Source: Candidatus Krumholzibacteriia bacterium
GTDB taxonomy: Bacteria > Krumholzibacteriota > Krumholzibacteriia > Krumholzibacteriales > Krumholzibacteriaceae
Reading direction: 5' to 3'
NCBI GenBank assembly: GCA_963836185.1
Contig: CAWIIQ010000001.1
Location: 1,049,424 to 1,113,423, forward strand
Length of the DNA stretch: 64,000 nt
Each line of letters starts with the position of its first letter. Positions within the stretch are counted from its first letter, which is position 1. A program made the translations under genes and the position numbers. The notes beneath the pieces were generated by a model. It saw only the letters and a list, made by a program, of their open reading frames with translations, ran no database searches and was not told the DNA's origin. Positions 1 to 64,000 of this stretch are shown here, piece by piece.

Positions 1-39
1 ATTGATCCTCGGCATCTCTTCAGGTGGAGGTAAACAGCT

Positions 40-459
40 TTGGCTACTGGCAAGACCGCAAAGAAGCGGACGATCAGACAACATTGTACCCCTTGTGATA
101 AAGACTTCGATATGGAAGTCGTCGAGGGTGGCGAGAGCAAAGAGGACGTGATCTGGCTCAAGTGCCCGGGTTGCCAGGGATTCCTTCCATACATGATAGA
201 AGAGGAAGGTGCAGCGTCAGGCAACGGCAGCGTGGAACCGGCGGAACTCGCTCCGGAAGATATCGATGAAGAGGAGAGGGAGCAGGCCAGGGAATATGTC
301 GAGTCGGGAGAGTTTGAGATCGGCGATATCATCTATCACAGGTCATGGCACGATTACGGCAAAATCGTCTCAAAGGAAGAACTCCCCGGCAACAGAAAGA
401 CGATAATCGTGAACTTCGTCAACCAGGGCACTATCCGTCTTCTCGAGGGAGTGACCTGA
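40..459 (+). CDS. hypothetical protein with CxxC...CxxC zinc-ribbon motif
   Basis: ORF in table. Two CxxC pairs (CTPC ... CPGC) and an acidic C-terminal half. No family recognised. Confidence 0.4.
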   Translation: MATGKTAKKRTIRQHCTPCDKDFDMEVVEGGESKEDVIWLKCPGCQGFLPYMIEEEGAASGNGSVEPAELAPEDIDEEEREQAREYVESGEFEIGDIIYHRSWHDYGKIVSKEELPGNRKTIIVNFVNQGTIRLLEGVT

Positions 460-470
460 AAGGCCTGACC

Positions 471-1334
471 TTGAAGACCGGGTTTCCAAGTATCTGTCTT
501 ATCGTTGCCGCGATGATATTTTCGGCCCCGGAGCCAGCGATGGCCACGGGGCCGTTTCTGAATCTGCCGACATATTACGGCCGGGTCGATACAGTCAGGG
601 CCATCATCGATGTCGGGCAGTCGTTCGTCGAGGGTGAGTTTGAGAACTCGACGGCCCTGTCATTCGAAACCGGTTTCAGGAGCGGCGAACGGACCCGCGT
701 CAGGATGCAGATCCTATATCCGATAATCCGCAGGGACGGATATTATAATCACGGTTTCGGCGATCTCATGCTCAGCGCCGAGTTGAAAATAGTCGGTGAT
801 ACCCTCAGGATCAACGGCCTCTTCTTTCGCGGAGACATGCGCATACCGACTGGATCGGCGAGCCGCTGGCCCTATGCCGGCGAGAGCCTGGACGGAGGAG
901 GAGGACTCGAATACAGGCGGTTTTCTGATACATTCGATTTTCGCTGCTCGGCGACTTACACGCTTGTCGGCCGCAAGGCCGAAGAGGAATTCTTCAGAAA
1001 CGAGAATTACGCACTGGCCGGGATCCTTTTCGGCCTCAAACCTTTCAGCGCCGTTTCGGTCGAGCTGTCCGCGTTCGCGCAGTACTTCAGGAACGGCGAT
1101 TTCAGGGAAGTCTACCTGATCGGCTGCGGGACCCGTCTCAAAGGGGGCCTCGATGTCCGTCTCTCGGGCGGAATAGACAACGGAGGGAGCCTCGAGCGTG
1201 TCTGGAACTCGATGATCCAGATCGGGATCACATGGCGTTTCCCCGGCGGCTGGAATAGAAAGCCCGATCCTGACGATGACCTCCCGGAGGGGATTCCGCA
1301 GGACGGCCTCCAGCCTGAAAAGACAACACCCTGA
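471..1334 (+). CDS. secreted hypothetical protein (signal peptide; possible outer-membrane beta-barrel-like)
   Basis: In frame with table ORF 345..1334. Likely TTG start at 471 giving N-terminus MKTGFPSICLIVAAMIFSAPEPAMA (signal-peptide-like). An alternative ATG is at 513. Overlap with ORF 40..459 is resolved by the later start. Confidence 0.45.
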   Translation: MKTGFPSICLIVAAMIFSAPEPAMATGPFLNLPTYYGRVDTVRAIIDVGQSFVEGEFENSTALSFETGFRSGERTRVRMQILYPIIRRDGYYNHGFGDLMLSAELKIVGDTLRINGLFFRGDMRIPTGSASRWPYAGESLDGGGGLEYRRFSDTFDFRCSATYTLVGRKAEEEFFRNENYALAGILFGLKPFSAVSVELSAFAQYFRNGDFREVYLIGCGTRLKGGLDVRLSGGIDNGGSLERVWNSMIQIGITWRFPGGWNRKPDPDDDLPEGIPQDGLQPEKTTP

Positions 1335-1483
1335 ATGCAATCTGCGAAATCACGATGTTCCAATTGTTCCTCGTTGTGGAGTAGAGTCCGCAACCTTTCC
1401 GCAATGTTGCCCCCTGTATAAGGCACATACCTTGCGTTGCCTGATGTTCGTCAAGACTGACTCTGGCTGCGAGGAATACATCG

Positions 1484-2953
1484 ATGGCAACGCATCCTGT
1501 CGAAACGATACCTGAGATGGAGGCAAGCGAAGCCGCTTCGCGCGATATGGCGAAGAGCGGGAACAGCGACGCCTCATCCCTGCTGGACAGCCTGCTCGAA
1601 CCGGTCGAGCAGGGAGTGGTCATCCTCGATCATTCCCGGACACCGGTCTTCGCGAACAGGTGCGCAAAGGGGATACTGTCCGTCGCTGCGAACGAGGAGA
1701 TCGCCGGAATAATCGAGAGAAGCTGTCCCGACAGTCTCTTTGATAAATGCACGTCGAACGGATCTGCCGTGACATACGTGGACGTCACTCTGCCCGACAA
1801 GGAGACGCGAAAGCTCCTCGGGCTGGAGGTCCGGGCGATAGGCATTCCCGGTGAGTCGGCGGCATACTACGTGTTGATCCATGATTTTTCACGCTGGAAA
1901 AAACTCGACGAGCTGAGGTCGCGCTTCGCCACCTCGCTTTCACACAGGATGAGGACACCGCTTACCGCGATCAGAAATGCCGTCAAGATACTCAGCGAAC
2001 AGCCGCTCGAGGGAGAGGACAGGGAGAAACTCCTCGATATAGGCTGGAGAAATGTCGAGAAGCTGATCACGAACCTCGATGAACTGCAGAAGATATTCAT
2101 GATCGAGTCGGAGGAGACAAAGGTATGCCGTGTCCTGACGAGAGCTCGTCACGACCTGAAACCTGTCTTCGACAAACTCCAGAGCGAAGGCAAGCTCCGC
2201 GGCTACAAGATAGGTATGCCGGATATGACGGTGTTCACCGGCCGGGGAAGCCTCAGGGATTTCATCGTCACTTCGATCGAGGCATACAATACCTGGCTCG
2301 GAGAAGCGCCGTTCATCGAGTGCAGTTCTTCGATCAAGGAGGAGCTCTGCTACCACGGCGGCGTGGAGAAGAGCCTGAAGATATACCTCAGGCCGAGGAC
2401 GAGCGGGTGGCTGAGGTCAGTCAGGGAAGGCCTCAGGGATTATCTTTCTTTCCACGAGGCTCACAGGGGCCTGGTCCTTGACAGGCTGGCCGACGCGCTT
2501 GACGCCGAGCTCGAGATCAGCTCCGGGAACACGATCAGCATCAGGCTTCCGCTCAAGCCATCCTTTGATCGCGAGAAGGACCTCGTCAGCCCGCTTCACA
2601 TGATGATGGAACGCGCCGATTTTTCAGGCAGCGAGTTCTGCCTGATCGATATGCACATGGTCGGGACTTCCGACAGCGCTTCCGAACTGGTCGGCACTCT
2701 CGAGAAGGTCATGTGCTCGGTCCTCACCGGAGAGCATATGATCTCAAAGGGAGAGGACGGTTCGTCGTGGGTCCATTTCATCGTCGGCAAGTGCCCCGAT
2801 GATATCGAGGGTGTAATGAAGAGCGTGCACGACAAGTTCCTCGAGGCCTGCCGCAGGAGCGGGGAGCAGATGATACCTTCGTTGAGATGGGAGACCCGGT
2901 ACAGCCGTGTAGCTGGGGAATGCATACCTGAGTCAGAGATACTCGACATCTGA
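1484..2953 (+). CDS. signalling protein with HisKA-like phosphoacceptor box (H-box HRMRTPLTAIRNAV); ATPase domain not evident
   Basis: H-box motif typical of histidine kinases. No clear N/G1/G2 ATP-binding boxes found by eye. Confidence 0.5.
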   Translation: MATHPVETIPEMEASEAASRDMAKSGNSDASSLLDSLLEPVEQGVVILDHSRTPVFANRCAKGILSVAANEEIAGIIERSCPDSLFDKCTSNGSAVTYVDVTLPDKETRKLLGLEVRAIGIPGESAAYYVLIHDFSRWKKLDELRSRFATSLSHRMRTPLTAIRNAVKILSEQPLEGEDREKLLDIGWRNVEKLITNLDELQKIFMIESEETKVCRVLTRARHDLKPVFDKLQSEGKLRGYKIGMPDMTVFTGRGSLRDFIVTSIEAYNTWLGEAPFIECSSSIKEELCYHGGVEKSLKIYLRPRTSGWLRSVREGLRDYLSFHEAHRGLVLDRLADALDAELEISSGNTISIRLPLKPSFDREKDLVSPLHMMMERADFSGSEFCLIDMHMVGTSDSASELVGTLEKVMCSVLTGEHMISKGEDGSSWVHFIVGKCPDDIEGVMKSVHDKFLEACRRSGEQMIPSLRWETRYSRVAGECIPESEILDI

Positions 2954-2982
2954 CACTGTTCGTTCTGAATGATATTCCGGAA

Positions 2983-4287
2983 TCAGTTGAAGATCTCTTC
3001 CTTATGCCTGGCGGTTTTATTCGCGGGCGGATCTTTCCGTTTATCCTCGTTCGACCTCATGGAGAGCAGCAGGAGGCTGAGAGGTTCGCTGATTGTATGG
3101 CGGACGCTCGGCAGGTGGTTGTTGAATGTGTAGCGGCCGCTTCTAAGAGCCATGATCTTGTGAAACGCAGTCTTGCCGTCCCAGCTCTTCAGCCTGGCAT
3201 GGATGATCTCGCCCTTCTCGAAGAAGACCTCTCCACGCCCTGTCTGGGAGACGATCATCAGCCTCCCCGACTTCAGATTGCTGTTGAGCAATGAGACTAT
3301 ATCGAGTACAGGGATGAGCGAAAGGCTTCCCTGCAGCGGATAGCTGCGTGATTTCTTCCTGCGCTTGAGATTAAGCACGAGAAGACCGGTGATCACGACG
3401 AGAAGGACGATCAGGACATTAGACCTGAGAACTGACAGTACGCGCGAGGTCGGTTCCTCGAGTGTCTTTATCGCTTCAACACCCTTTGCGACTCCCTTCG
3501 CCATCGTTTCCCCTGCCGGGGCGGAATTCTGCTCATCTTCCTCAAGCAGCGCTATCTCCCTTAGCTTTTCTCTCGCCCAGCTGTTCTCGGGATCGAGTGC
3601 CAGGACGTCGCTAAGCGCCTTCTCGGCCTGGCCCTTCGTTTCGGCGGTATATGAGGCAAGCACCGTACGTGCCCGGCCCAGCGCATTTTCGACCTCGGCC
3701 CTGTCAAAACGCCTCTCTATCTCATCTAGCATCGATATCACATCTGTGTTCGAAGGATCGCGCTCGGCGGCCTGAACGAGGTATTCCTTCGCTGAATCGA
3801 GGTTGTCCATGGCAAGGTGGCACCTTGCGATCTGGACCAGGGGGGCGGGGTCGTACGGCCTGATCCCGAGATAGAGCGAGAGCTTGGGTATCGCGAGATC
3901 GTATTTTCCGTTGCTCATCAGTCGTTCAGCCTCGGCGAGGAGCTTGGTCGTAAGACTCTTCTCCATCCGGGCCAGCTTGTCGCGGGCCCATGTAGCGTCG
4001 GGTTCCTGCTGGAGGCCCCTGAGCAGGAGCTCACGGGCATATTCGAGCTGGCCGCGTTTCTCGTAGATCTGAGAGAGCTGCCATATCGGCGATGTGAACG
4101 ATTCGTCGTACTTAAGGGCCTTCATCAGGTAGTCTTCGGCCTTTACATCGTCACCCCGGGCGAGGGATTTCTGCGCCTCAACGAACAGGCGCTCAGCCTC
4201 TACCCTGGATGAGGACTGGGCATGAAGACAGGGGGCGAGCAGGCCCGCCGCCAGAAAAACGGCCGAAATCAATACAATTACCTTCAT
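2983..4287 (-). CDS. tetratricopeptide-repeat protein with N-terminal signal peptide and internal TM segment
   Basis: N-terminus MKVIVLISAVFLAAGLLAPCLHA. Repeated TPR-like A/Y/L-rich helices. Hydrophobic segment LIVLLVVITGLLVLNL. Confidence 0.6.
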   Translation of the reverse strand: MKVIVLISAVFLAAGLLAPCLHAQSSSRVEAERLFVEAQKSLARGDDVKAEDYLMKALKYDESFTSPIWQLSQIYEKRGQLEYARELLLRGLQQEPDATWARDKLARMEKSLTTKLLAEAERLMSNGKYDLAIPKLSLYLGIRPYDPAPLVQIARCHLAMDNLDSAKEYLVQAAERDPSNTDVISMLDEIERRFDRAEVENALGRARTVLASYTAETKGQAEKALSDVLALDPENSWAREKLREIALLEEDEQNSAPAGETMAKGVAKGVEAIKTLEEPTSRVLSVLRSNVLIVLLVVITGLLVLNLKRRKKSRSYPLQGSLSLIPVLDIVSLLNSNLKSGRLMIVSQTGRGEVFFEKGEIIHARLKSWDGKTAFHKIMALRSGRYTFNNHLPSVRHTISEPLSLLLLSMRSNEDKRKDPPANKTARHKEEIFN

Positions 4288-4525
4288 TTGTCACACTCCG
4301 GGATGGATTTCCGCAAAAACTGTTCCATACCTTCGAGGGGCTTCTAACTATCTGTTGATTTTACGTGTCAGCATCTGTTAAACTTCCGGAACTTGTAGCA
4401 ATTTCACGGGTTAAGATACCCTATCGGGTTATTTTTCAAGCCGCTGCGAGCGGCCATCGGGAGGATGAGATGGATTTCGAGCTGACCACCGAACAGAAGG
4501 ACATCCAGGAAGCGGCAAGCCAGCT

Positions 4526-5623
4526 TTGCAAAAGGTGAATTTAGCAAGGGAGTTAGCCCTGAAGCACGAGGAGGAGCATTCTTTCCCCAGAGAACTCTGG
4601 AAGAAGGCGAGCGAACTCGGGTTCATCGGGCTGCATTTTCCCACTGAAGCGGGCGGCTCGGGCCTTGGAGTGATAGAGAACGTGCTCGTCGTGGAAGCGT
4701 TCTGCAGGCGCGATTCGGGCCTCGGAACGGCCCTGGCTCTCTCCGATTTCGCTGCTGAGATCATCATGCGCCACGGTTCGGATGAACAGAAACAGAAGTA
4801 TCTGGCCGCAGTAGCCAGGGGAGAGATGATCTCGGCCGGAGCCTTCACCGAGGCGAACCACGGCAGCGATATCACGAGGATGGATACGAGGGCCGTCAAG
4901 GACGGCGACTCGTGGGTGATAAACGGAAACAAGATGTTCATCACGAACGGCCAGATAGCGGACTTCTACATCGTGCTCTGCCAGACCGACGACAAGGCCG
5001 ATCCTTCATACAGGGGGATGGCGACGATTCTCGTAGACAAGGATACCGAAGGGCTCTCGACCGAGGATGTCGGCTCGAAGATGGGCATCAAGATGACCTC
5101 GACTGCAGAAGTGATTTTCGACAACGTCCGCGTACCTGAAGGCAATATCATAGGAAAGGACGGCAAAGGCTTTTACCAGGTCCTCGAATTCTTCGATGAG
5201 AGCCGGGTCGAGATCGCTGCTACCGCGCTCGGTATCGCACAGGGAGCGTTCGACAGGGCGATCGATTATTCGATCGAGCGTGAGCAGTTCGGCAGGCCGC
5301 TGGCGAAGTTCCAGGTCACCCAGCACAAGCTGGCCGACATGGCTACCGCTATAGAGTACGCGAGACTGCTTACATACAAGGCGGCGTGGAACTTCGACAA
5401 GGGACGGATCGATCCCAAGCTGACATCGATGGCGAAGTATGTCGCGGCCAGGACCGCCGTCCAGGTGGCTGATGAGGCGATACAGATCCTCGGCGGGTAT
5501 GGTTACATGACCGAGTATGAGGTGGAGCGTTACTACCGCGACGCGAAGATCGCCGAGATCTACGAGGGGACCAAGGAAATACAGAAGAACACGATCGCCA
5601 GCCACCTGATCAAGGAGCGCTGA
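4526..5623 (+). CDS. acyl-CoA dehydrogenase (N-terminal 22 aa appear to be encoded at 4470-4535 in another frame)
   Basis: Strong ACAD family similarity throughout (FPRELWKK..., catalytic region YYRDAKIAEIYEGT). ATG 4470 with RBS gggagga gives MDFELTTEQKDIQEAASQLCKR, the canonical ACAD N-terminus, then a stop. There is an apparent 1-nt indel near 4525. Confidence 0.8.
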   Translation: MQKVNLARELALKHEEEHSFPRELWKKASELGFIGLHFPTEAGGSGLGVIENVLVVEAFCRRDSGLGTALALSDFAAEIIMRHGSDEQKQKYLAAVARGEMISAGAFTEANHGSDITRMDTRAVKDGDSWVINGNKMFITNGQIADFYIVLCQTDDKADPSYRGMATILVDKDTEGLSTEDVGSKMGIKMTSTAEVIFDNVRVPEGNIIGKDGKGFYQVLEFFDESRVEIAATALGIAQGAFDRAIDYSIEREQFGRPLAKFQVTQHKLADMATAIEYARLLTYKAAWNFDKGRIDPKLTSMAKYVAARTAVQVADEAIQILGGYGYMTEYEVERYYRDAKIAEIYEGTKEIQKNTIASHLIKER

Positions 5624-6201
5624 TGATACTGCGTGATGGATCCGGCAGAAAGATCGGCACGGCGGCCTGTGCCCTGGCGGTGGCTCTTTTTGTAATCTCC
5701 TGTTCAGGAGAGGGCGACGGGGGAGATACCGCCGTCGAGACAGGTTCGAGCGGGCAGCAGCCCGCTGCGGCGGAGAATACATACAAGGGAAATGTTTCAG
5801 ACGTCACTTTCAGGACCCTCGACGGGGACGAGAAAAAGTTGTCCGATTACGGCCCGAAACTGATGGTGGTCAATTACCTTGCCACCTGGAACGAGGACTC
5901 CAAAAAGCTCGTGCCGATAATGAACGAGATGTGGCGAAAGTTTGGCGGTAACGTGATAGTTCTCGGAGTAGTCGTTGATGTGAAAAGCGCCGCTCAGGCG
6001 AAGGCTTTCGGAAAATCGACCGACATGAAGTTCGAACTTCTGATGCCCGGCGGTCACTCAGGCAGGTTCGGTACTCCGGGCAAGCTGCCGACATCGTATT
6101 TCGTGACGAAGGACGACCATTTCCTGTCGAGTTTCGAGGGGCTCGTCAGGGAAAAGCAGTACGAGGACATGATACGGATGATGCGTGTCCGGCGCATGTA
6201 A
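5623..6201 (+). CDS. TlpA/thioredoxin-like lipoprotein lacking the CxxC active site
   Basis: Signal peptide plus lipobox (VISCSG). Redoxin-like motif YLATWNEDSKK...VLGVVVD, where the usual WCxxC is replaced by WNEDS. Confidence 0.55.
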   Translation: MILRDGSGRKIGTAACALAVALFVISCSGEGDGGDTAVETGSSGQQPAAAENTYKGNVSDVTFRTLDGDEKKLSDYGPKLMVVNYLATWNEDSKKLVPIMNEMWRKFGGNVIVLGVVVDVKSAAQAKAFGKSTDMKFELLMPGGHSGRFGTPGKLPTSYFVTKDDHFLSSFEGLVREKQYEDMIRMMRVRRM

Positions 6202-6220
6202 CACTGATCTGGAGGCATTG

Positions 6221-7561
6221 ATGCCGCTGGCTTTCACACAGGACCAGCTCGCGCTTATCAACCTGCTGCTCAGGCTTGCCGTCATGGCCGGATTAACAAG
6301 CCTCATCCTCGGCTTCCGTTTCACCGACGACATTCTCGTAAAGGTATCCGTTCCCTCGCGAGAGAAGATCAAGCTGACGATCCTGCTTTCAGTGATCTTC
6401 TCGGTGGGCGTCCTGATAAGGAAGATGTCGGCTCAGGCGGCGATGGACCTCTCGCTGGAGGGAGCGATCTTTGCCGGGCTCCTCGGCGGAACATGGGTCG
6501 GAGCCGGGACAGGATTCGTCATCGGCATGACATGTTTTCTGATCGGGGAGACAGTCTCTCTCCCCCTTTACACTGCGGCGGGACTCTTCTCCGGATTCGT
6601 CTACTCGAGGCTGGGCAGGGGAGGAGAGGTCTGGAGTTATTCACTAAACCCTTTCCTCGCCATCTACAATTTCCTCGAAAGGCTCTTCCACGGATCTCTC
6701 GACAGGAACTTCATACCGCTGGTGCTCTGCATCGGATTCGCGCTGCTGCGGTACGCGCTTCTCGACCGGTACATGACGGCCGGTCTGATATACGGATATC
6801 CGATGAGAGACTGGCTCTTTATCACGATAGACCTCGCAGTGCTCGTCTACACCGTAGGGCTGGCGCTGAAGCTCGCCGCCAATACCCGGGACGGGCTGAT
6901 CCATCGCGAAGAGGAGAAACAGCTCGTGCACGCGAGGCTGACCACGCTCAGAAGCCAGATAAATCCGCATTTTCTCTTCAATACGCTTAATTCGATAACA
7001 TCGCTGATCAGGACAGACGCTGAACGGGCAAGGGAGATGACCAGGCGTCTCTCGTCAATATTCAGAAAATCTCTCGACGACACCGGGGACCTCCATTCCC
7101 TGGCCAGTGAGATCGATTTTCTGGACGATTATCTCTCGATAGAAAAGGTACGCTTCGGGGACGAGAGGTTCGAGGTCGTAAAAGAGCTCGATGAAACGAC
7201 ACTCAGCATACTGGTGCCGTCCCTTTTACTTCAGCCGCTTGTCGAGAACGCCGTCAAGCACGGTATCGCCTGCAGGACCGAAGGCGGCAGGGTGCGGATC
7301 AGTTCCGCCGCGGTAGATGGAGGCACGGAGATAACGATAGAAAACGACGGCCCCGAGACGGGACCGCTGGATAAGGACGCGCTCTTTGTAAAAGGAGTGG
7401 GCCTGCGGAACGTCGCGGAGAGGCTCGAAATATACTCATGCGGGGAGGGGAGGATGAAGATCGATTCGCGGCCCGGTGGGGGAGCGATAGTCCGGCTGTT
7501 CATCCCCGAGTCCGCCGGAAGGGGGAAGGAAGTTGCCGGTACGTGCGCTGATCGTAGATGA
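6221..7561 (+). CDS. LytS/YehU-family sensor histidine kinase (5TM LytS domain + His_kinase)
   Basis: N-terminal polytopic membrane domain. Motif LRSQINPHFLFNTLNSI. HATPase region LVENAVKHG...GLRNV. ATG 6221 preceded by ggagg. Confidence 0.8.
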   Translation: MPLAFTQDQLALINLLLRLAVMAGLTSLILGFRFTDDILVKVSVPSREKIKLTILLSVIFSVGVLIRKMSAQAAMDLSLEGAIFAGLLGGTWVGAGTGFVIGMTCFLIGETVSLPLYTAAGLFSGFVYSRLGRGGEVWSYSLNPFLAIYNFLERLFHGSLDRNFIPLVLCIGFALLRYALLDRYMTAGLIYGYPMRDWLFITIDLAVLVYTVGLALKLAANTRDGLIHREEEKQLVHARLTTLRSQINPHFLFNTLNSITSLIRTDAERAREMTRRLSSIFRKSLDDTGDLHSLASEIDFLDDYLSIEKVRFGDERFEVVKELDETTLSILVPSLLLQPLVENAVKHGIACRTEGGRVRISSAAVDGGTEITIENDGPETGPLDKDALFVKGVGLRNVAERLEIYSCGEGRMKIDSRPGGGAIVRLFIPESAGRGKEVAGTCADRR

Positions 7562-8303
7562 TGAGAAGCTGGCCCGTGACGAGATGAGATACCTGCTCGA
7601 GCAGTTCGGCGACATCGAGGTCGCTGGAGAGGCCGCCGGCGGGGAAGAAGCTGTCGCGATGTCAGCCGACCTGGATCCTGACATCATATTCCTCGATATA
7701 CAGATGCCTGTCCTCGACGGATTCGGTGTCGTCAGGAAACTGGTCGACTCGGGGAACGTCCCGCTCATCATCTTCACTACCGCGTACGACCAGTACGCGA
7801 TCAAGGCTTTCGAGATCAACGCCGTCGACTACCTGCTCAAGCCGGTCGAGAAGGACCGTCTTGCGGGGGCTGTCGAAAGGGCCATGGCGATCATGCCTTC
7901 ACGCGGCGAGTATGTCAAAAGACTCAAAAAACTCACCGAAAGTATTCATGTAGGACGGAAATTTCTGCCCAGGATCGTCGTGAAGAACGAAGGCGGGATG
8001 GACCTCGTCGATACGAGCCGTGTGGCGATGCTGGAGAAGCGGGGTGCCGAGGTGATCGCTCATACCGACGACGGTGATTTCATCACGAACTATACCGACC
8101 TCGACGAGCTCGAGGTCCAGCTCGATCCTGCCGTATTCCTGCGGCTGGGCTCTGATGGTATCGTCAACGTCGGCAAGATCGACAAGATAGTGCCGTGGTC
8201 GGGCGGCAACTATGTTATGACTCTCGGTGACAGCTCCTCGACAGAGATAAAGCTGACGAGGACGCAGGCACAGATTCTCAAGAATAAGGCAGAACCCGGC
8301 TAG
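7533..8303 (+). CDS. LytTR-family response regulator (REC + LytTR DNA-binding domain)
   Basis: REC motifs (LIVDDE, DIQMP, IIFTTAYDQYA). C-terminal LytTR-type region. TTG start with G-rich RBS. Overlaps the end of the kinase gene as in operons. Confidence 0.8.
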   Translation: MPVRALIVDDEKLARDEMRYLLEQFGDIEVAGEAAGGEEAVAMSADLDPDIIFLDIQMPVLDGFGVVRKLVDSGNVPLIIFTTAYDQYAIKAFEINAVDYLLKPVEKDRLAGAVERAMAIMPSRGEYVKRLKKLTESIHVGRKFLPRIVVKNEGGMDLVDTSRVAMLEKRGAEVIAHTDDGDFITNYTDLDELEVQLDPAVFLRLGSDGIVNVGKIDKIVPWSGGNYVMTLGDSSSTEIKLTRTQAQILKNKAEPG

Positions 8304-8317
8304 AGGGAGGTCCGATC

Positions 8318-9688
8318 TTGTCATCCGGTTACGATGTCGTCGTGCTCGGTGGAGGCCCGGCCGGCTATCCGGCCGCGATAAGAGCATCGCAGCTCGGCGC
8401 GAAGGTCTGTCTGATCGAAGAGGACAGGCTAGGCGGCGTATGCCTCAACAGGGGCTGTATCCCGACCAAGACTCTTCACGGGGCGGCGCACCTGATCGAA
8501 CTTGCCGCGACGGGACAGGAGTCGGGCGTTTCAGGGACGCTGACGGCGGATCCCGCGGCTCTTCTCGATCACAAGAACGATGTCGTCGACAGTCTCGTCG
8601 GCGGTGTCGGTAAGATCCTCAAGGGGCACAAAGTCGATGTCGTAAAGGGACGGGGCCGTCTCATCTCACCTGAAAAGATCGATGTCGAAGGTCACGGCAC
8701 CATAGAGGGGAACTCCCTGATCATCGCGACCGGATCGTCGGAGATCGAACTTCCCGGGATGGAGTTCGACGGCACGACCGTGCTGAGTTCTACCGACCTG
8801 CTCGATATAGGGAGGGTGCCCGAGAGCATGATAGTCGTCGGCGGCGGGGTGATCGGGTGCGAGTTCGCGTCGATCTTCAGCGCGTTCGGCACAAAGGTCA
8901 CGATAGTAGAGATGCTCCCCTCGCTGATAGCGACAGAGGATATTCATGTGATCAGGTTCCTGCAGACCTATCTGAAAAAAAAGGGGATCACACTTCACCT
9001 GGGAACTAAAGTCTCATCTCTGAAAAAAGGCGACGGGCAGGTGACCGCCCTTCTCGAAGGCGGTACGGAGATCACTGCCGAGATCGCGCTCGTCTCGGTG
9101 GGAAGAAGGCCAAATACGTCGGGTATCGGCCTTGAGGAGGCTGGAGTCGAGTCGTCAGCATCCGGCATCACTGTCGATGCCTCGATGAGGACGAATGTCG
9201 ATGGTATCTTTGCCGCCGGAGACGTCATCGGAGGATGGCTCCTCGCCCACGTGGCGACGCGCGAGGGTGTCGTCGCCTCTGCAAATGCGCTCGGCCGGGG
9301 CGGTGAGGTCGACTACGGCGCCGTGCCGACCACGATATATACCCTTCCGGAGGTCTCTCGCGTCGGGCTTACTGAGCAGGAGGTAAAGGAGAAGGGGATC
9401 GAGTTTGTCACCGGAAGGTTCCCGTTCGCGGCGAACGGAAAGGCAAAAGGGCTTCGCGAGGAGGAGGGATTCGTCAAATGGATCGCCTCGAAGGAGGACG
9501 GAAAGCTGCTCGGGCTCCATATTCTAGGGCCGCAGGCGACCGAGCTTCTCGCGGCAGGGATCGTGGCCCTCGGCAGGAAACTCACCGCGCATGAATTCGC
9601 CGATTCGATATTTCCACATCCGACGCTCTCCGAGGCGCTCGCCGAGGCGGCCGAGGCGATCGATGGAAAAGCGATACATATACTCTGA
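8318..9688 (+). CDS. lpdA: dihydrolipoyl dehydrogenase
   Basis: GGGPAGY FAD motif, redox-active CLNRGCIPTK, C-terminal HPTLSEAL. Full length. Confidence 0.9.
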   Translation: MSSGYDVVVLGGGPAGYPAAIRASQLGAKVCLIEEDRLGGVCLNRGCIPTKTLHGAAHLIELAATGQESGVSGTLTADPAALLDHKNDVVDSLVGGVGKILKGHKVDVVKGRGRLISPEKIDVEGHGTIEGNSLIIATGSSEIELPGMEFDGTTVLSSTDLLDIGRVPESMIVVGGGVIGCEFASIFSAFGTKVTIVEMLPSLIATEDIHVIRFLQTYLKKKGITLHLGTKVSSLKKGDGQVTALLEGGTEITAEIALVSVGRRPNTSGIGLEEAGVESSASGITVDASMRTNVDGIFAAGDVIGGWLLAHVATREGVVASANALGRGGEVDYGAVPTTIYTLPEVSRVGLTEQEVKEKGIEFVTGRFPFAANGKAKGLREEEGFVKWIASKEDGKLLGLHILGPQATELLAAGIVALGRKLTAHEFADSIFPHPTLSEALAEAAEAIDGKAIHIL

Positions 9689-9746
9689 TATCATCCTGTT
9701 AGAAGTTTGCGGAAAAGACTCACAGATTTCCCGGAGGTATGGCCGA

Positions 9747-12365
9747 ATGATCCGATCGATGAATGTGGCGCGGTGTCGCCGCAACACTGGAATCATACTT
9801 CTTCTGATCGTCATGGCGGCGGTGGGCTGCGCCGGCGCGGCGAAGAGTTCACGGGCCCTTCCTGAGACGGTGAAGGGACCGGGCGGTGCTGGGATAGTGC
9901 TCGATCGCTATCCCGGGTCCGGGTCTGTGCTCGTCGCGGTTGCTGTAAGGGCGGGCTCCGCCTGGGAAACCCCCGATACACGCGGCGTGACGCACCTGCT
10001 CGAGCATCTTCTCTTTGACGGATCGGAGAGATTCACGCGCGAGGAGATAAGTGGATGGGTCGATGACAACGGCGCCTTCCTTAACGCTTTTACGAGAAAG
10101 GAAGTGACCGTTTATTTCCTTCTCGTCCGGGCCGACCTGCTCGAGGAAGCGATAGAGATACTCTCCCAGATGCTCCTTCACCCCGTATTCTCGCCGGCCG
10201 AGCTGGAGAAGGAGCGCAAGGTCGTACTCGAGGAGATGAGCCAGGGGCTGGACGATCCGCGAGAGAAAGCCTCGAGGGCCGCGGATAGGTTTCTCTACCG
10301 CGGCTCATCACTCACAGAACCGGTCATCGGGTATCCGTCGACGATCGAGAGCGTCTCAAGAGACAGGATAATAGAATACTACAGGTCCCGGTACACACCG
10401 GGGAATATGAGGATATTCGTGACGGGTGATTTCGACCGGGGAAGGACTCTCGGCTGGATCGAGGACTATTTTACTGTTTCAGGGGGAGTTCCCGCAGAGG
10501 GAGCCCCGGCTGATAAACCACTGCTGATGCCTCGATGGAGCGGAGAGATGACCACTCGCGTGATAGCTGATTCAGGGAACAGGACAGACCTGCTCGTACG
10601 GATGCCTTCGGCCGGGGAAAAACTTTTCCCCGCGGCGCTGCTTCTCGCGGAGATCCTCTCCTCGCCTTCGTCCCCGCTTGCGGAGGCAGCGAGGATATCG
10701 GGCCTCGAGGAACCTTCGGTCGGCATCGAGGTACACGAGGAGTTTTCGGCGCTGAGGATAAGCCTGGAAGGAAAGTCCGTCGGCCTGGACGATTCCGGTA
10801 AGCTTCTCGATGCGGTCACTTCGCTTGCGGGATGGAGCCCCGATGAGGAGCAGCTCGAGAGAGCGAAGATTTCGTTTGTTTCCTCTGATATGTTCGACCG
10901 TGAGAGGTACCATTTCTACGTGATGCTCAACGGCGAGGCGATGGCCGTTGCCGGGGCCGGTTGGGCGGAGGCAGTAGCAGCGGTAGAGAAGGTCAAGCCG
11001 GGACAGATCTCGAAGCTGGCAGATCAGTATATGGGAAACCCTGAGTTCAACGGTTTCTTCGCGACGCCGCACGCGCCCGAAGTCAGGATGGAGAGGGGGG
11101 AAGCGGTCTTCGAGCTTCTTCCGATGAAGATGACCGCTGGGGTCAGGCGGCGGGTAGATACGCCGGTGGAAGCCCTCTGTCTTCTCTTTCCCGGCAGGTC
11201 ATGCGCGGGGCAGATGGCGAGCGACGCGGTCTCGGCCCTCTTCATCCTGATGGAAAACTCAACGGGAGGACGAAGGCTGAAAGAGGATCTCGCGTCGATA
11301 GGGGCGAGGGTCCAGATGAGCGATAATCCTTACATCCCCATGGACGATTACCTGATCAATCCGGCCTGGGCTTTCATCAGGCTGGAGGCGCCGGCGGGCA
11401 GGATGCCTGAGGCGGCCCGCCTGCTCAGGAGCTTCCTTTCTGAAAACGAGGTCTCCCAGGCCGAACTTGACGCGGCAGCGCCTTTCGTCGCGCGAGAAGC
11501 CGGGATCAGGTCGGGGCAATCTTCGGCTGCGCTGAAAAAGGCCGTTTACAAGAGACTTTTCCCCGGCCACAGTTTCGGCGAAGGGCTCTACCGTTCGCCG
11601 GGAAGGTGGGCTGCGCCCGATTCTGCCGACATACTTCGTACTCGCCTCGAAATCTTCCAGTTCAGAGGGTCCGCGGTGACGCTTGTGACGGGGATGGAAG
11701 AGAACGCCGGGATGGACCTCCTTCGGGACACCTTCGGGGATGCCTATATATCGGACAGGATCCCCTGCCGGAGAAAGGCGGATGATTACATCCCCGGGAC
11801 AGCCGACGGACTGTCTCCCGGAAGCGGCGCCCAGCTCGCGGCCGCCTGGCGTATAGACGGCCTTCATGGCGGGGAGATAGCAGCGCTTGCCGTAGCTTCC
11901 GAGGTGCTGAGCATGCGTATGCAGCTCGATATCAGGGAGACGAGAGGGCTGGCTTACTCGACAGGGTGCTCGATGACCCAGGTGGCCGGTCACGCGGTCG
12001 TCATCGCCGGGCTGGGAACGAGGGGAGAAAACGCCGGGAAGGCTGAAACTGCCCTTAAAGAAGCTATTGAGGCGTTTGCGGTCGATCCTCCGACGCGCGC
12101 AGAGGCCGTCGCGGCAAAAAGCCGCCTCGTGTCACGGCTGTCGCGCAGGGAACTGTCCTGTGCAGGCGAAGCTCTCGGAATCGCCCTGGATCACCTTTAC
12201 AGGGGCGGTATAGACGGCCTGGAGCTCATCGCCGCCGCGTCGCCGGAGGAAGTAGTCGAAATGGCTGGCCGGCTGATATGGGACTCGGCCCTCTTTGTGC
12301 GCCTTCTGCCAGGTGAAAACGCACCAGAAAAAAAATCGATGCCGCCGGGTATGATGCGACGATAA
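9747..12365 (+). CDS. M16-family (pitrilysin/insulinase-like) zinc peptidase, two tandem M16 units, signal peptide
   Basis: HLLEHLLFDGSERF (HxxEH zinc motif). Size consistent with a dual M16 domain. Start moved from table 9591 (which would overlap lpdA) to ATG 9747 after ggagg. Confidence 0.75.
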   Translation: MIRSMNVARCRRNTGIILLLIVMAAVGCAGAAKSSRALPETVKGPGGAGIVLDRYPGSGSVLVAVAVRAGSAWETPDTRGVTHLLEHLLFDGSERFTREEISGWVDDNGAFLNAFTRKEVTVYFLLVRADLLEEAIEILSQMLLHPVFSPAELEKERKVVLEEMSQGLDDPREKASRAADRFLYRGSSLTEPVIGYPSTIESVSRDRIIEYYRSRYTPGNMRIFVTGDFDRGRTLGWIEDYFTVSGGVPAEGAPADKPLLMPRWSGEMTTRVIADSGNRTDLLVRMPSAGEKLFPAALLLAEILSSPSSPLAEAARISGLEEPSVGIEVHEEFSALRISLEGKSVGLDDSGKLLDAVTSLAGWSPDEEQLERAKISFVSSDMFDRERYHFYVMLNGEAMAVAGAGWAEAVAAVEKVKPGQISKLADQYMGNPEFNGFFATPHAPEVRMERGEAVFELLPMKMTAGVRRRVDTPVEALCLLFPGRSCAGQMASDAVSALFILMENSTGGRRLKEDLASIGARVQMSDNPYIPMDDYLINPAWAFIRLEAPAGRMPEAARLLRSFLSENEVSQAELDAAAPFVAREAGIRSGQSSAALKKAVYKRLFPGHSFGEGLYRSPGRWAAPDSADILRTRLEIFQFRGSAVTLVTGMEENAGMDLLRDTFGDAYISDRIPCRRKADDYIPGTADGLSPGSGAQLAAAWRIDGLHGGEIAALAVASEVLSMRMQLDIRETRGLAYSTGCSMTQVAGHAVVIAGLGTRGENAGKAETALKEAIEAFAVDPPTRAEAVAAKSRLVSRLSRRELSCAGEALGIALDHLYRGGIDGLELIAAASPEEVVEMAGRLIWDSALFVRLLPGENAPEKKSMPPGMMRR

Positions 12366-12372
12366 TCATTGA

Positions 12373-12615
<243 letters not shown>

Positions 12616-12647
12616 TTGACAAGGCCTGTCACCTCAAAAAGGTGAAG

Positions 12648-13700
12648 ATGTCAAAGAAGTACCGTTTAACGGCCATGGCTTCCTGTTCGGGCTGAGCTTC
12701 CAAGCTCAGCCCGACGGAGTTGTGGCCAGTTCTTCATAAGCTCCCTCCCCAGAACCATCCCGACCTGATCGTCGGAACGAGCCAGGCGGATGACAGCGGG
12801 GTAGTGCGCGTCAGCGACGATAAGGCGATCATACTCACGGTAGATTTCTTCCCGGCTATAGTCGACGATCCGTACTTTTTCGGGCAGGTCGCCGCGGCGA
12901 ACGCGATGAGCGATGTCTACGCGATGGGAGGCGAGGTGCTCTCAGCGCTGAACATCATCGGATTCCCCGAGGGTATGCTAGAGATAGAGGCACTTGAGCT
13001 TCTCATGAAGGGTGGCGCCGACAAGGTAAACGAAGCGGGCGGGGTAATAGTCGGCGGCCACACGTTGAAAGATACCGAGCTGAAGTACGGCCTGTCAGTG
13101 GTGGGGACGATCCATCCCGATGATATCGTGCTGACAGCAGGTGCCAGGCCAGGTGACGCTCTTGTCCTTACCAAGCCGCTCGGCACAGGGATCTACTCAA
13201 CGGCTCTGAAAAAAGGTGCCCTGGGACAAGAGCAGGAGGCCCTCTTTATCGGCCAGATGACAGCCCTCAACGGACCGGCGGCAAAGGCGATGGTAGCGGC
13301 GAAAGCGCACGCCTGTACCGATGTCACCGGGTTCGGTCTGATCGGCCACGCCCTCGAGATGGCTGTCGGCTCCGACGTCACCCTGGCGATAGATATGGGT
13401 GCCGTTCCACTTCTGCCCGAATCCCTTCATCTAGCCTCGCACGGCGTCCTCACGGGGGGTGGTGCGTCGAATATCGAGTTCGCGAGCATATCTGTCGAGT
13501 TCGAGGGCAAGGTGTCGAGGGAGGAGAAGATGGTCCTTCACGATCCGCAGACTTCCGGCGGCCTGCTCATCGCCATACAGGCGGATAAGGCTGATGACCT
13601 GGCCGGTGTCGTGAGGGATTCAGGCGCCGGTTACGCCGCCGTCATCGGAGAGGTTCTTCCCCAGGCTCCCGGCAGAAAGCCGATGATCGTCAGGGCCTGA
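12648..13700 (+). CDS. selD: selenide, water dikinase (selenophosphate synthetase) with in-frame UGA = selenocysteine at 12693-12695
   Basis: Table ORF 12720..13700 is AIR-synthase-related SelD. Reading upstream in frame from ATG 12648 gives MSKKYRLTAMASCSG-[TGA]-ASKLSPTELWPVLHKL. This aligns with the conserved SelD N-terminus (RLTxxSHGAGC[G/U]CK...), which places UGA at the catalytic Cys/Sec position. Confidence 0.8.
12691..12710 (+). promoter_or_regulatory. SECIS-like hairpin directly at/after the selD UGA (gctgagctt-cc-aagctcagc)
   Basis: Perfect 9-bp stem with 2-nt loop starting 2 nt upstream of the UGA. This is the position expected for a bacterial SECIS element. Confidence 0.6.
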
Positions 13701-13708
13701 GCCTCGAT

Positions 13709-14272
13709 CTACCCTTTCCGCCTCTGCTTCGCTTCTTCCAGGCTGAAAAGGCATCCACAGTAGTCCTGTCTGGTGAGCCCGTACTCACGGCTCTTTACGC
13801 AGCTTTCCTGGAAGCCGCCTTTTTTCTTGAAGTCTTCCCCGAGAAAGGTCACGCCGTGCTTTTCCCCGCATGCTGTGCCTTCCTCGACGATCCAGCGATG
13901 GATCTTGTGCGGACTGACCGACAGGGTGGAAGTGAAAAGGCCGAATCCCTTCTCCGCTCCTTTCCTCGCCGTTTCCTCGAGCCTGAACCGGTAACAGGCC
14001 CGGCAGCGCTCGCTCTTCTCGGGAAGGTGGGCATATGGCGCCGTCGCTGAGGCCCATCCATCGAAGCCGCCCCTCCCTTCGATGAGATCTATCCCGAGTC
14101 GTTCGCAGACGGTCCTCATCTCACCCAGCCTCAGTGTGTGCTCGGCCTCAGGCTGGATGTTGGGATTGTAGTAGTATGCGGTCACATCGTACCTCTCGCG
14201 GAGGTACTCGAGGACGTAGCTCGAGCAGGATGCGCAGCATGCGTGTACGAGGATGCGTTCAGATGATTTCAT
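13709..14272 (-). CDS. queH: epoxyqueuosine reductase QueH (DUF208)
   Basis: HACCASCS ... YYYNPNI ... RCRACYRFRL ... FTSTLSVSPHK. This is the conserved QueH Cys pattern and length (187 aa). Confidence 0.8.
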   Translation of the reverse strand: MKSSERILVHACCASCSSYVLEYLRERYDVTAYYYNPNIQPEAEHTLRLGEMRTVCERLGIDLIEGRGGFDGWASATAPYAHLPEKSERCRACYRFRLEETARKGAEKGFGLFTSTLSVSPHKIHRWIVEEGTACGEKHGVTFLGEDFKKKGGFQESCVKSREYGLTRQDYCGCLFSLEEAKQRRKG

Positions 14273-14275
14273 CGC

Positions 14276-15643
14276 TCAGTGAGGAAGAGGGGAACCGCCG
14301 CTGCCGCCAGGCCTGCCGGGCGCCTCCGCGGCGAGCCCGGTGCCCTCGGCGAAGTAGTCGCCCCTGGGATCGCGGACAGGCACAGCCCTCATCGTGGCTA
14401 CGAGTGAATCGCGTCTGGCCGTGAAGGCAGCCATCTTCTCGCTGCTGACCGGCTTCGCCGGAGGAAGCTTCAGGTTTCGCGGATTGACGAACCTGCCGTT
14501 CTTCTTGACGCGGTAGTCGAGGTGCGGGCCGGTCGCGTAACCGGTAGCGCCTACGTATCCGATCGTCTGGCCCTGCTTGACCTTTACTCCCGACTTGATC
14601 CCCTTGCCGAACTTGCTCAGGTGGAGATAGTAGCTGATATAGCTGTTGTTGTGCCTGATTTTTACGTAGTTTCCGTTCGCCCTGGTCCTTGAAGCCGTCA
14701 TCACGGTGCCGTCGCCTGTAGACTGGACCGGAGTCCCGGTCGGCGCGGCGTAATCTATGCCGAGATGAGGCGCGTATGAATGAAGTACGGGGTGGAAACG
14801 CCTCTTGTTGAATCCCGAGCTGATCCGGCTGTACTTGAGCGGCGCCCTGAGGAGCTGCTTGCGGAGCGACTTTCCATCGTAGTCGAAATAATCATCGTAT
14901 TCATCGTTGTTATTGAATAAGAAACAGTAACGGCTCTCACCGCTCGTGTTGAACTCGGCGGCGATGATATCGCCTATGCCGGTCCTCTCCTCGTGGTCCG
15001 GTCCATCGAGCATCCTGCGTTCCTCGTAGATCACCCTGAAGTAGTCGTTCTTCCTTATCTCGGTGAAAAAATCGATGTCCCACGCATAGATCTCTACGAG
15101 CATCGCCCCGAGAGCCTGAGGCAACTCCTGCTCTATGATCGAAGCGAAGAGGGACTGGGTGATCAGGCCCGAGGCCTCCCTGACCGTGATCTCGTAGGGG
15201 TACTCTATCCGTTCGACATTTATCCCCTCGTGGGAGCAGGCGATCTCGACATAAGCGGTCTCATCGGTCGTCGAGAGGCGGATCTTCTCGATCGAGCCGT
15301 CATCGCCGTTGAATATCTCATATTTCTGTCCGGGCTGGATCCTGCCGAGGTCGTATACTTCCTTTGCCTCCCGGACGATGTCGTGCACCTGCTGATGTGT
15401 GGCGCCGCAGGCGGTCATTACGTCGGAGAAACTTGAATTCTTTCTGATCTCTCCGGAGTGGTCAGGTTCGGCAACGGGGGGAGGCGCGGGGAGGCTCAGG
15501 CCGGCAGGGGCCTCAGCTACCATGGATGCGGGGGCTGTCTCAGGATCCGCCATGGGCGCTTCCCTGTAGGAAGCTGTTATGAGGACAGCCGATACGACCG
15601 CGGTTATTATCACGAATATCGTTATTTTCTTATCTCTACTCAT
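14276..15643 (-). CDS. M23-family peptidoglycan metalloendopeptidase with signal peptide
   Basis: C-terminal M23 motifs (HLGIDYAAPTGTPV, HLDY...). N-terminal hydrophobic leader. Confidence 0.75.
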   Translation of the reverse strand: MSRDKKITIFVIITAVVSAVLITASYREAPMADPETAPASMVAEAPAGLSLPAPPPVAEPDHSGEIRKNSSFSDVMTACGATHQQVHDIVREAKEVYDLGRIQPGQKYEIFNGDDGSIEKIRLSTTDETAYVEIACSHEGINVERIEYPYEITVREASGLITQSLFASIIEQELPQALGAMLVEIYAWDIDFFTEIRKNDYFRVIYEERRMLDGPDHEERTGIGDIIAAEFNTSGESRYCFLFNNNDEYDDYFDYDGKSLRKQLLRAPLKYSRISSGFNKRRFHPVLHSYAPHLGIDYAAPTGTPVQSTGDGTVMTASRTRANGNYVKIRHNNSYISYYLHLSKFGKGIKSGVKVKQGQTIGYVGATGYATGPHLDYRVKKNGRFVNPRNLKLPPAKPVSSEKMAAFTARRDSLVATMRAVPVRDPRGDYFAEGTGLAAEAPGRPGGSGGSPLPH

Positions 15644-15722
15644 CTACCTGCCCGTCTGTTTCGCAGTAAAATATCGCCATACCTGCCGATGCGTCAAGTA
15701 AAAGTGCGTTTTTTTTAATCGA

Positions 15723-16757
15723 TTGCAAGATACGGACCGCTTGAACGCCGGAGCCGCAGCCTTTATCATACCGGTGGATAACAGGAGACGCAGAGAGGAC
15801 CACCGCATCATGGAGCAGGACGATCGACCCGACCTTGGCAGTGAGCTCAAAAGGCTCAAGGAACGAGCCAGAGGGGTTTTCGGCGGGCAAAAGGCGCCTG
15901 AATCCGGGGCGCCGCCAGTGCCCGAGGCTCCGAAGGCCGATGAAGGATCGCCCGCCGGCCGGCCTGCAAAGCCCCAGGTGCCCGTTCTCGCTGATATTCC
16001 TGTGACCGATGACCAGATCTTTATCGAGCCGCCCGGGGGGCTGATCGAGGATATCGTCCCTGGAGAAGCCATCGAGACCGGGGCGGGGATCCTCTGGAGG
16101 GTGAGGGAGAGAGCGGGAAACATCTGGGAAAGGGGAGCGGCGGCGCACGCTGAGTACATCGCTGCGATCGCTTCGTCTCCGGTGAAGATGCCCCCAACGT
16201 GCCGGTCCTTCGAGGCGCTTGTCAAGGCGCCGGCGGGATCGGTCGCATACCTTGACCTCGAGACGACCGGCCTGCGGAATACACCTCTCTTCCTGATCGG
16301 GCTGATGTACAGCGAGGGCGAAGAATTGATCCTCGACCAGCTCTTCGCGAGGGACTATACCGAGGAACGGGCCGTTCTCTCTTTCGTATCACAGCTGCTC
16401 GATTCGCGCGAGGTCCTCGTTACCTTCAACGGGAATACATTCGACGTCCCCTTTCTCGCTGACAGGATGACCTTTCACGACCTGCCGATGGTCATGCCCC
16501 GGTCGCATGTCGACCTGCTTCCGGTCTCGCGGTCGCTGATGAAGGGGCGAACGCCTGACAACAGGCTCCAGACCCTGGAGAGGTTCGTACTCGGAAGGAA
16601 GAGGACCGGGGACATCCCCGGGAGCGAGATCCCTGGAGCATACCACGAATTCGTCCGCACAAAGAACGCGAGGCAGATGGCCGCCGTTATCCACCACAAC
16701 AGGCTCGATCTTCTTTCGATGATGGAGCTGATCACAGTTTATCTGACGCATATTTAA
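15723..16757 (+). CDS. YprB/MrfB-like RNase-H-fold 3'-5' exonuclease
   Basis: Motifs YLDLETTGL ... TFNGNTFDVPFL ... HHNRLDLLSM typical of the YprB (PF13482) family. Start ambiguous: TTG 15723 or ATG 15810. Confidence 0.65.
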   Translation: MQDTDRLNAGAAAFIIPVDNRRRREDHRIMEQDDRPDLGSELKRLKERARGVFGGQKAPESGAPPVPEAPKADEGSPAGRPAKPQVPVLADIPVTDDQIFIEPPGGLIEDIVPGEAIETGAGILWRVRERAGNIWERGAAAHAEYIAAIASSPVKMPPTCRSFEALVKAPAGSVAYLDLETTGLRNTPLFLIGLMYSEGEELILDQLFARDYTEERAVLSFVSQLLDSREVLVTFNGNTFDVPFLADRMTFHDLPMVMPRSHVDLLPVSRSLMKGRTPDNRLQTLERFVLGRKRTGDIPGSEIPGAYHEFVRTKNARQMAAVIHHNRLDLLSMMELITVYLTHI

Positions 16758-16935
16758 AAGTCCCCGTGAGACTCCACGCATGCAACAGCCTCACTGGCCG
16801 GGAACATTGTTACTAATGATTGCAACAACCTCCATACAGAAGTAATATAAAGATTCCGGTCCCTGAACTGACTGAGCGGCAATCTTCACCGCAGCGGCTG
16901 GGACCGGTGATGCCGGGGCAAAGGAAAGGATCGTC

Positions 16936-19379
16936 TTGGACGTAAAGAGATTTCTCGGCAAGGTCACTGTCGACGACCTTTACGACGGCCAGATAGTCCA
17001 CAGTCACAAGATTCCACTGCGCAGCGCCCGCTTCGGCGAGCTCGGTGAAGCACTGCCGCCTGGCCTCGCTTCGATCCTTGCCGGTTCGGGTATCGAGAGC
17101 CTCTACACACACCAGGTCGAGGCGGTCGAGTCTCTGCGCGGCGGGATCGACACGGTCATAGTCACATCGACGGCGAGCGGGAAGACGCTCTGCTATAACA
17201 TTCCCGTTCTCGAGGCCCTCATAGAGGACCCCGGGAGCAGGGCGCTCTACCTCTATCCGACGAAGGCCCTCGCTCAGGACCAGCTGAGGGTGCTCAAGAG
17301 GTACAAGGATGGCGGCTCGATCAGCATTCGAGGCAGGGACGTACGATGGGGATACTCCGGGGCCGCTGCGAAGAAAGCTGCGCGACGGCGCCAGCATACT
17401 TCTGACCAATCCCGATATGCTTCACTCGGGGATCCTGCCTAATCACGCGAAGTGGGCCCCCTTCCTGACGAAGCTGCGCTACGTCGTCGTCGACGAGATA
17501 CACAGTTATCGAGGCGTCTTCGGCTCGCATGTATCGAACGTGATGAGGCGGCTCTCACGGATATGCGACCATTACGGGTCTAAGCCGGTATTCGCGGCTA
17601 GCTCGGCGACGATCGCCAATCCGGGCGAGCACGCGGGGCGGCTGCTCGGCCGCGAGATGAAGGTCGTCACGAAGGACGGTTCGCCGAGGGGGCGCAAGAC
17701 CTTCCTCATGTGGAACCCGCCTAACCTGGACCCCGCGGGGATGGAGCGAAGGAGCTCGAACGCCGAAGCGGCCGAGCTCGTCACCCGGCTCATCCTCGAC
17801 GGTGTCCAGACGATCGCCTTCGTCAGGGCGCGCGTGGTGAGCGAGGTGATAACGAGATATGTCCGGGACATGCTCTCAAAGCACCGGGCCTCGATGGCCG
17901 ATTCGGTCCATCCATACAGGGGCGGGCTACCTCCCCGAGGAGCGCAGGGAGATAGAGCGCCGGTTATTCGAGGGCGAACTCAAGGCGGTCATCAGCACCA
18001 ACGCCCTCGAGCTCGGCATCGACGTCGGAGCGTTGCATGCCTCGGTGATCGTCGGTTATCCGGGCAGCATAGCCTCGACGTGGCAGCAGGCGGGAAGGGC
18101 CGGGCGCGGCATGGAAGACTCACTGATCATATTCATCCCGCAGAATACACCGCTCGACCAGTATCTTGCCCGCAATCCCGACTACTTCTTCGGGCGCTCG
18201 CCAGAGAACGCGATAATCGATCCGGAAAACCCGCACGTCCTTCTCGGCCAGATGCGCTCCGCCGCCTTCGAGCTTCCGCTGGCCGCGAAGGAGGTAGAGG
18301 GGATGGGCGAGTACGCTCCGGCGATCGCGCAGCTCCTCGAGGAGGAGAGGGATCTCAACTTCGTCAAGGGGAGCTGGTTCTGGCGGGGGCACGGCTATCC
18401 AAGCGCCGACGTCAACCTGCGCAATATCTCGCCGAACATCTACACGATAATCGACGAGTCTGACGGCAACAGGGTGATCGGCACGATCGACGAGGCGAGC
18501 GCATTCCAGCAGGTCCATACACAGGCGATATATCTGCACGAGGCGGAGACGTATTTCGTCCGTGACCTCGATATAGAGAAGAAGATAGCTTTCATAGAAA
18601 AGACGAATGTCGACTACTACACGCAGTCTATCACCGAGACCCAGGTCAAGGTCGACCGCGAGGAGAAGAACGGGATGTGGAGGATCAGCCCGATCGCCTT
18701 CGGCGACGTCTCGGTGACCGATCTGACGTTCATGTTCAGAAAGATAAAGTTCGGCAGCCGCGACTCGATCGGCTACGGCAAATGCGATCTGCCGCCGCAG
18801 ATCCTCGAGACGGCCGGTATGTGGATAGAGCCCCCGGGCGACGCGCTCGCCGCGGTGCGCGAATGGGGAAGGGTCCCTTCCGAGGGGCTGCTCGGCCTGT
18901 CCAATATACTCAGGGAGGTCGTGCCTCTGTTCGTGATGTCCGATCCGCTCGATATCGGAACGACGGTAAACTCGCGTTCGACCGGCGGCCCGGCTCTCTA
19001 CATATATGACAAGTACCCTGGCGGCCTCGGTTTCGCGCGCAAGACTTACGACATAGTCGAGGAGGTCATGCAGGCCTCGCTCGAGTTGATACAGACATGC
19101 GGATGCAGGAAGGGATGCCCCTCATGCGTCGGTTCCCCCATACCGCCCTTCACACAGCTCGACCCCGATACGGGCGGGCGCGGGATGATCCCCGACAAGG
19201 AGGCGGCCCTTGTGATCCTGCACCTTCTTCTTGAGCTCGAGGCCTACGAACCTGCTCCTCTCGAGGATTACGGAGGAGGGCCGGTGGAGAGGCCCGAGGG
19301 CAAGCCGCTCCCTGTCGAGCTGGAGAACAAGTTGCGCAGGACTCTGCTGCGCAACGGGGAGCGCGGTCGCAGGTCATGA
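16936..19379 (+). CDS. DEAD/DEAH-box helicase with C-terminal DUF1998 zinc-finger (YprA/MrfA-like); two apparent single-base frameshifts (~17330, ~17925)
   Basis: Walker A TSTASGKT, DEIH box, helicase C motifs, and a C-terminal CGCRKGCPSCVGSP four-Cys cluster. Protein continuity is restored by removing one base at each of two sites. The three table ORFs (16936, 17309, 17859) are pieces of one gene. Confidence 0.7.
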
Positions 19380-19425
19380 TCGGGTAGCCAGTTAGAGTAA
19401 AATCGGACCTTTTACCGCCGGAGCG

Positions 19426-19454
19426 TTGACGCTCGACTGCCCCTGTGCTATATT
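19426..19454 (+). promoter_or_regulatory. candidate sigma70-type promoter upstream of sdhC (TTGACG - 17 nt - TATATT)
   Basis: Canonical -35 and -10 hexamers with 17-nt spacer, about 100 nt upstream of sdhC. Confidence 0.4.
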
Positions 19455-19555
19455 GCACTAGTTCTGCTGATCAAGTCTCTTTCAGAGCAAGGTCATCCGG
19501 GTTCCATGGCGATCGCCGCGGGACCCTCGACTTTCTTTAAACCGGGAGGCCCCCG

Positions 19556-19927
19556 ATGAGGGTTATCAAGCGTTACCGCATCCACGCGGGCACGTTTGCC
19601 TGGATTCTTCATCGCCTGTCAGGGCTCGGGCTGATCTTTTATCTGCTCCTGCACATATGGGTAATCAGCCATCTGTCCGGCGGTGAGAAATCCTTCGACG
19701 GGATAATGCACGCATTCGGCACTCCTCTCTTCAAGTTCATGGAGATAGGGCTGGTAGGCGTGATCTTCTACCACATGTTCAACGGATTGAGGATCACTCT
19801 GATAGACATGGGCGTGATGGTCGAGAAGCAGAAGACGCTTTTTGCCATCTCCGTAGTGGTATGGCTCGCCTGCTGGGGCGGGGCCGCGGCGGTAATGATC
19901 TCGCGGATGATCTCCGCGGGCGCGTAG
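19556..19927 (+). CDS. sdhC: succinate dehydrogenase cytochrome b556 subunit
   Basis: Three TM helices, heme-ligand His pattern. First gene of the sdhCDAB order. RBS gggagg. Confidence 0.85.
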   Translation: MRVIKRYRIHAGTFAWILHRLSGLGLIFYLLLHIWVISHLSGGEKSFDGIMHAFGTPLFKFMEIGLVGVIFYHMFNGLRITLIDMGVMVEKQKTLFAISVVVWLACWGGAAAVMISRMISAGA

Positions 19928-19940
19928 AAGGGAGGCCGCA

Positions 19941-20309
19941 ATGAGTTACAAGTACAATGAGACCGCAAGGTCGGGCGGCGCTCTCTGGTGGTTCTTCCAC
20001 CGCCTGAGCGGGCTCTATCTCGCCGCTGTTCTCTTTGTCCACGTCCTCGTCCTGCATGTGCTGATGAAGGACGAGATCGCGTACGGCTCGATAGCCGAAC
20101 GCGTATCGACGCCACTCTGGAAGACAATAAATATTTCGTTCCTCATCGTCGCGCTGCTCCACGGCCTCTACGGCCTGTGGATCGTGCTCGGCGATTACAT
20201 CCACAAGCCGTGGATGAGAATACTAATCTGGAGCGGCATTGCCGTCATCGGGCTCGTATTTGCGATATACGGCGCCCTGACGATGATCTCGTTCCAGTAC
20301 GGAGGTTGA
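19941..20309 (+). CDS. sdhD: succinate dehydrogenase hydrophobic membrane anchor subunit
   Basis: Small three-TM protein between sdhC and sdhA. Confidence 0.8.
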   Translation: MSYKYNETARSGGALWWFFHRLSGLYLAAVLFVHVLVLHVLMKDEIAYGSIAERVSTPLWKTINISFLIVALLHGLYGLWIVLGDYIHKPWMRILIWSGIAVIGLVFAIYGALTMISFQYGG

Positions 20310-20315
20310 CCTGTC

Positions 20316-22103
<1,788 letters not shown>

Positions 22104-22116
22104 AGGAGGCCCCGGA

Positions 22117-22830
22117 ATGGCAATGATCACGTTCAGGATCAATCGTTTCAATCCGGACGATGAGCGTCGGGGTCACTACATGCAGGAGTATCAGCTCGAC
22201 GTGGAGAAGGGCACGACACTCCTCGACGCTCTCAACGAGATAAAGTGGAAACAGGACGGGACACTGACCTTCAGGCGCTCGTGCCGGAGCGGTATCTGCG
22301 GCTCATGCGCGATGACGATCAACGGGGTCAACAACCTCGCGTGCGAGACACAGGTGCTCGAGCTCGGAGGATCGACGATCACCGTCGAGCCGATGCGCGG
22401 TTATCCCGTCATCAAGGACCTCGTGGTCTCTCTCGACCCGCTGGTGCGGGGCCTGCTCGCGGTGAAGCCATGGCTGATCACCCACTCGCCCCCTTCGAGC
22501 GATCAGGAGAGGCTCCAGTCCCCTGAGGAGAGGGAGAAGATCGACGGCCTTTACGAGTGCATACTATGCGGTTCGTGCACATCGTCTTGTCCCTCGTTCT
22601 GGGCCGACAAGGAGTATGTCGGACCTCACGCCTTCCTCAAGGCTTACAGGTTCGTAGCGGATACCAGGGATGAGGGCAGCGCCGAGCACCTCAAGGCTCT
22701 CGATGACAGGCACGGGCTGTGGCGGTGCCACACGATCTTCAACTGTGTCGAGGCATGCCCGAAGGACCTCAACCCAACGAAGGCGATTTCCGAGCTGAAA
22801 AAGGAGCTTGTCAGGCGCAGGCTCGGGTAA
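22117..22830 (+). CDS. sdhB: succinate dehydrogenase iron-sulfur subunit
   Basis: 2Fe-2S CRSGICGSC, 4Fe-4S CILCGSCTSSCP and 3Fe-4S CHTIFNCVEACP motifs. ATG 22117 after aaaggagg. Confidence 0.9.
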   Translation: MAMITFRINRFNPDDERRGHYMQEYQLDVEKGTTLLDALNEIKWKQDGTLTFRRSCRSGICGSCAMTINGVNNLACETQVLELGGSTITVEPMRGYPVIKDLVVSLDPLVRGLLAVKPWLITHSPPSSDQERLQSPEEREKIDGLYECILCGSCTSSCPSFWADKEYVGPHAFLKAYRFVADTRDEGSAEHLKALDDRHGLWRCHTIFNCVEACPKDLNPTKAISELKKELVRRRLG

Positions 22831-22861
22831 GGGACCCGGAAATCGGTCAGATCGTATCAAT

Positions 22862-22893
22862 GGACGGCGGCCTCGCGCCGCCGTCCTTCTTTT
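22862..22893 (+). terminator. rho-independent terminator after sdhB (ggacggcggc-ctcg-cgccgccgtcc + ttctttt)
   Basis: GC-rich 10-bp stem followed by a T-tract, 32 nt after the sdhB stop. Confidence 0.6.
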
Positions 22894-23006
22894 GAGTGGA
22901 ACCTTCCCGCGTGTTGAAATATAATCCTTCAAACGAATTCAGAGACTCGCCGGAGCGATTTGCGGGATCGTCCGGGCGATCTTCCGGAGGATAAAAGGAG
23001 GAACCG

Positions 23007-23993
23007 ATGTCAGGCTTCACACGTAGAACCTTTCTGAAGATGTCCGCGGCTCTCGGAGCGGCAGGCGGCCTTATCCCGGCAGGCCGGCTCTTCGCGGCGG
23101 CTCAGGGCAGCGGTGCTCAGGGCGGCCCCGTTGTGATATCGACATGGCCCCACGGGGTGCCGGCCAATGACGCGGCCTGGAAGGTCCTGTCTGCTGGAGG
23201 GACATCACTCGACGCGGTCGAGATGGGAGTACGTGTTCCCGAGGCTGATCCCGGTGTGCGGAGTGTCGGATACGGCGGACTTCCCGACGAGGATTGCAGG
23301 GTGACACTGGATGCCTGCATAATGGGGCCGGACGGCAACTGCGGTTCAACGGCATTCGTAGAGGGGTACATGCATCCTATATCGATTGCCCGCAGGGTGA
23401 TGGAGGATACCGATCACGTGATGATCGTCGGCGGCGGCGCGGAGGAATTCGCCCGGAAGGTCGGGTTTGCCCGCGAAGACCTCCTGACTGAAGAGGCCAG
23501 GAAGGCCTGGGTCAAGTGGAAGTCGGGGATGGGCGACGGGGACGACTGGTTCCCCGGCGGCGAAGAGAACCATGACACGATCGGAATGGTCGCGCTCGAT
23601 GCGGCAGGGAACCTCTCAGGCGCGTGCACTACTTCCGGCCTTGCCTGGAAGATCCACGGACGGGTGGGCGATTCGCCGATAATCGGCGCCGGGATGTATG
23701 TCGATAACGAGGTCGGCGCGGCCGCGGCGACAGGCAGGGGCGAGGCCGTTATCAAGACCTGCGGCAGTTTTCTCGTCGTGGAGAACATGCGCAGCGGGAT
23801 GTCGCCCGGGGATGCATGCAGGGCGGCCGTAGAGAGGATATCAGAGAAGCACGGCGGCAAGGCCGATTTCCAGGTCGGCTATATCGCGCTCAGTAAAAAG
23901 GGAGAGACAGGAGCATTCTCTCTCTCCGACGGGTTCTCGTATGCTCTGGCGAGAGACGGAAAGAACGAGTTACTTACAGCGGAACATATCTAG
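23007..23993 (+). CDS. Ntn-hydrolase of the asparaginase_2 family (isoaspartyl peptidase / glycosylasparaginase-like) with Tat signal
   Basis: Twin-arginine leader RRTFLKMSAALGAAGG. Autoproteolytic HDTIGMVALD Thr nucleophile context. GAGMYVDNEVGAAAATGRGE. Confidence 0.75.
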   Translation: MSGFTRRTFLKMSAALGAAGGLIPAGRLFAAAQGSGAQGGPVVISTWPHGVPANDAAWKVLSAGGTSLDAVEMGVRVPEADPGVRSVGYGGLPDEDCRVTLDACIMGPDGNCGSTAFVEGYMHPISIARRVMEDTDHVMIVGGGAEEFARKVGFAREDLLTEEARKAWVKWKSGMGDGDDWFPGGEENHDTIGMVALDAAGNLSGACTTSGLAWKIHGRVGDSPIIGAGMYVDNEVGAAAATGRGEAVIKTCGSFLVVENMRSGMSPGDACRAAVERISEKHGGKADFQVGYIALSKKGETGAFSLSDGFSYALARDGKNELLTAEHI

Positions 23994-24029
23994 TCGAATG
24001 ATGGATGATGAATATAGAAAGGGGAGAAT

Positions 24030-24803
24030 GTGGCTTCCATGACAGGATCGGGCGGATTATTCAGGACGGCACTGGCGGTGGCTGCCCTCGCGGCGCTGAT
24101 CGCATCGTGCTCCGGGAGTGTTAAGAACCCGGAGGCAGCCGTCGACAGGATGCTCAAGGCATACGGCGGAGTGAAGAACCTTCCCCTGATTACTACCTTC
24201 GAGGGCAGGGGTTTCAGGAAACAGATTCCTGAAGGGCAGGTCGCGACAAACTACCCTTTCGATATCTTCCAGAGAAAGCTTGAGTACAAGACCAGGACGT
24301 ACAGGATCCTCGACGGCAGGATCGTCGAACTTCAGATCCTTATAGTAAATAATAACGAGAATTTCATCTGGACGCTGGGGTCAGGCGCTTCAGAGGTCCC
24401 CGAATGGGAAGTCGAATTGATCGCATACAGGTTTCCCATGATCCTCGACAAGCTCAGCGCCGGGGGACTCGAACTCAAGCGCGTAGAGAGTGAGTACTGG
24501 GACGGCATGTATCACATCGGGTTCGAAGAGGGAGATAACATCGTCGATGTCGGCCTCGATGAGAAGTCATTCCATGTCAGGCAGATCTCTGTCAGGAGCC
24601 TGGCGAATCCGGACTTCTCCTTCAAAGAGGAGTACGGAGACTATGTCAAGACAGACGGCATCTGGTTTCCCAACAGGTTTATCGGATACTTCAAGGATGA
24701 CGAATATTTCGAATTTCTCATCCCGGTCGTTCGATTCGGCAATGAATTCCCGGACGATTTCTTCACGGTGATGGAGAGTGATACTGCGACCGCGATGCCT
24801 TAG
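24030..24803 (+). CDS. hypothetical lipoprotein
   Basis: Signal peptide with lipobox (LIASCSGS). No recognised domain. Confidence 0.5.
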   Translation: MASMTGSGGLFRTALAVAALAALIASCSGSVKNPEAAVDRMLKAYGGVKNLPLITTFEGRGFRKQIPEGQVATNYPFDIFQRKLEYKTRTYRILDGRIVELQILIVNNNENFIWTLGSGASEVPEWEVELIAYRFPMILDKLSAGGLELKRVESEYWDGMYHIGFEEGDNIVDVGLDEKSFHVRQISVRSLANPDFSFKEEYGDYVKTDGIWFPNRFIGYFKDDEYFEFLIPVVRFGNEFPDDFFTVMESDTATAMP

Positions 24804-24996
24804 CACGCAAACTGCACTTATCGCGGCAGTTACAATCCTCAAAACCCGGTCCGCGAACCCCGCTGACCGGGTTTCCTTTGGCATATAAAATGCAAAGCTT
24901 CCTCACAACGGGGCAGCTCCGGAAGCGAGCGTCCCGACTGGGGGAAATTGCAGGGATTCGGGCTTTTCCGGATAGACATCTTACGGAAGGACACCG

Positions 24997-25437
24997 GTGG
25001 AAAAGCGGATTCGGTCGTCTCATATCGTAATACTTACAGCTGTATCATGCCTGCTGCTCGCGTGTGTCATCACGTCACCCGTCCTGTTTGTCAGCGCGGA
25101 GTCGAGAAACGGGGATCCCGCCGCTGAGGCGTCGATACTTGCCGAGAGGCATCTCGACAGGGCTATGGAAGAGATGAAGCGGACAGGAGTCTGCTCCGCC
25201 GAGGGACGCACCGTGACATGCGACGATGACGGCGGCGCCGTCTACCAGCTCGACACCAGGATCGTACGCGGGGATTCCGGTGAAGTCAGCAGGGTATCGG
25301 TCCGGGTGAGGTGGAAGGGACCTCTGGGCGGAGGAGCAGTCGTGGCGACAGGCGTCTGCGCAGAGTCATCCGGATATGACCGGGCCTCGATGAGCGGCGC
25401 TCCTTCCGGCGATGAGTTGTCGCGCAACGACCGTTAA
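24997..25437 (+). CDS. hypothetical secreted/membrane-anchored protein
   Basis: N-terminal hydrophobic segment. No recognised domain. Confidence 0.4.
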   Translation: MEKRIRSSHIVILTAVSCLLLACVITSPVLFVSAESRNGDPAAEASILAERHLDRAMEEMKRTGVCSAEGRTVTCDDDGGAVYQLDTRIVRGDSGEVSRVSVRVRWKGPLGGGAVVATGVCAESSGYDRASMSGAPSGDELSRNDR

Positions 25438-25441
25438 GTTA

Positions 25442-25978
25442 TCAGAGAAGCTCGCTGACCTTGAACAGGGACCTGAACTCGTACCCCGCGCCGGCGATCC
25501 TGTCAACGGCGCCCTCTTCCCTGTCGACGAGCACATGTACCGCGGCGATCTCGCCGCCCCCGGCTTCCACGGCTTCGGCGGCCCTCAGAAGTGAGCCACC
25601 CGTGGTGACGACATCCTCGACTATTATGATCTTCATTCCCTCTTCGAGTTTTCCCTCGACGAGTTTCTGCGTTCCGTGGCCCTTTGCTTCCTTCCTTATG
25701 AGAAAGCCTTCCTTCTCTTCGCCCCGCTCGGCGGATAGAGCGAGAAGCGCCCCGATGATCGGGTCGGCGCCTATGACGGGGCCCGCGAAGCCGTCGTATT
25801 CAAGATCGCTGAGGCTCTCGAGCAGGAGCTTCGCCGAGAGGTTCAACCCCATCGAGTGCAGGGTCGTCATCTTCCCGTTGATGTAGTAGGTGCTTTTCTT
25901 GCCCGAGACGAGCGTGAAATCACCTTTGAGTATCGAACGCTCGATCAGGATCCTCTTGAGTTCTTCCCTGTCGCTCAA
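25442..25978 (-). CDS. pyrE: orotate phosphoribosyltransferase
   Basis: PRPP-binding motif IIIVEDVVTTGGS, GDFTLVSGKKSTYYIN. 178 aa. Confidence 0.85.
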   Translation of the reverse strand: MSDREELKRILIERSILKGDFTLVSGKKSTYYINGKMTTLHSMGLNLSAKLLLESLSDLEYDGFAGPVIGADPIIGALLALSAERGEEKEGFLIRKEAKGHGTQKLVEGKLEEGMKIIIVEDVVTTGGSLLRAAEAVEAGGGEIAAVHVLVDREEGAVDRIAGAGYEFRSLFKVSELL

Positions 25979-26000
25979 TGTCGCCTCCGTCCTTATTGAC

Positions 26001-26642
26001 TCAGTCGTCAGTGTAAAAGGATATTCCCAGAGTGATCTGGAAAAAGTGCGCGTAGTCTTTGCCGGTATATATCCAGACCGGCTGCCTGTAGTCTGTGCCG
26101 GTCCACATGTAGTGCCATTTTCCCCCGAGGCCGAGATGGATCCCGCCCTTTGAGAGCCTCCACCATATCTCGCCTCCCGCGTAGACTCCGGGCTGGTTGT
26201 ACGTGATCCGCCCCTCTCCCGAGAATCCCATCTGGATCGAAGATGTGCTGGTATAGAGCCCGCCGCCCAGTTCGCCGCTGACCCTTAACTTCTTCGACAG
26301 GTCGGCCTTCGTCATAAGGCAGCCGGTGACGGAATAGACCATGAAATCGACCGTCTGCTGGATGCCGAGATACTCGAGATCCTTGTCGGGCAGCAGCGAA
26401 TTTCCAAAATCCGATCCCGACAGGGCAATACCGAGGGCGGATGATGTCGAGAGTCCGTGGTAGAAATAGATCTCGAGCTCGCTTCCCGATCCGAAGGCCT
26501 CGTCGAGCCCCGATGTGCTGTGGATCCCGCCTATCCTGAGTCCCAGGATCTCCCTGCCCTTGATACTCTCGCCGCCTTCCGCCGGAAGGCTCGATGAGAG
26601 CACTGATGCCAGGATCGATGCTGTCAATGCAACACGTTTCAT
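26001..26642 (-). CDS. hypothetical outer-membrane beta-barrel-like protein with signal peptide
   Basis: N-terminal signal (MKRVALTASILASVLSS). Alternating amphipathic strands. Aromatic near C-terminus. Confidence 0.45.
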   Translation of the reverse strand: MKRVALTASILASVLSSSLPAEGGESIKGREILGLRIGGIHSTSGLDEAFGSGSELEIYFYHGLSTSSALGIALSGSDFGNSLLPDKDLEYLGIQQTVDFMVYSVTGCLMTKADLSKKLRVSGELGGGLYTSTSSIQMGFSGEGRITYNQPGVYAGGEIWWRLSKGGIHLGLGGKWHYMWTGTDYRQPVWIYTGKDYAHFFQITLGISFYTDD

Positions 26643-26699
26643 GTGTTTAAGATAGCATTCATGTAGTGGGCGGGCGAGAAAAAAAGTCTGATGGAGAGG

Positions 26700-28697
26700 C
26701 TATCGGAGGAGGACCAGCTTCGTCATGCCGACCATTTTCCCGCTGTCGAAGACTGCGGCGGCATAGATGCCCGATGCGACAGGCCGGCCACTGTCGGCCC
26801 TGCCGTTCCATACGACCGAACCGGTCCCGTCGGCTGACGACATCACGGTCCTCGTATGGATGCGTTTTCCGGCTATGGAGAAAACGACTACTTCTATAAG
26901 GCTGCCGGGGCTGGCCGTAAAGGAGATCGTCGTAGCGGGATTGAACGGGTTGGGCGAGCATGAGACCTCTGCCGGCGGCAGAGGCGCCGCGTCGCTTTCC
27001 TGACGGGAAGCAGCCGCATCCGCCGTCTCTTCCTGCAGGGTCAGGTCGCTGGAAACGGGAGGAGTGGAACCGTAGGGTGGAGGGAAGGGAAGTTCCTTTA
27101 TAGCATCGACATTGATGTGCCCCATCGGCGCCGAGCAGTGGTCGACGATCTCGAGGTAGAACTCATGGCCCATATAGGGTTCGAGATTCCAGATCCGCTT
27201 ATCCATCAGTTCGATGCCGCGCCCCGTTTCGCTGTATATCGTTTCTCCCGAGACGGCGTCGATCATCGCTATGTAGCATGAATCGGGGTAAGCTCCTCCG
27301 CCTACGAGAAGACTCATCGAGCGTCCCGTCACGGTGAATACGGTCGAACGGATAGAGCCCCTCGGACCGTCTCCCTGGCGGGATCCAGGTCTGTATCCGA
27401 AGATCGGCCCGTCGAATCTCTCGGCCGTTCCGATCCACCAGTTTCCCTCGAATCCGACCTTTGTGGTGTCGTCGCCGCGGAAAGCGTACGCGTCTCCGAA
27501 TACGGGCTGGTGATCGAACGCGTCTCCATCGAGGATCGTCCAGTCTCCGAGTGGAGCTTCAAGTTTGACAACGGCATGGTCGCCGCTCCATGTCAGGGTG
27601 TCGAATCTGATCGAGTAGACATTGTCATTCGTGTAGTCGAGGTACGAGGTATGCCTCGATATTATTTCCGCTCCCGTAGGTGTTCGTGTGATCTCCGCCG
27701 CGTGGCCGAAATCGATGACCGACCTGTAGATGACGTTCCACCCGCTTGTCAGGGAATCGGAAAACATGTGGGAGACGCCTCCGACGCCTTCTTCGGTAAA
27801 GAAGAGGTGGTATTTACCCTCGCGCTTGAGGACAAAAGTACTCTCCAGCAGGTGCCAGTTGTCGTGAACGTACATCGGTCCCGTGTCGTTCCACGAGAAT
27901 CTGCCGTCTCCGCTCGTGAGAGCCACGGCGCCGTAATCATACTTTGTCCTGGTAGTCTGCGTGAGATAGCAGCCGGTCTCATCCTCGAAGAAGTTAGGGT
28001 CCCGGAAATGGCAGTACTCGTCAACGGCCCAGTTGCACCAGGAAGAATCGCACGCAAACGGTTCGATAAGCTCTTCCTGCGCCTTGGTCCATTGAAAAAG
28101 GTCGCCGTTGGAGTAGGCTATCCCTGTCTGCTGGGCCGACGCGGAGTTTACACCTGTATAGAACATGAGGTAGTAGCCGTCCGTTCCCTCGAGCGGGATC
28201 ACACACGGCGCCCATATATCACGTGAGTCCCATGCGCCCGGTTCTCCTCTCGAGAGCACAGGTTCATGGAACGTCCAGCGGACCAGGTCGGTAGAGGTGG
28301 CATGCCCGAAGGTTCGTTCGTTGGCGACGATATAGAAGATATGATATACGCCGTCGGCCATCACTATTGTGTGATCCTTGACGTCCTGGTCGGGGTTGTA
28401 CAATACGGGGCCCTCGAAATCAAAGAAGACCATCGCTTCCGGATCGCCGGGGACAAAGGTGTCTCCCATCGAGCGGTCAGACCGGTGCTTCTTGTCGAAG
28501 TCGACGGCGTTTTCGGTCGCTCCGGCGGGGACAGCCGAAAGAAGGACCGATGCCGCGACAAGGGTGAGGGTCGTCTGGAATCGTGATCTGATAATGTGTG
28601 TCATAATATAAAAAGTGACCCGGGTCAGGGCATGGCAGACCCGGGTCTGTGGGACTATCATGTCCCGGATTATTTTCCTATAGTCAGATCCGTTCAA
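26700..28697 (-). CDS. secreted glycoside-hydrolase-like 5-bladed beta-propeller protein (GH43/GH32-like) with T9SS C-terminal sorting domain
   Basis: Signal peptide. Propeller-type motifs (DPEAMVFFDFEGP, WAPCVIPLEGTDGYYLMFYTG). C-terminal SPNPFNPATTISF...VWNGRADSGRPVASGIYAAAV matches the Por/T9SS CTD pattern. Confidence 0.6.
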   Translation of the reverse strand: MNGSDYRKIIRDMIVPQTRVCHALTRVTFYIMTHIIRSRFQTTLTLVAASVLLSAVPAGATENAVDFDKKHRSDRSMGDTFVPGDPEAMVFFDFEGPVLYNPDQDVKDHTIVMADGVYHIFYIVANERTFGHATSTDLVRWTFHEPVLSRGEPGAWDSRDIWAPCVIPLEGTDGYYLMFYTGVNSASAQQTGIAYSNGDLFQWTKAQEELIEPFACDSSWCNWAVDEYCHFRDPNFFEDETGCYLTQTTRTKYDYGAVALTSGDGRFSWNDTGPMYVHDNWHLLESTFVLKREGKYHLFFTEEGVGGVSHMFSDSLTSGWNVIYRSVIDFGHAAEITRTPTGAEIISRHTSYLDYTNDNVYSIRFDTLTWSGDHAVVKLEAPLGDWTILDGDAFDHQPVFGDAYAFRGDDTTKVGFEGNWWIGTAERFDGPIFGYRPGSRQGDGPRGSIRSTVFTVTGRSMSLLVGGGAYPDSCYIAMIDAVSGETIYSETGRGIELMDKRIWNLEPYMGHEFYLEIVDHCSAPMGHINVDAIKELPFPPPYGSTPPVSSDLTLQEETADAAASRQESDAAPLPPAEVSCSPNPFNPATTISFTASPGSLIEVVVFSIAGKRIHTRTVMSSADGTGSVVWNGRADSGRPVASGIYAAAVFDSGKMVGMTKLVLLR

Positions 28698-28731
28698 TCC
28701 TGAGCTCCCTCTCCGGAGGCGCAGGCAGGTA

Positions 28732-29964
28732 TCACCTCAGCAGGATCATCTTGCGGGTGAGGACCTCTTTGCCTATCTGCAGCCTGCAGTAGTACACGCC
28801 TGAAGGTATCGACCTTCCAGAGGAGAGAGCCGGATTCCATACATAGGTGTGGTCACCGGCGGATCTATTTCCGAGATCGTGCCTGGCGACCGTCTTGCCC
28901 GACACGTCGTAGAACACCATCGTCACCCGGGTGCCTGATTCGGCCGATCCGACCGTGAACGGGATCGTGGTCGCCGGGTTGAAGGGATTCGGGTAGTTCT
29001 GGCCCATGGAACTCGGCACTCCGGGCACCCCGGAAGCCAGCATCGGCCCGACGATCGCCGGGTCATCGGTACCCAGCTCGACGAGCCAGTAGTACCTGTC
29101 GACCAGCGGATCATCGCATTCATCGAACCAGCTGAAACTCGTTATGCCGTAGACCGGTTCAGTGTTTCTCCTCATTGCGGAAGCAAGGTCGGGGCTGTCG
29201 CCGCGGTAGATATCAAATCCGGTAGTCTCGCCGCAGCAGTACGCGACCCAGGAGAGGACCACGCCGCCATTGACCCTTTCGCATACTGCCGTCGTGACCT
29301 GAACGGCAGTAACAGGGATCAACTCGAGTGATACCTGTTCGGAAGTGCCGGAGGCGGTCATGATGCCGCTGACTTCCGCGCTCCTGTATCCGGGGGCGCT
29401 GGCCTGAACGGTAAATTCGCCTTCGGGCAGGTTCGAGAAATCGAAATTCTTGTCGTTGAAACATGAGCAGGACATGACGTGGCCGTCGGCCGTGCTGATC
29501 AGGTTTACGACGGCCCCGGCCGGAACACCGGGCTGATCCGACTCGAGGATGCCCTCGATGACCGCGTCGGGCCTGTCGAGCCAGTACTCATATGTGGAAT
29601 CGTTGAATGAGAAATACCAGTACCCGCTGTCGGGCAGGACCGCGACTATCGACGGGGGGCTCCAGTCGTATGCGGCTGTTCCCCAGCCCTCTGTGAACGA
29701 CCAGCCCCAGTGCATGGGCAGGTACGATCCATCCGCGGTGAATTTGAAGTATATCGTGTCGGGGTCGCCCGGCTCATTAATCAGCTTGAGCTTTCGCCAG
29801 ACGTTATCGCCGATCGGATCCATGTTGTTTTCTGCGTCATCCGGCTCACATGTGATTCCGGCGAAATTGCCGACCAACTGTATCGAACTGAATTCCTGGG
29901 CTTGCGCCCCGGCTGCAGATAGAAAAAGGCTGCCGACGAGCAGCATGCCTGTAAGAAGATTCAT
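28732..29964 (-). CDS. secreted protein with carboxypeptidase-regulatory-like fold and T9SS C-terminal sorting domain
   Basis: Probable start at MNLLTGMLLVGSLFLSAAGAQA (the table ORF extends to 30075). C-terminal QNYPNPFNPATTIPF...YVWNPALSSGRSIPSGVYYCRL = T9SS CTD. Confidence 0.55.
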   Translation of the reverse strand: MNLLTGMLLVGSLFLSAAGAQAQEFSSIQLVGNFAGITCEPDDAENNMDPIGDNVWRKLKLINEPGDPDTIYFKFTADGSYLPMHWGWSFTEGWGTAAYDWSPPSIVAVLPDSGYWYFSFNDSTYEYWLDRPDAVIEGILESDQPGVPAGAVVNLISTADGHVMSCSCFNDKNFDFSNLPEGEFTVQASAPGYRSAEVSGIMTASGTSEQVSLELIPVTAVQVTTAVCERVNGGVVLSWVAYCCGETTGFDIYRGDSPDLASAMRRNTEPVYGITSFSWFDECDDPLVDRYYWLVELGTDDPAIVGPMLASGVPGVPSSMGQNYPNPFNPATTIPFTVGSAESGTRVTMVFYDVSGKTVARHDLGNRSAGDHTYVWNPALSSGRSIPSGVYYCRLQIGKEVLTRKMILLR

Positions 29965-30135
29965 TCTCAATTCCACACTTCCCTCAAGATGTAAAGCGCG
30001 CATTCCCGGACGAGAAGGAATGCGTCGATGTAGGTAAATTATAGCGCAGTATGCCGTTTTTGTCAATATAGACAATCAGGGACAGACTGCCATCGGGCAT
30101 TTCCATCCATCCGGACCTCTCTGACGGAACGGTTA

Positions 30136-30759
30136 TTGCAAAATTCGATTCAGAATGGCCCCAGGGCCTGCAGATATTCTGTAACATCAGATTATACAAC
30201 GGGTTCGGATTTGGATGCCCCGCCGGCCCGGTTGGATTTTGCAACCGGAGGACACGAATTGAGCGAAAAATTGATGCTTGAACCGAGGGATACCTTCGAA
30301 TCGAGGGAATTTTACATCAAGGCAGAGGCAAACATTAAAAGAAGCAATTATGCCGACGCCGTGAAATTTCTCGAGCAGGCGCTGAAGATATCGCCCGAGA
30401 ATCCCGTCTATCTCTCTACCATGGGACTGTGCGAATCGATGATGGGTGATCCGGTCAAAGGAGAGGAAAAGTGTATGCTGGCCCTGCAGCTGGCCGGCCG
30501 CGAGCGCGATCCGATGCTCTACGTCAATCTCGGACGAGTCGTGCTCGAAAGAGGCGACCGGATGAAGGCGCGGGATTACTTCACCAAGGCGTACAGGATG
30601 GACAATACCAACGCCCCCGCGGCGCTCGAGCTCTCCCGCATGGGAGTGCGCAAGAAGCCCGTGGTGCCTTTCCTTGGTCGCAACCACCCGTTGAACAAGT
30701 ACCTTGGAAGACTCAGGCACCAGCTCAAGGAAAAACGCGCCGGAGAGCTGAAGAAGTAG
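30136..30759 (+). CDS. TPR-repeat protein
   Basis: TPR-like helical repeats (AVKFLEQALKISPENPVYL..., ARDYFTKAYRMD). Start may be the internal ATG near 30276. Confidence 0.5.
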   Translation: MQNSIQNGPRACRYSVTSDYTTGSDLDAPPARLDFATGGHELSEKLMLEPRDTFESREFYIKAEANIKRSNYADAVKFLEQALKISPENPVYLSTMGLCESMMGDPVKGEEKCMLALQLAGRERDPMLYVNLGRVVLERGDRMKARDYFTKAYRMDNTNAPAALELSRMGVRKKPVVPFLGRNHPLNKYLGRLRHQLKEKRAGELKK

Positions 30760-30838
30760 TAACGTCCGTTGCTTCTTCCGGCATTATCCCGAGAATTCTC
30801 TGGCAACACCGGGCCGTACGACCTTATCATCCCCATGT

Positions 30839-32048
30839 ATGGATACTAACGGCAGATGTATACCCGTGACATTCCGGACGGTCTGGATCGCATCGTCGAT
30901 CCTGATCCCGATCCTCTGCGGCGCATGCGGCGGAAGCGGCAGTGTGCAGGACGTGATGGACTCGGGCTGGGACGAGACGAGGCGCGATGCCGATACGCGG
31001 ATACTGCTTTCTCTGGAGCGCGGCCGTTATGATGAGGTGATCAGGATCGCCGACAGCCTCGAGGCTGCCGAAGGTACCGATCCGCGGCTGCAGGGGCAGA
31101 AGGCCGAGGCCCTCTGGAGGACGGGCAGTGTGGATGAAGCGGTATCTCTCTTCGAGGAGTCGCTTCTTGCCGACTACGCTGTCTGCGAGACGCACCTGAA
31201 TTTCGCAGTCTGTCTTCTCGAGAATGGAAAGACCGGACGGGCGCTTACCGAACTGAACGAGGCGAAGATGTTCTGCGGCCTCGAAAACACCCCGGTGATA
31301 AACAGGAACCTTGCCGTTGTGAGGATAAAGATGGGTGAGGAGGAATCGGCGCTCGCTGTCGTCGACGAGGGGCTCGAATACGCTCCGAACGATTCGTACC
31401 TGCTCGGGTTGAAGGGGATGCTCATCGCCGATGCCAACCCGGTCCTCGCCGAGACTCTCTTCGTCAAGTCTGAGCGTGAGGGGGGGATGACTCCCGATTT
31501 CCTTTACCAGCTCGGGCTCCTGATGCTGAGGAGCAGCCAGCCGTCGCGCGCGGTCAAACCTCTGGAGGAAGCGCTGGCGGCGGATCCGACCGACCTTGAG
31601 GTCAAGTTCAACTACGCGGAGGCGCTGGCAAGATCGGGAAAGACAGAACAGGCCGAAGCGGTCCTCAGGGAGATGCTCGGCGGGGCGTATGAGGAGAAGG
31701 CCTTGAAAAGCCTTGCCCGCCTGATCTATCGAAAGGGTGAATACGCTGAGGCTCTGGGCCTCTTTCGCGACTCTCCCGGAGACTCCCGAGAACCTCGACC
31801 GGGTCGCGATGTGCCTTCACAGACTGTCGCGCACCGAAGAAGCGATCGTGATCCAGAGGACGGTCGTCGATGAGAGACCCGACTGGCCGACCGGCCTTAT
31901 CAATCTCGCGGTAATGCTCGCTTCGACGGGTGAACTGGACGAGTCGGAGAGGCTGCTGATGAGAGCTCTCGAACTCGATCCCGAGAACGTGACAGCCCTG
32001 GTCAATCTCGAAAGCCTCAGGGAGGCGCGAGACAAAAGCGGCCGCTGA
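30839..32048 (+). CDS. TPR-repeat lipoprotein; apparent single-base frameshift near 31775
   Basis: Table ORFs 30839..31873 and 31737..32048 are both TPR-like. They join into one continuous TPR protein if one C is removed at ...ctctttcgcgact.... Confidence 0.55.
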
Positions 32049-32312
32049 AGCCCTTTTATCCCCATGAGTAGATGCACTCATTCCTGGCATCGGGCCCGCG
32101 CCCGGGCCGAAGCGGCAATATCGGCCCCTCGGGGTGCCTGGTGCCTGATAGGGGGCGTAAATAATAAAAAACCATTGTTATTCACCTCCCCTGTCTTATA
32201 GTATGCTTTGTCGAACAGGAAACAATCCTCCTCCGGCTGACGTAAGATGAAGTGAGGATTCCAAAAGCGGAGGTAGACATCATGTACTGCCAGCATTGCG
32301 GTAAAGAAGCGA

Positions 32313-32711
32313 GTGAAGAGAAGCGCGTACTGCGAAAACTGCGGCAGGCCCCTTGCGAAGGAGCAGCCAGCGGGCCGGAAGCTGTACGCATATGAACTGA
32401 CCCGTCTCACCGTCCCCGAGGAGACGAAAAATCCCGGGGTCGCTGCGTCGCTCGGTTTCTTTCTCGGCTGGATACTGCTCGGGCCGGTCGGCTACATCTA
32501 CCTCGGTCAATGGAACTGGTTCTGGCTTACCTTCGTGATCCAGATCTTCGCCATCCCGCTCACCGCGGGTGTGGCGTACATCCTCCTTCCCGTGATCTTC
32601 GCTATCCATCAGTACCAGATGGCGAAGGAGCTGAACGAGATGGTCGCTGACGCCAGAGAAGGCAGGCAGGACGGTCTCGATGACGACATGCCGGCTATCA
32701 TGGAGGAATGA
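32313..32711 (+). CDS. zinc-ribbon/TM protein
   Basis: CENCG zinc-ribbon half, then two hydrophobic helices. A second ribbon half (MYCQHCG) lies just upstream in another frame (32282). This may be another frameshift or a coincidental start. Confidence 0.45.
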   Translation: MKRSAYCENCGRPLAKEQPAGRKLYAYELTRLTVPEETKNPGVAASLGFFLGWILLGPVGYIYLGQWNWFWLTFVIQIFAIPLTAGVAYILLPVIFAIHQYQMAKELNEMVADAREGRQDGLDDDMPAIMEE

Positions 32712-32726
32712 GGAGAGGATGAGCTC

Positions 32727-33673
32727 TTGGATCGCAATCTGGCCCTTGAGCTGGTCCGGGCGACCGAGGCGGCGGCGCTGGCTTCCGCCCGTCTGCTCGG
32801 TAAAGGGCGATCCCATAGCCGCCGACAGGGCGGCCGCCGCGGCGATGGCCCTCGCGATCAGGGGAATAAAGATCACCGGACATGTGATCATCGGCGAGAG
32901 GGACGAGATCCCCGACGCCGTTCTGCGCCGTGGAGACGTTGTCGGCTCCGGCGAGGAGCCCGAGGTCGATATAGCGCTCGATCCGCTCGAAGGGATGGGC
33001 TCTCTCGCGGACGGACAGGGAAACGCGATCTCCGCCGATTGCCATCGCCCCGAGGGGATCCTTCAGGCATTTCAACTCGAGATATATGAGAAAGATAGCG
33101 GTAGGCAGAGACGCGGCGGATGCATCGACCTGGGCATCTCCGTCTTCGATCAGCTCGTAAGGATAGCCGAGGCGAAGCGGGTATATGTAGAGGATCTCAC
33201 CGTGGCGATCCTCAAGAGGGAAAGACACGACGATACTTATAGATGAAGTGAGGCGCACCGGCGCCAGGATAGAGCTCGTACGGGACGGGGACCTCGCCGC
33301 GGCCTTCGCCGCAGTGCTGCCCGGCACGGGCATAGATGTAGCGCTCGGGACGGGGGATACCCGCCAGGGTATCATAACCGCGGCGGCGATGGCCTGCCTC
33401 GGAGGAGGCTTCCAGGGTGAGCTGGTCAGGGAGGAAGGCGGGCCGGCAGATGACGACGGCGACTACGAAAGGATCTTCGGGATCGACGACCTCGCCGGCG
33501 GAAGCAATATCATGTTCGCGGTGACCGGCGTTTCGAGATGCCCTTTCCTCGAGGGAGTGAACTTTCGTCCAGGGGGCGCGGTGACCAACAGCCTCGTGCT
33601 GCGAAGCAAGAGCGGCACGCTGAGGTTTCTGCGTACCGAGCATTTCTTCGACAAGGAACCTGACTACACCTGA
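32727..33673 (+). CDS. glpX: fructose-1,6-bisphosphatase class II (GlpX), interrupted by several frameshifts
   Basis: MDRNLALELVRATEAAALASARLLGKG, GEEPEVDIALDPLEGM and C-terminal LVLRSKSGTLRFL all match GlpX. They lie in three frames (table ORFs 32727, 32680, 33248). Confidence 0.7.
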
Positions 33674-33714
33674 TCGAGTGACCGGGCGGACCATGACCGG
33701 CCGCGGACAATCCG

Positions 33715-35038
33715 ATGGACGATCTTTTTTCAGCGGAAACCCCTTCTCCGCTCGCCGAGCGCATGAGGCCGAGGACCCTCGACGAGTTCTTCGGACAGAG
33801 CGATGTCGTAGGCGAGGGCAAGATCCTCAGGCGGATGCTCGAGCAGGGCTCTCTCGAATCTTCGCTGATATTCTGGGGGCCTCCGGGATGCGGCAAGACG
33901 ACTCTCGCGCATATCATCGCCGAAAAGGTCGACGCGAATTTCGTCTTCTTCTCGGCCGTCACCTCCGGGATAGCCGACGTCCGCAGGATAATGGGAGAAG
34001 CAGGGCAGAGGCTCTCCTATAACGGTCGACGCACGATCCTCTTCGTCGACGAGATCCACAGGTTCAACAAGGCTCAGCAGGACGCTTTTCTTCCCCATAT
34101 AGAGAGCGGGACGATAATCCTGATAGGCGCGACGACGGAGAATCCCAGCTTCGAGGTGATATCGCCCATTGCTGTCACGCTGCAGGGTGTTCGTCCTCAA
34201 GCTGCTCGGCGAGGACGACATCGCGGGGATAGTTCGCGCGGCGCTCGATGATGTCGAGCGAGGATACGGGAAGAGAAAGATCGATGCCGACAGCGAAGTC
34301 CTCGGATACCTCGCACATCTGGCAAACGGCGATGCGAGGACGGCGCTCAACGCGCTCGAGATGTCGATAGCCTCGTTCCCCGGCTCCGGGCCGGTGACGC
34401 TGACGCGCGATTCTGTCGAGGAGGCCGTCCAGAAGAGGAGCATCCTCTACGACAAGAAGGGCGAGGAACATTTCAACATCATATCGGCCCTTCACAAGAG
34501 CCTGCGCGGGGGGGATCCCGACGCGGGACTCTACTGGCTCGCCAGGATGATCGAGGCGGGAGAGGACCCGATGTATGTCGTGCGCCGCCTCGTAAGGTTC
34601 GCGTCGGAGGATGTCGGGAACGCCGATCCACAGGCCCTACAGGTCACGCTCGGCGCGATGGAGGCCGTACGGTTCATCGGCCTGCCCGAGGGGAAGCTCG
34701 CTCTCGCCCAGGCTGTCACATACCTCGCGCTCGCACCGAAGAGCAACGCGCTCGAGAAGGCATACATCGCGGCGGCAAAGGATGTGGAGGAACACGGTCC
34801 CATGCCCGTCCCCCTCTGGATCAGGAACGCGCCGACCAGGCTGATGAAGGACCTCGGGTACGGGGAAGGGTATGACTATCCCCACGAGGATCCCGACGCA
34901 GTCGTCTCCCAGGAATATTTCCCCGAAGGGATGGAGGGAAGGAGATATTACGAGCCTGTCGAGCGTGGATTCGAGAGAGAGATGATAAAAAGGCTCGAGT
35001 ACTGGAGGCGCCTGCGCGATAAGAAGAAAGAGGAGTGA
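33715..35038 (+). CDS. rarA: replication-associated recombination protein A (AAA+ ATPase MgsA/RarA); apparent frameshift near 34190
   Basis: Walker [10 protein letters not shown], Walker [13 protein letters not shown], sensor GATTENPSF. Table ORFs 33715 and 34169 rejoin if one C is removed from ...tcgcccatt.... Confidence 0.8.
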
Positions 35039-35261
35039 AATCGGAAAAATAGTGTAAACACCCTACGTATATAGAAGTTGACACCTGGTCTCAACTATCC
35101 TCACGAGCTGTAAAGAAACCTTACGAACGCAAAACTAATGTCCTTATAAATGTACAATCTTGACTTTTATAGCGATATATGTAATAATTTGACTTGTTAG
35201 AGTGCGTTTCTAAATATCGGTTCGTGAATGGGGCATACTTCTTCGGAGGAGCGACATCGTT

Positions 35262-36253
35262 ATGTTCAGGAAGCCCCTTCTTATCCTGTCTATATTTATA
35301 CTGACGGTTGTAATGATTATTCCTTCCGGGGAGGCGAACGCCCAGTGCTTCGGCTCGCTCATGCTGTCCCCCGGATTCTTCGAGTTCGACTACCTTGTCA
35401 GGCTGGCCGTCCATTTCGGCAGCGCCGAAGATATTCCCACAGACATCATATGCAGCAGGGGCAGGATACCCGGCGAAGATATAATCGAGGTCCCGATCTG
35501 GTTCTATAATGTCCACGAGGGAGTGACCTATCTCGAGTTCGCGGTGGAGTCGAACGACAGCATCGTCGGATTCACTCCTGAAAGCTGCATTTCGATCGTT
35601 CACGAGACGATCGTGAAGCTCAAGGGCGGCATATTCAATCACAGTATCAAGCTGGATGCCTGCATGCCGCTGTGCGGCCCCGGGCTTGCGGGGTACGCGC
35701 TTATCAAGCCGGCCGAGGGATTCGGAGCTTACCTGGATAAATCTCGTAGAGAACAGGCATTCGGACAGGATGTACGCCAGTGACAGGCTGTATAACAGGC
35801 ATGACATGTTTTCGCCTCACCACGGCGGGTATGTCGGTACGAGTTTTCTCTATACCTGCCAGAGGCCGATATGCGAAGAGCCGAACCTGCCCGTCGTCGA
35901 TCTCGACGCGACAGCGGGATACGGACATTGCAGTCAAGCTCACCTGGATCGCAGGCGAAGGTAATACGACCGTGATCAGGGCGGGGGAAGACGGGTTCCC
36001 GACCGGTTATGGCGATGGACGCCTCGTAGTCGAGATGCCGAGCACGTACGGCCAGCGGCTGTACTATTACGACACCGCCGCTCCGCAGGGCGCGATCCTT
36101 TATTACAAGGCATTCTCACTTACAATGGATACTTCCGGCGAGGTGCTCGATGATTCGTTCGTCGAGTGCGCCGCGACGGATACGACATTCACGCACGGAT
36201 TCATCGCGACGGAAGAATCGAGCTGGGGCGCGATCAAGAAGATCAAGAAGTAG
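35262..36253 (+). CDS. hypothetical secreted protein in an AT-rich islet; reading frame changes twice (35262, 35656, 35780 ORFs)
   Basis: Signal peptide MFRKPLLILSIFILTVVMIIPSGEANA. Flanked by AT-rich non-coding DNA (35040-35260), atypical for this genome. C-terminus ...ATEESSWGAIKKIKK shares a motif with ORF 60439..61053. Confidence 0.4.
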
Positions 36254-36293
36254 ATGACAGGCTGCTGACGGGAATCCGCACTCCACATATGAG

Positions 36294-36327
36294 AAAAACG
36301 GCCGAAGCCCTCCGAGGCCGTTTTTTT
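36294..36327. terminator. bidirectional rho-independent terminator (cggccgaagccctccgaggccg + T7)
   Basis: Hairpin flanked by an A-run upstream and a T-run downstream, between convergent genes. Confidence 0.55.
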
Positions 36328-36340
36328 ATGTCCTCGCCGT

Positions 36341-37033
36341 TCAGCTCATACCCGACTCGATCATCACCTCGAGAAGGGTGCCCAGCCCAGGCAGGTGCAG
36401 GTCGGCCCCGGCGATCGGGACGCCGGCGGTGACCGCCGTCTCGACTACGATGACCTTCATCTCAGCGGCGTGAGCGCTGATGACGCCCTTCTCGGCATCC
36501 TCGATGGCAAAGCATCTGGCCGGCTCGAGGCCGAGTCTCCCGGCGGCAAGAAGGTAAGGTTCGGGGAAAGGCTTTATCTTCCCGGAGTCATCTTTTCCCA
36601 CGACTGTCTCGAAGAGATGACCGATCTTGTGAGCATCGAGCAGAGCATTTACATCATGGCTGTACGATCCTGACGCGATGGCGGTCCTGAGGCCCGAACT
36701 TCCGAACAGCTCGACGATCCGTACCGCCTCGGGGAAGAGAGGTATCTCGCCTCTCCTGCAATAGGAGGAATAGACGGGGTCCTTCTCCGCCCGTATATCG
36801 GCGGGATCGAGGTCGAGCCCGTATCTGCGTATCTCACCCTCCGCGCCTCCGCCCTTCGAGGTCCATTCCACCCAGTACTCCTCGCGGTCTATCGTATGGC
36901 CCTTTCCCGAGAAGACCTCAGAATATGCCCTGTAGTGAAAAGGCTCGGAGTCGACGATCACGTTGTCGAAATCAAAGATGACCGCATCGGCGCCGTCGAC
37001 TATCTGTCGGAAGACCTCAATATTGCCGCTCAA
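36341..37033 (-). CDS. HAD-superfamily hydrolase (beta-phosphoglucomutase-like subfamily IA)
   Basis: Motif I DFDNVIVDSE, motif III K...G, motif IV ED at expected spacing. Confidence 0.75.
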   Translation of the reverse strand: MSGNIEVFRQIVDGADAVIFDFDNVIVDSEPFHYRAYSEVFSGKGHTIDREEYWVEWTSKGGGAEGEIRRYGLDLDPADIRAEKDPVYSSYCRRGEIPLFPEAVRIVELFGSSGLRTAIASGSYSHDVNALLDAHKIGHLFETVVGKDDSGKIKPFPEPYLLAAGRLGLEPARCFAIEDAEKGVISAHAAEMKVIVVETAVTAGVPIAGADLHLPGLGTLLEVMIESGMS

Positions 37034-37182
37034 ATCGCTCTCCTTCCGGCGCCCCGATATCAGGGCTTGACCTTGATATCATCAGATATTAATCTCTCGC
37101 GGTAATGTAGCATCAGGCGGCCACCGATACAAGCGACCACTGCGGTGGCCATGCCTTCGCACAATGGAATCCTCGGGAGAAG

Positions 37183-37644
37183 ATGAGCGGTCAGGTCTTC
37201 AGGATAACAGAGTTGAATCCGACACTCGAGATGGAGATAGCCGGACTGCTCGAATCGGAACGCCTGGAAAACAGGTACGCCCCGGGATGCGACCTGTTCG
37301 GAATATTTGACTCCGACGGGTCACTGGCCGGCATCACGGGTTCAAGAGAGTTCAAAACGGAATGCCTCTTGCAGTTTGTGGCGGTGAATGAAGATGAGAG
37401 GGGAGAGGGCAAAGGGACCGGGCTGGTAAGCAGGGTCCTCGCATACGCTTCGGGAAGGTGCAGCAGGGTATGGTTGCTCGCGCTGCCGGGATCAGAGGGG
37501 TATTTTGAGAGGTTCGGGTTCGAACCCGCCACGACAGACAGGCTGCCTGAGCGGATAAGGGACTCGAAGGAAGTAGCCGGGATCGAGATCGCCTCGACAA
37601 AGGTGATGACACTGAGGCTGCCGGACAGCTGGCAGGCTATCTGA
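37183..37644 (+). CDS. GNAT-family N-acetyltransferase
   Basis: Acetyl-CoA-binding core QFVAVNEDERGEGKGTGLV. Confidence 0.7.
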   Translation: MSGQVFRITELNPTLEMEIAGLLESERLENRYAPGCDLFGIFDSDGSLAGITGSREFKTECLLQFVAVNEDERGEGKGTGLVSRVLAYASGRCSRVWLLALPGSEGYFERFGFEPATTDRLPERIRDSKEVAGIEIASTKVMTLRLPDSWQAI

Positions 37645-37650
37645 TATACG

Positions 37651-38433
37651 ATGGGAAAACCGATGATAGACGAATACAGCGGCTGGCCATTCACGATCTC
37701 CGCGGCGAGCGACCGCGGCTCGGTGAGGGAGAGGAACGAGGATTACTACGGCATCTTCGATCCCGAGACCGAGAAGGTGCGCGAGTCGAGAGGGGTCCTT
37801 GTCGTGGTAACGGACGGGATGGGCGGACATTTCTCCGGTGAGGAAGCGAGCAGGATGGTCGTCGAGGTGATGGGCGACATCTATTACGCTGATTCTGAAA
37901 AGAAAAAGGACGCGGTCGAGACACTGGACCTCGCGTTCAGGGAGGCGAACAGGCGAGTCTTCAATCATGTGGGCAACGGCAGGAATGGGACTGCCGGAAC
38001 GACATGTACCGCGGTCGCGCTTTTCCCCGACAGCTACAATATTGCCCATGCCGGTGACTCGCGGGCCTACCTGGTCCGTGATGGAAAGATCGAGCAGCTC
38101 ACCAGGGACCACAGCCTCGTAGGGGAGATGGTCGAGAAGGGGCTGATCGACAGGGAAGAAGCGGTCAAGCACCCTCGCCGCAACGTGCTCACCCGGGCAG
38201 TCGGGCTGAGGCACGAAGTGGCCCCGGATATCGAAAAGGGGATCTCGTTCAGGGAGGGCGACAAGATACTGCTCTGCTCCGACGGATTGTTCTCGATGGT
38301 CCCGGAAGATGAGATCGGATCGATAGTCGAGCGGAACGCCCCGAAGGAAGCATGCGGAAAACTCGTTGAAGCCGCCATCTCATACGGCGGTGATGACAAC
38401 ATCACTGTCGTTGTCATCCACAAGGGCAAGTGA
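37651..38433 (+). CDS. PP2C-family Ser/Thr protein phosphatase
   Basis: DGMGGH, metal-binding Asp pattern. GDDNITVVV at the C-terminus. Confidence 0.8.
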   Translation: MGKPMIDEYSGWPFTISAASDRGSVRERNEDYYGIFDPETEKVRESRGVLVVVTDGMGGHFSGEEASRMVVEVMGDIYYADSEKKKDAVETLDLAFREANRRVFNHVGNGRNGTAGTTCTAVALFPDSYNIAHAGDSRAYLVRDGKIEQLTRDHSLVGEMVEKGLIDREEAVKHPRRNVLTRAVGLRHEVAPDIEKGISFREGDKILLCSDGLFSMVPEDEIGSIVERNAPKEACGKLVEAAISYGGDDNITVVVIHKGK

Positions 38434-38443
38434 CTCCCGAAAA

Positions 38444-39146
38444 TCAGAAGACAACGTTAAAGGCAGCGCCGAGCGCCGCCTGGCCATCGTAATCGAGCTC
38501 GACGAAGATATGGTAGTCGTCGGTCAGCCAGATCTTCGTCCCGCCCCGCAGCAGCAGATTCATATCGGCCGAATCGCCCTCATCTCCGCACGGCCAGGAG
38601 TCCGGTCTGATTTCATCGCAGCTTCCCTTCGCGAAAAAATACTGGCCGATGAATCCGACCGATCCGTAAGGCTCGAACCTGACCTTCATCCCGGGATCTA
38701 TCATGCCGCTGACCATGAAAGCAGCAGTGACGATCCCCCTGCTGTACCCGGAGCCGCCGAGCCACCCCAGAGAAATGTCGGCTGAGAGGTCGAGCATGTT
38801 GGAGGGGGAGTCGCTGATTATGTAGAACTTGTAGTCCGCGCCCAGCCCGTAGTTGTCGATCTCCTCTGCGCGGGCGTACCCGAACTGCAGTCCGAGATCG
38901 CTTCCTCCCGTGATGAGAAAACGCGTCGCGATACCGGTGCTGAACCTCCAGCCCCCGCCCGAGACGAAGACGGCTCCCTCGCCGAGAGGGGAGATTGCCG
39001 CTGTAGTGTACTGTCCGAATACCTGTGCAATGAGCAGGGGAAGGGATAAGCGCCGCCGCGATCAGAACGGCAATCACTACGCAGGCTGCCGTATGTACAG
39101 CTGCCCCGGATCCGCTCCTGCTGACCTGTCCCGACCTATCGTTCAT
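38444..39146 (-). CDS. outer-membrane beta-barrel protein (frameshifted)
   Basis: C-terminal ...AFNVVF (terminal Phe) and alternating beta-strand pattern in ORF 38444..38797. Signal-peptide-like MNDRSGQ...AVLIAAALIPSPAHC upstream in another frame. Confidence 0.4.
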
Positions 39147-39465
39147 CAAATCAATCTTTCCAGGAAACATCTCTCCCACCTCGTCTCTGTGCTTCAGCCC
39201 GGGGCATAGTACCATATATTTCGCCTGCCCGCGACCGCTTTTATGCATCAACTACATTTTTAAATACTGCGTAAGCACCTGTATAATATTGTTTTAACGA
39301 CTGTTATCCACAAAAGGAACATAATCAGCGTGACGGGTAAAAAGCAGTTGACGCCCAAAATGTAGTATGCGATATTTGCACTTGCCCCAAGATATGGCGT
39401 CAGGGGGGCAAACAGGGTGAAGATGCTTCGACATAGGTAAATTATTACATATACAGGGGGTTAAC

Positions 39466-41734
39466 ATGTCTTCGGCTCGTCTCGAACCACGGATTTCCAA
39501 CAACGCTCTCAGAGTGCTCGAGAGAAGGTATCTGCGCAAGGACGTTAACGGAAATCTGACAGAGACGCCGGAAGAACTCTTCCAGCGGGTCGCGGCGAAT
39601 ATCGCCTCGGCCGAGAGGCGTTACGGTGACAACAAGAACCGCCTGGGCTGGGAAGATACGTTCTATAACATGATGGCCACCCTCGATTTTCTGCCCAATT
39701 CGCCGACCCTGATGAACGCCGGCGCCGAGCTCCAGCAGCTCTCCGCCTGCTTCGTCCTTCCGATCGAGGACTCGATGGAGAGCATCTTCGAGACGATCAA
39801 GAACACGGCGCTGATCCACAAGAGCGGAGGAGGCACGGGATTCTCCTTCTCGCGCATCCGCCCGAGGAACGACCGGGTCAAGACGACCAAGGGCATCTCG
39901 AGCGGGCCGATCTCGTTCATGACGGTCTTCGACGCCGCCACCGAAACGGTAAAGCAGGGCGGCACGCGCAGGGGCGCCAACATGGCGATCCTTCGCGTCG
40001 ACCATCCCGACATCCTCGATTTCATCACGGCGAAGAAGGACAACAGAAAACTCAACAACTTCAACATCTCGGTCGCCATCACCGAGGAATTCATGGAGGC
40101 GGTCAAGGCTGACCGCGACTATGAGCTGATCAATCCGCACGGCGGCGATGTCGTCGACAAGATATCAGCGAAGAAGGTCTACCAGATGATCGTCGAGCTC
40201 GCGTGGAAGAACGGCGAGCCGGGGATCGTTTTCATAGACAGGCTCAACGAGGATAATCCGACGCCCAACGCGGGGATGATAGAGAGCACGAATCCCTGCG
40301 GGGAGCAGCCGCTTCTTCCATACGAGTCGTGCAATCTCGGTTCGATAAACCTGTCGCACATGGTCACGGAAGACGGGCGACAAGTCGAAGATCGATTTCA
40401 ACAAGCTCGGCGAGACGGTGCGCAGGGCGACGCGGTTTCTCGACAACGTGATCGACGTGAACCGCTACCCGCTCAGCCAGATCAAGGATCAGACACTTGC
40501 CAACCGCAAGATCGGCCTCGGCGTCATGGGATTCGCCGACGCTCTCGTCAGGATGGAGATCCCCTACGACTCGGAGGAGGCCCTCGAGGTCGCCGAAGAG
40601 ATCATGGGATTCATCCAGCGCGAGTCGACCGCGACGAGCCTGGAGCTGGCCGAAGAAAGGGGAGCCTTCCCCAACTTCAAGGGCAGCAGGTTCGATACTG
40701 AGGATGCGCCGAAGCGCCGCAACGCGACGACGACGACGATCGCTCCGACCGGCACGCTGAGCATCATCGCCGGGTGCTCGAGCGGTGTCGAGCCTCTCTT
40801 CGCTGTAGCCTTCATCAGGCATGTCATGGACAACGATGAGCTCGTCGAGGTAAACCCGGTCTTCGAGGAGATCGCCCGCCGCGAGGGATTCTTCAGCGAA
40901 GAGCTGATGAAGAAGATCGCCGAGGAGGGGACCGTTCAGGGGATAGAGGAGATACCCGAGCATTGGCGGCGTATCTTCGTTACCGCGCATGATATCACGC
41001 CCGAGTGGCACATCCGGATCCAGGCAGCCTTCCAGAAATACACCGATAATGCCGTATCCAAGACGGTGAACTTTCCGAAGTCCGCCACTAAGGAAGACGT
41101 CGAATCAGTGTACATCAAGGCGTACGAGATGGGCTGCAAGGGCGTGACAATATACCGTGACGGAAGCCGTCAGGAGCAGGTCCTCAACATAGGCTCTGTC
41201 AACCGCGAGACCGAAGACGGCGAACTCGAGCTGGGCGATGATCTGGGCGGACTGCTCAAGCCGAGGCCGCGTCCCGAGGTGACGACCGGCAAGACCCACA
41301 AGATGACGACGGGCTGCGGAAACCTCTACGTGACGATCAACGAGGACGAGCACGGCCCGTTCGAGGTCTTCACGCAGATGGGCAAGGCGGGCGGATGCTC
41401 CGCCTCGCAGTCGGAGGCGATCAGCCGGCTGATATCTCTTTCGCTGCGCGCCGGAATCGATCCGAAGCAGATCGTCAAGCAGCTCCGCGGGATCAGGTGC
41501 CCCAACCCGGGATGGGAGAAGGGCGGCATGATCCTCTCGTGCAGCGACGCGATCGCCAGGGCGATCGAGCGGTACTTCCTCGAGGAGAAGACCCCGGTCG
41601 GCCACAAGGTCACCAAGATGTCGGCGGGATACCTCGACAAGGTCGCCGGCTTCTGCCCCGACTGCGGCGGCGTGATGGAGCACGAGGGAGGCTGCGCGGT
41701 CTGCCGCGAATGCGGCTTCTCCAAGTGCGGCTAA
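39466..41734 (+). CDS. nrdJ: class II (adenosylcobalamin-dependent) ribonucleoside-diphosphate reductase; apparent single-base frameshift near 40375
   Basis: N-terminal ATP-cone-less RNR core with [10 protein letters not shown] active-site Cys and C-terminal Cys pairs. Table ORFs 39466 and 40418 rejoin if one G is removed from gacgggcgac. Confidence 0.8.
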
Positions 41735-41779
41735 AGGAATTCCATGCATGAAAAACAGGAATTGTAGGGGTCATTCATA

Positions 41780-42317
41780 ATGGCCCCCGTCCCCGTCGTC
41801 CTTGTCGCCTGCGCTCACGAGGAGCTCGGCCGAAACCTCCTGACGATAGCATGGACGCGGAATCGACTGCTCCGATCCCGCGACCGTCCATGTCTCGATA
41901 AGGCCCGAAAGACACTCCTACAGGATGATCTCCGAATCAGGATGTTTCACCGTGAACATTCCGACACTCGATATGACTGAGACAGTCGACCTGTGCGGAG
42001 TGATATCGGGCAGGGATGTCGCTGATACTGAGGGAGACAAATTCGACAGGGCAGGCCTGACAGCCCTTCCCGCAAAGATCATAAAGGCCCCCCTCGTCGC
42101 CGAGTGCCCGGTAAACCTCGAGTGCGAGGTAAAGAATGTAATCCCCGTCGGCGTCCACCACATGTTCATAGGCGAGGTAGTCGCAAAGCACGCCGACAGC
42201 GAGGTCCTCACCGACGGCAAACTCGATTTCTCGAAGATCCCCCTTGTAACGTACGTTAACGGCGAGTACTGGTCCCTCGGAAAGCCAGTCGGAACTTACG
42301 GTTTCTCGAAAAAGTAA
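41780..42317 (+). CDS. flavin reductase-like FMN-binding split-barrel protein; apparent frameshift near 41930
   Basis: N-terminal VVLVACAHEE...TIAWT (ORF 41780) and C-terminal GCFTVNIPT...HMFIGEVV (ORF 41925) together make a typical flavin reductase domain. Confidence 0.55.
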
Positions 42318-42355
42318 TGACAGGAGGAAGGACAGGCGATAAAATATAGAAAATA

Positions 42356-43366
42356 ATGCTCCGGTTGCCATGGGTGGGGAAAGGAAGTGACGACGTGGGC
42401 AATCTAAGGGAAGCTATGCGCCGGGAGCTGCGGCTCCGCAACTACAGTCCGGGCACGATCAGGACATATCTTCAGCACATGACAGAATTCACCAGGCACT
42501 TCGGCCGAAGTCCGTCCGAACTCGGCAGGGAAGAGATAAACTCCTACCTGCTCCACATGACGGAAGTAAGAAAGGTCTCCGCCACATACAGGGACCAGGC
42601 CATAAGCGCGCTGAAATTCTTCTACGGAAGGGTGCTGAAGAAACAGCTCATCATCGAAGAACTCCCACGTCCGAAGAAAGAATTCAAACTGCCGTCAGTG
42701 CTGAGCACAAAAGAAGTAGCTCGGCTCTTCCAGGCAGTCAGAAACCGGAAGCATCTCACCATCCTGATGCTCCTCTATTCCGGTGGTATGAGAGTAAGCG
42801 AAGTAGTCAGGCTCAAACCTGAGGACATCGATCCAGAAAGACACCTTATCAGGGTGCGAGGGGGAAAGGGACGGAAGGACAGGTACACAGTCCTCTCGGA
42901 TACGGCTCTCGATGTCCTCCGTGATTATTACCTGTCATGGAAGCCGGAATATTTTCTTTTTGAGGGAAACAGGAAAGGTTCTCATCTGTCGACAAGATCG
43001 GTCCAGAACGTCGTTTCAGCGGCCAGAAAGCGTGCCGGGCTGAAGAAGAAGTTCAGCACCCATGTTCTCAGGCACAGCTTCGCGACGCACCTCCTTGAAA
43101 GCGGCACCGATTTAAGGTATATTCAAGAACTACTGGGGCACAAAAGTGCCAGGACGACACAGATCTACACACATGTAACACGGAGGGATATCGCACGGAT
43201 CGTTAGCCCGCTGGACAGGATGATGGAGGGGGAAGCAGCGGCGACAGGACCGATCGGAACATCCGAACGGAAGAAATCTCCCACCCACCCCACCCATTTT
43301 ACTGAACGTCCTCGTCGCAAACGAACCAAAAACCGTCAAAACAACGAACCGGACACACACAAATAA
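42356..43366 (+). CDS. integron-type (IntI-related) tyrosine recombinase, co-oriented with the cassette array
   Basis: N-terminal SAM-like domain very similar in pattern to IntI (YSPGTIRTY..., ALKFFYG). Catalytic R...HxxR...Y present (VLRHSFATHLL, IYTHV). C-terminal SPLD. The IntI-specific insertion appears absent by eye. Identification rests mainly on the attC array starting about 460 bp downstream. Confidence 0.7.
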   Translation: MLRLPWVGKGSDDVGNLREAMRRELRLRNYSPGTIRTYLQHMTEFTRHFGRSPSELGREEINSYLLHMTEVRKVSATYRDQAISALKFFYGRVLKKQLIIEELPRPKKEFKLPSVLSTKEVARLFQAVRNRKHLTILMLLYSGGMRVSEVVRLKPEDIDPERHLIRVRGGKGRKDRYTVLSDTALDVLRDYYLSWKPEYFLFEGNRKGSHLSTRSVQNVVSAARKRAGLKKKFSTHVLRHSFATHLLESGTDLRYIQELLGHKSARTTQIYTHVTRRDIARIVSPLDRMMEGEAAATGPIGTSERKKSPTHPTHFTERPRRKRTKNRQNNEPDTHK

Positions 43367-43393
43367 ACTGTTATATGATAGCCGAGAGAGGCT

Positions 43394-43807
43394 ATGAGAA
43401 AGAAATACCGTAAACTTTTCACGATACTATTAGTATCAGCGTTATTGGCTTCTTGTGAAGCCAACGATATTGGAAAGTGCACACATATCCCTGTCGAAGG
43501 AGTCGCAACAATTGTCACAGTCTGAAGAGCGTTCTGAATACCAGGATTGTGGTATGGGGGTTTTATTATACATCGACCTGGCTCCCGATTGTCCAATTTA
43601 CGCTGAAAGATTTCAATACAAAATACTCGACTTCTGACTTTGTACCCCAAAAGATGGGTCGAAGCCGTTGGCTTGATAGAAGGATCTCAGCATAGGTGTA
43701 TTTACTTTGCTAAGGGTGGTCCTTGTCCTAACTATATCGTTTGGGAAGATATAGACGTACAAAGCATTGAAGATTCATGTACTGTGTGGGCTGCGGAATC
43801 ACCATGA
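43394..43807 (+). pseudogene. first cassette gene: lipoprotein of the 'DSCxVWE' family, carrying two compensating frameshifts
   Basis: ATG 43394 after gagagagg. MRKKYRKLFTILLVSALLASCEANDIGKCTHIPVEGVATIVTV (frame 2), then ...IDLAPDCPIYAERFQYKIL (frame 0, ORF 43455), then ...YPKRWVEAVGLIEGSQHRC...IEDSCTVWAAESP* (frame 2). This is collinear with the paralogs at 55813..56269 and 59517..59939. Confidence 0.5.
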
Positions 43808-43831
43808 TTGGGTTATGGGAGCTCGGCCATC

Positions 43832-43972
43832 ATATAACAGCAGTGTTCGCGGCTGCAGGCCTTCGGCCTTTCGCTCAGATGGCCTTTGTCACGGCGGCCG
43901 CAGGGCGACTGCCGCGCCAACCGGGCCTGGCGGCCCGGACGGCCACCTCGCGAACACGACCAATGTTATGTG
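43832..43972 (+). repeat. attC site 1 (type A, ~141 bp)
   Basis: catATAACAGcagtgttcgcgg...ctcgcgaacacgaccaatGTTATGt. Inverted cores with extrahelical bases. Confidence 0.8.
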
Positions 43973-43997
43973 ACATGACATTGAGATAGGAGGGGTA

Positions 43998-44593
43998 ATG
44001 AAAAGGCTATCTGCGGTCATATTCTTACTATTGCTGATGACGTCCGCTAGCGTACTTGCTGACTCGGTACAATTTACCATACGAGTTCATCGAGACGTTG
44101 AGGATATCTCTGCGCTAGAGGTGAAAACCTTTGAGATCATTTCGGGGGGACTATTCCCAGAAACTGAACTAGAAACAGAGATGAAGGAGAAGATTCGAGC
44201 ACGGATCGAGTCTACTGGATTAGTCTATGATCCTTCAAAGAAGGACCTCTTTGTTGGTGTTATCTTTGTTGGCTTCTCCGAGCATGGGAACAAGCTACCT
44301 GGATTGGAAGATTGGCCAAGTCAAACCCATGGATCTGTTGATTCAGCTTATGCGCTTCTAACTGCAGAATCTGAGAATACAGAAGGGCAAGGTGCATGGA
44401 GGTCCATCCAAATCCACATTCTTGCACCACCTATCAGGAAGTTCCGGTTCGGATCTGGACGGGCTCGGTTACATACGATGGATTAGAGACCGATACTGAT
44501 AAACTGGCAAATGTGATGTTGGAACAATTACTTCTTGAATATCCCGTGCCATCTGGAAAGCCAGAGTTGCGAGAAGTGATATTAAGTGAATAG
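43998..44593 (+). CDS. cassette 1: secreted hypothetical protein, frameshifted (ORFs 43998..44486 and 44396..44593)
   Basis: Signal peptide MKRLSAVIFLLLLMTSASVLA. Two overlapping frames both look protein-like. Confidence 0.4.
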
Positions 44594-44610
44594 TGGAGGG
44601 GTGTCACGTC

Positions 44611-44752
44611 ACATAACAGAGTGTTCGCGGCTGCAGGCCTTCGGCCTTTCGCATAGATGGCCTTTGTCACGGCGGCCGCAGAAGCGCCCGCCGCGCCAAC
44701 CGGGCCTGAGGGCCCGGACGGCCACCTCGCGAACACGACCAATGTTATTCGC
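44611..44752 (+). repeat. attC site 2 (type A)
   Basis: Near-identical to site 1. Ends GTTATTC. Confidence 0.8.
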
Positions 44753-44777
44753 CACCTAACCTTGCAAAGGAGATAAT

Positions 44778-44945
44778 GTGGATGTATTGAAAATGTTGCT
44801 TCCTTTCGGGATTGCCTTTTTAGTGTTCTTAGCTATAAGGGAAGTAATGTGCTGGTACTTCAGAATTAACAATATGCTCAATATGCTCAATAGTATTGAT
44901 ACCAGTTTAAAAAGAATGTCGGGAAGGACAGACAGTTCTTCTTAA
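44778..44945 (+). CDS. cassette 2: small (55 aa) hydrophobic protein
   Basis: Not in table (<60 aa). VDVLKMLLPFGIAFLVFLAIREVMCWYFRINNMLNMLNSIDTSLKRMSGRTDSSS. GTG or internal ATG start. Confidence 0.3.
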   Translation: MDVLKMLLPFGIAFLVFLAIREVMCWYFRINNMLNMLNSIDTSLKRMSGRTDSSS

Positions 44946-44976
44946 GACAATACAATTGATTTTACGGTTAGGCGGC

Positions 44977-45117
44977 GTATAACAGTGTGTTCGCGGCTGC
45001 AGGCCTTCGGCCTTTCGCTAAGATGGCCTTTGTCACGGCGGCCGCTAGAGCGCCCGCCGCGCCAACCGGGCCTGGCGGCCCGGACGGCCACCTCGCGAAC
45101 ACGACCAATGTTATCTG
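44977..45117 (+). repeat. attC site 3 (type A)
   Basis: gtATAACAGtgtgttcgcgg ... caatGTTATCt. Confidence 0.8.
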
Positions 45118-45194
45118 AAACCACACCTTATCGTGGTATAATTCAGCGTTGCGTGGATTCTGGCCACAAGACACTGTGCCCCAAGGATGATGAG

Positions 45195-47132
45195 ATGAAG
45201 AGCAAGAACCTCACAAGAGTACTGATCGCCTGCCTATTTATCATGATCTCTAACGAAATATCTGCTCAATGGTATGACTTGGGGAATCCTGTGTTCATTG
45301 ACCCGGGGATGTTTCAGGACACACACATTTCTTACGATGGCAATGGAGGCCTGTTCTTTACGTGGTGCGATTGGAGAAACGGGGGAGCCCCTTATCAGGC
45401 GGATGTCTATGCACAATATGTGAATGCTGACGGAATAGCACAATTCGGACTGTCGGGGATGCCAATCGATACGATCAGCGGCAATCAGTACAAGGCTAAT
45501 GTTTCATATGTGGGAGGGGATTGCGCGGTGATTGTATGGTCGGACCTGATGGATGGATATAAATTGCGAGCTCAGCGCATTAATTCCGAAGGAATGGTAT
45601 TCTGGGGAGACAGAGGTGTGGATGTATCAGAACAGTCAGGAATGGGAGAAGTCGCATCAGTGATTCCAGATATTAATGGAGGAGCCATAATATCCTGGAG
45701 AAATTTTTATGTTTGGATTCAACGGCTGGATTCACTGGGCAATCGGATGTGGGGGGAGGACGGAATAAGAATTAACAATATTGGGGACACTGTTGGCAGT
45801 GCTCCTGCAATTGTGAGTGATGGGGCGGGAGGCGCAATAATCGTATGGTCAGACTATCGCTCTGGGAGCATGACGCATGACATATATGCTCAACGTGTTA
45901 ACTCAAACGGGGATGAGTTATGGACAGACGGGGGATTGCCGATTAACAACAATGAAGGAGCTCAAACTCAACCCTCAATAGTGTTTGACGGAAATAACTC
46001 CTTTATCAGTTGGTTTAACAATACATGGGACATCGGTGTTCAGAAAATAGATCACGATGGTAATCTCTTATGGAATGTTAATGGAGTATATATTAGTCCA
46101 ATAGAGCCCAGACCTAAGTATCGAGCCATGGCTGCCGATAATCATGGAGGTGTGATTGCCGCTTGGGAAGATTTTAGGAATACGAGTTCAACTGAATCTG
46201 ATATTTACGCTCAGCGGATTCGCTCAGATGGGGAGATTGCATGGGATATAGATGGTATTGCGATTTACATTGGTGGAGGGGATCATCAACAGCCAGCAAT
46301 TTCTACCACATCATCAGGCGATGCTATCATTGTTTGGACTAATTATTATGGAATTTACGCACAACGAGTGGATACCAGCGGAGCAATATATTGGCCAGAA
46401 TACGGTGAAAACATTTCAAGAGGGCCAGGGTGCCAACACTGGCCACTTATCCAGAACATCGATGACAAAGAATTATTCGTTGTGTGGAATAAGAATGAGA
46501 ATGATGCATGTTATGGAAACGACGATTTATATGTTCAAAAGATTGATCTTGAAGGACACATTGTAGGCACATTTCTAGATCAGGCCGAATGGTATTGTGT
46601 CTCTGATGAAATATGTTTGAAATGGTCGATTGTCTTATCCGCAAATAATCTTGAATTCATTATACTGCGCACATTAAGCGGAGAGCATAAGTACAGAGAA
46701 GTTGGCCGGATTATTGGATTCGAACGTCAATCCGAATTTTGCTATATTGATAGCACATGTAAACTTGGGGAAAAGTACATATATCGTGTTATCGCTTCCA
46801 TGGAAGATGATGAGATGTTGCTTTTTGAAACTACAACAATCCTGATGCCAAATCTAAAGTATGTTCTTCATCAGAATTATCCGAATCCGTTCAATCCAAT
46901 AACCAAAATCTCATACAGTCTGCCAAAACAGTGCATCGTCAGCTTAAAGATATACGATATTATGGGAAAAGAGATTGTATGCCTTGTTAACAATCAATTG
47001 CAGCAAGGTGAACAGGTAATACATTGGGATGGTAAAAACCACTTCGGAGATCTTGTTTCTTCCGGAACATATTTTTGCAAGCTTTTTGCTGGAAAACAGA
47101 CAAAAGTAATTAAATTGATATGTCTGAGATGA
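45195..47132 (+). CDS. cassette 3: secreted repeat (beta-propeller-like) protein with T9SS C-terminal sorting domain
   Basis: Signal peptide MKSKNLTRVLIACLFIMISNEISAQ. About 8 repeats of ...GGAIIxWxD...IYAQRxNxxG.... C-terminal QNYPNPFNPITKISYSLP...IHWDGKNHFGDLVSSGTYFCKL = T9SS CTD. The table ORF start at 44985 lies inside attC 3 and is rejected. Confidence 0.7.
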   Translation: MKSKNLTRVLIACLFIMISNEISAQWYDLGNPVFIDPGMFQDTHISYDGNGGLFFTWCDWRNGGAPYQADVYAQYVNADGIAQFGLSGMPIDTISGNQYKANVSYVGGDCAVIVWSDLMDGYKLRAQRINSEGMVFWGDRGVDVSEQSGMGEVASVIPDINGGAIISWRNFYVWIQRLDSLGNRMWGEDGIRINNIGDTVGSAPAIVSDGAGGAIIVWSDYRSGSMTHDIYAQRVNSNGDELWTDGGLPINNNEGAQTQPSIVFDGNNSFISWFNNTWDIGVQKIDHDGNLLWNVNGVYISPIEPRPKYRAMAADNHGGVIAAWEDFRNTSSTESDIYAQRIRSDGEIAWDIDGIAIYIGGGDHQQPAISTTSSGDAIIVWTNYYGIYAQRVDTSGAIYWPEYGENISRGPGCQHWPLIQNIDDKELFVVWNKNENDACYGNDDLYVQKIDLEGHIVGTFLDQAEWYCVSDEICLKWSIVLSANNLEFIILRTLSGEHKYREVGRIIGFERQSEFCYIDSTCKLGEKYIYRVIASMEDDEMLLFETTTILMPNLKYVLHQNYPNPFNPITKISYSLPKQCIVSLKIYDIMGKEIVCLVNNQLQQGEQVIHWDGKNHFGDLVSSGTYFCKLFAGKQTKVIKLICLR

Positions 47133-47179
47133 TTATATACTCAATTTGAGCACTATACTTATAAGTCAGGTGTGGCTTC

Positions 47180-47321
47180 AGATAACAGAGTGTTCGCGGC
47201 TACAGGCCTTCGGCCCTTCGCTCAGATGGCCTTTGTCACGGCGGCCGCTAGAGCGCCCGCCGCGCCAACCGGGCCTGGCGGCCCGGACGGCCACCTCGCG
47301 AACACGACCAATGTTATCCGA
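47180..47321 (+). repeat. attC site 4 (type A)
   Basis: gATAACAGagtgttcgcgg ... caatGTTATCCg. Confidence 0.8.
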
Positions 47322-47539
47322 CATCTTATTGAAGCTTAAAGAGGTGAAATTGCTATGAAAATGATGAAGCCAATTGTTGTTCTGATAGTACTGATACTCC
47401 TGTTCTCGGTCGCAAAGTATGTCAGAGTTCAAGCATTTCATATTAGAAAGTGAGAGCAAGGTTGAGCTTCCTAATTATTTTTATGATGACCTAGAGCCAT
47501 ACGTTACAACAATAGATCGCCAGCATTCTGACAAAGAGG

Positions 47540-47986
47540 ATGATTCGCCTTGCTGAATCTGTTTATCCACCAAGAAGGAAGATGCTTGAGAAGCATCCAG
47601 GTTTGCCAGAAGAAATGGTAGCAGATTCACTGTGGGTGGCTGAAGAGCACGGCGATTTAAAAATACCCTACACACTAACTGCGAGTGCAGTTCGGTACTA
47701 TATTGATCTGATGAAGAGGTACGAAAAGAAGGACGAAACGCTCGATAGTATCCCGAAAAATGCAAAGTTAACATATAAAGCAGACATGCACGGTCCATCA
47801 ACTTTCATTATTAATGGTGAATTGTATGAAAATGTTAAGGTTGTAACCCTTGAGTTAAGCTGGTCCACCTATACTAATGCTTTGAATGCTGGAGGATTCA
47901 GTATTGTCAAGTTTGTGATTTTCGACAGGGAGAAGAATATTCTGGGTGTGTTTGGGGATGGATTCCCTGGAGAATGGGCGTCATGA
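47540..47986 (+). CDS. cassette 4: hypothetical protein (148 aa)
   Basis: Table ORF. No recognised domain. A 32-aa hydrophobic mini-ORF (47355..47453) precedes it. Confidence 0.45.
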   Translation: MIRLAESVYPPRRKMLEKHPGLPEEMVADSLWVAEEHGDLKIPYTLTASAVRYYIDLMKRYEKKDETLDSIPKNAKLTYKADMHGPSTFIINGELYENVKVVTLELSWSTYTNALNAGGFSIVKFVIFDREKNILGVFGDGFPGEWAS

Positions 47987-48014
47987 ACATTGGGAATATC
48001 CAATAGAAGACGTC

Positions 48015-48155
48015 GGATAACAGAGTGTTCGCGGCTGCAGGCCTTCGGCCTTCGCTCAGATGGCCTTTGTCACGGCGGCCGCTGGAGCGCCCGCCGCGCC
48101 AACCGGGCCTGGCGGCCCGGACGGCCACCTCGCGAACACGACCAATGTTATTCGC
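48015..48155 (+). repeat. attC site 5 (type A)
   Basis: ggATAACAGagtgttcgcgg ... caatGTTATTCg. Confidence 0.8.
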
Positions 48156-48559
48156 CATGTGGCAGATGAATAAATTTAACTTCGATTTCTTCTTATTTTT
48201 TAGGACTCTTCTTTCCCCGCAGTACAGCCCCATCCAGCCTCAGGGTGACTTCCGGAGTCTCTAAAGCCTGATCGATCCAGTACCTCATATTTTCTCCGAT
48301 GTTAAGGCCTAGACTCGTGCCGTAACGGGCCTGAGGGTGGCTTGCGGCTGAGACTGAGATCCTCGATCCTGAGGTTTTAAGGGGCCGAGATTGGTAGGGG
48401 AGAGCTCGTAAGGAACTTGCTTTCAACGATCGGGGCAATTCAGCGTACGACTTCGGGTCGCGCTGTCGCATCTTTATCAGCCAAGGGTTGGCTGAAAGAC
48501 TATTGAACCGGAGAGATTAAAGGATTAGATTTATAGGTGAGGGGTGATCTAGTATGAAT
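48156..48559 (+). other. cassette 5: ORF-less conserved element, copy 1 (candidate structured RNA / mobile 5' leader)
   Basis: About 404 bp between attC 5 and attC 6. Shares long conserved blocks with 51800..52215. Ends in SD-like aggtgagggg + ATG reading into attC 6. Confidence 0.5.
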
Positions 48560-48675
48560 TCCACACGGCGTATAACAGAGGTGTTCGCGGCTGCGCATGT
48601 CACCCGGCCTGCAGAGCACGCCGGGCGCCAATGCTTCGCGTACACCGCCTGCGGCGGCGTCGCGAACACTCACAA
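48560..48675 (+). repeat. attC site 6 (type B variant, ~116 bp)
   Basis: Same R''/L'' (tATAACAGaggtgttcgcgg) and L'/R' (cgcgaacactcacaatGTTATAC) but a different central region. Confidence 0.75.
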
Positions 48676-48740
48676 TGTTATACGATAAATGCCCTTATTC
48701 CTTTGACATATTCAATTCTACATAGATAGAATCTCCATAC

Positions 48741-51639
48741 ATGTTAGGGGAAACAATCTCACATTATGAAATTCTCGAGAAGCTCGGCGAGGGCGGGATG
48801 GGCGTAGTCTACCGCGCCCGTGACACGAAGCTCGACCGCGAGGTGGCTATCAAGCTCCTGCCCCCGCACCTGAGCTCCGATCCCGAGGCGGTAAAGAGGT
48901 TCGTCCATGAGGCGAAGACCGCCTCGGCCCTGAACCACTCCGCTATAGGCGTCATCCACGAGATAGACGAGACGGATGACGGCCAGACGTTCATCGCAAT
49001 GGCCCTCTACGAGGGGGGACTCTCAGGGAGAAGCATCGACAGCGGCAGCATGACATCTAGGCGAAGCAGTAACCATAGCCTCCCAGATAGCCTCGGGTCT
49101 CGACCAGGGCCCACGAGAAGGGGATAGTCCACAGGGACATCAAGCCGCAGAACATACTTCTGACCAGAGACGGCGAGGCGAAGATAATCGACTTCGGCCT
49201 AGCGAAGCTCGCCGGAAGGACGAAGCTGACGAGGGACGGGAGTACGCTCGGCACTGCCGCCTACATGTCCCCCGAGCAGGCGAGGGGAGAAGAGGTCGAT
49301 CACCGTTCGGACATCTTCTCTCTCGGGACGATCCTGTACGAGATGCTCGCCGGTGAGCCACCATTCAAGGGGGAGCACGAGGCGGCGTTGCTCTACGGGA
49401 TAGTGCACGAGGAGCATGAAGAGATATCGGAGAAGTGCGGGGGCATAGCACCGGAATTGTGCAATGTGGTCGGAAAGACGCTGAAGAAGGAAAAGGAAGC
49501 AAGGTATCAGAACGCGGCGGACCTGAAAGCTGAATTGAAGAGGTCGAGCACCGGCAGTGTCGATGAGGGCGGACCGAGGGATACGAAGGACGCTGGAAGA
49601 GGTAAAGGGTTCTGGATAGGCATTGCGGCGGTCACCGTGACACTCACAACTGCCGTACTTCTCGTAATGACCGGACGTGAGCCGGCGCCGCTTACCGCTT
49701 CGGAGATGACTCTCGCTGTGGTTGATTTTAATGACCTAGCAACAGAACCGGATCCTATAAAATCCAAGACGATTACAGAGCTGCTAAATACCTCCCTGGG
49801 AGATTTCTGTCCGATACGCGTTCAGAGCCCGGAACGAGTAAGGGAATGTCGAAGACAGCTTTTCGGTTCAACTGAAGCGCAGATAGAGGAAGGGCAGGAA
49901 CTGGAGATCGCGCGCAGGAGCGAAGCGACCTATTTGCTTACTGGCAGCATCAGTGTCGTTGGCAACGACGGTTTTATCTCTTGGAGGCTCATAGATGTAC
50001 TAAGTGGGACTATCATCAAGGCCGGAACAGTCGAACCAGGTGAGATGATGGCAGTAGTTGATAAGATCGTGGAGGTCGTATTGCCGGAGATCGCAGAAGC
50101 TTCGGGAGTTGAGCAGACTGCAGAGCAGGTTTCCGTGGCACAATCTCGACATCTTCACAGCAGGCGTTTGAGCATTACGTTAGGGGTAAGATAAATCATG
50201 ACAGCGATCGTCCAGTCGAAGCACTCGATGAATACACGAAAGCTGTCGGATTAGATTCCAGTTTTGCTCTTGCCTGGTTTGCTATGTCTAGACTCTACTA
50301 TGGTGCCATGATGATTAGGTATGATCCGGCACTTTATAATAAATACAATGAGCTTGCCTTAAGGTATGAATCCAGGATGGGCACCAAGGAGAGGATGCAG
50401 CTTCGTGCTATTAATCTTGGAGGAGTCAAAACGATAGAAAAACTCAAGGAAATCCTCGAGCTCTGGCCTGATGACCGCGAGACGCTGCAGATGCTCGTCC
50501 TCAGAACCCACTATAATTGGATGCAAAAAGAATGTATCGAGTACTCTCGAATCGGATTGACGCTATACCCGGAAGACCAGGTTTTCGGAGGAAGTATCTA
50601 TATCACATCTCTTAATAATTTGGGTCTAAGCCAAGAAGCGATGAAGGCGTCCAGAGAATTTATCAGAAAATATCCTGACGATTCGGCAGCTTGGCGTTCT
50701 CTTGCCGAGACATTTGTGGTCATGGGGCAACCGGACAGTGCCGAGGCGATCTGCAGAATAATTTTGGAGAAATATCCTGAAGGCAGCCAGAATGCAGAGG
50801 CAAGGCGGATGATAGCACGATGTGCATATCTTGCAGGCGATCTAGATGAATCGATTTCAAGGTATGATAGATTATTGTCAGACGCGAACCTGGATGAATC
50901 TACTCGTCAGGAGATTCTTTCTAACTATACTCACATTATAGATCTTACTTATGTATATCGAGAAGCTGGCCGCTACTACGACGCCTTGCGGACCTTGAAT
51001 GAGGCAAGACCGTACTTCGGCAACCGACCTGATCGCTGGGAATTACAAATGGGCTATCTGCTAGTAGATATTGGCAGGAACAAGAATGCGTTGAAACTCG
51101 CTGAAGAGATGCTTGCATCAGATAATATGCCAATGCAGAGGTATGCCAGACGATTCATGGGCAAGGCGCAAGTTAATAATGGTGATATCCAAGGTGCTCA
51201 GGAAACTGTATCGATACTGGATGGACTTGGCATAGTCAGGGGACCTATCTACAAGTACCATTCATTTTTCACTCAGGCATATATTGCATTGGCAAGGAAT
51301 GATGCTTCAGTGTCTCTAAAGCATCTTGATGATGCGGCCCAGATAGTGGGCTTCTCATACTGCATGTTCGGAATCGAGCTGAAGACATTGCAGGCGGAGG
51401 CGAACAGACTGGCAGGGGACCTGGAGGCGGCAGCCTCGATCCATGAAGAACTGCTGAGGATTCATGGCGGACATGCATTGTCACACTTCGAACTCGGTAA
51501 ACTGTATGAGGCAATGAGAAGAACGGACGAGGCAAAACTGCACTATAATAGATTCCTAGAGATGTGGAATAACGCTGATGATGGATTACCTCAACCTGCA
51601 CTCGCGAGGGAGAGACTGACAGCGCTTAAAGGTGTTTAA
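48741..51639 (+). pseudogene. cassette 6: degraded Ser/Thr protein kinase fused to a TPR domain (at least 3 frameshifts between 49010 and 49140)
   Basis: Kinase subdomains [27 protein letters not shown] and SPEQ are present but spread over three frames. The C-terminal TPR region (50284..51639) is intact in one frame and contiguous with the kinase region in sequence. Confidence 0.55.
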
Positions 51640-51658
51640 ATAGAGCAGGGCTTTCATC

Positions 51659-51799
51659 GCATAACAGTGTGTTCGCGGCTACAGGCCTTCGGCCCTTCGC
51701 TCAGATGGCCTTTGTCACGGCAGCCGCAGGGCGACTGCCGCGCCAACCGGGCCTTGAGGCCCGGACGGCCACCTCGCGAACACGACCAATGTTATCCGC
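51659..51799 (+). repeat. attC site 7 (type A)
   Basis: cATAACAGtgtgttcgcgg ... caatGTTATCCg. Confidence 0.8.
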
Positions 51800-52215
51800 T
51801 ATGTGGCAGCTGATTGAATTTATCTTCGATCTTTTCTTTTTATTGGGACCCTTCTTCCCGCCCATCCCAACCATTACCAGCCGGAGGTCGACTTCCGAGA
51901 GTCTCTAGAGCTAGTTCTGCAAGGTGACGAGTCCAACCCCTGTAAGAATAATGCCTCTATAGATGATCCGGCCTGAGGGTGGCTTGCGAGGCGCGACTGA
52001 GATCCTCGGGTCAAGAGGCTTTAAGGGCCGAAATAGGGGTAGGGGAGCGATCGTCAGGGACTTGCTATCATCGGTCTGAGGCAGGTTCATCTCTCGACTT
52101 CGGGAGGCGCAGTCGCAGTTCTATCAACGGGTCAACGCCGAAAGACTATTGAAAGTTCGAGATTAACGGTATAGATTTAGAGGTGAGGGGTGCCTATATA
52201 TGAATTCCACACAGC
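51800..52215 (+). other. cassette 7: ORF-less conserved element, copy 2
   Basis: Collinear with 48156..48559 (blocks ...atgtggcag..ttcgat..ttctt..., ggcctgagggtggcttgcg, gactgagatcctcg, cgacttcggg, aaagactattgaa, gagattaa.gg.atagattta.aggtgaggggtg...atgaattccacac). No conserved ORF on either strand. Confidence 0.5.
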
Positions 52216-52346
52216 GGATAACAGCAGTGTTCGCGGCTACGGGCCTTGAGGCCCTCGCTCAGATGGCCTTTACCGGCCTTTGGCGCGCCGGCCAACCGGG
52301 CCTGAGGCCCGACGACCAACTCGTTAACATGACCACTGTTATGGAG
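52216..52346 (+). repeat. attC site 8 (degenerate type A)
   Basis: ggATAACAGcagtgttcgcgg ... ctcgttaacatgaccactGTTATGG. L' arm mutated. ATG of the next gene lies inside R'. Confidence 0.65.
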
Positions 52347-52868
52347 GGACGTTTTAGAAAATGTAACATACGAATCATTCTGGTTGTTCTCGTCTTAACT
52401 TCAGCTCTTATATCCTGTGGAGAGGATAGCTGTGAGTGCCCTACACCTAATCCTATTGAATACACCAGCGTTGTGTTCTACTACAAAGATCATCCATATT
52501 GCTATTCAAGTACTGCTGGATTAGAGGTAGAGCTTTATGTCGGTGATGAACTCATAGGGTATTGGCATTATGGCTCTAATCCAGCAGATCCAAATCTAGA
52601 TTATCCTAATTCGCAACCTTTTCCGGTTGAGCTCGGAAGTGCCTTGAACCTTGAATTCAGGTATTGGGATAAATCAGGTCATGAGATGAGAGACACAGCA
52701 AATCTCATCATGGATGATGAAGATTGCACTTACGTCAGTTTCTTTGCCGACATAGAAAATCCCTGCCTGGGTGCTGAGTTATGTGATAGTTGTATTGTTT
52801 TTGAGATCGATGAAAACATGAAGTGTGAGGGTGCTGATTCAATCTATGTCGCTGTAGTGACTAATTGA
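52341..52868 (+). CDS. cassette 8: Cys-rich lipoprotein
   Basis: MEGRFRKCNIRIILVVLVLTSALISCGEDSCEC.... The ORF is also open upstream through attC 8 to the ATG at 52200 of the conserved element. Confidence 0.55.
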   Translation: MEGRFRKCNIRIILVVLVLTSALISCGEDSCECPTPNPIEYTSVVFYYKDHPYCYSSTAGLEVELYVGDELIGYWHYGSNPADPNLDYPNSQPFPVELGSALNLEFRYWDKSGHEMRDTANLIMDDEDCTYVSFFADIENPCLGAELCDSCIVFEIDENMKCEGADSIYVAVVTN

Positions 52869-52881
52869 TGGAGACAGCGGC

Positions 52882-53024
52882 ATATAACAGTGTGTTCGCG
52901 GCTACGGGCCTTGCGGCCCTTCGCTCAGATGGCCTTTGTCACGGCGGCCGCAGAAGCGCCCGCCGCGCCAACCGGGCCTGGCGGCCCGGACGGCCACCTC
53001 GCGAACACGACCAATGTTATCCGC
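52882..53024 (+). repeat. attC site 9 (type A)
   Basis: catATAACAGtgtgttcgcgg ... caatGTTATCCg. Confidence 0.8.
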
Positions 53025-53038
53025 AAGCGTATTATGAT

Positions 53039-53434
53039 ATGAACAAGTTCCCAGCAATATTTTTTTTGTCACTCCTTCTGGCTTCCTGCCGAGATCCTTT
53101 CGCGCATGAATGGGAAAACTTATATCAGCTCAGCGCAGATCAGATTATTCTACCCGATACTGCTCAAATATTTCAACCGATGCAGGTCAAAGTGCAGGTT
53201 ACTTTAGATACATCTAATCATAATTACAAAGACCAATATATCGAAACAACACCAGATGGCTATCTGATAGTGCTGATTGGTGTAATAGAAGATACGAGAT
53301 TTCCAGATAATGACCCGGATCCCAGAACAGAATGGCATTCTTTTAACCTTATCCCATTTAAGAAAGGAGAAGTAATCATTGAGGGGAAACGAGTCAATTC
53401 AGAGAATCTTATTGATTCAGTGTATGTTCAGTAG
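53039..53434 (+). CDS. cassette 9: lipoprotein, 'EWHxF' family member 1
   Basis: MNKFPAIFFLSLLLASCRDP... contains ...PDT...TEWHSFNLIP.... Paralogous to 54398..54760 and 54947..55336. Confidence 0.6.
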   Translation: MNKFPAIFFLSLLLASCRDPFAHEWENLYQLSADQIILPDTAQIFQPMQVKVQVTLDTSNHNYKDQYIETTPDGYLIVLIGVIEDTRFPDNDPDPRTEWHSFNLIPFKKGEVIIEGKRVNSENLIDSVYVQ

Positions 53435-53447
53435 TGGGCACGCCTGC

Positions 53448-53589
53448 GCATAACAGAGTGTTCGCGGCTACGGCCTTCGGCCTTTCGCTCAGATGGCCTT
53501 TGTCACGGCGGCCGCTGGAGCGCCCGCCGCGCCAACCGGACTTGGCGGCCCCGGACGGCCACCTCGAAAACACGACCAACGTTATACGA
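53448..53589 (+). repeat. attC site 10 (type A)
   Basis: gcATAACAGagtgttcgcgg ... ctcgaaaacacgaccaacGTTATAC. Confidence 0.8.
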
Positions 53590-53646
53590 AAGGCCGGGAA
53601 GCGATAAAAAAGAACCTTGACAGATATGCATATATGATGCATACTG

Positions 53647-54207
53647 ATGCATATGAGAACTACACTGAATATTGACGATGATCTGATTCGCAAGGCAGCG
53701 AAGATGACAGGGATCAGCGAGAAGACTTCCCTGGTACGCCTCGGGCTTGAAGCATTGATCGCTCTTGAGAGCGCGAGAAGGCTAGCAGCTCTTGGCGGCA
53801 CAGAGAAAGATCTTGGCCCTGATTCCTCGCAAACGAACGAGTTCGTGAGTATGATCCTGGCTGATACATCTGTATGGATCGATCATCTTCGCAATGGAAA
53901 CAAGCGGATGGCTCTTTTTCTGAACGAAGGTGTCGTTTTGTGTCATCCTTTCATACTCGGGGAATTGGCCTGTGGGAACCTCAAAAACAGAGCTAAAATA
54001 CTCGATATGCTTGCTTCCCTTCCGACAATGCCAGTTGCAGAGCACAGTGAAGTGCTTGATTTCATTTCCCGATACAAATTCCAAGGGAAGGGTATAGGGT
54101 GGATCGATGCCCATCTGTTGGCATCAACATTTCTGGCGAAAAGCCGAATCTGGACTCTCGACAAATCTTTACTAAAGATAGCAAAAGACCTGAAGGTCTC
54201 AATATAG
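53647..54207 (+). CDS. cassette 10: VapB-like antitoxin + PIN-domain VapC toxin in a single open frame
   Basis: N-terminal MRTTLNIDDDLIRKAAKMTGISEKTSLVRLGLEALIA (VapB/DUF2191-like). C-terminal MILADTSVWIDHL...GELACGN...IDAHLLA (PIN acidic residues). No stop between the two parts. Confidence 0.7.
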   Translation: MHMRTTLNIDDDLIRKAAKMTGISEKTSLVRLGLEALIALESARRLAALGGTEKDLGPDSSQTNEFVSMILADTSVWIDHLRNGNKRMALFLNEGVVLCHPFILGELACGNLKNRAKILDMLASLPTMPVAEHSEVLDFISRYKFQGKGIGWIDAHLLASTFLAKSRIWTLDKSLLKIAKDLKVSI

Positions 54208-54239
54208 GGCAATCAAAAGGTTTAGTAGCCGGCCACTTC

Positions 54240-54382
54240 GTATAACAGAGTGTTCGCGGCTGCGGGCCTTGCGGCCCTTCGCTCAGATGGCCTTTGTCAC
54301 GGCGGCCGCAGGAGCACCCGCCGCGCCAACCGGGCCTGGCGGCCCGGACGGCCACCTCGCGAACACGACCAATGTTATCCGA
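54240..54382 (+). repeat. attC site 11 (type A)
   Basis: gtATAACAGagtgttcgcgg ... caatGTTATCCg. Confidence 0.8.
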
Positions 54383-54397
54383 AAGCGCGGGATATGT

Positions 54398-54760
54398 ATG
54401 AATAAAAAAATCGCATTATCGATCCCATTACTTCTTGTAGTTGCATGTAATCTATTCAAGCCACCTGAAAAGATACAAACATGGGCTGATGTCGAACAGA
54501 TTGTTGTTCCTGATACTGTTGACTATTTCGAAGCTTTCGAGATCAGCGCTGAAATTTCAATGGACCATACATGTAAGTATGTAGGTCCTGTGCTGGAAGA
54601 AACTTCTGAGGGCTGCTCCATTACCATTATCGTTGAATCTGTGGAAGTGAGCTTTCATGAAAAGGATATTTCTGAGTGGCATACCTTTACTCTGAGACCT
54701 CTCGAATTGGGATCTTACATCATCAGGGTGAAAAGTAAGAATGTGGAAGATTCTTGTTGA
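54398..54760 (+). CDS. cassette 11: lipoprotein, 'EWHxF' family member 2
   Basis: MNKKIALSIPLLLVVACNLF... contains ...PDT...SEWHTFTLRP.... Confidence 0.6.
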   Translation: MNKKIALSIPLLLVVACNLFKPPEKIQTWADVEQIVVPDTVDYFEAFEISAEISMDHTCKYVGPVLEETSEGCSITIIVESVEVSFHEKDISEWHTFTLRPLELGSYIIRVKSKNVEDSC

Positions 54761-54789
54761 TTCAACTTACGTTCGTTAGATGCGCCATC

Positions 54790-54932
54790 GGATAACAGTG
54801 TGTTCGCGGCTACAGGCCTTGCGGCCTTTCGCTCAGATGGCCTTTGTCACGGCGGCCGCAGGAGCGCCCGCCGCGCCAACCGGGCCTGGGGGCCCGGACG
54901 GCCACCTCGCGAACACGACCAATGTTATGCGA
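54790..54932 (+). repeat. attC site 12 (type A)
   Basis: ggATAACAGtgtgttcgcgg ... caatGTTATGCg. Confidence 0.8.
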
Positions 54933-54946
54933 AGGCGAGGGGAACA

Positions 54947-55336
54947 ATGAAATTAGCGGTTGGAATAATTGCAATTATCGTTATTTGCTCTTCCTGCGAA
55001 GATCCACCAGTAAAAGTATGTGACCGACCAGTAATGTTGGAAGTAGAACAGTTGATGGCTCCGGATTCTTGCAGGTTAGGTGAGCAGGCACAATTACAAG
55101 TCGAAGTAATTCTTAACGGTTCAAGTTATAGTTATTTCGGCCCCGACATTAACGACACAGATTCGGGTTGTAGAATAAGGATTATGGGAGAAAAAGATGA
55201 ATGTGCACTTAACACTCCTTGCATTTGCTACGAGTGGCATTCGTTTGTTATTTCCCCCTCACAAACGGGAATATACATAATAGAGATAATTAATTCTCAA
55301 GCTGATGATTTAGCGGATACAATAACAGTGTATTAG
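54947..55336 (+). CDS. cassette 12: lipoprotein, 'EWHxF' family member 3
   Basis: MKLAVGIIAIIVICSSCEDP... contains ...YEWHSFVISP.... Confidence 0.6.
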   Translation: MKLAVGIIAIIVICSSCEDPPVKVCDRPVMLEVEQLMAPDSCRLGEQAQLQVEVILNGSSYSYFGPDINDTDSGCRIRIMGEKDECALNTPCICYEWHSFVISPSQTGIYIIEIINSQADDLADTITVY

Positions 55337-55346
55337 CTGTGCCATC

Positions 55347-55486
55347 GGATAACAGAGTGTTCGCGGCTGCAGGCCTTCGGCCTTTCGCTCAGATGGCCTT
55401 TGTCACGACAGCCGCAGGGCGACTGCCGCGCTAACCGGGCCTGGCGGCCCGGACGGCCACCTCGCGAACACGACCAATGTTATGTG
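55347..55486 (+). repeat. attC site 13 (type A)
   Basis: ggATAACAGagtgttcgcgg ... caatGTTATGTg. Confidence 0.8.
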
Positions 55487-55512
55487 CAATGCTGTGCATT
55501 AATTTAAAGGGG

Positions 55513-55677
55513 ATGAAGTTGAAGAAACTATCTCTGATCATCGGAATTCTCGCATTAGCCGTTGCAATAATCATCTTCATATATGCTTCTGGTGCTAGGC
55601 GAATTTATAGCGGCCTCTTATTTATATTGATAGCTATCATCCAATTCACTTTTGCTCTTCGAAAAGGTGATAAATGA
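55513..55677 (+). CDS. cassette 13: small two-TM membrane protein (54 aa)
   Basis: MKLKKLSLIIGILALAVAIIIFIYASGARRIYSGLLFILIAIIQFTFALRKGDK. Confidence 0.4.
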   Translation: MKLKKLSLIIGILALAVAIIIFIYASGARRIYSGLLFILIAIIQFTFALRKGDK

Positions 55678-55693
55678 TCAATAAGGGCACTGC

Positions 55694-55768
55694 ACATAAC
55701 AGAGTGTTCGCGGCTGCGGGCCTTGCGGCCCGGACGGCCATCTCGCGAACACGACCAACGTTATGCGA
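55694..55768 (+). repeat. attC site 14 (short variant, ~75 bp, central region deleted)
   Basis: acATAACAGagtgttcgcggctgcgggccttgcggcccggacggccatctcgcgaacacgaccaacGTTATGC. Confidence 0.7.
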
Positions 55769-55812
55769 AAAGCCGCAGACGTTAAAACCTACCCCTGGGA
55801 GGAGATGATGTG

Positions 55813-56269
55813 ATGTTGAAATCAGGAATGTTCATCATTGCCGCTGTTTTTTTTATTCTCGCTCCTTATTTCTTGTGAGGATGAAGAAGGCATCATTTGT
55901 GGGGGAGAGTGCCTTTATCATGAGATACCAGGCACAGCATCTATTATTTCTGTTACTGATATTGATGGATCTACCTATTGTGGAGATCCTGTCGAGGTGA
56001 TTTACAACTTTACTCCAGATGATCCAAGCGATATTGATCCAGACTATTTGACGATTTGGCCACTCGATAATATTTACTACAAGATAGGTCAAAACAATCC
56101 GCCACGAAGATGGGTTGAAACGCATGGACTTCTGGCAGGAACAGACCATCCATGTACAAGATTTAGGATTTACAAGGGATCTTGTGTGCCTGTTGGATAC
56201 AATTTTGATGGCATAGATGATTACAGTGTCTCTGATTCATGTGATGTATGGGAGCAAGAGATACCATAA
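55813..56269 (+). CDS. cassette 14: lipoprotein of the 'DSCxVWE' family; frameshift in a T8 homopolymer at ~55848
   Basis: ATG 55813 gives MLKSGMFIIAAVFF. After removing one T of the T8 run this continues ...LFSLLISCEDEEG... (lipobox). C-terminus ...DSCDVWEQEIP. Confidence 0.5.
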
Positions 56270-56293
56270 GTAAACTTGATTACTGCGACCACC

Positions 56294-56426
56294 GCATAAC
56301 AGAGGCATTTGCGTACTCGCCTGGCTTCGCCAGAACTAGGCTGTCACGGCCGTTGCAATTTGAGTGCATGATGATAGATAAATAGGGGATTGCGGCTGCG
56401 CCGCGAATGCTCACAATGTTATACGG
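56294..56426 (+). repeat. attC site 15 (type B-like variant, diverged arms)
   Basis: gcATAACAGaggcatttgcg ... cgcgaatgctcacaatGTTATAC. Shares the ...ctcacaatgttatac end with site 6. Confidence 0.65.
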
Positions 56427-56452
56427 CATGCAGTTCATGGCAGGGGAATAAA

Positions 56453-56995
56453 TTGATCCATATAGTATTTGATCTCGAAGCTACCTGCTGGGAACAGGGC
56501 ACAACGCCGAGTCGAATGGAAATTATTGAAATTGGGGCCACAAGGCTGCACCCTGATACATACGAAATCGATAGTGTGTTCTCTACCTTTGTGCGACCTG
56601 TCGAGGAACCTGAGCTAAGCGACTTCTGCAAGAACCTAACATCCATCCAACAAACTGACGTCGATCTTGCGCCTGTTTTTCCCGAGGCGATGGATATGTT
56701 CTTTGCCTGGATTGATGCTAGTGAAGTTACCTTTTATTCCTGGGGCTACTATGATATCAAGCAGATCCGAATGGATTACCAGCGTCATGGAAATTCTGAG
56801 CCGGCGGCATTCAGTAGCCACGTTAATTTGAAGAAGCTATTTTCTGAGATCTATGGCAGGAAGCCTTGTGGAATGCGGAAGGCTCTAAATATACTTGGGT
56901 TGGGGCATGAAGGGACGCATCATAGGGGTGTGGATGATGCAAAGAACATTTCCAGGATCGCTAAAGTAATTCTTCCGGAATATTATGGCTCCTGA
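56453..56995 (+). CDS. cassette 15: DEDDh-type 3'-5' exonuclease (DnaQ-like/ERI-1-KapD-like)
   Basis: Exo I IHIVFDLEAT, Exo II ...FYSWGYYD, Exo III HHRGVDDAKNISRI (H-x4-D). TTG 56453 is the likely start. The longer table ORF starts inside attC 15. Confidence 0.7.
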   Translation: MIHIVFDLEATCWEQGTTPSRMEIIEIGATRLHPDTYEIDSVFSTFVRPVEEPELSDFCKNLTSIQQTDVDLAPVFPEAMDMFFAWIDASEVTFYSWGYYDIKQIRMDYQRHGNSEPAAFSSHVNLKKLFSEIYGRKPCGMRKALNILGLGHEGTHHRGVDDAKNISRIAKVILPEYYGS

Positions 56996-57042
56996 AGACC
57001 TGAGTATTGGGGAACTGGACTTTGAATAGGTGGCTGCACGCC

Positions 57043-57105
57043 GGATAACAGTGTGTTCGCGGCTGCAGGCTCAGGCGGCCACCTCGCGAGCATAAGCAAT
57101 TGAAG
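57043..57105 (+). repeat. attC site 16 (truncated, R' core mutated): array terminus
   Basis: cggATAACAGtgtgttcgcggctgcaggc|tcaggcggccacctcgcgagcataagcaattg. Central part missing. GTTAT replaced. Confidence 0.6.
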
Positions 57106-57216
57106 CCTTGTATTTCAATTGCTGTACGATATACTTTGCCGGGCGAAGTACTCTATTACAGGTATCCAGTCAGATATGCATATCAATGGCAGCGCTATAC
57201 AGGAGTTGAAATATAG

Positions 57217-59436
<2,220 letters not shown>

Positions 59437-59516
59437 AAGGAAAGATTAAGGTATCGATTAGTTTAATAGATGCTCATGAGGTCAGGAAAATCCTAAATCT
59501 CTTTCAGGAGAGGGGT

Positions 59517-59939
59517 ATGAAAGAATTCTATGTAATTGTCTTTTGTGGCTTAATCCTGCCATTTATACCTTCCTGTGGTTGTGATTCCATGCAGGTCGAA
59601 GGAACAGCCAAGATTCTTTCTGTTACAGTGATAGATACCCTGACAGAATGTGGTGGTCTGGCTGAAGTGCGTTTTGATTTTATTCCAGATGATCCGTCGA
59701 TGACTCAGGAAACCAGATTGAGCATGTACCAGACGACAGATGTAAAGTGGAGAGTGCTGTATTACGAGTATCCCCCGAAGAAATGGTTGGATTTAGTCGG
59801 TGTAACTGAGGGATCTGAGCAAAGATGCAGTTTTGAGTGCTATTGGGGTGGAGGTTGTGGAGGATGGAACTGGGATTTCCTCGATGTCTCTGAGGAGTCA
59901 GCGATCGATTCATGTGAGGTATGGGAGGGAGAGGAGTAG
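59517..59939 (+). CDS. lipoprotein of the 'DSCxVWE' family (outside the attC array)
   Basis: MKEFYVIVFCGLILPFIPSCGCDS...YPPKKWLDLVGVTEGSEQRCSFECYWGGGCGG...IDSCEVWEGEE. Collinear with cassette genes at 43394 and 55813. RBS aggagagggg. Confidence 0.6.
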   Translation: MKEFYVIVFCGLILPFIPSCGCDSMQVEGTAKILSVTVIDTLTECGGLAEVRFDFIPDDPSMTQETRLSMYQTTDVKWRVLYYEYPPKKWLDLVGVTEGSEQRCSFECYWGGGCGGWNWDFLDVSEESAIDSCEVWEGEE

Positions 59940-59942
59940 GGC

Positions 59943-60359
59943 TTGTTTAAAATCGTAGTAGTTTTCATCTTATTCGTTACTCTTTTTCCCGGATGTTCTG
60001 AGGAGAGTGTAGCTCCTGAACCAGGGGGCGCTATTGACGATCCTTGCAGAGGGAACAATCCTCCTGCAATTGAAGCTCTGCCTGACACATTCGTAGCACT
60101 CGGTGATACGATCTGGCTGTACGCCGTCGGGCACGATCCTGATCATGACGAGATTCATTTCCTCAGCAGCTGCAACAATATAACATGGGCACAATTGCAG
60201 TCTGGAGATCTGCCGATATTTGGAGTAAACGCTAAAACAGGAGTGTTCAGATTTGTGCCGCGATCTTACGATGATCCCTACAGGGTATTCGAGGTCTGGG
60301 CCGCGGATTCCTGTGACGCTATTAATTCCTCGGAATTCACTATTCAAGTTACGCAATAG
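59943..60359 (+). CDS. lipoprotein with Ig-like/cadherin-like fold (putative)
   Basis: Lipobox LFPGCSEES. Motifs PPAIEALPDTFVALGDTIWLYAVGHDPDHDEIHF resemble dystroglycan-type cadherin-like/He_PIG domains. AT-rich. Confidence 0.5.
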   Translation: MFKIVVVFILFVTLFPGCSEESVAPEPGGAIDDPCRGNNPPAIEALPDTFVALGDTIWLYAVGHDPDHDEIHFLSSCNNITWAQLQSGDLPIFGVNAKTGVFRFVPRSYDDPYRVFEVWAADSCDAINSSEFTIQVTQ

Positions 60360-60438
60360 AATATATAGACTCACAAAATCTGTAGGACAATGCGGAAATA
60401 CCACTTGTCAGAATCTGTGATGACGGTATTTTCAAGGT

Positions 60439-61053
60439 ATGAAGAGAAACATTGCTATATTGCTTTTTCTCCTCGCGATCACATCCCCACTCAGAATCAA
60501 TGCTGAAGTCCTGGGCACGGCGCAATACACCATGTCCTTTGCTAATTTTGGATATATTGATTCGATGCCGTTGCTGCTCGAACTTCATATAAAGATGTTT
60601 AATTTGACTCCTCTTGATGGAGAATCAACTGGTGAGATATGTACGATACCTTTCGAGGCACATCTGGATTCGACCGATGTCGATACGGTTCTTGTGGCGA
60701 ATGAGGGAGTCTGGTGGACGGAACGTGCTAAAGAACTTTTAACCAATGATCATTCGGAGGGTATTGGAATAGGGTGCTACCTGGTATGGCCAAGCGGTGG
60801 AATCGGCGGCTTCTGGTTCTATGATCCTGAGCAAGAAGCCTTTCTGCTCAATAGTGCGGACTTTCACGGAGCGACGATCACTGGTATTTCCCTCAGAGTC
60901 GATGAAATATCATTTGATATCATCGATGGGCATATTGGAGAACTGGTTGATGTGTACTGCCGTGCGACATTGATCGTTGAGGGCAGTTGGAACAATAATG
61001 TCGCGACCGAAGAATCCTCATGGGGATATATCAAAACGATCCCTTCTCAATAG
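60439..61053 (+). CDS. secreted hypothetical protein with C-terminal ATEESSWGYIK motif
   Basis: Signal peptide MKRNIAILLFLLAITSPLRINA. C-terminus ...NNVATEESSWGYIKTIPSQ shared with the ORF ending at 36253. Confidence 0.5.
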   Translation: MKRNIAILLFLLAITSPLRINAEVLGTAQYTMSFANFGYIDSMPLLLELHIKMFNLTPLDGESTGEICTIPFEAHLDSTDVDTVLVANEGVWWTERAKELLTNDHSEGIGIGCYLVWPSGGIGGFWFYDPEQEAFLLNSADFHGATITGISLRVDEISFDIIDGHIGELVDVYCRATLIVEGSWNNNVATEESSWGYIKTIPSQ

Positions 61054-61107
61054 ACACCAGTCATATTCAATGCTTATAATGCTGTCCGTTATACTAGCGG
61101 AGGTTAT

Positions 61108-61590
61108 ATGAAGCGAATCCTGGTTATTCTTGCGGTCGTAGTAGTTGTTGTTGTTTCGTGTTCCGATGATGATTCCATTACTGCGCCGGAACCATGCACT
61201 CCATTCTTTTCTGCAGAGTCTCTTCAAGTCGTGGTGGAGTATATATATTTACCGCTTCTTGACGTATGGGTGTGGGGCGCTAAAGCAACATACAAATATG
61301 AACTTTATGGATGCAGCGGGAAGATTCACACGCATGAGTTTGTCTTTAGTGAGCCGGGCGAGACACTTACTGTTCATGACAATACTATCGCCGATTGTTT
61401 TGAGCCGATAGATATACAACTCGACAAGACTGCAAGAGTGTCGACTACGGACGATCTGTTTGCTGGATTTGACAGTGTGACGGTATTTTTCACCCTGAGA
61501 GGACTTCACCAGCAATGTTATAGCGGCGCTGTGGACAGCATCGCACCTATAATATGGAGCAATACAGTTCGCGCGGAAGTATTAGATTAG
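61108..61590 (+). CDS. hypothetical lipoprotein
   Basis: MKRILVILAVVVVVVVSCSDDD lipobox. AT-rich. Confidence 0.5.
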   Translation: MKRILVILAVVVVVVVSCSDDDSITAPEPCTPFFSAESLQVVVEYIYLPLLDVWVWGAKATYKYELYGCSGKIHTHEFVFSEPGETLTVHDNTIADCFEPIDIQLDKTARVSTTDDLFAGFDSVTVFFTLRGLHQQCYSGAVDSIAPIIWSNTVRAEVLD

Positions 61591-61638
61591 AGTCGAACCG
61601 GACGATTATCCATGACCAGGAGTAGAGAGAAGAGAGTG

Positions 61639-61854
61639 ATGTACAGGATCTTAATCGCTATAGTAGTTTTAGTCTCGATTGCTTCATGTACGGGAACTGC
61701 CGGGGACAGCTCGAAGGAGAAGCTGACTCAGCGTGAGAGGGACAGTATCCTCGCTGAGACCGATCTTCCGGGAGCGGGCGTCGTCGGAAAAGCTATCGAA
61801 GCGTCAGATTCCTCAGCCGCGAGAGCCAGGAGGCTTGATGAGCAGTCTGACTAG
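61639..61854 (+). CDS. small lipoprotein (71 aa)
   Basis: MYRILIAIVVLVSIASCTGT lipobox. Internal ATG of table ORF 61612. Confidence 0.45.
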   Translation: MYRILIAIVVLVSIASCTGTAGDSSKEKLTQRERDSILAETDLPGAGVVGKAIEASDSSAARARRLDEQSD

Positions 61855-61884
61855 TCATGGCCGGGCTCAGGGGCATACCCAACT

Positions 61885-62484
61885 ATGAAAAATGCCGCTA
61901 TTTCTTTCATCCTGATGGTCAGCCTCGTTTTCGGCTGTTCCAGGCCCTATTCGGAACTGGACCTTCCGTATGAAGACGAGACGGAAAAGGAAGATTACGC
62001 TGTATATTCGGAAAGTATCGAGTATGTCTACCTGCGCAATCTGGTATCGCACAATAAACGAGATGTCAAATCTATCGTAGTCATCTCGCAGACTGATGAA
62101 CTCAACGAGTACTGGAAGAACAAGTTTATCAGCGAGCTCGAGGACGAAGGCATACAGGAAGAAGTGATCGAAGCCTGGAGGACGGAAAACAATTCTGTAA
62201 TTCTTCTCCAGAGGAAATTTGATTTTGATTACGAATACTTCATCGTTAACAGAGATGAGCTCGATGAATACGGATCCGAACATTTCTTCAGTGAGTTTTA
62301 CAAGCGATATCCTGATTCGAACGGGCTGATCTCGGTCTCCAGGATCGGATATGACGAAACGAGGACTACAGCGCTGATCCACGTGATACACAGCTTCGGT
62401 ACGCTCGGAGCGAGATACTACTTTCTTGTGCTGCAAAAGAGTGCTGGTGGATGGGATGTGGTTCGGAGGATCTCTACCGGGTAA
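61885..62484 (+). CDS. hypothetical lipoprotein
   Basis: MKNAAISFILMVSLVFGCSRP lipobox. AT-rich. Confidence 0.5.
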   Translation: MKNAAISFILMVSLVFGCSRPYSELDLPYEDETEKEDYAVYSESIEYVYLRNLVSHNKRDVKSIVVISQTDELNEYWKNKFISELEDEGIQEEVIEAWRTENNSVILLQRKFDFDYEYFIVNRDELDEYGSEHFFSEFYKRYPDSNGLISVSRIGYDETRTTALIHVIHSFGTLGARYYFLVLQKSAGGWDVVRRISTG

Positions 62485-62932
62485 TCAGGTATCAGTCTCG
62501 ATACTGCCACACAGTCTGCGTGAACAGAAAGTTCATATCAAAAAAAAGTGAGGGAATATAAGGGTTGCGGGCTCATATCCCCTCAGTGCCGATTCGGATT
62601 GCAATCAAGGTTGACAGCAGAGCAACCATGCTTATCAAGGATACGTTTCCTGCCATATTTAATGACTTATTTACCGTATCCTGAAGTCCCGTTAAGGGCT
62701 CTTCTCATTAATAATAAATATGTGTAGCTGCTGCCTCCTCGGTTGAGAGCCTGTCGACATTCAAAGTATAACCGGATATCTGAATCTGTCCAGACCGGTA
62801 CTGGATATCGGCTGGATTGACAAACGTTCCGGCAGTGATATACTGATAGCGTCTGGTTGACCGGGGGAACTGCCTGTCAGGCTCTGATGGCATCGCTTCC
62901 ATTTATCATACCGAACGAACGAGTAACGTATT

Positions 62933-63490
62933 ATGCATATACTTTCCATCTTCATGTTTTTCATGTTCCTGTACTGGTTGAGCAACAGGCTCAGCCGGCC
63001 TGCTCCAAAGCCGTTCATGGAGCCATGGCACAGAGGTGTTTCCACGGAGGAACTGGTAAGGCTGTACGATTCCTGTGACATCCTGGTCTTCGGGCGAATC
63101 GAAAATCTCGAGAACATGGACGTCGAAAGGTATGTCATGGGAGCAAGACATAGATTCGTCGAGGTCCATCTCGAAGTCAGGGTGGCGCTGCCACAGGATT
63201 TGAAGGATTCTGACGCAGTGATCAATTCGTGTTATTTCACACGGCAGGGAGACTTGAGCGGAGGGAGTAAAGGAGTCGGAGTCTATCCAGGGCTGAATGA
63301 TAAGATCTGCCTCGGGTTGTTTATGAATTCGGTTAAAAACGGTGTTCATTATCTCGGGTCGAACAATCCCTTTTACCTGATCAGCGATGATAAATGGATG
63401 CCGTACGCAAGAAGGCAATGGATAGACCTTATCCCCGCGGACAGACCTCTCACGTGCGATTTTACTGATTCAGGCTCCAGCATCAACTAG
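62933..63490 (+). CDS. hypothetical protein
   Basis: Table ORF. N-terminal hydrophobic segment. No recognised domain. Confidence 0.4.
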   Translation: MHILSIFMFFMFLYWLSNRLSRPAPKPFMEPWHRGVSTEELVRLYDSCDILVFGRIENLENMDVERYVMGARHRFVEVHLEVRVALPQDLKDSDAVINSCYFTRQGDLSGGSKGVGVYPGLNDKICLGLFMNSVKNGVHYLGSNNPFYLISDDKWMPYARRQWIDLIPADRPLTCDFTDSGSSIN

Positions 63491-63628
63491 AGATAACCAT
63501 TCATTTTTCAACCAGGCACAACTTTCAGTAGTAATTCCAGCCGGAATATCGTACAAATTCCCAAGATATTGAAACTAATGAATATCCGTTCTGATTGCGT
63601 TACGGAATCATCGACGAAAGGAGCCTTG

Positions 63629-64000
63629 ATGGCCTGCCCGGAATGTTACAGCAACGACCCGCGAGTGACACCTATTCTCGACCCGGAAAGTTGCCTGATG
63701 ACTCACGCACAGTATGTCTGCTCGACTTGTGGGAGATGTATCTGCGCGGAAGCTGATGCCCAGAACAAGTACAGGATCAAATATCCGTTCAATTCGCTGG
63801 AGATCGCCAAATTGTACCTCAGAGCCGCTGAAGCGATCTATGGCGGACCGTGCGAGATCTACGAGATCGAATACTCGAATGGCAGGCTCCTGTACAAGAT
63901 ATTCCACACAAAAGAGGATTTGGAATCATACCTGAAGAAAAATACGATGCAGAGCTGTCCGACAGGTAAACCTCTTTTTACTACTCCCTCGTATAAACCA
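63629..64000 (+). CDS. Cys-rich (zinc-ribbon-like) hypothetical protein, 3'-partial at the window end
   Basis: ATG 63629 after aaaggag. MACPECYSNDPRV...CSTCGRCIC.... Open to the end of the window (not in the ORF table because no stop). Confidence 0.4.
   Translation, partial: MACPECYSNDPRVTPILDPESCLMTHAQYVCSTCGRCICAEADAQNKYRIKYPFNSLEIAKLYLRAAEAIYGGPCEIYEIEYSNGRLLYKIFHTKEDLESYLKKNTMQSCPTGKPLFTTPSYKP

Follow-up and report, generated by a model that had tools for sequence, protein, structure and literature searches.

The tyrosine recombinase and its attC array

The window analysed here, a stretch of 64,000 nucleotides from a contig of Candidatus Krumholzibacteriia bacterium (CAWIIQ010000001.1, positions 1,049,424 to 1,113,423), carries a tyrosine recombinase gene, a run of cassettes in the same orientation, the gene katG, and an AT-rich block of small genes (Table 1). 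Three homologous genes, called c1, c2 and c3 in order of position, share the C-terminal motif DSCxVW; c1 is the gene of the first cassette, c2 lies near the far end of the array, and c3 follows katG. An nhmmer profile, a repeat search and direct reading together locate 16 attC sites between 43833 and 57100, a count that makes c2 the gene of cassette 15 rather than of cassette 14, as the preliminary description had numbered it. Most of these sites are ~135 nt in length and nearly identical, with ATAAC...GTTAT cores; deviating sites comprise one 70-nt short form (55696-55768), three variants, and the final site of the array (57045-57100), in which the R' core is mutated. Every cassette ORF lies on the + strand, and a core matching GTTATNYR is present at every cassette boundary. 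The GC content is 55-63% in the upstream core genome and mostly 39-51% in the cassettes, and Rfam finds no match anywhere in the region 42000-64000. Immediately before c1, a core reading CTGTTATATG is found 3 nt past the stop codon of the recombinase gene, and we infer that positions 43367-43379 represent attI.

The recombinase matches the Pfam model Phage_integrase, PF00589, with an E-value of 4.4e-42, and scores 244.8 against NCBIfam model NF040815 (cutoff 220) but only 230.9 against TIGR02249, below the cutoff of 265. Its top match in the PDB is VchIntIA (2A3V, E 1.3e-42), aligned as two stretches, and its residues 191-207, just 17 in number, stand where IntI4 has residues 180-238, which number 59. 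The tyrosine recombinase catalytic domain is thus nearest to that of IntI, while by the PDB alignment and by TIGR02249 the additional domain near patch III is absent. IntI is defined by an IntI-specific insertion of ~40 aa, and activity is reported to require this additional domain around patch III (Messier & Roy 2001, cited in PMC4889954 and PMC9668308). Homologues of the 336-aa array recombinase, at 300-344 aa, have the same length, and the layout, an attC array served by a recombinase lacking the IntI-specific domain, recurs in Krumholzibacteriota-like MAGs.

Two such recombinase genes, among homologues with 61-80% identity, are found at 10001-10990 of locus L023 and at 10001-10909 of locus L025, the latter in a Krumholzibacteriota MAG, and each is followed by a co-oriented attC array of the same kind as that of the window. 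Under IntegronFinder-type criteria, the arrays of the window, L023 and L025 would be classed as CALINs.

Table 1. Features of the recombinase region, the attC array and the block after katG
Feature	Positions	Strand	Basis or remark
Tyrosine recombinase of the array	42356..43366	+	IntI-like; cassettes co-oriented with recombinase gene
Putative attI crossover core AAACTGTTATATG	43367..43379	+	3 nt past recombinase stop codon; matches GTTATNYR
c1, first cassette's gene, pseudogene as sequenced	43394..43807	+	+1 (extra T 43523), -1 (near 43613-43618); intact orthologue P0008 in L006
attC of c1 cassette	43833..43973	+	nhmmer E 1.9e-45; attC alignment
Short attC (~70 nt) directly upstream of c2 cassette	55696..55768	+	nhmmer, attC alignment
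c2, gene broken by one extra T	55813..56269	+	T8 run 55847-55854
Variant attC closing c2 cassette	56296..56422	+	ATAAC...GTTAT cores read directly; attC alignment; core match at 56418
Last attC of array, short, R' core mutated (CAATTGAAG, not CAATGTTAT)	57045..57100	+	nhmmer
katG, intact, 734 aa, host-like GC	57232..59436	+	Separates array from attC-less block
AT-rich attC-less block, small co-oriented genes, 46-48% GC	59437..64000	+	Partly syntenic with L008, L020
Conserved 5' leader of putative c3 cassette	59483..59516	+	Homology to orthologous cassettes begins here; preceding R' GTTAT absent
c3, intact member, putative former cassette without flanking attC	59517..59939	+	Orthologues, synteny, dN/dS
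Gene A, lipoprotein gene, TTG start, putative former cassette	59943..60359	+	3 nt past c3; L008 orthologue 1535-1906 downstream of attC; cassette in L021, L022; L020 remnants
Lipoprotein gene	61108..61590	+	35%-identical homologue is attC-bounded cassette L001 2225-2716 (blastp E 3e-27; L001 attC 2736-2829)

Elsewhere in the array, two cassettes of ~530 nt (48155-48685 and 51799-52343) are ~80% identical over ~420 nt and have no convincing + strand ORF. Their conserved blocks include a hairpin-like motif, CGACTTCGGG, and Rfam returns nothing for either; they may represent a non-coding RNA cassette or a decayed gene. A 3-kb, GC-rich (~55%) cassette at 48741-51639 carries an apparent Ser/Thr kinase-TPR gene divided among three ORFs (48741-49127, 49265-50194 and 50284-51639), another frameshifted cassette gene, with a 67%-identical stretch in L013. 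The genes vapB and vapC form one fused ORF of 186 aa in the window (53647-54207) and two overlapping genes in L001 (2886-3445, 81% nucleotide identity), which suggests another indel in a cassette gene. Cassettes 9, 11 and 12 encode a second three-member paralogous lipoprotein family (53040-53434, 54390-54760 and 54945-55336), marked by the motif EWH[ST]F, with two members 30% identical over 103 aa (E 9e-13). Cassette 4 (45192-47132) encodes a protein of 646-715 aa with the T9SS C-terminal sorting domain PF18962, which points to an FCB-group host and shows that exported proteins dominate the cargo of the array. In a related array, that of L020, a cassette at 2599-3012 gives a weak Pfam match to Inhibitor_I42, the chagasin-type peptidase inhibitor, hinting that exported inhibitors belong to this cassette pool.

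Homology and reading frames of the three genes

The genes c1, c2 and c3 lie at the coordinates first given for them, and the homology described is borne out, with E-values between 1e-7 and 1e-18. When c3 is used to search the whole window by tblastn, c2 is matched over 118 aa with 33% identity (E 8.8e-15), and a second match (E 7.3e-7) covers the C-terminal part of c1. The family HMM, applied to all 2100 six-frame fragments of the window, returns c3 at 3.8e-80, c2 at 1.5e-64, the C-terminus of c1 at 6e-13 and its N-terminus at 0.003, and along the family alignment the three c1 pieces follow one another in order. Neither tblastn with c3 nor the HMM search of the six-frame fragments finds a fourth copy in the window. 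Pairwise identity among the three is only 33-44%.

The DSCxVW C-terminus is common to all three, as the preliminary description had it, but other motifs it listed as shared are not, since c2 has IPG in place of VEG and HPC in place of RC. Read by eye, the lipoprotein signals run MRKKYRK...LLASC in c1, MLKSG...LLISC in c2 after removal of one T, and MKEF...FIPSC in c3. A basic N-terminus, a hydrophobic stretch and a lipobox of the form [LVI][ASTVI][GAS]C, the hallmarks of bacterial lipoproteins, are predicted from the sequence. A lipobox had been reported for all three genes; this holds for c1 and for the corrected c2, but the IPSC of c3 is atypical in having P at -2, where its orthologues carry LFASC. 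The start of c3 at 59517 is set by its orthologues and an SD sequence; the public annotation of c3 (P0001, 168 aa) begins 28 codons earlier and overlaps the katG stop (59433-59516).

The reading frames are as first described: two compensating frameshifts in c1, one additional T in a T8 run in c2, and none in c3. An exhaustive profile search recovered an intact orthologue of c1, P0008, and nucleotide alignment of c1 with this L006 gene reveals two indels and no more, an additional T at 43523 and a base absent near 43613-43618, ~92 nt apart, with the remaining sequence colinear. After repair, c1 encodes 136 aa and is colinear with P0008, also of 136 aa. The middle piece of c1 scores 70.1 bits in the shifted frame versus 57.4 and 58.2 bits in the other frames; 200 shuffles, performed as a control, give 55.1 +/- 2.2 with a maximum of 63.6. 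In c2, the ATG at 55813 follows an SD sequence, GGAGGAG, located 8 nt upstream, and the ORF runs into the T8 tract. With seven T residues, the protein begins MLKSGMFIIAAVFLFSLLISC, 21 residues, equal in signal peptide length to its nearest orthologue in L014, MNRSCIFIIAVGLLILLNISC.

By our reading, c1, which occupies the newest position in the array, and c2 would have been inactivated recently by single-base indels. Alternatively, the frameshifts may be assembly or consensus errors, with all three genes intact in the organism, a possibility we take seriously but consider unlikely. The source is a 2.3-Mb metagenome-type contig, the T8 tract is an error-prone homopolymer, and the two indels in c1 compensate exactly and leave, once repaired, a gene colinear with its orthologue. 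The dN/dS values of repaired c1 and c2, moreover, are as low as those of intact genes, which fits errors as well as very recent mutations. Against this, runs of seven to eight identical bases elsewhere in the window stay in frame within ORFs that read through them (A8 at 8975, A8 at 12328, T8 at 53060, and G7 in katG), the c1 indels lie outside homopolymers, and both katG and an AT-rich cassette ORF of 715 aa are unbroken. The family, furthermore, does decay: the orthologue of c3 in L008 has an independent in-frame stop, TAA, and has lost one conserved Cys. Judged by dN/dS, the family encodes real, constrained proteins, and the disruptions are either recent or artefactual.

We consider it improbable that the T8 tract of c2 is a phase-variation switch, at which slipped-strand or transcriptional slippage would turn the lipoprotein on and off. 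The tract does fall in the signal-peptide region of a predicted surface lipoprotein, past a strong SD sequence and ATG, and a second T8, in frame, is found in the signal peptide of another cassette lipoprotein (53060). Eight bases, however, are short for efficient slippage, and neither the L014 nor the L007 orthologue has the tract, which therefore cannot be a conserved device for phase variation.

Origin of the three copies and the surroundings of c3

All three types of the family are found elsewhere as attC-bounded cassettes in other metagenomic arrays. The nearest relatives of c3, P0002-P0004, show 66-79% amino acid identity; that of c1, P0008, shows 75% nucleotide identity; and that of c2, in L014, shows 57% amino acid identity, with another c2-type protein, P0007, in L007. 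The c1 type in L006 has a short attC 3' of the gene, and the c2 type in L007 and L014 has attC on both sides, of another sequence type. For the c3 type in L001, L004 and L005, it is the window's own type of attC that stands directly 3' of the gene, and in L005 a canonical R' end, ...CGACCAATGTTAT, stands directly 5' as well. The neighbours of the c3 type differ: L001 has vapBC and a 171-aa gene beside it, L008 has gene A, and L004 and L005 have yet other genes, so that the same cassette occurs beside different genes in different arrays, as a mobile cassette does. Within the window, c1 and c2 each have their own attC 3' of the ORF and c3 has none; the upstream G|TT crossover is seen before c2, in CAACGTTATGCG at 55760, as it is in the core that precedes c1.

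Closer orthologues elsewhere as cassettes, together with the low identity among the window copies, argue that the copies represent independent captures rather than local duplicates. Of the earlier term paralogues, then, homology stands, while duplication within the array is not indicated. In the proposed sequence of events, c1, c2 and c3 would have entered a chromosomal integron-like array as separate cassettes, drawn from a pool rich in the DSCxVW family. Taken as a whole, the account in which the three were captured separately, c1 and c2 were broken by indels, and c3 became fixed after loss of its attC sites is one we hold to be quite probable. Duplication within the array, with the copies kept by positive selection acting on the family here, is very unlikely. 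Three members of a rare family do occur at one locus, with coding sequence under purifying selection, but identity among the copies is no higher than 33-44%, only one of them is unbroken, orthologues in other arrays are much closer (75% nucleotide identity for c1, 57% amino acid identity for c2, 79% for c3), and the ranking of matches already suggests that each copy groups with foreign cassettes.

Estimates of dN/dS by the method of Nei and Gojobori are 0.06-0.17 in all c3-type comparisons and, with the frames repaired, 0.14 for c1 and 0.09 for c2, values indicating that the coding sequence of the DSCxVW genes was under purifying selection. The suggestion that the family is selectively retained cargo gains from these low values and from the intact and fixed c3, but loses from the broken state of c1 and c2 and from the stop codon in the L008 orthologue.

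That c3 lies outside the attC array is confirmed, as the nhmmer profile detects no attC on either side of it in the window. The same profile finds no attC remnants anywhere after 57100 (best E 5.9, on the wrong strand), nor is the GTTATNYR core enriched there, with 1 match versus 1.35 expected. Candidate R' remnants in the block after katG were dropped, since GTTATNYR is enriched neither there nor in L008. Where orthologous cassettes have the core GTTAT, the sequence before c3 reads GAGGTCAGG.

Comparison with L008, MAG contig CAYWGA010000044.1, is instructive. The order there is a 34-nt mini-attC, the c3 orthologue (895-1314), a full attC of the window's own type (~1340-1476), and the gene A orthologue (1535-1906), followed further on by orthologues of window segments 61645-61852, 61976-62774 and 63603-63999. 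Relative to L008, ~215 nt including the attC are missing from the window between the stop codon of c3 at 59939 and gene A, with both ORFs left at full length. Gene A has a full-length attC on both sides in L021 and a shortened attC on both sides in L022; in L020, it is accompanied by two collapsed attC remnants, and the orthologue of window gene 61885-62484 comes next. The vapBC cassette of L001 retains only CGACCAATGTTAT of its attC, fusing vapBC with the c3-type cassette. Across related genomes, attC sites form a decay series of 135 nt, 60 nt, 34 nt, R'-only remnants, and none. These comparisons strongly support the interpretation of c3 as a former cassette, and gene A is strongly supported as another on the same kind of sequence evidence.

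At the distal, old end of the array, attC hairpins would erode by internal deletion. In the source genome, a deletion of ~215 nt would have removed the attC between c3 and gene A, and the upstream attC would have been lost too. With attC gone on both sides, c3 could no longer be excised, and would now be a fixed chromosomal gene directly downstream of katG, with which it is probably co-transcribed; no terminator-like site was found between the two. The direction of change for c3, from attC present to attC lost, is the one favoured by parsimony over four relatives. The reverse, in which c3 and its neighbours are ancestral chromosomal genes and the pool from which cassettes arose by addition of attC, draws on the open question of where cassettes in general originate and on a block that has no attC remnants and is partly syntenic in L008 and L020, but is highly improbable, as it calls for four lineages to have gained attC sites at identical boundaries and leaves aside the different neighbours of c3 orthologues in L001, L004, L005 and L008, like those of mobile cassettes, the partly deleted, intermediate attCs beside gene A and the L008 c3 orthologue, and a block GC of 46-48% that is cassette-like, against ~58% in the host.

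The position of katG between the array and c3 counts against the interpretation of c3 as a former cassette. The gene, without an attC of its own, lies between the last, mutated attC and the c3 leader, with segment 57045-57231 on one side of it and 59437-59482 on the other. By reading of ORFs by eye, L008 has a methyltransferase-like cassette at the position of katG, and segment 4007-5505 of its attC-less block intersperses AT-rich lipoprotein genes with two genes of the opposite strand, one GC-rich and resembling trpB, the other a small regulator. This segment mirrors katG in the window, as host-like genes scattered in a decayed distal array.

The preliminary description had taken the AT-rich block after katG to consist of former cassettes. 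The comparisons bear this out for c3 and gene A, and such an origin is plausible for 60439-61590, but it is not shown from 61612 onward. In L008 and L020, too, the genes matching 61612-62484 and the region past it keep their synteny and have no attC, and those beyond ~61600 may represent a conserved flank rather than former cassettes. One gene of the L008 block, at 2821-3372, resembles by eye an ORF 3' of an attC in L006.

The DSCxVW family and comparable systems

No model in Pfam-A, NCBIfam or PADLOC scores above threshold for c1, c2, c3 or ten wider members of the family; scans of Pfam, NCBIfam and PADLOC that included the proteins encoded after katG likewise yield nothing for it. A profile search of 1.84 billion representatives returns 240 clusters at E <= 1e-3 and 85 at E <= 1e-10. 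The consensus of the ~115-aa domain is GGPCxYxxIPGTAxIxSV..C..VEVxFDFxPDDP...NPPxxW...GLxxGSxHxCxRxEIxxGTCTPVxFxFxDxD...C, usually preceded by a signal peptide or lipobox. The nine best matches, which include the c1-, c2- and c3-type proteins, have the DSCxVW C-terminus. DSCxVW proteins make up the branch found in cassettes, within a broader family, as yet unnamed, of exported proteins that contain Cys. Distant members occur in MAGs labelled Dehalococcoidia, Thermodesulfobacteriota, Phycisphaerae and Leptospirales; in the neighbourhoods examined (L009-L013), they are single genes, with no attC arrays and no conserved neighbour.

An AlphaFold2 model built on 123 sequences (pLDDT 87.6, pTM 0.78) predicts a small alpha+beta domain. 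Foldseek finds no match to this model in the PDB (best E 0.24, TM 0.23), and a search of PDB sequences with the family profile is empty. Foldseek matches to phage "lipoprotein" entries in BFVD (E ~0.03, TM 0.38-0.46) were judged not significant. In c3, another residue stands in place of the His of GSxHxC, and no set of residues looks catalytic. P0017, a larger exported member of the family, has a MopE-type metal-binding motif according to Pfam, and P0010 and P0095 have N-termini that look dockerin-like by eye, where Pfam gave no domain. Lack of conservation of the His in c3, together with these fusions, points to a domain that binds rather than one that catalyses. We tentatively propose that DSCxVW proteins are candidate disulfide-stabilised binding modules of the envelope or surface, serving as inhibitor, immunity-type decoy or adhesion, and not enzymes.

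MliC/PliC lysozyme inhibitors are small exported inhibitor or immunity lipoproteins of ~100-120 aa in mature form, with a lipoprotein signal and conserved cysteines. DSCxVW proteins resemble them in mature size (~100-120 aa), signal and conserved cysteines, but neither by sequence nor with Foldseek do they resemble a solved structure, and they have no known target.

The locus resembles a sedentary chromosomal integron of a known sort, in which ordinary cassette capture, decay and fixation are seen rather than a new kind of system. Such integrons of the "inverted integrase" type have been described in Treponema (Cury et al. 2016, PMC4889954; PMC3607928). As in those, short promoterless ORFs, oriented like the recombinase gene that they come after, alternate with near-identical attC sites whose cores read ATAAC...GTTAT; toxin-antitoxin modules such as vapBC occur in cassettes, along with paralogous cassettes and pseudogenes; and relatives share cassettes in different orders. 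Arrays of this type are known to contain paralogous and toxin-antitoxin cassettes, pseudogenes, and attC sites in a degraded state. The window differs in that its recombinase has no IntI-specific insertion of ~40 aa and in that its distal end, interrupted by katG, grades into fixed genes without attC. Cury et al. 2016 (PMC4889954) propose that an isolated attC site may be what is left of a cassette after genetic degradation. The present locus is akin to CALINs, single attC sites and degraded cassettes, with graded attC deletions here visible directly across relatives, but the end state in the window is total loss of attC with both flanking genes intact, a state to which attC-based tools are blind. 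Less ordinary, then, are the comparative series for complete attC loss with both neighbours kept and the recombinase without the IntI-specific insertion.

In the rAID arrays of Bacteroidales, a tyrosine recombinase gene lies upstream of short genes that are co-oriented and low in GC, the motifs between these genes are conserved, and one array has several divergent (~30% identical) homologues of one family (PMC12247911). At the level of layout, a recombinase with co-oriented, short, low-GC genes and intergenic motifs is just what the window shows, and the likeness may be drawn as an analogy only. In contrast to rAID arrays, the window's intergenic repeats are bona fide attC-like hairpins, no link to an effector is known, and the cargo is exported as predicted lipoproteins without detectable similarity to known immunity families; Pfam and PADLOC family searches detect no known immunity domain in DSCxVW proteins. 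Considerably more speculative, and in our judgement rather doubtful, is a reading that would join these elements: a working integron, driven by a recombinase without the IntI-specific domain, in which DSCxVW lipoproteins would be envelope-defence or inhibitor modules carried in divergent versions. The system would then be the equivalent, built from cassettes, of rAID arrays in Bacteroidales, and deletion of attC would have "locked in" its useful members.

The locus offers a clean comparative example of integron cassettes turning, as we read it, into permanent chromosomal genes through graded erosion of attC. Because attC-based detection misses such genes, the cassette-derived content of genomes is underestimated. 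The example also brings to light an unnamed exported family of ~240 clusters, in which one branch travels as cassettes; the fold is predicted with confidence, and Foldseek matches it to no solved structure. It further draws attention to a lineage in which the IntI-like recombinases serving attC arrays lack the domain considered essential for attC recombination.
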